Below, one piece after another: positions 1 through 32,000 of a DNA stretch of 32,000 nt. Within the stretch, counting starts at the first letter, position 1. The number at the start of each line of letters is the position of its first letter. A model generated the notes under the pieces. It was not told the DNA's origin, did no database searches, and worked only from the letters and a program-made list of their open reading frames with translations. Source of the DNA: Candidatus Scalindua sp. (GTDB taxonomy: Bacteria > Planctomycetota > Brocadiia > Brocadiales > Scalinduaceae). The position numbers and the translations under genes are program-made. Location: NCBI GenBank assembly GCA_031316235.1, contig JALDRA010000001.1, positions 3,180,001-3,212,000 of the forward strand, in the 5' to 3' direction.

Positions 1-19
1 CGTCACTTTTTATTTTCCA

Positions 20-121
20 TCACAGCGCCGGAATGCCGGCATCCTCACCGAAAGATCTGCTGATGCGTAAAACCTCGTCTTCGAGGCTGTCTCTTACCGA
101 GTCTTTTTCATGTAGGGGCAT
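20..121 (-). CDS. hypothetical 33-aa acidic small ORF (very tentative)
   Basis: ATG at 119-121 on the minus strand, preceded by GAGGAG about 6 nt upstream. Stop at 20-22. My manual translation is MPLHEKDSVRDSLEDEVLRISRSFGEDAGIPAL. It is too short for the ORF track and I recognise no family. Confidence 0.12.
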   Translation of the reverse strand: MPLHEKDSVRDSLEDEVLRISRSFGEDAGIPAL

Positions 122-263
122 CTCTCTCTCCTCAATATTTAAACTGTTAGCTGACCGCCGGTGATCGAAAACCGTTGGCTATAAATTTGACTGCTGCTTC
201 ACGGAACGCCAAGCTCGTTTTCTCCTTCACGACAGCCAAACTATAGCAGATTTTAGCTTGTGC

Positions 264-292
264 TTGCTTTTAAATACATTTCTGCTTATAAT
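264..292 (+). promoter_or_regulatory. sigma70-like promoter candidate (TTGCTT-N17-TATAAT) upstream of the sulfatase gene
   Basis: TTGCTT at 264-269, a 17-nt spacer, and TATAAT at 287-292, read directly from the sequence. It lies about 100 nt upstream of the ATG at 393. Confidence 0.3.
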
Positions 293-296
293 GATT

Positions 297-336
297 CCCT
301 GCCCGGATGAAACGACTTAGTCGGGCAGGGTTTATT
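297..336 (+). terminator. GC-rich stem-loop plus T-rich tail in the sulfatase 5' leader (attenuator or terminator-like)
   Basis: CCCTGCCCG (297-305) pairs with CGGGCAGGG (322-330) across a 16-nt loop. TTTATT follows immediately, then longer T runs at 346-368. It starts only a few nt after the candidate -10 box. Confidence 0.4.
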
Positions 337-392
337 GGGTGACAGTTTTTATTTTTGTTTTTTTTTGTAACATTGAAAGGAGAAACAAAGAA

Positions 393-2183
393 ATGAGACC
401 GTTCTACTTAACCATGTTAGCGCTATCTGCTTTTATGATTGGGGTATCGGGGCTTTCTGCCGATACATCATCATCAGAAGGAACGAGAGAAGATTCGAAT
501 GTAAAAACTACTGCTGGTTTATCGAACGACAGAAAACCGGGAACAGAAGCCATTCGTGCGAAACAACCCAAACAGCGACAAACCTCCGAAAAAATTGGTG
601 AGAAAAAAGGACAAAATAGAGCTCCAGTCAACAAAACCAAACCACTATTACTGGCTCAGGCAGGCACAAGTTCCCCTTCAGATCAACCGGAAACGGAATC
701 TGAGAAAAAGGGTGATAAGACTCCCAACATTGTCATTATCTGGGGTGACGACATCGGGCAAAGCAACATCAGCGCCTACACCATGGGGATGATGGGCTAC
801 CGAACGCCCAACATCGATCGCGTAGCCAGGGAGGGGATGATCTTCACTGACTACTATGCGGAGCAGAGCTGCACCGCCGGTCGATCGGCCTTTATTACGG
901 GCCAGAGCGTTTTCCGCACAGGGCTCAGTAAGGTCGGCCTGCCGGGTGCCGACCTTGGTCTCCGCGAGGAAGATCCCACAATTGCCGAGCTGCTTAAGCC
1001 GCTCGGCTATGCTACCGGCCAGTTTGGCAAGAACCACCTGGGCGACAAGGACGAGATGCTGCCAACAAATCACGGCTTCGATGAGTTCTACGGTAATCTC
1101 TATCACCTTAATGCTGAAGAAGAGCCTGAGTTGCCGGATTATCCGAAGGACCCTGAGTTTCGTAAGAAGTACGGGCCGCGGGGTGTAATCCACAGCTTTG
1201 CCGACGGCAGGATCGAGGATACCGGTCCCTTGACCAGGAAGCGCATGGAAACTATCGATGACGACGTGGCAGCCAGGTCAGTCACGTTTATTGAAGAGCA
1301 GCACAAGGCTGGCAACCCCTTCTTCGTGTGGGTAAATTTTACCCACATGCACTTCCGGACTCATACGAAGCCGGAAAGCCTGGGTCAATCCGGCCGTTGG
1401 CAGAGTCCCTATCACGACACTATGATTGACCATGACAGAAACGTCGGGCAGGTCCTGGATAAGCTTGATGAGTTGGGAATTTCTGAGAATACGATTGTCA
1501 TGTATGGCACGGATAACGGGCCGCACATGAACTCGTGGCCTGATGCTGCCATGACACCCTTCCGGAACGAGAAGAACTCCAACTGGGAAGGCGCCTACCG
1601 CGTCCCCGCCATGGTGCGTTGGCCCGGAAAGATCAAACCCGGTACGGTCTCAAACGACATTATGTCGCACATGGACTGGTTACCCACGCTGCTTGCGGCT
1701 GCCGGAGACGCTGACATCAAGGAAAAACTTCTGAAAGGTCATAAAGCCGGGAACAAGACCTTTAAGGTCCACCTCGATGGTTACAACTTCCTGCCGTACT
1801 TAACCGGTAAGGAGCAGAAAAGTCCCCGTGAGGAATTCATTTACTTTTCCGACGACGGTGGATTGACTGGACTACGCTATGATAACTGGAAGCTGGTCTT
1901 TTCCGAGCAAAGACAACAGGGTACCCTGCAGATTTGGTTTGAACCTTTTACCCAACTGCGCGCGCCCAAGCTCTTCAACCTGCGCATGGATCCGTATGAA
2001 CGGGCGGACGTGACCTCAAACACCTATTGGGATTGGTTGATTGATCATGTGTTCTTATTCGTCCCGGCACAGGACATTGTGGGCGAGTTCCTGCAAACTT
2101 TTAAGGAGTTTCCGCCACGTCAGAAAGCAGCAAGTTTTACCGTTGACCAGGTCATGGAAAAGCTGGCTCCCCAGTCACACTAA
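393..2183 (+). CDS. secreted arylsulfatase (formylglycine-dependent sulfatase family)
   Basis: ORF 339..2183. I prefer the ATG at 393 because GGAG lies about 10 nt upstream and MRPFYLTMLALSAFMIGVSGLSA is a signal peptide. Sulfatase motifs: NIVIIWGDDIG, the FGly motif SCTAGRS (C-x-A-x-R), GKNHLGD, and GTDNGP. Confidence 0.9.
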   Translation: MRPFYLTMLALSAFMIGVSGLSADTSSSEGTREDSNVKTTAGLSNDRKPGTEAIRAKQPKQRQTSEKIGEKKGQNRAPVNKTKPLLLAQAGTSSPSDQPETESEKKGDKTPNIVIIWGDDIGQSNISAYTMGMMGYRTPNIDRVAREGMIFTDYYAEQSCTAGRSAFITGQSVFRTGLSKVGLPGADLGLREEDPTIAELLKPLGYATGQFGKNHLGDKDEMLPTNHGFDEFYGNLYHLNAEEEPELPDYPKDPEFRKKYGPRGVIHSFADGRIEDTGPLTRKRMETIDDDVAARSVTFIEEQHKAGNPFFVWVNFTHMHFRTHTKPESLGQSGRWQSPYHDTMIDHDRNVGQVLDKLDELGISENTIVMYGTDNGPHMNSWPDAAMTPFRNEKNSNWEGAYRVPAMVRWPGKIKPGTVSNDIMSHMDWLPTLLAAAGDADIKEKLLKGHKAGNKTFKVHLDGYNFLPYLTGKEQKSPREEFIYFSDDGGLTGLRYDNWKLVFSEQRQQGTLQIWFEPFTQLRAPKLFNLRMDPYERADVTSNTYWDWLIDHVFLFVPAQDIVGEFLQTFKEFPPRQKAASFTVDQVMEKLAPQSH

Positions 2184-2235
2184 GTCGCACCAGCTGTTCT
2201 GCAAGCGGACATTGAGTTGTCGGTAGGGTACCATT

Positions 2236-2273
2236 CAGGATAGACTGCGCATGGCCATGCGCAGTCTATCCTG
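2236..2273. terminator. perfect 38-bp palindrome (19+19) between the sulfatase gene and the convergent HAD gene; hairpin, possible bidirectional terminator
   Basis: CAGGATAGACTGCGCATGG followed by CCATGCGCAGTCTATCCTG, verified base by base. Neither side has a clear U-tract. Confidence 0.4.
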
Positions 2274-2489
2274 GTTTAAGGTAACGTGATGACCTCGATA
2301 TCCGGTGTGAGGCTTTTTACTCAGTTGCATGCGCCTGAACGGTTCAATCCGCCGGAACCGTATGGATCATGGGAGCATAATTTCAAATACCTGAACCCTT
2401 TGCATTGTCACACAGATTTGTTACAAGATCATAAGGTTCGCCTGCTCGGCCTTACTGTGAACTGGCGAAGAGAGTAGACGTCTCATGTC

Positions 2490-3521
2490 TCATCTCTTCT
2501 CGAACGGGAAAATGTGTTTCCAGTCGCGCTTCATGTCAACGACTGTCCATCCTTTCTCCTGCGCCTCGTCGAGAGCTCTGTCGAGGCGGCCAATAGAAGA
2601 AGAGCGGTCGTAAGCCCATTCACGGTCGGCGTCAGTATGGTGAATAAGGCAGGCTAAACGCTGTCCGCTGCCGGCGGTCGTCCATTGGAGCATTTGCAAA
2701 TCGCCATCGGAGTTACCGAACGCTGCGATGGGACGGCGACCAATATGCTGATTAATGCCAACCGGTTTACCACCTTTGTCGTCAATGAAGTTGATCTCCG
2801 GCAGACGCACGAGCACAGGCGTGCCGTCGTGTAATGCAAATTTAGTCTTGATGCTGCTGCCGATGACTTGCTCGGGCGGAATGCCATAGATCCTTTCTGT
2901 CCAGGGGCGCATGAACTCGATGCCTCCGCCGGAGACAAGGTAAGTCTTAAAACCTTTGGTGCGTAAATAGGAGAGTAGTTCAATCATCGGCTCATAGACC
3001 ATGTCCGTGTATGGACGTCCTGTCTTCGGATGCTTTGCCGTGGCCAGCCAATCAGTTACCGCCTGCGAGAACTGATCCGTTGTGTTACCTGCGTGAGTAG
3101 CCATGACAAGTTCGAGCACTGCGCGCTCGCCGCCGGCCATGACAGTCTTGAGATCACCTTCGAGCACCGCTTTAAAGGGTTGTTTGTCTTTCCATTCTGG
3201 ATGCATCGGCGCAAGCATCTTCACGCGGTCGAGTGCAAATGCGAGCTGGAAATAGATGGGCTGTTCAGACCATAACGTACCGTCGTTGTCGAAGACCGCT
3301 ATGCGCTCGGCGGTCTCAACATAATCAGGGCTCCCTTCCTCTGTAACCTTCTCAACAAATTCAACGATGGACTGTTTCGGTGCACCGTCCTTCCATAGAG
3401 GCAGGGTATCGATGGTCTGATCTGTTGCTAGACATCCGGAGAGCAGGGCTGCTGCCAGAGCAAAGGCTACAACAAGCATTCGATCTATTGCACGTCTTCT
3501 TTCATGTTCGATTGTTTTCAT
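2490..3521 (-). CDS. HAD-superfamily hydrolase (subfamily IB-like), periplasmic lipoprotein
   Basis: ORF 2490..3581. I prefer the ATG at 3521, with GGAGAAAGAG upstream. The signal has a lipobox (LLSGC). HAD motifs: FDNDGTLW (DxDxT), LVSGG, and GNSDGD. Confidence 0.8.
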   Translation of the reverse strand: MKTIEHERRRAIDRMLVVAFALAAALLSGCLATDQTIDTLPLWKDGAPKQSIVEFVEKVTEEGSPDYVETAERIAVFDNDGTLWSEQPIYFQLAFALDRVKMLAPMHPEWKDKQPFKAVLEGDLKTVMAGGERAVLELVMATHAGNTTDQFSQAVTDWLATAKHPKTGRPYTDMVYEPMIELLSYLRTKGFKTYLVSGGGIEFMRPWTERIYGIPPEQVIGSSIKTKFALHDGTPVLVRLPEINFIDDKGGKPVGINQHIGRRPIAAFGNSDGDLQMLQWTTAGSGQRLACLIHHTDADREWAYDRSSSIGRLDRALDEAQEKGWTVVDMKRDWKHIFPFEKR

Positions 3522-3793
3522 CTGATATCTCTTTCTCCCGTACCAGCAATCGGGTAAACAGGCAGTTTCTGAATAACACAACAGTTACAGTTGGCTCCAG
3601 CCAAACTCTATTTTCAGAAAAAATATACTACACGCTTATTGGACGAAAATAAAGAGTTAATTGTATAAAACATAAAATAATGAAATATATGATAAAGCGA
3701 CTGATGCTAACGTTTTATTTTTCCAAAAGTAAAGGCTGAGTAGTAAAGATTAATCAGGCCACCTCATATTCAGAACATCATAATGTATTTTGT

Positions 3794-3822
3794 TTGTTAA
3801 TGTATTTCTTGTTGTATATAAT
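3794..3822 (+). promoter_or_regulatory. sigma70-like promoter candidate (TTGTTA-N17-TATAAT) upstream of the cytochrome gene
   Basis: TTGTTA at 3794-3799, a 17-nt spacer, and TATAAT at 3817-3822, in an AT-rich spacer about 85 nt upstream of the ATG at 3907. Confidence 0.25.
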
Positions 3823-3906
3823 GTTTTCTTTGTACCTGGAGAAGCAACTCCTTTATGATAGCTGAGAAAGTGTACCTTCAATATATTCCTGAGTGCATTC
3901 AAAAAA

Positions 3907-6306
3907 ATGTTAGAGCAAATAGATAATAATTCTAACAAAAGATCCTTTCTGCACCAAAATAATCGTTTCCTCGCCCCCATAAGTATTATTGTCCTGATAT
4001 CATTTATGGTATTGCTGCAAAGTGGCTGTGATAATAAGGGTAATCAACCAAGACTTGATACTGTTGTAAAGCCTGAAAAAGCCGAATTCGTTGACCGACA
4101 AAGTTGTAGAGAGTGTCATGAAAAGCAATACAGAGAGTGGAAAGATTCCCATCACGATCTCGCAATGGACGTTGCCACCGAAGAAACCGTTCTTGGTGAT
4201 TTCAACAACTCGACCTTTATCAGTTATGATCTCACGACAACGTTTTTCAGGCAAGACGGAAAATTTATTGTTCGCACAGATGGCCCGGATGGTAAACTTC
4301 ATGATTACGAAATACGTTATGTACTCGGATCTGACCCGCTTCAACAATATATGATTGAGTTTCCCGATGGACGGATACAGGTGCTGGACATTGCCTGGGA
4401 CACACATTCCAGAGAAGAAGGAGGCCAGCGCTGGTTTCACCTCCATCCGGAAGAGGAGATCACACCGGAACACCTCTTTCACTGGACAAGAAGATTTCTC
4501 AACTGGAACTATATGTGCGCCGAGTGCCACACAACAAATCTCCAGAAAAACTATGATCTCGAAACAGATACTTTTAAGACTACCTGGTCTGAGATAGATG
4601 TGGGCTGTCAGGCATGCCACGGGCCGGGATCCAATCATGTAGAGTGGGCACGCTATCTTCAGGATACAGGGACAAAGAGTGACAGATACAGAAACAGGGG
4701 GCTGGAAGTAAATCTTAAAGCCGATGATTCTCATATTCAGGTTGAGGCATGTGCCCGCTGCCATTCCCGCCGTAACGGATTACGAAAGGACTATCACTAC
4801 GGAAAACGATTTATGGATTATTATGTACCCCAGATATTAATAGATCCCTTATATTATCCTGATGGTCAGATCCTGGACGAAGTGTATGTTTTCGGCTCAT
4901 TTATTCAATCAGAGAAATATCATCAGGGTGTCAGGTGCACTGATTGTCATGATCCTCACACTGCCAGACTTCATACCGATGGTAATGAACTGTGCAAACG
5001 GTGTCATTCCACGGCACCAGTACGAGAGTTTGATTCAGTTATCCTTAAGGACTATGACACACCTGAACACCATTTTCATAAACAGGATTCCCCCGGGGCC
5101 TCTTGTGTAGAGTGTCATATGCCGGAAACCAAATACATGATAGTTGATCCCCGTCGTGACCACAGTTTCCGTATTCCTCGTCCGGACCTCTCCATAAAGC
5201 TGGACATTCCTAATGCCTGCAACAGATGCCATGAAGATAAAACTCCCCTTTGGGCTGCAAATAAAGTCGATGAATGGTATCCCTTTACTCAAGATATACG
5301 GAAGAATGAAATACATTTTGCCGGGATATTCTCAGCAGGTCAGGCAGGAAAACCGGAAGCCGGTCCCTGGTTAATCAAACTGGCGAAAGATGTTTCCCGA
5401 CCGTCAATCGTCAGGGCTACGGCGCTCCATATTTTACAGCACTACAAAAACGAGCAAACGCTTCATGTGATGTCTCTCTCTCTCAAGGATGATGATCCAC
5501 TGATACGATATGAAGCATTGAGAGGCCTTTCAGCATTAATACCAAACACGTCAGATACTGACATGCAATCCAGGAAACTATTGCTCCTCACACCGTTATT
5601 AAAAGATGCAACACGCGCGGTACGTACAGAAGCGGCTCGTTCCATGACTGAAGTGCCCGAAGAGTTGAGATCTCATGCGCAGCTTCATTATTTCGAGAAG
5701 GCATTGGAAGAATATAAACAGCGTCAATACTCTATAGCTGATAGACCTGAGGCGCATCTGAACCTGGGTTTGTTGTATCAAAACCTGGGTCAAAATGATC
5801 TTGCTGAGACCTCGTACAAAAATGCTATACAGTTGGTGTCTGGTTTTATTCCAGCGCATTTCAATCTTGCCAATCTTTATAATGCCGTGGGCAGAAATAG
5901 GGATGCCGAACAGCAATTTCACAAGATTATAGAGCTGGAGCCCGACAATGGCGAGGCATATTATTCTCTCGGTCTCTTGTTAGCAGAAGAAAAACGACTC
6001 GAAGAAGCAGTAGATTATTTAGAAAAAGCGGCATTTACCGTTAAGACAAATCCCAGGGTTTTTTATAATTGGGGCCTCTGCCTGCAGCACCTTGGAAGGC
6101 AGGATGATGCAGAAAAGGTATACTTGAAGGCATTAGACATCATGGCGGATGATTATTCCGTAATATATGCACTGGTCACCCTCTATTTACAGCAGCGAAA
6201 ATGGGATGATGCCAGTGTTCGTGTAAAACAATTAAAGAGGTTAAACCCTGATTCCGCTGAGGTTGAACAGCTTATGGGTTATATCAGGCAGAACGGTGGA
6301 GAATAA
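3907..6306 (+). CDS. octaheme c-type cytochrome fused to HEAT-like and TPR repeats (probable lipoprotein)
   Basis: Eight CxxCH motifs: CRECH, CAECH, CQACH, CARCH, CTDCH, CKRCH, CVECH, CNRCH. The N-terminal signal carries LLQSGC. The C-terminal third has HEAT-like helices followed by TPR repeats (AHLNLGLLYQNLGQ..., GEAYYSLGLLLAEE...). Confidence 0.9.
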   Translation: MLEQIDNNSNKRSFLHQNNRFLAPISIIVLISFMVLLQSGCDNKGNQPRLDTVVKPEKAEFVDRQSCRECHEKQYREWKDSHHDLAMDVATEETVLGDFNNSTFISYDLTTTFFRQDGKFIVRTDGPDGKLHDYEIRYVLGSDPLQQYMIEFPDGRIQVLDIAWDTHSREEGGQRWFHLHPEEEITPEHLFHWTRRFLNWNYMCAECHTTNLQKNYDLETDTFKTTWSEIDVGCQACHGPGSNHVEWARYLQDTGTKSDRYRNRGLEVNLKADDSHIQVEACARCHSRRNGLRKDYHYGKRFMDYYVPQILIDPLYYPDGQILDEVYVFGSFIQSEKYHQGVRCTDCHDPHTARLHTDGNELCKRCHSTAPVREFDSVILKDYDTPEHHFHKQDSPGASCVECHMPETKYMIVDPRRDHSFRIPRPDLSIKLDIPNACNRCHEDKTPLWAANKVDEWYPFTQDIRKNEIHFAGIFSAGQAGKPEAGPWLIKLAKDVSRPSIVRATALHILQHYKNEQTLHVMSLSLKDDDPLIRYEALRGLSALIPNTSDTDMQSRKLLLLTPLLKDATRAVRTEAARSMTEVPEELRSHAQLHYFEKALEEYKQRQYSIADRPEAHLNLGLLYQNLGQNDLAETSYKNAIQLVSGFIPAHFNLANLYNAVGRNRDAEQQFHKIIELEPDNGEAYYSLGLLLAEEKRLEEAVDYLEKAAFTVKTNPRVFYNWGLCLQHLGRQDDAEKVYLKALDIMADDYSVIYALVTLYLQQRKWDDASVRVKQLKRLNPDSAEVEQLMGYIRQNGGE

Positions 6307-6455
6307 GTGAATATTAAGTATTGAGTTGACCTACATTAATTTGATTAATAGAATTTCGGAGACCTATTGAACAGGGTATTTTGTACTCTTCAAATTGTCC
6401 AAAGTGAACAAAGAGCAGCGGGTTTATAACTGCTTATGCCGTTGGCAGGTGGCCA

Positions 6456-7961
6456 ATGATCAAGACTATAGATATAAACGATGAATCTGAGTACCAGGAG
6501 ATAACTCATGACAAGTCTTCAAGGTACCGTATACGTGTTATTTTTCTCTTAACGTTGGTGCTTGGTCTGCTGCAGGGTTGTTTTAGCATAGGGCCAAAAG
6601 TGGGACCAGACTATTCGCCACCTGAATTGAAGATGCAGGATGCCTGGCATCAGACAATAATTAAAGGGCTTGCTGAGGGCGAGGCAAATCTTCAGACCTG
6701 GTGGAACGTGTTCGATGACCCTGTACTCAACGGATTAATCGAAAGGTCAGGCAAGGGGAACCTGGAGCTGAAGGTCGCATTTGCGCGAATTAAGGAGGCG
6801 CGTGCACAAAGAGGGATTGCGGTCGGGGAACGATTTCCAGATTTAGAAGGCACGGGAGACTATAGAAAGATACATTCTCCCCACACGTTTCGTCCTCCTA
6901 CCACACAGAAGTCAAGAACAGACGATTTCTTCAGGTTCGGAGGGGAAAGTTCCTGGGAGATTGACTGTTGGGGGAGGATTGATCGTACCGTAGAATCAAC
7001 TGATGCCAGCCTTGAAGCTTCTATCGAGGACTACCGGGATGTGCTTGTCATGCTCTATGCTGAAGTGGCTACGAATTATGTAGAAGTACGTACGCTCCAG
7101 GACCGCATCAAGTATGTACGGGGCAACATCGAAACACAGCGCAAATCACTTCAGCTATCAAAGGATCGTTTTGATGCGGGATTAGCAGCTGATCTCGATG
7201 TCCAACAGGCAGATTTAAACCTCTCAAAAACCGAATCAATGCTCCCTGTCCTGCAAATGCAACTTGTGAAAACGGTCAATCGCCTCGGAGTCCTGCTTGG
7301 CGAACACCCAAGCGCTCTTCATGATGAGTTGGAAGAACCGGCTTCCATTCCAGAACCGTTGGAGCAGATTTCTATCGGCTTACCGGTAGAACTCCTGAGA
7401 CAACGCCCGGATATCCGCCAGGCAGAACGTGAGCTTGCCGCACAAACAGCCTTAATTGGTGTCGCTACTGCAGACTTGTATCCAACCTTTTCACTATTGG
7501 GTACTTTTGGAGTTGCTGCGAATGACTTCAGTGATGCCATTTCCTTTAGTAAGAGTAGAATGTACATTTTTGGTCCTCAGTTTAATTGGAATATCTTTAG
7601 TGGAGGAAGAGTGAGAAGCCGGATCAGGGTAGAGGATGCCCGCACTGAACAGGCATTGGAAAGATATGAGCAAACGGTACTCAACGCCCTCGAAGATGTC
7701 GAAAATGCAATGGTTTCATATATCCAGGAAGGAATTCGTTGGAAAAAACTGGAACGATCTGCCAAAGCCGCAAGAAAGTCCGTTGAACTTGTTAAAACAC
7801 TTTATAAAAACGGTCTTACTGATTTTCTGAATGTACAGCAAATGGAACAGTTTAAGTTTGAGCAGGAAGATCAATTTGCAGATAGCGAAGGTAAGGTTAT
7901 TCAGAATCTTATAAGTATCTATAGATCATTGGGGGGTGGCTGGGCACCGGAATCTTCCTGA
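6456..7961 (+). CDS. RND efflux outer-membrane factor lipoprotein (NodT/OprM family)
   Basis: 501-aa ORF with lipobox LLQGC. It shows typical OMF sequence (WW..F.DP.L..LI, RPDIRQAERELAA, LYKNGLTDFLNVQQ, SLGGGW near the C-terminus). Confidence 0.9.
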   Translation: MIKTIDINDESEYQEITHDKSSRYRIRVIFLLTLVLGLLQGCFSIGPKVGPDYSPPELKMQDAWHQTIIKGLAEGEANLQTWWNVFDDPVLNGLIERSGKGNLELKVAFARIKEARAQRGIAVGERFPDLEGTGDYRKIHSPHTFRPPTTQKSRTDDFFRFGGESSWEIDCWGRIDRTVESTDASLEASIEDYRDVLVMLYAEVATNYVEVRTLQDRIKYVRGNIETQRKSLQLSKDRFDAGLAADLDVQQADLNLSKTESMLPVLQMQLVKTVNRLGVLLGEHPSALHDELEEPASIPEPLEQISIGLPVELLRQRPDIRQAERELAAQTALIGVATADLYPTFSLLGTFGVAANDFSDAISFSKSRMYIFGPQFNWNIFSGGRVRSRIRVEDARTEQALERYEQTVLNALEDVENAMVSYIQEGIRWKKLERSAKAARKSVELVKTLYKNGLTDFLNVQQMEQFKFEQEDQFADSEGKVIQNLISIYRSLGGGWAPESS

Positions 7962-8005
7962 ATTGTAAATACCGAATGATTGTTGAAGGATAAGATGTTG
8001 GTTCC

Positions 8006-8206
8006 TTAAAAGTTGAATTGGATACCCACTGACGTATTATAGTTCTGCAAGGCATTCTCGAAACTTTCTTTGCGACAGGAATATTGAAAACCCGTCGTCA
8101 ATTCGATGACATCGGTAAGTTTATAGCGAATCGCGAAGTCTCCCTGCTCCACGTTCTCGTGCTGGTCATTACGTTTATCTCCGTGGGTGTTAGTCAAGGT
8201 GAACAT
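8006..8206 (-). pseudogene. possible remnant of an outer-membrane beta-barrel protein C-terminus
   Basis: The ORF ends ...NYNTSVGIQFNF, with alternating hydrophobic residues and a terminal Phe as in an OMP beta-signal. It is only about 66 aa from the internal Met, has no RBS, and the longer reading (to 8311) overlaps the 3' end of the TMEM175-like gene. Confidence 0.2.
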
Positions 8207-8256
8207 TAAAACAGAATTACAGTGGATAAGGTCTAAGGGAGGAAGCTTCTCCCGCC

Positions 8257-8865
8257 TTACCTTTCCTTGCGTCGGGTAACCAGCCTGACAATCAGTGGGA
8301 AAACGAAACATATATAGAGAGCTATATTATGGTTGAAGAACGAGACTGTGATTGCCGGGATCAAGAGTACCGTAGCTGAATACCGGTATAACCAATGCTG
8401 TCTCAGCAATAGTTCTGCACTCTCCTTTTCGTGCCATTCGGTTTTTTTGCATGCGTACTGGCTGAGAAATCCTATCGACAACCCGCATAACCATAGATTA
8501 ATTAGGAACAGGAGAACTGCGATTTCATCCTCTTTGTATCGACCATGCAGCGAGGCCGTGAATGGGAGTAGTGTCAGAAACAGTATGTGAAAAAAGTTCA
8601 TGCCAATCAAAAAGTTGTTACACCTGTCCAAAGCCTTGAAGATCTCGTGATGGCGAAACCAGAACCAGGCTATCACAACGAAACTGATGAAATAGGTTAT
8701 GAAGTTCTGGACATGATTAACCAAGTCATTGAGCAGTTGTTCTTCAGCCAGTCCGGGGGTTCGGGGAGCTTTGAGATCGAGGACGAGAAGCGTAAGTACG
8801 ATAGCATAGACCCCGTCAGTAATCGCACAGATCCGTTCTTTACGTGATGTGTCGTTAAATAGCAT
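8257..8865 (-). CDS. TMEM175/DUF1211-family membrane protein (putative K+ channel)
   Basis: The ORF track starts at a TTG (8895). I prefer the ATG at 8865, with GGAG 5 nt upstream. The first helix, RICAITDGVYAIVLTLLVLDL, matches the DUF1211/TMEM175 signature helix. It has about 6 TM segments. Confidence 0.75.
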   Translation of the reverse strand: MLFNDTSRKERICAITDGVYAIVLTLLVLDLKAPRTPGLAEEQLLNDLVNHVQNFITYFISFVVIAWFWFRHHEIFKALDRCNNFLIGMNFFHILFLTLLPFTASLHGRYKEDEIAVLLFLINLWLCGLSIGFLSQYACKKTEWHEKESAELLLRQHWLYRYSATVLLIPAITVSFFNHNIALYICFVFPLIVRLVTRRKER

Positions 8866-9254
8866 ATAATCTCCTGAAGGTTGGAAGGCCTTCAATTCTC
8901 AAGCTTTGTACCATTCAACTGAGAAATCCATGTCATTTGGAAATTGATTGTTTACGGAACTTATCTGAACAGTAAAACAAAATAATATGTTACTTTAATG
9001 ATTTTTTCAGATTTTGCATCAATATTTTTTGTGCTGTTTGGTTTCCGGACAGGGTCTTAAGATACTGCAAACCGAAAAATGCTGAACCTTAGTGAGTCTT
9101 TCTGATTGAAAAATTCTCGGGAATCGGAACGGTTTTGAGCACTCCGATGGATGATTACAGTTGACTAAGCAGATTTTATGAATTATAACCACCGGTGATT
9201 ACGACATTAGATTGCGTAATTGCCGGCGCTTTCATAATTTCTCAAGGAGAAAGA

Positions 9255-9401
9255 ATGAGTGCAGGCAACTCGATTATAGGCAAGAAAATGAGTATTTATT
9301 CACCAGTCGCAAAACAGAGAAAATCAAGGGTGATGAAAGAAGGAGATTGGTTGTCAAAAGAAATCTTAGGTGCTGCAAACGTAGTTCTGGTCATAATTTG
9401 A
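9255..9401 (+). CDS. hypothetical 48-aa basic small ORF upstream of the efflux adaptor (tentative)
   Basis: ATG at 9255 with AAGGAGA 5 nt upstream; MSAGNSIIGKKMSIYSPVAKQRKSRVMKEG.... I recognise no family. Confidence 0.15.
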   Translation: MSAGNSIIGKKMSIYSPVAKQRKSRVMKEGDWLSKEILGAANVVLVII

Positions 9402-9439
9402 ACATAAATTATCATTACGTAATTATTATTGGAGACATT

Positions 9440-10924
9440 ATGCAAGTGGCCATGAGGTTGATCTGTACGCCAGCCATCTTAATATGGGTATTCATGCAAA
9501 CCGGCTGTGGCAAGAAGGATACTATCATCGAGCCCGGTCCAAGACCTGTTGCAGTCCTCGAACTTTGTGAGATAAACCCCGTTAAAAAGTTGCAGTTGAC
9601 AGGGTCGGTAAAGTCCTGGAAGGAACAGGATATCTCCTTTGAGGTCGAGGGGCGGGTAAAAAGAATTGTTGAGATGGGCACTTATCTTGAAGGCCGTTGG
9701 GAAGAAGAGGGTGTAGTGCGTGTCCCGGGAGATATTCTGGCACGCCTTGATGACAGATCTTACAGGATTAGACTGAAGGCGGCCGTGGCTGAAAGGGACA
9801 GAGCGCAGGCAGAGTATGCGAGGAAAGAGCAGGCATGGGAAAAGAGAGCTATTGCTGAGGTCGATTTCATTCGGGCTACTTCAGACCGTGATGCAAATCA
9901 GGCGCGATTTGAGCAGGCAGAGTATGATCTGGACAGATGTGTCCTCCCTGCCCCTTTCTCCGGTGAGGTTTCCGAGGTGTATGTGGAGGCTGGCGGTTAT
10001 GTGAAAAGAGGTGAACCGGTAGCGCATCTCGTGATGATGGATCCCATCAAGATTGATATTTCCGTCTCATCTGCAACATCGAGACGCCTGAAAATCAGGG
10101 ATAACGTGCGTATTTTCCTACCGGGAGATGAAGGCCCTGTCTACGGAGTCGTGTACGAGAAGTCTACCGTTGCCGATCCGGAAACAAGGACATTCAGAGT
10201 CTCCATTATTACCCGTAATATAAGGAGCGTTGGTGGTTTTGCTCCGGACAGTCCGCTCCTTGAGCACTCTCTTATAACAGATTTTACTTATCTCTTTCAG
10301 GCTGGAGAGGGTGATGAGAATAGTCCATTTGTTGTGGAGGAAAACCGGTCTCTCCGTCAGGAAGGAGAGGGTTACTATGTATGGGCTTCTCCTGAACAGA
10401 AATTAGGAGATAAGATTGATTCAGCGAATCCTCTCATTACGCTCCGTAAATTTGCAGTCACTCCGGGTGAACATCGTATGAACCTCCAGGGTCTCTACCT
10501 CATGCGTGAACTTTCTGACATTGGAAAACTTACCCCTGGTTCATTGATTGCCATGGACGTTCCGGATGATTTTCAGGATGGAGACAGGGTTCTGATTGCC
10601 AGAAAACAGTGGAAGCTGCGTCCCGGCCAGTTAATCCCGGTGCTCATTGGAGAAGCTGTCCCTGTGACAGGCCTCTATCTTCCCATGAATTGTATCAAAC
10701 CGGTTGATGAAACAACTGGTGAGATATTTATTGCTGTTGATGGCAGAGCCAGGGAGGTAAAAGTGAAAATTCTCGATAACGTGGGAGAGCTGTTTCTTCT
10801 GGAAGCGCTTGATCCCGGTGAAGACAGCCTGCTGAAGGCAGGAGTCCTGGTTATTACAGATCACATCCATTTCCTTCAGCACGAGGAACCCATTCGAGTC
10901 ATAAAGATTGTGGAGCAGAAATGA
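9440..10924 (+). CDS. efflux RND periplasmic adaptor (membrane-fusion protein, HlyD/AcrA-like) lipoprotein
   Basis: ORF 9212..10924. I prefer the ATG at 9440 (GGAG at 9431-9434), which gives the signal MQVAMRLICTPAILIWVFMQTGC. It has a coiled-coil and lipoyl region (ILARLDDRSY..., VLPAPFSGEVSEVYVEAGGYVKRGEPV). An ATGA overlap links it to the next gene. Confidence 0.85.
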   Translation: MQVAMRLICTPAILIWVFMQTGCGKKDTIIEPGPRPVAVLELCEINPVKKLQLTGSVKSWKEQDISFEVEGRVKRIVEMGTYLEGRWEEEGVVRVPGDILARLDDRSYRIRLKAAVAERDRAQAEYARKEQAWEKRAIAEVDFIRATSDRDANQARFEQAEYDLDRCVLPAPFSGEVSEVYVEAGGYVKRGEPVAHLVMMDPIKIDISVSSATSRRLKIRDNVRIFLPGDEGPVYGVVYEKSTVADPETRTFRVSIITRNIRSVGGFAPDSPLLEHSLITDFTYLFQAGEGDENSPFVVEENRSLRQEGEGYYVWASPEQKLGDKIDSANPLITLRKFAVTPGEHRMNLQGLYLMRELSDIGKLTPGSLIAMDVPDDFQDGDRVLIARKQWKLRPGQLIPVLIGEAVPVTGLYLPMNCIKPVDETTGEIFIAVDGRAREVKVKILDNVGELFLLEALDPGEDSLLKAGVLVITDHIHFLQHEEPIRVIKIVEQK

Positions 10925-13900
10925 TGAGTCTCTCTGCATTTTCGCTCAAATACAAAGCCATCATCATAACGATGGTTGCTTTGTTAATGTTGTGGGGCAT
11001 ATTGAGTTACTTCACTATGTCCCGGCGTGAGGATCCTGAGTATACGGTTCGGACGTGCCAGGTACTGACTAACTGGCCGGGCACGCCTGCTGAAGAGGTA
11101 GAGGAGCTTATCACCTTCAAACTGGAAGAGGAGATAAACACTCTTGATGGTATCCGCTGGGTGCGTTCCGAGACATTAATGGGGAGGTCGGCCGTTTACG
11201 TCGAGCTGGACAGGGCAACTCCGGGTGAAGCAGTGGAACAGATGTGGGACAAGGTCCGCTCACGGGTAGATCGCGTTCCCATGCCGGAACCTGGAATCAA
11301 GCCTGTTGTCATTGATGATTTTGGTGATACAAATATCATGCTCATGGCCCTCTACCAGGCACCACTTCCCGGAGAGAAAGAGGTAAAAGATGAAAATCGC
11401 TATACCCATCGTGAGTTGGACATATTCTCCGACCGGCTGAAAGATGAGATGAAACTCCTTAAAGGCGTTGCCAAGGTTGTGCGTACGGGTGTACAGGACG
11501 AAGCCATTTTTATCGAGACTGATCTGGGGACGTGGACACAGCTGTCATTAACAACCAGTCAGCTGGAAGAGTTGGTTTCGAGACGTAATGTTATCGCTCC
11601 CGGTGGTGAAATTGATACCGATGTTGGAAGGTTTACGGTTAAACCAAGCGGCGACATTGACGTTATGAGCGAGATGAACTCTATCATCGTCGGTACCACT
11701 GGTGATAAAGTCTCCAGCGCCCCCGTATACTTGAAAGACCTGAATCTTACCATTGTTCGGGATTATAAAGAGCCTCCGGAAGTTATCGTACGCTATGGAG
11801 ATCCATATGTCTCAGATACCTGTGTCATCGTAGCATTCACAATGAAAAAAGGTGCAAACATCGTCGATGTCTGCACGGGTGCCAAGGCGGTAGTGAATCG
11901 CTTAATTAACGAACAGAAAGTTTTTCCTCCGGATATCTCGGTATCGTATATCTCTGATCAATCAGAGACTGTTACGCGTAAGATCAATGAATTTATTCTG
12001 AACGTAGTGGCTGCGGTTGTCATTGTGGTAGTCGTCGTCTACCTGATGGTGGGGTTCCGGTCAGCTGCCGTAATGGGGGCGAATATCCCTCTCGTCATAA
12101 TCGGATCTATCGCCATAATCACGCTATTTGGTGTGCAGCTTGAGCAGATCTCACTTGCTGCAATGATTATTGCCCTTGGTATGCTGGTGGATAATGCGGT
12201 ACAGATATGTGACCAGACACGGCGTCTTCAAACGGAGGGTATGTCGACATTTGATGCAGCTTTAAATGGTGCCAGTCAGCTTTCATTTCCCATTCTTATC
12301 GCCACGGGTACCACAATAGCAGCCTTTTATCCCATGCTGATCGGCCTGCAGGGAGCAACGTATGAATATATTTACAGCCTGCCGGTGACCATGACAGTTA
12401 CACTGGGTTTCAGCTATGTGCTGGCAATGACCTTCTGCGTTTTACTGGCATACTGGTTTATAAAACCGCCTAAAGATCCTGATCAGTCAATGTCACCGGT
12501 AATACAGCTCTTCAATTTTTTCAGAAAGAAACTGAGCAAGGGATCTTTTGAGGTTAAAAGTAGTTCAGAGAAGTCCGGCTTTCTGGCTGGTCTCTACCCG
12601 AAGCTTTCTTGTTTCTGTATACAGATCAGGTTCCTTGTTGTTGCTGTTTCATTTGCTCTGTTGGCTGGAGTGCTCATGCTTCCTGTAGGATCAGAGTTTT
12701 TCCCTCAGGATCTGCGTGATCAGTTTGCGGTAGAGATCTGGCTGCCGGAAGGCTCCAACATTTATCAGACCGATGCGGTTACCGGGGAAGTGGAAGAGAT
12801 AATCCGAAAACTCAGCCCCTATAGTGATGAAAAAGGAAATCCCGGAGAACGTCTCCGTTGTATGGGATCTGTTGTCGGCAAGGGATGTGATCGCTGGTAT
12901 CTTGGCAGAAACCCTGAGTCGGCGAAGCCTAATTACGCAGAGATTGTCGTCAGGACTACCAGTGGGATGGTGACTTCAGACTATGTGAAAGAAATCCGCA
13001 GAGCAGCAAGAGAAGGGAATTCCGCACTCGATATAGACCCGGTTACAGGCGCCAGAATCATTCCTCGTGAGCTGGTTATGGGGCCTTCAGTTGATGCGCC
13101 CATAGGATTCAGAATATTCGGGCCAAAGTTGGGTGTTGGGTTTGCTGACTTGAAAGTTATGCGGGAAGAGGCGGATCAGCTGAAAGAAATACTCCGTAAG
13201 CAACCGGGTACCTGGGACACCTACGATACATGGGGTTCTTCGGCATACCAGCTCCACATAGACGTTGATGTGGATAAGGCAAACCTTGCAGGTGTAACCA
13301 ATCTGGGAGTTGCACAAACGCTCAATGCCTATTTTACCGGGCACTACATTACTACTTTCAGAGAAGGAGACCATCTTGTTCCTGTTTACTTTCGTCTGCC
13401 GCATGAGCAGAGAGGTTCAATCGAAGAGCTCCGTTCTGCCTATGTAGAGGGTAAGTACGGCAAGGTACCTTTAGACTCTGTTGCAGACGTTCGTCCCCGC
13501 TGGAAACCGGCAAAGATTGATAGACGTTTCCTCCAACGTGTAATTGAAGTAAGGACACGTGTAGAACCGGGATACCGCGCCAATGACATCGTCAAGTCGA
13601 TGATGGAAGACGAAGAGTTCAAGAAATGGGAGGAGAGCATTCCCCCCGGTTACTGGTGGGAAGTTGGAGGAGAGATGTTTGAGTCGAAGCAGTCTAAGAG
13701 AGAACTCAGTCTCTCACTGGGCATCTCAATACTCATGATAATTCTGCTGCTGATTATTCAGTACAATGGTTTTGCCAAGCCCGTTATTATACTTACAACA
13801 CTTCCTCTTGCACTCATAGGAGCGTTCTTTGGTTTGTATATTACGGGAAAACCGCTTGGCTTCATGCCACAACTGGGCCTTCTCGCTCTTTTTGGAATAG

Positions 13901-14268
13901 TCGTTAATACGGCCATTATCTTTATCGAATTTGCCGATACCCTTATTAAAGAGAAGATTGCAGCATGCGATGGATCCGGCCCTGTTATGGGGTTGACTGT
14001 TCAGGAATTTCGCGAGTGTCTCGTGAAAGCAGGTCAAATCCGCCTTCTTCCCATAGCTATGACAACGCTGACGACAATCGGGGGACTTTTGCCTCTGGCA
14101 TTGGCCGGAGGGCCGTTATGGGAGGGAATGGCGTGGTTAATGATATTTGGTTTAATTGTTGCTACCTTATTGACGCTCTTGATAGTACCATCACTGTATG
14201 CCATATTCGTCGAGGATTTTAAGATTTCTCCGATTCCAGAGCCTGTTCAAAAGAGTAACACCATTTAG
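10921..14268 (+). CDS. efflux RND permease (AcrB/AcrD/AcrF family)
   Basis: 1115 aa with 12-TM RND topology and two large periplasmic loops. The N-terminus is typical of the family (FSLKYKAIIITMVALLMLWGILSY...RREDPEYTVRT). Its start overlaps the adaptor stop (ATGA), suggesting translational coupling. Confidence 0.95.
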   Translation: MMSLSAFSLKYKAIIITMVALLMLWGILSYFTMSRREDPEYTVRTCQVLTNWPGTPAEEVEELITFKLEEEINTLDGIRWVRSETLMGRSAVYVELDRATPGEAVEQMWDKVRSRVDRVPMPEPGIKPVVIDDFGDTNIMLMALYQAPLPGEKEVKDENRYTHRELDIFSDRLKDEMKLLKGVAKVVRTGVQDEAIFIETDLGTWTQLSLTTSQLEELVSRRNVIAPGGEIDTDVGRFTVKPSGDIDVMSEMNSIIVGTTGDKVSSAPVYLKDLNLTIVRDYKEPPEVIVRYGDPYVSDTCVIVAFTMKKGANIVDVCTGAKAVVNRLINEQKVFPPDISVSYISDQSETVTRKINEFILNVVAAVVIVVVVVYLMVGFRSAAVMGANIPLVIIGSIAIITLFGVQLEQISLAAMIIALGMLVDNAVQICDQTRRLQTEGMSTFDAALNGASQLSFPILIATGTTIAAFYPMLIGLQGATYEYIYSLPVTMTVTLGFSYVLAMTFCVLLAYWFIKPPKDPDQSMSPVIQLFNFFRKKLSKGSFEVKSSSEKSGFLAGLYPKLSCFCIQIRFLVVAVSFALLAGVLMLPVGSEFFPQDLRDQFAVEIWLPEGSNIYQTDAVTGEVEEIIRKLSPYSDEKGNPGERLRCMGSVVGKGCDRWYLGRNPESAKPNYAEIVVRTTSGMVTSDYVKEIRRAAREGNSALDIDPVTGARIIPRELVMGPSVDAPIGFRIFGPKLGVGFADLKVMREEADQLKEILRKQPGTWDTYDTWGSSAYQLHIDVDVDKANLAGVTNLGVAQTLNAYFTGHYITTFREGDHLVPVYFRLPHEQRGSIEELRSAYVEGKYGKVPLDSVADVRPRWKPAKIDRRFLQRVIEVRTRVEPGYRANDIVKSMMEDEEFKKWEESIPPGYWWEVGGEMFESKQSKRELSLSLGISILMIILLLIIQYNGFAKPVIILTTLPLALIGAFFGLYITGKPLGFMPQLGLLALFGIVVNTAIIFIEFADTLIKEKIAACDGSGPVMGLTVQEFRECLVKAGQIRLLPIAMTTLTTIGGLLPLALAGGPLWEGMAWLMIFGLIVATLLTLLIVPSLYAIFVEDFKISPIPEPVQKSNTI

Positions 14269-14360
14269 CGGCGTTTACAATAAAAGGATAGACGGGAAAA
14301 TTGTCGAGATTAAAAGAGAATGCGGGGTCAACTACGGCAATTCAACAGAAATCCAGATCC

Positions 14361-14858
14361 CTATCTGCGGCCGAAGAATATTGCCCCGGCCCTCTCAGCA
14401 CCAATTTCACGAATCAGTTCTACTGCTGAACAGTAAAGAAGTAAAGTTGCAAGAATCACAATTTGCGAAGACCAGAAGTGCGGCCATACAACCTCATGGA
14501 TCAGATGCCGGCTCGCGCTGGGCAGGCTTCCATACTCTGATACGAGGTGGATTAATTCTTCGATACAACGAAAAAGAAGGGTAAACAGGGAGAAAATGAA
14601 TGTCTTCCAGAGTATGCTGTAAATCAGAGGTTTGTCGTGAAATATGTTAACGAACGAGAGCTTGTTGAAGATCAGGATAACCTTTGCAACGATTAATGCT
14701 CCGACAGTTGCAGTACCAGAGGCTGACAGTTTGATGCCGTATTGTTCCAGCATCAGTGCACGATTGAAAGCGATTATGTGAAACGTAATAAGGAAGAAGA
14801 TCGTCGTTGGGATTAATTCCCGGATCTCTTTTTTTAAAAATGACAGGATTTTGTTCAT
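14361..14858 (-). CDS. hypothetical integral membrane protein (about 4 TM)
   Basis: ORF 14361..14900. I prefer the ATG at 14858, with GGAGG upstream. It has several hydrophobic helices and no motif I recognise. Confidence 0.6.
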   Translation of the reverse strand: MNKILSFLKKEIRELIPTTIFFLITFHIIAFNRALMLEQYGIKLSASGTATVGALIVAKVILIFNKLSFVNIFHDKPLIYSILWKTFIFSLFTLLFRCIEELIHLVSEYGSLPSASRHLIHEVVWPHFWSSQIVILATLLLYCSAVELIREIGAERAGAIFFGRR

Positions 14859-15184
14859 CAAACCTCCAATATACAACAATACAGTCATTGCTTGTGTCAC
14901 GCAAGATTTCTAACATTGATTATGCTGTTTATTAGATTATTATGCTAATTAATACTCAAAAAAACAATAATAAATATGCACAACTGGATATCCTTACTTC
15001 CAGGTATAAAGAAATACTCTCTACAGGTTTTTTTTCGATTCGTTTTTTTAAATAGCTGAAAAGCGGTTTTTCACCATAATTTTGAAGATTCTATTTCAAA
15101 AGAATAGGTGTGAAACCTTTTAAAAAGCATGGGAAGTGGATTTTCTAAGAAGCAAAAAAAAACTTAAGAATCATATTAAAACAT

Positions 15185-15214
15185 TTGATTATTTAAATCA
15201 ACAATGTGTATAAT
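15185..15214 (+). promoter_or_regulatory. sigma70-like promoter candidate (TTGATT-N18-TATAAT)
   Basis: Read directly from the AT-rich divergent spacer 14901-15263. It lies about 50 nt upstream of the ATG at 15264. Confidence 0.25.
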
Positions 15215-15263
15215 TTTAACTACTATTAGTAACGAATAAGTTTTTTGACATTATCCCCTGTTT

Positions 15264-15530
15264 ATGCTCAATCTGTCAAGTAAACAAAAGCAGTCTGTTA
15301 GGAAGGCATCCATTCACAGGGTATTGGCCATACGCCTCGCTATTACAGCTGCCATAATATCTTTATTGCTTTCTGTAATCGTAATTCTTACTGAGCGTGG
15401 TAAAGTGGGTGAGGTAGTTCTCGATCGTGCGCTGCAGGGTGCAGCACATTTCAGTATCCAGGCGGGATACCTGTTGGATAAACCGGGATTGCCGGAAGAT
15501 GCAGACAGCTTAATTTATGTATCAAATTAA
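15264..15530 (+). CDS. hypothetical 88-aa single-pass membrane protein (tentative)
   Basis: The ORF has one TM helix (LAIRLAITAAIISLLLSVIVIL). It has no clear RBS and lies directly upstream of the DUF3313-like gene. Confidence 0.3.
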   Translation: MLNLSSKQKQSVRKASIHRVLAIRLAITAAIISLLLSVIVILTERGKVGEVVLDRALQGAAHFSIQAGYLLDKPGLPEDADSLIYVSN

Positions 15531-15548
15531 AGAAAGGAGAAACGTAAC

Positions 15549-16232
15549 ATGAGAAATGTAATGGGAACAGTTTTAATTTCAATGATAGTCTTGTTCGGGG
15601 GATGCTCTCAAACTCACCAGGCTCGCAAAGCAGCAGATTCATCCGGATTTCTTGGAGATTATTCTCTGCTTCAGGAGGGAGAAAAAGGAGAAGCGCAACT
15701 CAGATATATCAATCCTGATGCCGATTTTGCAGCATATGACAAGGTTGTGGTTGATCCTGTTTCAGTCTGGTGCAGTAAGGATTCAAAAATCCCGCAGGAA
15801 GAGCTCAATAATCTCGCCAGCCACCTGCATTACAAGATCATTGCCAGGCTTGAGAATGATTACAAGATTGTCCAGACACCGGGTCCTGGAGTAATGCGTA
15901 TTAGTGCCGCACTCACCGAGGCTAAAAAATCTAGAGTCGGGCTGAATACCATTACTACCATCGTACCTCAGGCTCGCCTCATGTCAGGTGTTAAGAAATT
16001 AGCCACAGGTACCGGTTCTTTTGTGGGTGAGGCAAGCGTTGAATGCAAGATTACGGATTCCAGCAGTGGTAAAATGCTTGCGGCAGCGATGGACCGTCGG
16101 GCAGGCGGCAAAACCCTCAGAGGATCCTTGAAGGCCTGGGATGATGTGGAACAGGCTTTTGATTACTGGGCTGACCAACTGAGCCAGAGACTTCGGGAGG
16201 CGAGGGCAGAGAGTGGATATAATGAATATTAA
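15549..16232 (+). CDS. DUF3313-like lipoprotein
   Basis: AAGGAG RBS and lipobox LFGGCS. SGFLGDYSLL...YDKVVVDPV resembles the DUF3313 N-terminal pattern as I recall it. Confidence 0.7.
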   Translation: MRNVMGTVLISMIVLFGGCSQTHQARKAADSSGFLGDYSLLQEGEKGEAQLRYINPDADFAAYDKVVVDPVSVWCSKDSKIPQEELNNLASHLHYKIIARLENDYKIVQTPGPGVMRISAALTEAKKSRVGLNTITTIVPQARLMSGVKKLATGTGSFVGEASVECKITDSSSGKMLAAAMDRRAGGKTLRGSLKAWDDVEQAFDYWADQLSQRLREARAESGYNEY

Positions 16233-16319
16233 GAGAGAACGGTATCTGGTGGATTTTCATAGTGAAACGATAGTTCACCATTTTAAACCTATTTTGTTAG
16301 ATCTATAATTTGTGATTGC

Positions 16320-16359
16320 AGCTCCGGTTTTTACAGTGATTCTTGCTACAACCGGAGCT
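16320..16359. terminator. 10-bp stem hairpin between convergent genes (possible bidirectional terminator)
   Basis: AGCTCCGGTT (16320-16329) pairs with AACCGGAGCT (16350-16359) across a 20-nt loop. TTT follows the left arm. It lies between the DUF3313 stop (16232) and the K+ channel stop (16363). Confidence 0.4.
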
Positions 16360-16362
16360 ACA

Positions 16363-16659
16363 TCATTTCTCGTTCATTGATTGAGCAATATGTATCCCAA
16401 CCAGCCTGGCGATGAGAATAGCGAGAAACAGTTTGCCGATGATAGCTTCTAAAATTGAAATGGAGTTTGCCGGTGCAGTCATCGGAGTAATGTCTCCGTA
16501 ACCTAGTGTGGTGAGCGTGACAAAGCTGTAGTAAACATAAAGTGATCTGCCGGCGTTGATTTGTCCTTCTGCAATGGAAAAAGAACCGGGGTGGATACTT
16601 TCCATCAGAGAATAAACAAAAGCCCACATTACTCCAATGAAGAGATAAACAACGATCAC
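16363..16659 (-). CDS. minimal two-TM potassium channel (pore-only, KcsA-like)
   Basis: Selectivity filter TLTTLGYGD flanked by two TM helices. It is 98 aa from a GTG start with no obvious RBS, so the start is uncertain. Confidence 0.75.
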   Translation of the reverse strand: MIVVYLFIGVMWAFVYSLMESIHPGSFSIAEGQINAGRSLYVYYSFVTLTTLGYGDITPMTAPANSISILEAIIGKLFLAILIARLVGIHIAQSMNEK

Positions 16660-16770
16660 ACCATATATTACATTACGGGTGACATTTTTTATTCCTGATA
16701 AAAACTCATTTACATTATTCCTTGAATAAATGTAAAAAAAATGCTGTTAAATTTATTTGTAAAGTGCTAG

Positions 16771-16856
16771 TATACTCATCTCATATTGGTTTTCGGATAA
16801 TATCCGAGATACAATTGAGCGAGTATACCTTCACCAAGAGTTGGTTTTGGTTTATA
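16771..16856 (+). repeat. TATACT-ended structured repeat, copy A (short type, right arm deleted)
   Basis: Its first roughly 77 nt align with copy B (25489-) with about 5 mismatches by my manual alignment. The right stem arm is missing, and it ends GGTTTATA. Confidence 0.8.
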
Positions 16857-16957
16857 ATGTTCTTATTCACGACTGTTTCTCTCTGAAGAAATTTTGGGGG
16901 CGCCAAGAACTGTTGATTCTGCATTCTCATTAACCACTTGTCAATAGAAAAAAGTTA

Positions 16958-18088
16958 ATGGTTGAAACCACGGTAGGGCTGAACACAGATGTTGACAAAG
17001 ACGGAGTTCTTACGATAAGAATTACGGGGCGCCTGGATTCAACATCCACGGGTGACATCTGGCAAGGGGCAATTGAGGCTCTTGAACGGGCATCGTCAAA
17101 AAAGGTCGTTCTGGATACTTCGGAGATAGATTATTGTGATGGGGCCGGGATCAGCTTACTGGTCGAAATTCAACGACGCCAGAAAAAAAGAGGCAGTGAA
17201 TTAGAGATTTCTGGCCTTCATGATGAATATCAGAAACTGCTGGATTCTTTTGACCCGCTTGAGTTCGAAGAGTCCCGTCCGGAAAAATCCAGAAAAACCA
17301 GCCTGACTGAGGAAGTGGGTCGGGCAACATTCTCAGTCTGGGACAACATCCGTTTACAGATAGCCTTCCTGGGTGAGCTGGTAGCAGCCCTTTTTCTTGC
17401 AGCCAGAAATCCAAAAGTGGTCAGGTGGAAGGATGCGTTTCTGATAGCTGAAACTGCCGGTGTTAATGCCTTTCCCATTGTCGCTCTCATCAGCTTTCTG
17501 ATAGGTTTGATCATGGCTTTTCAGGCAGCTATACCTATGAGTCAGTTCGGGGCGGAGATCTTTGTTGCAGATCTGATAGCTCTCTCAACACTGAGAGAAT
17601 TGGGTCCTCTTATGACCGCTATAGTTATGGCCGGACGTACGAGTTCAGCCTTTGCTGCCGAGCTGGGCACCATGAAGGTGAATGAGGAGCTGGATGCCCT
17701 GACAACTATGGGGCTGGACCCTGTCAGGTTTCTTGTGATAACCAGGGTGATAGCAACGCTCTTCATGATGCCGCTTCTTACTATTTTCTCCAACCTCCTT
17801 GGCATAATGGGAGGATCAGTTGTCCTGCTCTCTATGGGGTATCCGCTTTCCGCGTATGTCGATCGGATCATACTGTCGGCGGATTACGTTGATCTTCTGG
17901 GAGGCCTTCTCAAATCTCTCGCTTTTGGCTTAATAGTGGCTGGGATCGGATGTTCACATGGATTACGGACAAGGACCGGTGCCAGTGCGGTTGGTGATTC
18001 GACTACGAAAGCGGTCGTAAGCGGTATCATTATGATTATTGTTACAGACGGTCTTTTTTCAGTCGTTTATTTCTATTTAGGGATATGA
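16958..18088 (+). CDS. mlaE: STAS-domain / MlaE-family ABC permease fusion
   Basis: The N-terminal roughly 100 aa look like a STAS/anti-sigma-antagonist fold (LTIRITGRLDSTSTGDIW...VVLDTSEIDYCDGAGISLL). The C-terminal part is MlaE/YrbE-like (ELGPLMTAIVMAGRTSSAFAAELGTMKVNEELDAL). Confidence 0.88.
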   Translation: MVETTVGLNTDVDKDGVLTIRITGRLDSTSTGDIWQGAIEALERASSKKVVLDTSEIDYCDGAGISLLVEIQRRQKKRGSELEISGLHDEYQKLLDSFDPLEFEESRPEKSRKTSLTEEVGRATFSVWDNIRLQIAFLGELVAALFLAARNPKVVRWKDAFLIAETAGVNAFPIVALISFLIGLIMAFQAAIPMSQFGAEIFVADLIALSTLRELGPLMTAIVMAGRTSSAFAAELGTMKVNEELDALTTMGLDPVRFLVITRVIATLFMMPLLTIFSNLLGIMGGSVVLLSMGYPLSAYVDRIILSADYVDLLGGLLKSLAFGLIVAGIGCSHGLRTRTGASAVGDSTTKAVVSGIIMIIVTDGLFSVVYFYLGI

Positions 18089-18855
18089 AAACTGAGCAGG
18101 AAACCATAATTCGTGTCGAAAATTTGACGGTTGCATATGATGAAACGGTTATTATTGATGATATCTCGTTTGAGGTAAACAAAGGGGAAGTTTTCGTTAT
18201 CCTGGGTGGTTCGGGTTGTGGTAAGAGTACTCTTCTAAAGCAAATGATCGGTTTATACACTCCCGCCGCAGGCAGGATCCTCATTGACGGTGACGACATT
18301 GTATCTGCTGAGGGAAGTGATCGTCTTCGTATCCTCAGGAAGATTGGTGTTATGTATCAGAGCGGAGCTCTTTTCGGGTCAATGACACTGTTTGAAAACG
18401 TTCGTCTTCCTCTTGAGGAGTTTACGAATTTGAACTCCTCTGCCATGGATCTTATCGTTTTGATGAAGTTGAAGCAGGTAGGCCTGAAAGGTTATGAAAA
18501 TCATATGCCGTCTGAGCTAAGCGGGGGAATGCAGAAGCGCGCTGCCATTGCGAGAGCCATGGTGCTTGATCCGCAAATCCTCTTTCTCGATGAGCCATCG
18601 GCAGGACTGGATCCTATTACGTCGGCTGAACTGGATCTGCTTATTATCAGTCTTGCCCGTAATCTGAGAATTACGTTTGTCATAGTTACTCATGAACTTC
18701 CAAGTATTTACGCCATAGCAGACAGGGTGATTATGCTTGATAAACGTGTCAGAAAGATTGTGGCAGATGGCAGACCGCAGGATTTGCGTGATAAAAGCGA
18801 CAACCAATGGGTACGTCAGTTCTTTAAGCGGGAGGTTGCTTCAAATGTATCTTGA
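18085..18855 (+). CDS. mlaF: MlaF-like ABC transporter ATP-binding protein
   Basis: Walker A GGSGCGKST, signature LSGGMQKR, and Walker B ILFLDEPSAGLD. ATGA overlap with the permease stop. Confidence 0.95.
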   Translation: MKTEQETIIRVENLTVAYDETVIIDDISFEVNKGEVFVILGGSGCGKSTLLKQMIGLYTPAAGRILIDGDDIVSAEGSDRLRILRKIGVMYQSGALFGSMTLFENVRLPLEEFTNLNSSAMDLIVLMKLKQVGLKGYENHMPSELSGGMQKRAAIARAMVLDPQILFLDEPSAGLDPITSAELDLLIISLARNLRITFVIVTHELPSIYAIADRVIMLDKRVRKIVADGRPQDLRDKSDNQWVRQFFKREVASNVS

Positions 18856-18912
18856 TTGCTCCTAAATCGTGTCCGATACGGACTTTTACTGTTTTAAAGG
18901 AGGTTACAGCCT

Positions 18913-19917
18913 ATGAGTGCAAAGGCTAATTTTTTTAAGATCGGCATATTTGTTATCAGTGCTGCGATTATCGCGATCATTGCCATCGTTGTTTTGGGGG
19001 TCGGTACTCTTTTCAAAAAAAAGATCTTTTTTGAAACCTATATCGATGGTTCCGTCCAGGGTCTGGATGTCGGTTCTCCGGTTAAAATGCGTGGTGTTAA
19101 GATGGGCAATGTGGAGGAGATAGCTTTTGTGAAAGAGAAATACAAATTTGATCTCTCCTCAAAAGAATTTCTCAGTTATGGTCAATATGTGTTTATTCAG
19201 ATATCCATTGAACCAAAAATGGAGTCAACCGAGAAAGAGCAGAAGACATTTCTCGTAAACATGATTGCTAAAGGACTGAGAGTTCGTCTGGCTTCACAGG
19301 GGATAACCGGGGGTGCTTATCTTGAGGCGGATTTGCTTGATCCTGAAAAATATCCTCCCATGAAATTAGCGTGGGAACCCAGATCGTACTATATTCCCTC
19401 TGCACCCAGCACGATTACCCAATTTACAGAATCTGTGGAGAAAATCCTGGGAAAACTTGAGGAGATTAATGTCAAGGGAATTACAGATGGACTGGAGAAA
19501 ACTGTTGGTTCTGTGAACAAGGTACTGAATGATGTAAAGGTGGTCCGGATTGCCGAACATGCAGAACAATTGCTCGTTGAATTAGGTGAAACGAATAAGC
19601 GTCTGGAACCTCTCCTGTCTGATGCGTCTGCAACAATGGCGACAGTTAAACGGATTACCAGAGACTCAGAAAAACCTCTGACTCAAACCCTTAATTCATT
19701 AGATGAACTGCCTGAAATCTTTGTCCAACTCAAGCTGACCCTGCGCCGTTTTTCCAACCTGCTTGCCAATGAGGAGCAAAATATCGGTGTGTCTGCTGAA
19801 AATGTAAGATTGATTACGGGAAACCTTCGTGAGTTAACCGAGAACGCCAGGAGTTATCCATCACAAGTCTTTTTCGGGGGGCCGCCTCCACACTCAGCAC
19901 CGGGAGGGAGAAAATGA
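18913..19917 (+). CDS. mlaD: MlaD/MCE-domain substrate-binding protein with a long helical C-terminal extension
   Basis: AGGAGG RBS, an N-terminal TM anchor, an MCE domain (GLDVGSPVKMRGVKMGNVEEI) and a helical tail. Confidence 0.85.
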   Translation: MSAKANFFKIGIFVISAAIIAIIAIVVLGVGTLFKKKIFFETYIDGSVQGLDVGSPVKMRGVKMGNVEEIAFVKEKYKFDLSSKEFLSYGQYVFIQISIEPKMESTEKEQKTFLVNMIAKGLRVRLASQGITGGAYLEADLLDPEKYPPMKLAWEPRSYYIPSAPSTITQFTESVEKILGKLEEINVKGITDGLEKTVGSVNKVLNDVKVVRIAEHAEQLLVELGETNKRLEPLLSDASATMATVKRITRDSEKPLTQTLNSLDELPEIFVQLKLTLRRFSNLLANEEQNIGVSAENVRLITGNLRELTENARSYPSQVFFGGPPPHSAPGGRK

Positions 19918-20543
19918 AGAAGAAAATCTTTTTAACGTTACCCTTTGTCGTATGTATATTGTTCCCTTTGTTAACAGGATGTCTTAGTCTTGAAAAGAGC
20001 TATCTGGAAAAACACTATTTTGTTCTGGATGCCTCTCGTGACGGGGAGGCTGTATCCTCCGGGACAGGAGTAGTTCTTTCTGTTCGGAGATTTCAGATCT
20101 CTCCTCAATTTGAAGGTAAAAGTCTGATCTACCGATTGTCTGATTCAAGTTACGAGACTGATTTCTACAACGAATTTTTTGTTTCTCCCGCATCGCTGCT
20201 TACCGAAGAGGTTCGCCAATGGTTAAGGGATTCGGGTCTTTTCCAGAACATCGTAGATCCTTCCAGCTATCTGGATCCTTCGCACGTTCTTGAGGGCAGC
20301 GTTACCGCTCTCTATGGAGATTACCGTGAAAGTACAGTCCCAAAGGCGGTATTAGAGATACATTTTTTTCTCCTTCGTCAGGTTTCTGAGAGGTACGAAT
20401 TAATTTTTCAGAAACAATACCACAGGGAAGAACCTTTAAAAGGTAACACACCTGATGATCTGGTCAGAGGCTGGAACAATGCGTTTGAGAATATACTGGC
20501 AAAGTTTGAAACTGACATAAAAACAACTATTACCAAAGATTAG
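19914..20543 (+). CDS. ABC-type transport auxiliary lipoprotein (PqiC/DUF330-like)
   Basis: ATGA overlap with mlaD, GGAGGGAG RBS and lipobox LLTGC. Its size and position downstream of an MCE gene are typical for this family. Confidence 0.7.
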   Translation: MKKKIFLTLPFVVCILFPLLTGCLSLEKSYLEKHYFVLDASRDGEAVSSGTGVVLSVRRFQISPQFEGKSLIYRLSDSSYETDFYNEFFVSPASLLTEEVRQWLRDSGLFQNIVDPSSYLDPSHVLEGSVTALYGDYRESTVPKAVLEIHFFLLRQVSERYELIFQKQYHREEPLKGNTPDDLVRGWNNAFENILAKFETDIKTTITKD

Positions 20544-20754
20544 ATGCCAGGTTTCAGGTGTTTGTGCAGTAATAACCGATTCTGTGCATTTCAATTCCAA
20601 ACCTGTGATAGGGTTTTTCTGCACCAGGAAATTGTTTCTCACTAAAACACATACTAAAAACTCACTGTTTACAAACCTGAAAAAGTATATTACAATCCTT
20701 TGCCTCCCTCAGGGAACGGCGGCTTTGTCTCCTGTTTGTTCATTTTTTTGCATG

Positions 20755-20850
20755 TATACTAAAACCTTCCTGGTTTTAGCTTTTTCTAAAAACCAAAGCC
20801 TGCTTAATGGGTATCCCCGGACAAGGCCGAGGACTTTCCCCGGACCGGTG
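20755..20850 (-). repeat. TATACT-ended structured repeat, copy F (long type, inverted, truncated or rearranged)
   Basis: TATACTAAAACCTTCCTGGTTTTAGCTTTTTCTAAAAACCAAAGCCTGCTTAATGGGTATCCCCGGACAAGGCCGAGGACTT is collinear with 25372-25460. The right boundary is uncertain. Confidence 0.75.
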
Positions 20851-20958
20851 GTCCGTGCCATCTTCCTGAGAAAAGTGGGAAGAGGTGACGTAGATTACAT
20901 TTTACCAGAATTGACTGGATAAACCTATTTTTCGGTATACTGATTTCTCTTATATATT

Positions 20959-23085
20959 ATGAGTACAGAACACATTGTAAAGATAGCTGAAGAGCTTAAA
21001 CTTAAAAAAGAACAGGTACAGGCGGCAGGGTTGCTGCTTGATGAGGGAGCAACCGTACCTTTTATTGCCAGGTACCGGAAGGAAGCTACCGGCACACTGG
21101 ACGAGGTGGCGATTACGGCAATTCGTGATCGGTTTGCACAGCTGAGGGAATTGGATAAACGCCGGGAATCCATACTGAAGTCTCTGGCGGAAGCGGGAAA
21201 GCTTACGGATGAGTTGAAGGAAAAGATCCTGGCCGCGGAGACATTGGCAGTTCTGGAAGATCTCTATCTTCCATACCGTCCAAAACGCCGAACAAGGGCT
21301 ACCATTGCAAGGGAGAAGGGGCTGGAACCCCTGGCCAGACTCATATTTGAGCAGGAGGAGATCGATCTCCAGGAAGAGGCGGCAGGCTATATAGATGAGG
21401 AAAAGGGAGTTGCCTCGCTTGAAGAGGCACTTGCCGGAGCGCGCGATATCATTGCAGAATGGATTAATGAAGATCAGCAGAGCCGTGTCAAGATCCGTGA
21501 ACTCTTTGCTTCAAAAGGGGTTTTCAGGTCAAAGATGGTTTCCGGAAAAGAGGAGGAAGGGTTGAAATATAAGGACTATTTCGATCTGGAAGAGCCTGTG
21601 GACACTGCCCCATCTCATAGAATATTAGCCATGAGACGTGGGGAAAAAGAGGGTTTCCTTATTTTGCGTGTGACCCCGCCGGAAGAAGACGCGATCTCTA
21701 TTCTGGAGTCGCTTTTTGTCAAAGGTGAAGGTGTGGCATCAGGGCAGGTGAAGCTGTCGGTGCATGATAGCTACAAGAGGCTCCTGTCACCTTCTATAGA
21801 GACCGAGATACGTCTGGAAACAAAAAAACGTGCGGATGAAACAGCCATAAAGGTCTTTGCAGAAAACCTTCGGCAACTCTTGCTTGCGTCTTCACTCGGT
21901 CAAAAAAATGTCATGGCGATTGATCCGGGATTTCGTACAGGCTGCAAGGTGGTATGCCTTGATCGTCAGGGAAGACTTGTACATAAAGACGTTATCTACC
22001 CACATCAATCAAACGAACGTTCATCAAAAGATTCAGAAAAGGTTGCAAATCTCTGCGAAAGGTTTAACGTGGAAGCTATTGCTATCGGTAACGGGACTGC
22101 AAGCAGGGAGACAGAAGCCTTTGTCAAAAAGATTACACTGCCGGAACATATCCAGGTTGTCATCGTAAACGAGAGCGGGGCTTCTGTGTATTCTGCATCG
22201 GAAGTAGCCCGCGAAGAATTTCCAGATGAGGATATTACAGTGCGAGGGGCTGTTTCGATTGGGAGACGGCTGATGGACCCATTAGCTGAGCTGGTAAAGA
22301 TAGACCCAAAGTCTATTGGAGTTGGACAATATCAGCATGACATTGATCAGAACGCATTGAAGCAGGGGCTGGATGATGTTGTAATCAGTTGTGTGAATGC
22401 TGTCGGTGTTGAAATTAATACTGCAAGTCCGCAACTGCTCCAGTACGTTTCCGGCCTTGGGCCCCAACTTGCCAGAAACATTGTTGCATATCGTAATGAA
22501 CACGGACCACTGCCGTCCAGAGAGAAGCTGAAAAAAGTACCGAAACTGGGACCCAAGGCCTTTGAACAAGCCGCAGGATTTCTCCGCATAAGGGATGGAG
22601 AAAACCCTTTAGACAGGAGTGCAGTTCATCCTGAGAGTTATCATATAGTAGACGCCATGTCAAAAGATCTTGGTTGCTCTGTTCAGGATTTGATGGAAAA
22701 CGAGGAGATGAGAAGCAGGATCAACCTTGAGAAGTTTGTAACAGATACGGTAGGTATGCCAACCCTCCGGGATATTAAGCATGAGTTAACGAAACCTGGG
22801 CGCGATCCGCGGGAAAAGTTTGAGGTATTCAGTTTTGTTGAGGGAGTTGAAAAAATTGAAGATGTCGAGGAGGGAATGCAGCTTCCCGGAATTGTCACCA
22901 ACATAACCGCATTTGGGGCTTTTGTCGACATAGGCGTACACCAGGACGGCCTCGTACATATCAGTCAGCTTTCAAACAGGTTTGTAAAAGATCCCAATGA
23001 GGTGGTTAAGGTTCATCAGAAGGTAACGGTAACCGTGTTGGGTGTAGACCTGCAAAGGAGAAGGATCTCTCTTTCCATGAAATAG
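20959..23085 (+). CDS. tex: Tex transcription accessory protein (S1 RNA-binding domain protein)
   Basis: LLDEGATVPFIARYRKEATGTLDEV at the N-terminus, a YqgF/RuvC-like core, an HhH region, and a C-terminal S1 domain (GIVTNITAFGAFVDIGVHQDGLVHISQL). Confidence 0.95.
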   Translation: MSTEHIVKIAEELKLKKEQVQAAGLLLDEGATVPFIARYRKEATGTLDEVAITAIRDRFAQLRELDKRRESILKSLAEAGKLTDELKEKILAAETLAVLEDLYLPYRPKRRTRATIAREKGLEPLARLIFEQEEIDLQEEAAGYIDEEKGVASLEEALAGARDIIAEWINEDQQSRVKIRELFASKGVFRSKMVSGKEEEGLKYKDYFDLEEPVDTAPSHRILAMRRGEKEGFLILRVTPPEEDAISILESLFVKGEGVASGQVKLSVHDSYKRLLSPSIETEIRLETKKRADETAIKVFAENLRQLLLASSLGQKNVMAIDPGFRTGCKVVCLDRQGRLVHKDVIYPHQSNERSSKDSEKVANLCERFNVEAIAIGNGTASRETEAFVKKITLPEHIQVVIVNESGASVYSASEVAREEFPDEDITVRGAVSIGRRLMDPLAELVKIDPKSIGVGQYQHDIDQNALKQGLDDVVISCVNAVGVEINTASPQLLQYVSGLGPQLARNIVAYRNEHGPLPSREKLKKVPKLGPKAFEQAAGFLRIRDGENPLDRSAVHPESYHIVDAMSKDLGCSVQDLMENEEMRSRINLEKFVTDTVGMPTLRDIKHELTKPGRDPREKFEVFSFVEGVEKIEDVEEGMQLPGIVTNITAFGAFVDIGVHQDGLVHISQLSNRFVKDPNEVVKVHQKVTVTVLGVDLQRRRISLSMK

Positions 23086-23177
23086 CCCTGTTTGAACGAA
23101 AACTATCCATCTCCTGCGTTGCGGTAATAATTTCGTAATCCTCACGTACTTGAGTACGCTCCGGTTGGAAAAAAACA

Positions 23178-25334
23178 ATGTATGATACATTAAAAAGTGT
23201 TTTCGGTTTTCAGTCCTTCCGTCCGAATCAGGAAACCATAATAAAGAACATTCTCCAGAAAAAGGATGTTTTCGCCGTAATATCGACGGGCGGAGGCAAA
23301 TCTCTCTGTTATCAATTACCTGCTAAAATAATGGCAGGGACAACAGTGGTCATAAGTCCTCTGATATCTCTGATGAAAGACCAGGTGGATGCAGCGCTTG
23401 AAAATGGAATAGCGGCAGCCTTCATAAACAGTTCATTAAGCCGGCAGGAGATGTCAGCCGTAAACCAGAAGCTGCATAATCGTGCATTAGAGCTGCTTTA
23501 TATAGCACCTGAGCGTTTTGCAATGCCGAACTTCATCGAAGAGCTGAAAACTATTCCTCTCTCCCTCTTTGCCGTCGATGAGGCACACTGTATTTCAGAA
23601 TGGGGACACGACTTTCGCCCCGATTATCTGAGCCTGTCCAATGTAACCAGGCTCTTTCCGGATGTCCCTGTTGCAGCTTTTACGGCTACAGCAACGCCAA
23701 AGGTGCAGGACGATATTATCGATAAAATCGGACTCAGATCACCATTCATTGTCCGTGCATCCTTCAATCGGCATAATCTCTTTTATCAGGTAAAGAGAAA
23801 GAGGGAAGTGGGAGCACAGATACTGGAGTTTCTCAAGGAGTATAAAGATGACCCGGGAATAATTTATCGTACTACCCGCGATTCAGTTGTAAAGTTGTCA
23901 GAGTTTCTTATCGATAATGGTATTAAGGCATTACCCTACCATGCAGGATTGGAGGTAGATGTTCGTAAGGAGAACCAGGAGGCTTTTAGTAAGGACAAAG
24001 TGAACGTAATCGTGGCCACGGTTGCATTTGGTATGGGGATTGATAAATCAAACGTCAGGTTTGTCATCCATGCGGATTTACCGAAAAATATTGAAGGGTA
24101 TTATCAGGAAACCGGCCGTGCCGGCCGTGATGGTGAGTTGGCCAGTTGTCTCCTCTTTTTTGCCAGTCAGGACATACCGAAGATCAGGTATTTTATAGAC
24201 CAGATACCTGAAGATGAAGAGCGGTCAACTGCCATGTATAAACTGAACCAGATGGTTGCGTATGCTTCTCATTATGTTTGCAGGCGCAGGCAGCTGCTCA
24301 GCTATTTCGGTGAGGAGTATACAGCAGAAAATTGTGGGACCTGTGATGTCTGTGTCGATATGGTTGAAAAGGTAGATGCGACAACTGATGCGCAGATAGT
24401 AATGTCAGCTATTTTGCGGACAGACCAGCGTTTTGGGATCAATCATATTGTTGATATAGTAATAGGAGCCAATACGAGCCGTATCCGTGAATTGAACCAT
24501 GACGGCATTAAAACCTATGGTGCTGGTAAGCATAAAGACAAAAATCATTGGAGATTTATTGTTGACGAACTCCTGGCACAAGAGGTAATTGTTCAGGATG
24601 GAGGCCAATATCCCGTATTAAATCTAACAGCAAAAGGTTATAACATCCTCTATGGTCGGGAGACCATTTCGGCGTTAAAGAGAGAAGAGGTGAAAAAGAG
24701 GAAGAAGACTCTCAAAGGTCTTCAACTTGAGTCCTATGATGAGGTTCTTTTTGAGAGACTTCGTCTTGTCCGGATGAAATTTGCAGAGGAGCAGCAGGTG
24801 CCGCCCTACATAATCTTTTCAGACAAGGCCCTCCACGAGATGTGCGCCTTTTACCCTGTAACACCGGCAGACATGAAAAAAATCAACGGTGTGGGAGATG
24901 TCAAACTCGAAAGATATGGGAACGAATTTATCAGTGCTGTAAAAAGATATCTGAACGAAAACCCCGGCATTTCAGTTCCCGACACACAGTCCTTGTATCA
25001 ATCCGCTGATAAGCCGCAACGCAGGACAATGGGTGGCACGGTTGAGACAACCGGTAAACTTTTTAAACAGGGATTCTCGATCCATGAGATTGCAAAATCG
25101 CGGAACCTTACGGCAGCTACCATCTCCGCACACATTGAAACTCTGATAAGGGATGGCTGTGAAATTGAAATAGACCGACTCATTGACGCTGCAAAGCGAA
25201 AGGAAATTGAAAAGCTCTTTCAAGAACTCAAGACTTGGAATACCGGTCCGGTAGTTGAACATTCCAGAGGCAGGGTCAGCTATGACGAAGCAAAATTTGT
25301 TCGGGCATATGTACTTCGAAAGTCAGTGCAATAA
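23178..25334 (+). CDS. recQ: ATP-dependent DNA helicase RecQ with an extra C-terminal helix-turn-helix-like extension
   Basis: TGGGKSLCYQLPA, DEAHCISEWGHDFRPDY, VATVAFGMGIDKSNVRFVIH, QETGRAGRDG, a Zn-binding cysteine cluster (CRRR...CGTCDVC), an HRDC region, then about 120 further aa. Confidence 0.95.
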   Translation: MYDTLKSVFGFQSFRPNQETIIKNILQKKDVFAVISTGGGKSLCYQLPAKIMAGTTVVISPLISLMKDQVDAALENGIAAAFINSSLSRQEMSAVNQKLHNRALELLYIAPERFAMPNFIEELKTIPLSLFAVDEAHCISEWGHDFRPDYLSLSNVTRLFPDVPVAAFTATATPKVQDDIIDKIGLRSPFIVRASFNRHNLFYQVKRKREVGAQILEFLKEYKDDPGIIYRTTRDSVVKLSEFLIDNGIKALPYHAGLEVDVRKENQEAFSKDKVNVIVATVAFGMGIDKSNVRFVIHADLPKNIEGYYQETGRAGRDGELASCLLFFASQDIPKIRYFIDQIPEDEERSTAMYKLNQMVAYASHYVCRRRQLLSYFGEEYTAENCGTCDVCVDMVEKVDATTDAQIVMSAILRTDQRFGINHIVDIVIGANTSRIRELNHDGIKTYGAGKHKDKNHWRFIVDELLAQEVIVQDGGQYPVLNLTAKGYNILYGRETISALKREEVKKRKKTLKGLQLESYDEVLFERLRLVRMKFAEEQQVPPYIIFSDKALHEMCAFYPVTPADMKKINGVGDVKLERYGNEFISAVKRYLNENPGISVPDTQSLYQSADKPQRRTMGGTVETTGKLFKQGFSIHEIAKSRNLTAATISAHIETLIRDGCEIEIDRLIDAAKRKEIEKLFQELKTWNTGPVVEHSRGRVSYDEAKFVRAYVLRKSVQ

Positions 25335-25371
25335 GAAATTACGATTTACAAAGACCCTGCAGAATTTATCA

Positions 25372-25627
25372 TATACACTAAAACCGGTCTGGTTTTCGGT
25401 TTTTCTGAAAAACAAAGCCTGGTTAATGGTATCCCCGGACAAAACCAGACGCCGAGGACTTGTACTCGCTCCGGTTTTTCTCGAATTTTATACTCATTTC
25501 ATAATGGTTTTCGGATAAAATCCGAGATAAAATTGAGCGAGTATACCTTCACCAAGATTTGGTTTCCAGTAAAACCGAAAACCAAATCGGTTTTAGTATA
25601 TCCGAAATCCAGTATGAGATGAGTATA
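25372..25627 (-). mobile_element. TATACT-ended structured repeat, copy E (long type, inverted), interrupted by copy B
   Basis: Joining 25372-25490 to 25601-25627 gives a sequence collinear end to end with the reverse complement of copy D (30051-30188). Confidence 0.8.
25489..25600 (+). mobile_element. TATACT-ended structured repeat, copy B (short type, 112 bp), inserted inside copy E
   Basis: TATACTCAT...GGTTTTAGTATA. It differs from copy C at about 9 of 112 positions by manual alignment. It contains a TCGGAT/ATCCGA hairpin and a 10-bp stem (25556-25565 with 25579-25588). Confidence 0.85.
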
Positions 25628-25803
25628 TTTTACTTGTTTTTGCATGGTATCATGTGTAGCATAACGTGCTCAAAAGAGGTACCGTGAGACTGCAGATCCT
25701 GCACGTGATGACAGACATTTGGCAGAGCTGCTTGATAATGGTTGCATTTGCCCCGGGGCAATGGAAGATATATTTTATTTTTTCCGATGGAGATTAATTA
25801 AAT

Positions 25804-26496
25804 ATGAATATTTTAACAAAAAGAGGAAGTTGTTATGGAGTTGTTTTTGCGCTGGTTTTGGTATTTACCCTGCATGGTTGTAAAACGGCAAGCAATACCG
25901 TTATCAACGAACCCTCAACCCTGCAATCCGCATCCACACAGGCCAGCACGGAAAAAAGCGGTATTGCGGCGAAAGATGGCGGACTGAAGGAGAAAGAAGA
26001 GATTGTTACGGAAAAGAGTGACGGTGAAGGACCAGAGAAATCCAACCAGACCCAGAAAAAATCCAGGGAAGACCTTGAGAAGTATCTCTTCAATAAGTGG
26101 TCTGGTGCCTTAGGGCATGGTGGGGTTTCCGGGGGAAAGCCGGCGGAAGAGGAAGAGACTGAAAAAGAGAATGCTGACGAAAAGGTTGCTGAAGCGGAAG
26201 AAACGAAATCTTTTCCGGAGCTTGAGAAGATGGTGGTTGGTAAGTGGTTGAACGAGAAAGAGACAGAGTCAATGCAATATTTTGATGATAAAACTATAAT
26301 CATTAATAATGAAAGTACCAAGCAAACGATAAAGGGGACTTTCAGATTTACTGAAAAAGATAGTCTGACAGTCGACTTTAAGGAAGGTTTTTTGAAAGTA
26401 CCGTCAATGTCCTTCAAGATTACGATTTCCGAAAATGAGCTTACGCTGATTGGCTTAACGGATGGTGTGCCGACAATATATAAAAGAGTCAAATAG
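25804..26496 (+). CDS. hypothetical lipoprotein with an E/K-rich linker and a small beta-rich C-terminal domain
   Basis: Signal plus lipobox (FTLHGC), with GGAG upstream. An equally long antisense ORF exists but it is Ser-rich and low-complexity. Confidence 0.6.
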   Translation: MNILTKRGSCYGVVFALVLVFTLHGCKTASNTVINEPSTLQSASTQASTEKSGIAAKDGGLKEKEEIVTEKSDGEGPEKSNQTQKKSREDLEKYLFNKWSGALGHGGVSGGKPAEEEETEKENADEKVAEAEETKSFPELEKMVVGKWLNEKETESMQYFDDKTIIINNESTKQTIKGTFRFTEKDSLTVDFKEGFLKVPSMSFKITISENELTLIGLTDGVPTIYKRVK

Positions 26497-26719
26497 TGGT
26501 GATCAGGCCACAGAAGTAACTATCCCTGCAGCTAATGAGGAGATATGAGGTTTGCGGTCAAAGTATTGCTGATAAAGTAATTTCAGATAGGGGTCTATTG
26601 GAATTGCCTTGACATCATATAACCACTGAAATAAGATATTTTTTATCAATACTTACCGAAGCATTAAAAGCGGAGACTTACGTGTGACACCGGGGGGGAA
26701 CTCACTGTCAATAGAGTAA

Positions 26720-26831
26720 TATACTCATCTTATACTGGATTTCGGATAAAATCCGAGACAAAATTGAGCGAGTATACCTTCACCAAGATCTGGTTTCCGG
26801 TAAAACCGAAAACCAGATCGGTTGTAGTATA
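26720..26831 (+). mobile_element. TATACT-ended structured repeat, copy C (short type, 112 bp)
   Basis: Full-length counterpart of copy B, with a 10-bp stem (26787-26796 with 26810-26819). Confidence 0.85.
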
Positions 26832-26844
26832 TGTTGTAGTATAT
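26821..26844 (+). repeat. 12-bp tandem duplication (GTTGTAGTATAT x2) of the right terminus of copy C
   Basis: 26821-26832 and 26833-26844 are identical, read directly. Confidence 0.9.
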
Positions 26845-26919
26845 TATGAATCTCACATAGCAACACCATCCTTTTAAGTTTACAATGGGTGGTATTTATT
26901 CAATTTTTCAAATAAGATT

Positions 26920-29892
26920 ATGGCAGAGGATAAACGAATCTTGACATTGGAAACAAGACCAAAAAAGAGGAGATGGCCCGTAATAACGGGAATTTCTGTC
27001 GGTGCCGTATTTGGTATTACAGGGATACTTGTCCTGCTCATTCCCACATTTGTTTCTACTGATATGGCGAAAAGCAGGATTATTCGTGCCATGGAAACAA
27101 ATCTGGGGCGCAAAGTGGAAGTTGATGATATCAGGATGAGCTGGTCAGATGGGGTCGATGTGAGAAATATCCTTATTAAGGAGAGGGAGGGTATCCCGGG
27201 TGATGCATTTATCAAGGTAGACAGGTTCTATTGTGACATACAGTTTTTTCCTCTCATCAGAAAACAGATACGGATACGGGAACTTATCATAGATAACCCT
27301 GAAGTAGTTGTGCACCGATATAAGCAGACGGTTTCTGATGGTGAGAGTACGACGCCAGAATCGAAACAGCCATCTGTGACAGAGAGGGTGCGCGTTCCCG
27401 AAGTCGCTGAACAACCAGTTGAAAACGATGCACTGTCGGCACTGGCTCTTCCCTTTGTCCTTGATATTGAATTAAAAGCCAAGATCAATAACGGAACATT
27501 CACATTCGTTGACCACCGGCTGCGTGAAAAAACCGTAATTCACGATTTTAATACAACGCTGAATATAGAGTCTCTGGACAAACCGATCGAACTGAAAACC
27601 GCCTTCGATATTGAGACAAAAGGGAAGACGGAACACGCGGATATCTCCCTGGATGTTTCATTGTCAAAAGATGGAGAAGTGAATCCCAGATATGCACGGG
27701 GAGCATTCAAGGCTGAGACGGGTTTTGCAAAAGCAACTGCGGATTTCGATATGGCAAGTTTCAGTGGTGAAGGTGGACAGGGCTTTGAATTTATTTCAGA
27801 TATTGATACGAAGGGGTTGACGGAAAAACTTGCAGGAATATTGGGCCTGCCTGAGGGGCTGCAGGTGGAGGGTGTCTGCAGTTCAAAAATTACGGCTCGC
27901 GGGAGTCTGGATAAATTGATAAATGTCGATGGGCGTACAGATTTTGTGAACCTCAATGTTTCGGGTGGACCCTTTAAAGATAAACCTGTTAAGGATCTCA
28001 ATATTAAACTGCTTCAAAGTGCTGATGTAGACGTGGTAAACGATCGAATCCAGATTTACCGGTTCAGTCTTGAATCTCTTTTTGCCGAAATGGGGATTAC
28101 GGGGCTTGTTACTGATCTGAGAAGTGCCGGAAATCTTGATCTGAAGATGTTCTTCCAGTGTGACATAGCCGGGATGGCAGGAGCATTAGGGGGGCTTTTA
28201 CCCCTGGATGGGGAAATTGCGGGGAAGGTACAATCAAATGTAACTCTTCAAGGCCAGCGTAACAAGCCGAGGATAGATGGCAAAACTGTTATTAAAGATC
28301 TGTTTCTCAAGAAGGAATCGTTCGGGCCTATTACCGAACCGGAAATTCTCATTACCCATAATGCAACATTAGATGCCTTTGACAAGAGTATCATCATCAG
28401 AGAGATGGGTTTGAGCACCAGTTTTGTAGAATTCGGATCTTCAGGTTCGCTTAATCATGAAAAAGAGGCTGACGTAAATGTGATTCTATCGGTAAAGAAT
28501 CTGGAAAAACTTGTGGGCAGCCTTGCAGGGATTGTGCCGCTGCCTCAGGGGTTTACGGTCAGCGGGAAAACGACTACTGAAATGAAGATAAAGGGCAGCA
28601 GAGAAAAAGGTGTCAGGATCAGTGGGAACACCGTTCTGGAAGGCGTTAATGTGGCCGGTGGTCCTCTTGAAAAGGCCAGGATTTCCAATCTCAACATGGA
28701 ACTTGTGCACGTTCTCGACCATAGCATGCCTAAAGACGAGGTAAAAATAGAACAACTGGATATTGATTCAGATTTTTTAACCATGAGATCGAAGGGCGGA
28801 GCAAAAAATTTGTCAGATGACATGGATGTTGATTACGGGGCTTCCCTGAACCTGAATCTTGAAAAGTCGACAACGCTGTTTTCAGATTTCTTTCCTGCAG
28901 GCATGTCGATGGCGGGTAAGGGGATTGTCGATTTCACCTTACGGGGGAAATTACCGGTAGATGACGCAATGTATGATGATCTGGTTTTTCAAGGAAATAT
29001 GTTCATGGAGAAGGTTGAATATATTTCAAATAATATAACAGATTTGAAAGCTCAGTTTCGTCTTGATAACGGGATTTTTAACACAGACGGTTTCACTTTT
29101 GATCTCAATGACGGAGAGGGGAAGATATCTGCTAAGGCAATTCTCTCGGAAGAGCAACCTTCATCAGAGTTTCGTCTTGATTTGATGGATGTCCTTATCA
29201 ATCAGAAGATAGACACGCTGGGGAAATTTATACCAAACCTTTCTCAACATGAAGGAGAGGTGTCCGGTACGCTGAATATGGATATTGCGGCACAGGGAAA
29301 AGGGCTTAACTGGCAAGATGAATTGAGCAGGACTCTCAGTGCTGAGGGGAATATCAGTATAAAGAATGGTTTAATAAAGGGTGACAAGGTTCTCTCCCGA
29401 ATTATCAGCGACGAGTCCTTTAAATTTGAGGAGCTGACCACACCGGTCAGGATTAAAGACGGCAAAATATTCACGGATGATCTGCAGATTAATGGAAGTA
29501 AACTTGACATCGGTTTGTCAGGGTGGACTGCTTTTGATGGGCGGATAGAATATACGGTTGAATCTGATGTTTTAGCGAGATACATCGGTGGAGATGCAGA
29601 GAATATTCTTGGTATGTTAGGAAAGGGTGTCCATCTGCCAATCATCATTACCGGCACGGTGAATAAACCAAAGGTTGCTCTTAAACTGCCGAAGTCTAAA
29701 GAAGGTTTTGGAGATCTCATAGAAGGAATTATGGGAAGTATAGGGAAATCGAAAGAGGGCGGTAAGGGAAGTGAAGGTGTTGATGGAGCGCAGGGAGAGT
29801 TAAAGACCGGTGAATCCTCAGATGAGAAAAAACCAGAAAAAAGCAGGACAGAAGAAAAGGTAGAAAAACTTCTTAAAAGCCTGTTTAAATAG
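26920..29892 (+). CDS. AsmA-family (AsmA/TamB-like) envelope protein
   Basis: N-terminal TM anchor, then an AsmA-like start (KSRIIRAMETNLGRKVEVDDIRMSW...IRIRELIIDNPEVVVHR). A long beta-rich body is followed by an AsmA_2-like C-terminus (GKIFTDDLQINGSKLDIGLSGWTAFDGRIEY) and a K/E-rich tail. Confidence 0.75.
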   Translation: MAEDKRILTLETRPKKRRWPVITGISVGAVFGITGILVLLIPTFVSTDMAKSRIIRAMETNLGRKVEVDDIRMSWSDGVDVRNILIKEREGIPGDAFIKVDRFYCDIQFFPLIRKQIRIRELIIDNPEVVVHRYKQTVSDGESTTPESKQPSVTERVRVPEVAEQPVENDALSALALPFVLDIELKAKINNGTFTFVDHRLREKTVIHDFNTTLNIESLDKPIELKTAFDIETKGKTEHADISLDVSLSKDGEVNPRYARGAFKAETGFAKATADFDMASFSGEGGQGFEFISDIDTKGLTEKLAGILGLPEGLQVEGVCSSKITARGSLDKLINVDGRTDFVNLNVSGGPFKDKPVKDLNIKLLQSADVDVVNDRIQIYRFSLESLFAEMGITGLVTDLRSAGNLDLKMFFQCDIAGMAGALGGLLPLDGEIAGKVQSNVTLQGQRNKPRIDGKTVIKDLFLKKESFGPITEPEILITHNATLDAFDKSIIIREMGLSTSFVEFGSSGSLNHEKEADVNVILSVKNLEKLVGSLAGIVPLPQGFTVSGKTTTEMKIKGSREKGVRISGNTVLEGVNVAGGPLEKARISNLNMELVHVLDHSMPKDEVKIEQLDIDSDFLTMRSKGGAKNLSDDMDVDYGASLNLNLEKSTTLFSDFFPAGMSMAGKGIVDFTLRGKLPVDDAMYDDLVFQGNMFMEKVEYISNNITDLKAQFRLDNGIFNTDGFTFDLNDGEGKISAKAILSEEQPSSEFRLDLMDVLINQKIDTLGKFIPNLSQHEGEVSGTLNMDIAAQGKGLNWQDELSRTLSAEGNISIKNGLIKGDKVLSRIISDESFKFEELTTPVRIKDGKIFTDDLQINGSKLDIGLSGWTAFDGRIEYTVESDVLARYIGGDAENILGMLGKGVHLPIIITGTVNKPKVALKLPKSKEGFGDLIEGIMGSIGKSKEGGKGSEGVDGAQGELKTGESSDEKKPEKSRTEEKVEKLLKSLFK

Positions 29893-30050
29893 TGCCTGAA
29901 CGGAGACCATACGGTTGGAAGGAAACTGTCCGGATACAAGGGAGGCTTCTTGCATGACCGGAACGAACTTGTGTCCCTGAGAACTACGGAATTATTACAG
30001 CAACCCGGCAGGTGGGCAGTCTGCGTTCAGCCACTTGATAAATTTACATC

Positions 30051-30188
30051 TATACTCATCGTATACTGGTTTTCGGATAAAACCTGAGAAAAAAACGGAG
30101 CGGGTAAAGTCCTTGGCGTCTGGTTCGGGGAAAGTGCCCGGTGCCTTTTGTCCGGGGATACCGGCAACGAGGATTTGGTTTTAGTATA
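30051..30188 (+). mobile_element. TATACT-ended structured repeat, copy D (long type, 138 bp)
   Basis: It shares the 5' roughly 30 nt and the 3' GGTTTTAGTATA with copies B and C. It carries the GC-rich module ...TGTCCGGGGATACC... that copies E and F have in reverse complement. Confidence 0.85.
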
Positions 30189-30421
30189 TCAATCCAACCG
30201 GCTGCAACTCCTCAGTGCAGTGTTTTCATCTTATAACTCTGCGGGACAGGTTTAATTTCCGTATGACAGTTCCTTCCGTACCGGTACCAACCCGCAGGAT
30301 GGATTTTTCAAGAACGGCGGCTTCCCGGCAGAAACCACAGAGGTCGAATTCAGAGATATATTAACAGTACCAACTTACTACAAACCGGGAATCTGCGCAT
30401 GAGCAACCCAAATAAAAGAAC

Positions 30422-30940
30422 ATGAACTGGTTAGATGATACTTTGATAGCGTTACTTGTGCTTGGAACCATATCTGGGCTTATTTCCGGACCGCTCTGGC
30501 AGGTCTACAGAACCCTTGCCGTGATTATTTCTGTGGCGGTTTCCCTGGTATTTCACACAATAGCACGTTCTGTTTTTCAGGGCTTGTTTGATCATAAAGC
30601 AGCGAATATATCAGCGTACGCAGTGGTATTTTTTGCCGCTTTGATGCTTACCTATGTACTGGGAAGCATATTCAAATCCGTGCTCACAACAAGAAAATTT
30701 GGATTCGGTGGCAGGGTTTTAGGAGGAGGGGTTGCACTCCTGAAGACAATCATATTATGCTGTATATTCATATCAGGTATTTCATACATGGGAAATAAGA
30801 GAACAGATACAATGATAGAAGATTCGACCATCGCAAAAAACTTTAACGAAGTCTCTCGGACCGTTGTTTCAAAGTTTCCCGCAGAAATCAAAGGGTTTTC
30901 GTTTCGTAAGGATACGGATAACATTGAGGACAGTTGGTAA
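30422..30940 (+). CDS. cvpA: CvpA-family membrane protein (colicin V production protein-like)
   Basis: MNWLDDTLIALLVLGTISGLISG... is a typical CvpA N-terminus. It has 4 TM segments and is 172 aa. Confidence 0.8.
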   Translation: MNWLDDTLIALLVLGTISGLISGPLWQVYRTLAVIISVAVSLVFHTIARSVFQGLFDHKAANISAYAVVFFAALMLTYVLGSIFKSVLTTRKFGFGGRVLGGGVALLKTIILCCIFISGISYMGNKRTDTMIEDSTIAKNFNEVSRTVVSKFPAEIKGFSFRKDTDNIEDSW

Positions 30941-30967
30941 GGATACGGATATCATTCAGAACAGTTC
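30906..30967 (+). repeat. 31-bp imperfect tandem direct repeat spanning the cvpA stop codon and the recA upstream region
   Basis: GTAAGGATACGGATAACATTGAGGACAGTTG (30906-30936) and GTAAGGATACGGATATCATTCAGAACAGTTC (30937-30967) are identical at 27 of 31 positions by manual alignment. Confidence 0.9.
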
Positions 30968-30983
30968 AAGAAGGGAGTAGACA

Positions 30984-32000
30984 ATGGCGAAGTTGCAAAA
31001 GGGAGAGGATGGAGAAAAGGAGAAAACAGAGACCGGGAAAAAGGATCAGGCTCTTGAAAGGGCAGTTTCCCAGATTGAGAGGCAATTCGGCAAAGGGGCA
31101 ATCATGCGTCTTGGGCAAAATACCAAGCTTGATGTACCTGTGATATCTACCGGTTCACTCTCTCTTGATCTTGCCCTGGGTGTGGGCGGAGTTCCGCGTG
31201 GAAGGGTAATAGAAATCTTTGGGCCTGAATCATCCGGGAAAACAACACTTACGCTTCACATTGTTGCAAATGCCCAGAAAAGTGGAGGTAATGCGGCCTT
31301 TATCGATGCTGAACATGCGCTTGACCCCGAGTATGCGAAGAGATTAGGTGTTGATCTGGACAGGCTGCTGGTAAACCAGCCGGATACCGGGGAACAGGCA
31401 CTGGAGATAGCTGAATTGCTAACAAGGAGTAATGCCGTAGATGTTATTGTCGTAGACTCGGTTGCAGCATTGGTGCCAAAGGTAGAGATTGAAGGGGAAA
31501 TGGGTGATACACACGTAGCTCTGCAGGCGAGATTGATGTCTCAGGCGCTCAGGAAACTTACATCAGTTATTTCGAAATCTCATACCTGCATTATCTTTAT
31601 TAATCAAATCAGGGAAAAGATCGGGGTAATGTTTGGAAACCCGGAAACAACACCTGGTGGAAGAGCATTAAAATTTTATGCATCTGTGAGGCTGGACATT
31701 CGAAGGATTGGTGACATAAAGGATGGTCTTCAAAGTGTTGGCAATAGAGTAAGGGTCAAGGTTGCCAAGAATAAGGTTGCTCCACCATTTCGAAAGGCTG
31801 AATTTGACATAATGTTTAATCACGGAATTTCCAGGGTTGGTGACATTATTGATTTGGGCATCGAGAATCAGATTGTAGAAAAAAGTGGGACATGGTTTTC
31901 ATACGGAGATATCAGGTTGGGACAGGGGAGGGAAAATGCAAAACAATTTATCACTCAAAAGCCGGAACTCATGAAGGAAATTGAACAAGCTCTCCGAAAA
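30984..32000 (+). CDS. recA: recombinase RecA (3' end beyond the window)
   Basis: It is absent from the ORF track because the frame stays open to the window edge. ATG at 30984 with AAGGGAG upstream. Manual translation gives [15 protein letters not shown], Walker [21 protein letters not shown] and [10 protein letters not shown]. 339 codons lie in the window. Confidence 0.97.

Follow-up and report, generated by a model that had tools for sequence, protein, structure and literature searches.

A modular family of TA-duplicating, IS630-type MITEs in Candidatus Scalindua and its probable partner insertion sequence

Long intergenic spacers in a 32,000-nt stretch of a Candidatus Scalindua genome (hereafter the window) contain a family of short structured repeats. 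We conclude that these repeats are very probably real copies of a TA-duplicating IS630-type MITE, and that they are most likely moved by a 1.1-kb insertion sequence (IS) of the IS630 family. This identification is based on the duplication of TA at insertion sites together with ends that match those of an IS630-family IS. Most marine anammox bacteria belong to the Candidatus Scalindua lineage, for which enrichments and metagenomes are the only sources of knowledge. The literature that we searched includes no paper linking Scalindua with MITEs, and Planctomycetes are absent from the MITE-bearing taxa listed in a 2024 review of prokaryotic MITEs. IS630-type MITEs are thus extended to a phylum without reported cases in the searched literature, this review included.

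An initial annotation of the window, made from its sequence, had listed six copies or fragments between 16.7 and 30.2 kb and had found none in the first 16 kb. All six are present, with coordinates that are right to within a few bases (Table 1). Profile HMMs trained solely on copies outside this genome pick out the six loci and no others, with nothing matched in positions 1-16000. Additionally, the left-end pattern TATACTCATNNNATANTGGNTTTCGG occurs five times in the window versus zero expected from 100 shuffles, and the right-end pattern occurs three times, again with zero expected from shuffles. Copies A and F had been called incomplete, and indeed A is without a right end while F is without a left end. 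Copies B and E were given as two items and both do exist; they are not overlapping copies, however, as B is nested at a TA within E; once B is taken out, the rejoined E sequence aligns over its full length to uninterrupted ~139-bp copies elsewhere. Likewise, the copies do lie in the long spacers for much of which they were said to account, but a second, unrelated repeat family in the same spacers had been overlooked. The reported lack of a transposase in the window agrees with Pfam scans of 20 ORFs, which found none.

Table 1. Repeat copies in the window and paralogous sites used to define the target duplication
Feature	Position or loci	Strand	Evidence	Structure and surroundings
Copy A	16771..16856	+	Exact left-end pattern; HMM positions 1-79 of the 112-nt profile, E 7e-22	Short form reduced to its left end and left half, cut after ~78-86 nt; mlaE-like gene 100-187 bp downstream
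Copy F	20755..20850	-	HMM positions 45-139 of the 139-nt profile, E 3e-15; inverted repeat	Right end, right subterminal hairpin and X1 GC-rich cassette; in the Mla operon / tex interval
Copy E, right-hand part	25372..25488	-	Inverted repeats; HMM E 1.4e-25	Right end with a 2-nt insertion (TATACACTAAAACC), X1 cassette and centre of a ~142-bp element interrupted by copy B
Copy B	25489..25600	+	Left-end and right-end patterns; HMM E 3.9e-36; empty-site alignments	Intact 112-bp short form within copy E, TA duplicated
Copy E, left end TATACTCATCTCATACTGGATTTCGG	25601..25627	-	Exact left-end pattern on the minus strand	Cut off from the remaining E sequence by copy B
Copy C	26720..26831	+	Left-end and right-end patterns; HMM E 1.5e-33	Intact 112-bp short form flanked by a 230-aa hypothetical gene and an asmA-like gene; its last 12 nt duplicated in tandem directly after it (26833-26844)
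Copy D	30051..30188	+	Left-end pattern; HMM E 8e-17; orthologue comparison	138 bp; both termini present, X1 cassette enlarged, inner right arm lost by internal deletion
Second repeat family, unrelated to the MITE	23089-23172 and 29893-30043			In long spacers
Empty-site pair 1	Window copy B in E vs L009/L063		ATTT-TA-TCCG vs window ATTT-[TATACT...AGTATA]-TCCG	
Empty-site pair 2	L067 vs L094/L077		Single TA when empty	
Empty-site pair 3	L055 vs L069/L076		Single TA when empty	
Empty-site pair 4	L040 vs L007		Single TA when empty	

The element is non-coding. Its borders are 26-nt terminal inverted repeats, TATACTCATCTCATAATGGTTTTCGG on the left and CCGAAAACCAAATCGGTTTTAGTATA on the right, which are imperfect and of the form TATACT-N10-TGGTTTTCGG, in which the TATACT and TGGTTTTCGG blocks are invariant. 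The earlier description of the ends as an imperfect inverted repeat is borne out by 18 of 26 identical positions when the left end is compared with the reverse-complemented right end. Base pairing between the inner half of either terminal repeat and neighbouring sequence yields a subterminal hairpin. The family is also modular, as optional GC-rich hairpin cassettes occupy three fixed internal sites and thereby generate size classes that range from 57 to ~235 bp. Intact elements in the stretches listed (n=136) span 57-254 bp, and lengths of 112-113 and 139-140 bp are the most frequent. The short form (112 bp) and the long form (here 138-142 bp) that had been distinguished both exist but are only two among many size classes. 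The extra GC-rich module ascribed to the long form proved to be a 27-nt cassette, AAGTCCTCGGCGCCTTTTGTCCGGGGA, flanked by GAGTA and TACC.

A search with the exact 26-nt left-end pattern matched at least 120 stretches of 8 kb, and 119 of these, among the matches listed, belong to four Scalinduaceae/Planctomycetota MAGs. The family is thus dispersed across several Scalinduaceae genomes, as had been proposed, and the motif is not confined to the locus in the window. The listed stretches hold 203 left ends, 145 right ends and 136 intact elements of <260 bp; by genome, ends in these sampled stretches number 165 in SCAELEC01, 126 in RBC_AMX3 and 42 in CBDCUS01 among the matches listed. The single match from Bacteroidales (L079) was rejected as a family member, since it shares the 26-nt pattern alone with no internal sequence, and was taken as either a chance match or an unrelated IS630 end.

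Comparison of filled and empty sites defines the target duplication. Filled sites read TATACT...AGTATA versus exactly one TA at four clean paralogous empty sites (Table 1), and two cross-species pairs (L038/L111 and L120/L020) are noisier and compatible with TA duplication. Element positions also differ between species. The best orthologous DNA to the window is that of Scalindua SCAELEC01, which is 77-88% identical. Copies A and D are without a counterpart at the orthologous SCAELEC01 sites, while one SCAELEC01 copy occupies a site that is vacant in the window. For example, the spacer that holds copy D measures 497 bp in the window versus ~65 bp in the orthologous SCAELEC01 locus (L054).

The candidate partner is an IS630-family IS of 1,121-1,122 bp with a single ORF encoding a transposase of 343-347 aa. 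Full-length copies (L126, L129 and others) come from marine metagenome contigs, with single ORFs of 347 and 343 aa, the 343-aa ORF being that of L129 (positions 70-1101). These ORFs match Pfam HTH_29, HTH_33 and DDE_3, and score 207 bits against NCBIfam transpos_IS630 (cut-off 100). A longer element with similar termini and a transposase, which the initial annotation had recommended looking for, has thus been found, and fragments of it are present in the same Scalinduaceae MAGs. For example, in Scalinduaceae CBDCUS01 the last 166 aa of a DDE_3 transposase are encoded by L058:3-503, where the end TATACTCATTACGAAATGGTTTTAGG contains the stop codon of the gene, and this same end also occurs ~100 nt from four SCAELEC01 contig edges. 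It was through such orphan left-end-like sequences, ~100 nt from contig edges, that the partner IS was recognised. The left end of the MITE agrees with the right ends of the IS (L058, L126, L127, L128 and L129) at 20-22 of 26 positions, and the right end of the MITE agrees with the same IS ends at 18-20 of 26. At its left end the IS resembles the MITE less closely (15-20 of 26), and similarity between the two elements is limited to ~26 nt at the ends.

Several routes to the autonomous element were followed. A MITE-sized deletion derivative carrying internal IS sequence, looked for as a direct link, was not found; no intact IS adjoins a MITE in the ~0.95 Mb of MITE-bearing stretches listed, and all-against-all BLASTP of 970 ORFs from the listed loci gave no multi-copy transposase family. 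Pairs of left and right ends 1-3.5 kb apart, considered as autonomous copies among the 120 loci listed, turned out to enclose unrelated genes between two separate MITEs or to be MITEs that other mobile elements had split, in L075 an IS110-family element and in L070 a group II intron. The Brocadiaceae IS relative L122 was set aside for defining ends, as its reading frame is shifted at an A-run and its left end could not be recognised, and L121, L123 and L124 were set aside for defining both IS ends as they are 5'-truncated, with one adjoining an IS21 element. The Scalinduaceae genome records themselves show only IS end fragments because of locus boundaries and contig breaks, and fragments at contig edges are what short-read assembly is expected to leave of an intact IS that is present in multiple copies. 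We assume from its relatives that the IS occurs in the genome of the window as well.

One reading of these results is that of a Correia-like orphan, in which a TA-duplicating, IS630-like MITE has lost its cognate transposase and resembles the ends of the IS by shared ancestry only. The sampled MITE-rich MAG loci without an intact IS, the poorly matching IS left end and the damage to L121-L124 are all compatible with such a history. We nevertheless regard it as very improbable, since IS fragments with a matching end reside at contig edges in the same MAGs, marine metagenomes contain full-length IS copies whose ORFs are intact, and the many near-identical MITE copies, with identities of up to 100% within a genome, suggest recent activity. 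Our preferred explanation is an IS630-type MITE that has a probable partner IS. According to this model, an IS630-family transposase with two HTH domains and a DDE_3 catalytic domain would be supplied by the 1.12-kb IS elsewhere in the genome. This transposase would bind the ends of the MITE, excise it and insert it at a TA dinucleotide that becomes duplicated. The MITE is thus probably mobilised in trans by this IS630 transposase and probably moves by cut-and-paste. The TA duplications and the match to the ends of a full-length IS630 element also uphold the initial view of the repeats as non-autonomous and MITE-like, perhaps derived from an IS630/Tc1-mariner-like element.

The internal cassettes call for separate discussion. 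The apical loops of both subterminal hairpins are where cassettes X2-X4 are located, directly 5' of TAAAA and without duplication, and one cassette type can occupy both sites of one element. These cassettes resemble REP hairpins, the elements are rich in hairpins, and the initial annotation had named a Y1 TnpA/RAYT enzyme as an alternative mover. The repeats would then be REP/BIME-like extragenic palindromes spread by a Y1 transposase (RAYT or IS200/IS605-type) acting on single-stranded hairpins. We consider this extremely improbable. Taken as a whole, the element is bounded by terminal inverted repeats, duplicates a TA and shares its termini with a DDE element of the IS630 family, and no Y1 transposase is found among multi-copy ORFs of the sampled loci. 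Moreover, blastn-short searches place the GC-rich cassettes almost exclusively within MITE copies and in one orientation throughout, and for this reason they do not behave like a free REP family. Only the internal cassettes are REP-like.

It is conceivable, though rather unlikely, that the family goes beyond an ordinary MITE, with X2-X4 as a second mobile layer or the product of hairpin extension, combined with horizontal spread or host selection. The cassettes could be independently moving hairpin DNA for which the MITE is the sole landing pad, or they could arise by a hairpin-extension process that is undescribed for bacterial MITEs. Similarly, MITE copies are up to 98-99% identical between species versus 77-88% for orthologous coding DNA. 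This high identity, where genes are 12-23% different, could reflect recent horizontal spread of the IS and MITE among co-occurring Scalindua, or it could reflect host-level selection on the sequence of the element.

Selection is also central to the proposal that the repeats are not selfish DNA but functional structured RNA or DNA signals such as small RNAs, terminators, attenuators or protein-binding sites. Copies B and C do fold far more strongly than shuffled sequences on both strands (z -4.3 to -7.6), and the right subterminal hairpin exists in two alternative sequence versions with pairing kept in both. The cross-species identity just described would also fit this proposal, as would the intergenic location of the elements: 117 of 136 lie wholly outside stop-to-stop ORFs of >=150 aa, although such ORFs make up 69% of the sampled bases. 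Intergenic bias and folding are equally part of the case for the MITE. However, RNAalifold analysis of 41 short-form copies detected compensatory change at only 2 of 23 predicted pairs with a covariation term of -0.27 kcal/mol, and the argument from RNA structure was abandoned because covariation is almost nil. Both orientations occur, as had been noted, with A-D on the plus strand and E and F on the minus strand while all neighbouring genes are on the plus strand. The differing positions between species and the frequent truncation, nesting and interruption of copies likewise speak against conserved signals. Rfam 15 returns no matches at gathering thresholds across the window and none to the elements even at E<=1, where the sole match in 16500-30500 is an unrelated and weak snoRNA match at 28822-28881. 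Promoter-like and terminator-like sites are not enriched over shuffles in the region, with 30 consensus promoter matches versus 22.9 +/- 5.8 and 11 terminator-like sites versus 12.4 +/- 4.0. Taken together, these observations make a family of selected signals improbable. Two of the promoter-like matches touch elements A and E and were given no weight.

The family invites comparison with several known systems. RUP makes a TA duplication, and ISNpu3 is a member of the IS630 family. The ends of Correia elements start with TATA and duplicate TA; no cognate transposase is known for Correia, and its terminal sequences presumably differ from those of the Scalindua family, which we take as a lead. REP/BIME sequences are short GC-rich imperfect palindromes that have neither terminal inverted repeats nor target duplication, and their associated transposases are Y1 enzymes of the RAYT type. 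The initial opinion that the repeats belong to no named family holds as far as Rfam and plasmid and phage collections go, the latter two also giving no matches. RUP of Streptococcus pneumoniae is similar in being ~107-112 bp, non-coding and present in many copies, with terminal inverted repeats that resemble the ends of an IS of the IS630 family in its host, and its mobilisation by IS630-Spn1 is likewise a proposal (PMC3049150). In contrast, RUP is unrelated in sequence, is found in Firmicutes rather than Planctomycetota, and is described as "simple" (PMC3049150) whereas the Scalindua family is modular, with GC-rich cassettes and many size classes. The partner of the cyanobacterial MITE Nezha, an ISNpu3-like IS, has also been deduced from end similarity (PMC3049150); Nezha differs in host and sequence and is likened here by description. 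Correia or NEMIS elements of Neisseria share 26-bp terminal inverted repeats (PMC3049150) as well as short and long forms, high copy number, an intergenic location and hairpin-forming transcripts, and promoter, IHF-site and RNase III functions have been demonstrated for Correia (PMC10969869). The Scalindua family differs from Correia in that a candidate IS630 partner has been found.

Outside of bacteria, Stowaway-type elements derived from Tc1/mariner share TA duplication, terminal inverted repeats, small size and nesting. Stowaway elements are moved in trans by DDE/D enzymes from the IS630-Tc1-mariner group, and this is the probable mode of movement for the Scalindua family as well. They differ in that the Scalindua host is prokaryotic and that its candidate partner is a bacterial IS630 element whose transposase carries a DDE_3 domain. 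BIME/REP mosaics and ERIC of enterobacteria are alike in having optional modules at fixed internal sites, an intergenic location and abundant hairpins; terminal inverted repeats, target duplication and IS630-like ends set the Scalindua family apart from REP/BIME.

These elements probably affect their hosts in several ways. MITE copies would lengthen intergenic spacers and place strong hairpins into read-through transcripts. Because copies immediately precede and follow housekeeping operons (Mla, Tex, RecQ, AsmA and CvpA), they may affect transcription or mRNA stability of these genes. The MITE is usable as a marker of strain-level insertion polymorphism, and the IS/MITE pair constitutes a clean system for tests of trans-mobilisation. 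A MITE profile would also improve annotation, as spurious ORFs overlap copies. Finally, MITE copies are likely to break short-read assemblies, and we attribute the fragmentation of such Scalindua assemblies to the many copies of this MITE and of two or more additional families of small repeats. In the genome of the window, the RecQ gene assembles as an isolated 2.3-kb contig bordered by two repeats.

Six copies of a single MITE family, a non-coding, TA-flanked element with imperfect 26-nt terminal inverted repeats, lie in the window, and the copies reported in the initial annotation were recovered by several routes. A repeat finder returned a 113-nt direct-repeat family at 16771, 25489 and 26720, the initial 44 nt of which recur at 30051, and tied the segments 25373-25426, 20755-20807 and 25599-25629 to it by inverted matches; reading of five window spacers bore out the copy sequences. 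Five instances of the 26-nt left-end pattern TATACTCATNNNATANTGGNTTTCGG are present in the window versus zero in 100 shuffles, and three of the right-end pattern with none expected. Profile HMMs built from other-genome copies only matched exactly six window loci (copies A to F in the table), all intergenic, with zero matches in the first 16 kb, where the initial annotation had likewise noted none with confidence. The surrounding genes comprise a K+ channel gene, an Mla-type ABC transporter operon, tex, recQ, a hypothetical gene, an asmA-like gene and cvpA. No transposase was found among the 20 window ORFs scanned, in agreement with the earlier reading.

Coordinates of MITE copies and other features in the window and in loci from other genomes and metagenomes (L numbers)
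Feature	Location	Form or content	Basis
Copy A	window 16771-16848	truncated	profile HMM
Copy F	window 20755-20847	truncated	profile HMM
Copy E	window 25375-25627	~142-nt form	profile HMM
Copy B	window 25489-25600	112-nt form	profile HMM
Copy C	window 26720-26831	112-nt form	profile HMM
Copy D	window 30051 to ~30197	138-nt form, X1 cassette enlarged, inner right arm deleted	profile HMM
Tandem 12 nt at copy C	window 26821-26844	GTTGTAGTATAT	
ORF over copy F	window 20584-20922 (+)	112 aa	mechanical ORF
ORF over copies E/B	window 25255-25518 (+)	87 aa	mechanical ORF
Second repeat family, tex-recQ spacer	window 23089-23172	half copy	
Second repeat family, just past asmA	window 29893-30043	degenerate copy	
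Long MITE copy	L074:1923-2122	loop cassettes on both subterminal hairpins	
Sibling MITE	L010:4156-4337		
Sibling MITE	L053:6545-6726		
Sibling MITE	L057:5114-5295		
Sibling MITE	L097:5204-5384		
IS630-family IS	L126:2-1122	347-aa ORF	
Split IS630 transposase gene	L122:2544-3576	Brocadiaceae MAG	
MITE copy split by IS110-family element	L075:4440-6277	insertion inside X1 hairpin cassette	
Three-level nesting	L070:390-2605	MITE, sibling MITE, group II intron	

The consensus ends, TATACTCATCTCATAATGGTTTTCGG on the left and CCGAAAACCAAATCGGTTTTAGTATA on the right, are identical at 18 of 26 positions when compared as inverted repeats. Subterminal hairpins arise where the inner half of an end base-pairs with the sequence beside it (TTTCGGAT-AAA-ATCCGAGA on the left, GATTTGGTTTCCGG-TAAAA-CCGAAAACCAAATC on the right), and folding of B and C is well above shuffled controls on both strands (z -4.3 to -7.6). 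The minimal 57-nt form consists of the two ends alone, the 112-nt form includes a central segment, the 139-nt form additionally carries the 27-nt cassette X1 (AAGTCCTCGGCGCCTTTTGTCCGGGGA) between GAGTA and TACC, and forms of 161-235 nt contain GC-rich hairpin cassettes in the loop of either subterminal hairpin. X1 corresponds to the extra GC-rich module noted in the initial annotation, whose short and long forms are real (112 and 139 nt) but are not the only two, as sizes run from 57 to 235 nt. Loop cassettes invariably lie just 5' of TAAAA, without duplication, and other long copies resemble that of L074 in carrying them on both hairpins (e.g., CCTGCCTGTGCG-loop-CGCACGCAGACAGG). Hairpin cassettes are found almost exclusively within MITE copies and in constant orientation. 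Directly after copy C its terminal 12 nt are tandemly duplicated, which could reflect slippage or a second-end remnant. The two mechanical ORFs that overlap copies are probably spurious and risk being mis-annotated as genes.

Scanning one genome per GTDB species for exact matches located the left-end pattern in at least 120 stretches. Among the matches listed, which exclude the window itself, 119 stretches derive from four MAGs: Candidatus Scalindua sp. SCAELEC01 (60), Ca. Scalindua sp. RBC_AMX3 (42), Scalinduaceae bacterium CBDCUS01 (15) and a Planctomycetota MAG (2). One Bacteroidales match, also among those listed, was rejected as a family member since it has the pattern alone in common. 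Across the 0.95 Mb of matched stretches, left ends number 203, right ends 145 and intact elements of <260 bp 136; thus, the family is not confined to this locus and is dispersed as had been proposed. Window coding DNA is 77-88% identical to its SCAELEC01 orthologs, which assigns the window to a different Scalindua-like species. By comparison, 112-nt copies from different Scalinduaceae genomes average 87-93% identity with a maximum of 98-99%, which suggests that the element is constrained or has recently been exchanged between species.

To find empty sites, the flanks of every element were joined and matched against other loci. Four elements sit within other repeats, and uninterrupted copies of those repeats provide the empty sites. 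All four of these sites are clean, with a single TA exactly at the position occupied by TATACT...AGTATA in the filled site. Two orthologous pairs from different species, L038/L111 and L120/L020, are consistent with TA duplication but noisier. The window provides one clean case, copy B within copy E at the TA of ...TTTCGGA-TA-AAAT..., and once B is removed, E aligns over its full length with uninterrupted 139-nt copies, among them those of L009 and L063. Copies B and E had been reported correctly, but as separate overlapping items when B is in fact nested in E. Between asmA and cvpA the window has a spacer of 497 bp and SCAELEC01 one of only ~65 bp, so copy D is absent from the latter; there is also no counterpart of copy A upstream of SCAELEC01 mlaE, while a copy past the K+ channel gene in SCAELEC01 has none at that place in the window. 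Elements lie wholly outside ORFs of >=150 aa in 117 of 136 cases, with such ORFs constituting 69% of sampled bases. The MITE is unlikely to serve primarily as a functional RNA or DNA signal, given that copies occur in both orientations among co-directional genes, at positions that differ between species, and that numerous copies are truncated, nested or interrupted. Of the 23 predicted pairs only 2 show compensatory change, promoter-like and terminator-like sites show no enrichment, and searches of Rfam returned zero matches. Secondary effects of copies on neighbouring genes are possible.

A longer, transposase-bearing element with similar ends, of the kind the initial annotation had advised looking for, is a candidate mover. 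Partnerless left-end-like sequences reading TATACTCATTACGAAATGGTTTTAGGTATTTGTACC lie near the edges of four SCAELEC01 contigs, at a distance of ~100 nt, and one is internal to the long-read assembly CBDCUS01. In the stretch L058 an ORF terminates in this sequence, with the stop codon inside the terminal repeat; the last 166 residues form a DDE_3 domain (Pfam 1.5e-26), and the nearest database relatives are IS630-family transposases of Planctomycetota and Brocadiaceae. A metagenome scan with the L058 fragment identified full-length elements of 1,121-1,122 bp, one of which is the entire L129 contig and another of which (L126) has 92% protein identity to L058. Their single ORFs (343 aa in L129) match HTH_29, HTH_33 and DDE_3 in Pfam and reach 207 bits with the NCBIfam model transpos_IS630 (cut-off 100). 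The IS right ends agree with the MITE left end at 20-22/26 positions and with its right end at 18-20/26; for the IS left ends the values are 17-20/26 and 15-17/26, respectively. In the related L122 gene, the reading frame is split by an additional A in an A-run (GCAAAAAGCCC vs GCAAAAGCCC in L121), which marks either a pseudogene or a site of programmed frameshifting; no left end can be recognised in this IS copy.

We consider it very probable that the element is an IS630/Tc1-mariner-type MITE. An IS630-family transposase would act on it in trans, with movement by cut-and-paste at TA. The similarity of ends points, with less confidence, to this specific IS as the partner. The RUP/IS630-Spn1 and Nezha/ISNpu3 partnerships were proposed on the same standard kind of evidence (PMC3049150). 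In the window's own genome, the MITE may be an orphan that lacks a living partner. The element's terminal inverted repeats, duplicated TA and IS630-like ends contradict a REP/RAYT origin and, with it, the Y1-type mover that had been offered as an option. Its nearest counterparts are RUP, Nezha, Correia and the Stowaway elements of eukaryotes; the mosaic interior is reminiscent of BIME and ERIC. In the literature searched, no paper connects Scalindua with miniature inverted-repeat elements; the single paper that covers both Scalindua and IS630 reports IS630 elements in other anammox genera, with MITEs unmentioned. Planctomycetes are absent from the host taxa listed in a 2024 review of prokaryotic MITEs, and plasmid and phage collections gave zero matches. 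The finding is of use to Scalindua genomics and supplies a clean IS/MITE pair, and a mobile-element specialist would not find it surprising.

A second dispersed repeat family, unrelated to the MITE and missing from the initial annotation, forms long, imperfect palindromes (~135-150 bp) whose ends resemble GTGTTTGAACGAAAAC...GTTTTGGTTCAAACAC. Its tex-recQ copy has 61 BLAST matches in Scalindua loci at <=92% identity and its asmA copy 35 at ~72%, and members are also insertion targets of the MITE (L067). The sole public contig with the exact RecQ protein, the 2,305-nt short-read contig L206 (window 23138-25442), starts within this family and ends within copy E, which indicates that both repeat families fragment the assemblies of this organism. 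Other genomes contain a sibling MITE family, 181-182 bp long and with ends TATACCCATYRCAAAWTGGTTTTMGG, that has no copy in the window. This family may derive more directly from the same IS group, because one end continues with AGGAATTTCT, which resembles the IS left end AGGAATTCTCG.

Repeats are known targets of IS110-family elements, and in a single instance (L075) such an element, with two ORFs (Pfam DEDD_Tnp_IS110 1e-23, Transposase_20 6e-15), has entered a MITE. In L070 a MITE of the first family contains, at TA, a 182-bp sibling MITE (TATACCCAT... ends) that in turn contains a group II intron (RVT_1 7.5e-41, GIIM 1.3e-18).

Follow-up and report, generated by a model that had tools for sequence, protein, structure and literature searches.

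A probable MITE-in-MITE insertion at a TA in Candidatus Scalindua, with an IS630-family transposase as likely mover

The composite of two repeat copies at 25374-25627 of the window (the whole stretch of 32,000 nucleotides of Candidatus Scalindua DNA analyzed here) is very probably a real nested MITE insertion, in which the short-type element B entered the older long-type element E, the TA at the point of entry was duplicated, and a transposase of the IS630/Tc1-mariner family would have been the driver. The nesting put forward in the preliminary description is borne out: the host is collinear with intact copies, the guest is full-length and bounded by TA, and the arrangement is unique among ~125 paired copies. 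What is gained is chiefly an entry in the catalogue, namely an abundant MITE family of Candidatus Scalindua with a probable IS630-family driver; the mechanism is textbook and involves no new principle.

Repeat Copies in the Window

The window is chromosomal, with 45% G+C, and most of its housekeeping genes are encoded on the + strand. They include genes for a sulfatase, a multihaem cytochrome/TPR protein, an RND efflux system, Mla, Tex, RecQ, AsmA-like and CvpA proteins. Neither transposase genes nor, in a tRNA scan, tRNAs were found within the 32 kb. Six copies of one repeat occupy intergenic gaps, namely A, F, the composite of B and E, C, and D (Table 1), and E is placed between recQ and a lipoprotein gene. 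At 26821-26844, the right terminus of C together with the flanking TA and T is duplicated in tandem (GTTGTAGTATAT twice), which could reflect replication slippage or a transposition footprint.

Table 1. Features of the composite, other family copies in the window, and family-1 guests at a family-2 site
Feature	Coordinates	Strand	Basis
TA flank of host E, right-type end	25374..25375	.	sequence; TA on both sides in 108/128 family copies
Host E, piece 1: right-type inverted repeat + GC-rich core + 3' half of left-end hairpin	25376..25488	-	alignment with intact copies
Target TA, copy 1, left of guest B	25489..25490	.	single TA here in intact copies (GGATTTTATCCG)
Guest B, short-type MITE, 108 nt, TACTCAT...TTTTAGTA	25491..25598	+	identity to C and to L113/L034 copies
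Target TA, copy 2, right of guest B	25599..25600	.	sequence, alignment
Host E, piece 2: 5' half of left-end hairpin + left-type inverted repeat (reverse complement TACTCATCTCATACTGGATTTCGGA)	25601..25625	-	gap-free continuation of E
TA flank of host E, left-type end	25626..25627	.	sequence; family-wide TA flanks
Copy C, intact short-type MITE with TA flanks	26720..26831	+	absent from orthologous intergenic region of SCAELEC01
Copy D, long-type variant: extra 22 nt, ~31 nt missing near right end	30051..30188	+	absent from orthologous SCAELEC01 region
Copy A, left end + 77 nt, right part missing	16771..16847	+	93.5% identical to B over 77 nt
Copy F, right-type end + core only	20755..20830 (inner limit approximate)	-	repeat comparison
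Family-1 guests at family-2 TA	L010 7587-7698; L018 6937-7049; L085 515-656; L072 1037-1218; L050 1247-1427		

Architecture of the Nest

On the + strand, the site reads ...CTCGAATTT-TA-[TACTCAT...TTTTAGTA]-TA-TCCGAAATCCAGTATGAGATGAGTATA. Excision of 25491-25600 leaves a 250-nt element, ...CTCGAATTTTATCCGAAATCCAGTATGAGATGAGTATA, and an uninterrupted allele is predicted to read ...GAATTTTATCCGAAA.... The joined E (CTCGAATTTTATCCGAAATCC versus CTCGGATTTTATCCGAAAACC) passes through the junction without a gap when aligned with any of 11 uninterrupted long copies found in other Candidatus Scalindua genomes. BLAST with the joined flanks, B being left out, matched ~50 uninterrupted copies across the junction, the top match being locus L013 (85.8% identity over 148 nt, E=2e-39). 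The collinearity with other long-type copies on which the preliminary description staked its reading is thus present. Copy D, its chosen comparator, serves this purpose poorly given its extra and missing segments (Table 1), and it is against the other copies that the restored E is collinear. Host E begins at 25374, if the TA is included, or at 25376, and not at 25372, and its terminal base is C rather than T (CACTAAAACC versus TACTAAAACC). The TA that received B is the tip of the left-end hairpin of E, TCGGA-TA-AAATTCGA. The second piece of E is 97% complementary to the left end of C.

The guest is complete at 25489-25600 when both TAs are counted. Over 113 nt it shares 92% identity with copy C; the L113 and L034 copies of Candidatus Scalindua SCAELEC01 are closer, at 98.2% (2 of 112 bases differ). 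The direct repeat common to both B/E junctions is TAT (25489-91 = 25599-601), so that the frame of excision is ambiguous by 3 nt.

Truncated copies such as A and F are many, and one subfamily has a left-type end at each terminus, so 25489-25627 might also be read as one element; the composite would then consist of two elements inserted or truncated side by side, or be a recombination chimera, and B would not have inserted into E. This would demand that E end exactly at its hairpin loop and that a gap-free remainder of 27 nt lie exactly 110 nt further on. Moreover, the right end of B is complete, ordinary short copies match B at 98% from end to end, and the interior of elements with two left ends differs. 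Such an origin is very improbable, and insertion of B into E is preferred.

Slightly less probable still is an assembly artefact joining reads from different repeat copies. Independent Logan contigs from the same sample stop inside the repeat at 25442 and 25603, which leaves the junctions without independent support. However, mis-joins need long common words, whereas these junctions share 3 nt and fall at element termini and at TA, and an analogous nest (L088) is found in a long-read assembly.

The preliminary description had weighed insertion against a fixed architecture common to all copies. Since the arrangement occurs in only 1 of ~125 paired copies, it is an insertion. A fixed functional unit, for example a structured RNA or a regulatory module, would agree with the intergenic location and with folding above that of shuffled sequence (z = -2 to -4), but besides this count it is contradicted by the occurrence of copies in both orientations, by a scan of the whole window against Rfam that gave no covariance-model match at gathering score, and by a promoter/terminator scan of 25300-25850 that gave nothing beyond chance. 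It is the least probable of all the alternatives considered here.

An empty allele of the B/E locus, the comparison recommended at the outset, was not found in metagenomes, Logan contigs or SCAELEC01. Metagenome scans with the 230-aa downstream protein and with an E-specific 23-mer, which would detect the allele whether filled or empty, returned zero relatives and zero matches, respectively. Exact look-up of both flanking proteins retrieved only Logan contigs of 1.1 kb and 2.3 kb, both ending inside repeats. Syntenic SCAELEC01 loci share 81-88% identity with the window. The orthologous regions of that genome are without C and D, yet their intergenic DNA is too diverged for junctions to be read at base level, and the recQ-lipoprotein interval is not conserved at locus L069. 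This locus is syntenic with the window from ~26.5 kb on, and a MITE copy (L069 459-600) lies upstream of the point where synteny ends; no SCAELEC01 match was found for the lipoprotein gene (25804-26496, 230 aa).

Target Site and TA Duplication

Tabulation of the flanking dinucleotides, as the preliminary description had advised, showed that 108 of 128 paired copies have TA at both ends. The bases beyond are symmetric, with A before TA in 51% and T after TA in 53%. Flanks other than TA never match each other and are thus attributed to later mutations. Paralogous empty sites in three host repeat families add to this picture: in each, the filled site differs from the empty one by the element and one extra TA. 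Within the family itself, the uninterrupted site TTT-TA-TCC corresponds in the window to a filled site with TA on both sides of B, and GA-TA-AAATTGAG corresponds in L088 to one with TA on both sides of a guest of the sister subfamily. The empty site CCTTG-TA-CCTGG of a second repeat family is filled in L010, L018, L085 and L072, and GTTAA-TA-AATTAC of a third in L070.

Duplication of TA is therefore favored over insertion without duplication beside TTTA, given the TA flanks, the single TA of the paralogous sites, the inverted-repeat ends and the match of these ends to IS630, although the wordings "TA duplicated" and "one terminal TA in the element, insertion next to TA" are formally inseparable by sequence alone. 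The preliminary description had held both modes to be equally compatible with the junction; duplication is indeed compatible, but family-wide flanks and empty sites tip the balance toward it. Together, the nest and the paralogous empty sites allow the exact ends (TACTCAT...TTTTAGTA) and the TA duplication to be fixed without experiment. In L010 and L018 the first base of the element is C, which is compatible also with a 3-nt repeat. A 3-bp duplication (TAT/TAC), considered on account of these two copies, was rejected, as T follows the right-hand TA in 53-60% of copies versus 94% before ACTCAT.

Insertion without duplication has a concrete model in HUH-type elements (IS200/IS605-like, palindrome-associated), according to which B would have entered beside TTTA/TA and one TA would be its own. 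The subterminal hairpins and the position of B in a hairpin loop recall such elements, and the arrangement xxxTA[TACT...AGTA]TAyyy is formally compatible with them. Against this stand the true inverted repeats, the existence of 57-nt copies made of the repeats only and of copies with two left ends, and a conservation of flanks that is limited to a symmetric TA with no one-sided target of 4-5 nt. The ends match IS630-family inverted repeats instead, and no Y1/HUH transposase was found next to any copy. The HUH-type route is thus very improbable, more so than an assembly artefact, and insertion with TA duplication is retained.

The MITE Family

The repeat is a MITE: it is small and non-coding, has inverted ends and a target duplication of fixed length, and occurs as at least 150 dispersed copies, some of which are absent from orthologous loci. 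Its 26-nt inverted ends have the form TATACTCAT-N7-TGGTTTTCGG, also written TATACT-N9/10-TGGTTTTCGG; 18 of the 26 positions are identical between left and right. Conservation has a sharp boundary at TATACT...AGTATA, with 94-98% per position. The copies lie in intergenic DNA in both orientations, measure 57-202 nt and have no coding capacity. They fold better than shuffled sequence, as given above, and have subterminal hairpins.

A pattern scan with ACTCATNNNATANTGGNTTTCGG, covering one genome per species, gave at least 120 stretches, nearly all from SCAELEC01, Ca. Scalindua RBC_AMX3, the long-read assembly Scalinduaceae CBDCUS01 and one Planctomycetota MAG. The few matches in other phyla all fall inside one conserved protein gene and were dismissed as chance. 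With nhmmer, ~150 copies were found in ~1 Mb of fetched Scalindua DNA. They form size classes of 57 nt (inverted repeats only), 112-113, 139-143, 161-167 and 177-202 nt, the longer of which carry GC-rich hairpin modules. A sister subfamily of ~181 nt has near-perfect 26-nt inverted repeats, TATACCCAT...TGGTTTTCGG, whose two ends agree at ~22 of 26 positions.

The 57-nt copies, consisting of the two inverted repeats alone in one hairpin fold, are seen at L003 2557-2613, L003 2896-2952 and L084 2676-2732. The GC-rich hairpin modules (CCTGCCTGTGCG...CGCAGACAGG; GCCCGCCCGGCCTGTCAGCCGTTCGGACGGG) are placed precisely within two loops, CGGA^TAAAAT and CCAG^TAAAAC. Such loop-borne modules occur in many copies (e.g., L081 1543-1721, L092 1923-2122 and L023 6347-6437) and have no TA duplication, and a few similar GC-rich hairpins stand alone (L019 1806, L109 7148).

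In a full-text literature search, no paper paired Scalindua with miniature inverted-repeats and none dealt with MITEs in anammox bacteria. The family is previously undescribed in Scalindua, while the kind of element is already known. Its repeats explain intergenic breaks in short-read assemblies of Scalindua-like organisms, and insertion polymorphisms of such MITEs could serve as strain markers.

A Candidate IS630-Family Driver

A scan for an IS630/Tc1 transposase motif, the signature YSPxLNxIE, led to L073 of Scalinduaceae CBDCUS01, in which positions 1-503 encode the C-terminal 166 residues of a DDE_3 protein. The stop codon lies within or abuts ...CCTAAAACCATTTCGTAATGAGTATA, and this repeat (reverse complement TATACTCATTACGAAATGGTTTTAGG) can be compared with the left end of the MITE, TATACTCATCTCATAATGGTTTTCGG. 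A MITE copy is located 800 nt from the transposase fragment, and MITE copies occur within 1 kb in CBDCUS01. The homologues of the L073 protein, which number in the thousands, contain PF13358 and PF13592; records from Brocadiaceae, Planctomycetota and Kuenenia list them as IS630 family transposase. In nine further contigs, L131 included, the transposase gene is immediately followed by an inverted repeat of this kind, and one of the nine stems from a marine anammox (Scalindua) enrichment metagenome. The left end of the MITE agrees with the IS630 repeat at 20-22 of 26 bases in L073 and in seven of eight compared contigs, and at 18 of 26 in L129. The latter is a complete 1.1-kb IS, both inverted repeats of which are flanked by TA, with a 342-codon frame containing one stop.

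The IS630 family inserts at TA and duplicates it, as experimentally shown for ISY100 in vitro (PMC2170065), and RUP with IS630-Spn1 provides a precedent for a bacterial MITE mobilized by IS630 (PMC2229807). The resemblance between the MITE ends and IS630-family inverted repeats makes a transposase of this family the likely mover, as judged from sequence comparison. We infer that this transposase moved B and that the source genome carries one of its kind.

The sampled anammox IS630 copies are truncated or have in-frame stops. In two diverged copies, a TAA interrupts the frame within the N-terminal HTH region (L126 1874-1876 and L129 217-219); as the codons are different, these look like independent inactivating mutations and not like a shared recoding site. 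An autonomous copy bounded by two family ends was sought among 120 fetched loci and rejected in every case: the long end "pairs" enclose a group II intron (L088) or an IS110 (L095) in MITEs, or unrelated genes between separate copies. Likewise, a search for multi-copy ORFs gave no transposase adjoining MITE copies.

Further Nests and Neighboring Repeats

A second self-nest was found in L088, from the long-read Scalinduaceae assembly, which has a 2.9-Mb contig. At L088 390-2612 (CBDCUS010000014.1, 792001-800000), the nest has three levels: a standard MITE is broken at TA by a MITE of the sister subfamily (429-2506), and the inner MITE in turn holds a ~1.9-kb group II intron whose RVT_1+GIIM ORF is encoded on the minus strand (580-1827). 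In L095 (4440-6277), an IS110-family IS (DEDD_Tnp_IS110 + Transposase_20, split over two frames) occupies the GC-rich core of a MITE.

The second repeat family (family 2, the present one being family 1) is unrelated and MITE-like, with the form TAGTGTTTGAACGAAAAC...GTTTTCGTTCACGCACTA, a length of ~150 nt, TA-flanked ends and at least 55 copies in Scalindua loci. The window contains a partial copy between tex and recQ (23089-23166) and a diverged copy at 29886-30035 on the minus strand, 15 nt upstream of D. One of its TAs, that of CCTTG-TA-CCTGG, holds three kinds of family-1 guests (Table 1). The outer flanks of L010 and L018 differ from each other, so a composite of one MITE in another was apparently mobilized a second time as a whole.

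The repeated use of one family-2 TA and the hairpin-tip TA of E hint at local hot spots. A wider proposal would be an active IS630 network of several MITE families, in which repeats, and especially hairpin-linked TAs, are preferred landing pads, nests grow to three levels (MITE in MITE with a group II intron) and IS110 is attracted as well. This proposal is unlikely on present evidence; if it were true, nests would act as safe harbors that shape the intergenic DNA of a slow-growing, uncultured lineage.

Proposed Events, Age and Activity

According to the proposed course of events, an old long-type copy, E (~250 nt, minus orientation), would have been resident between recQ and the lipoprotein gene. 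The short-type B (108 nt) would later have been cut out elsewhere and pasted into a TA of E, and the pasting would have duplicated this TA at the tip of the left-end hairpin. An IS630/Tc1-mariner-family DDE transposase may have been supplied in trans by anammox insertion sequences with closely matching inverted repeats. The identities of the two elements agree with this order: the copy closest to E is 87.5% identical to it, in contrast to the 98.2% of B, which fits a young B within an old E, as expected of a nest.

The preliminary description had concluded that the family is, or recently was, mobile and that it can target its own sequence. Recent mobility is supported indirectly, by the closeness of B to the consensus and by identical copies at different loci in sister genomes, such as the L113/L034 pair of SCAELEC01. 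Present-day activity is not established, because the sampled IS copies are truncated or interrupted. Self-targeting is true and at the same time trivial, as any TA will do. A preference for the family's own sequence was also considered and dropped: 2 self-nests among ~170 copies, a number no higher than expected by chance, are no evidence of it.

Comparison with Known Systems

Overall, the Scalindua element qualifies, by the features of its sequence, as a bacterial MITE that would be mobilized by an IS630-family transposase, with RUP and the Correia elements as closest analogues. RUP of Streptococcus pneumoniae is ~107 bp long, intergenic and present in many copies, has IS630-like inverted repeats, inserts at TA and is often found inside other mobile elements (PMC2229807). 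The Scalindua family shares with RUP/IS630-Spn1 the small size, the intergenic multi-copy distribution, the IS630-like ends, the TA target and the nesting. It differs in its Planctomycetota (anammox) host and in its modular build, ranging from 57 to ~200 nt with GC-rich hairpin inserts; the likeness to RUP is one of features, and a sequence relationship is not expected. With IS630/ISY100, the common ground is L129, whose DDE_3 transposase with N-terminal HTH domains is encoded within ~1.1 kb between TA-flanked inverted repeats, whereas B and E are non-coding and would need such an IS to act in trans.

The Correia elements, MITEs of Neisseria, are 100-160 bp long, occur in a long and a short form distinguished by an internal segment, carry 26-bp inverted repeats starting with TATA, duplicate TA and are intergenic. 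All of these features are shared by the Scalindua family, although the sequences are unrelated. The Correia elements have no known autonomous partner; unlike them, the Scalindua MITE has an identified candidate IS630 partner. In plants, self-insertions of Stowaway and Tourist elements yield MITE-in-MITE nests that, read as paralogous empty sites, have served to locate termini and target duplications, and such nests have been reported far less often in bacteria. The same empty-site logic is applied here, the plant hosts being eukaryotic and the present one a bacterium.
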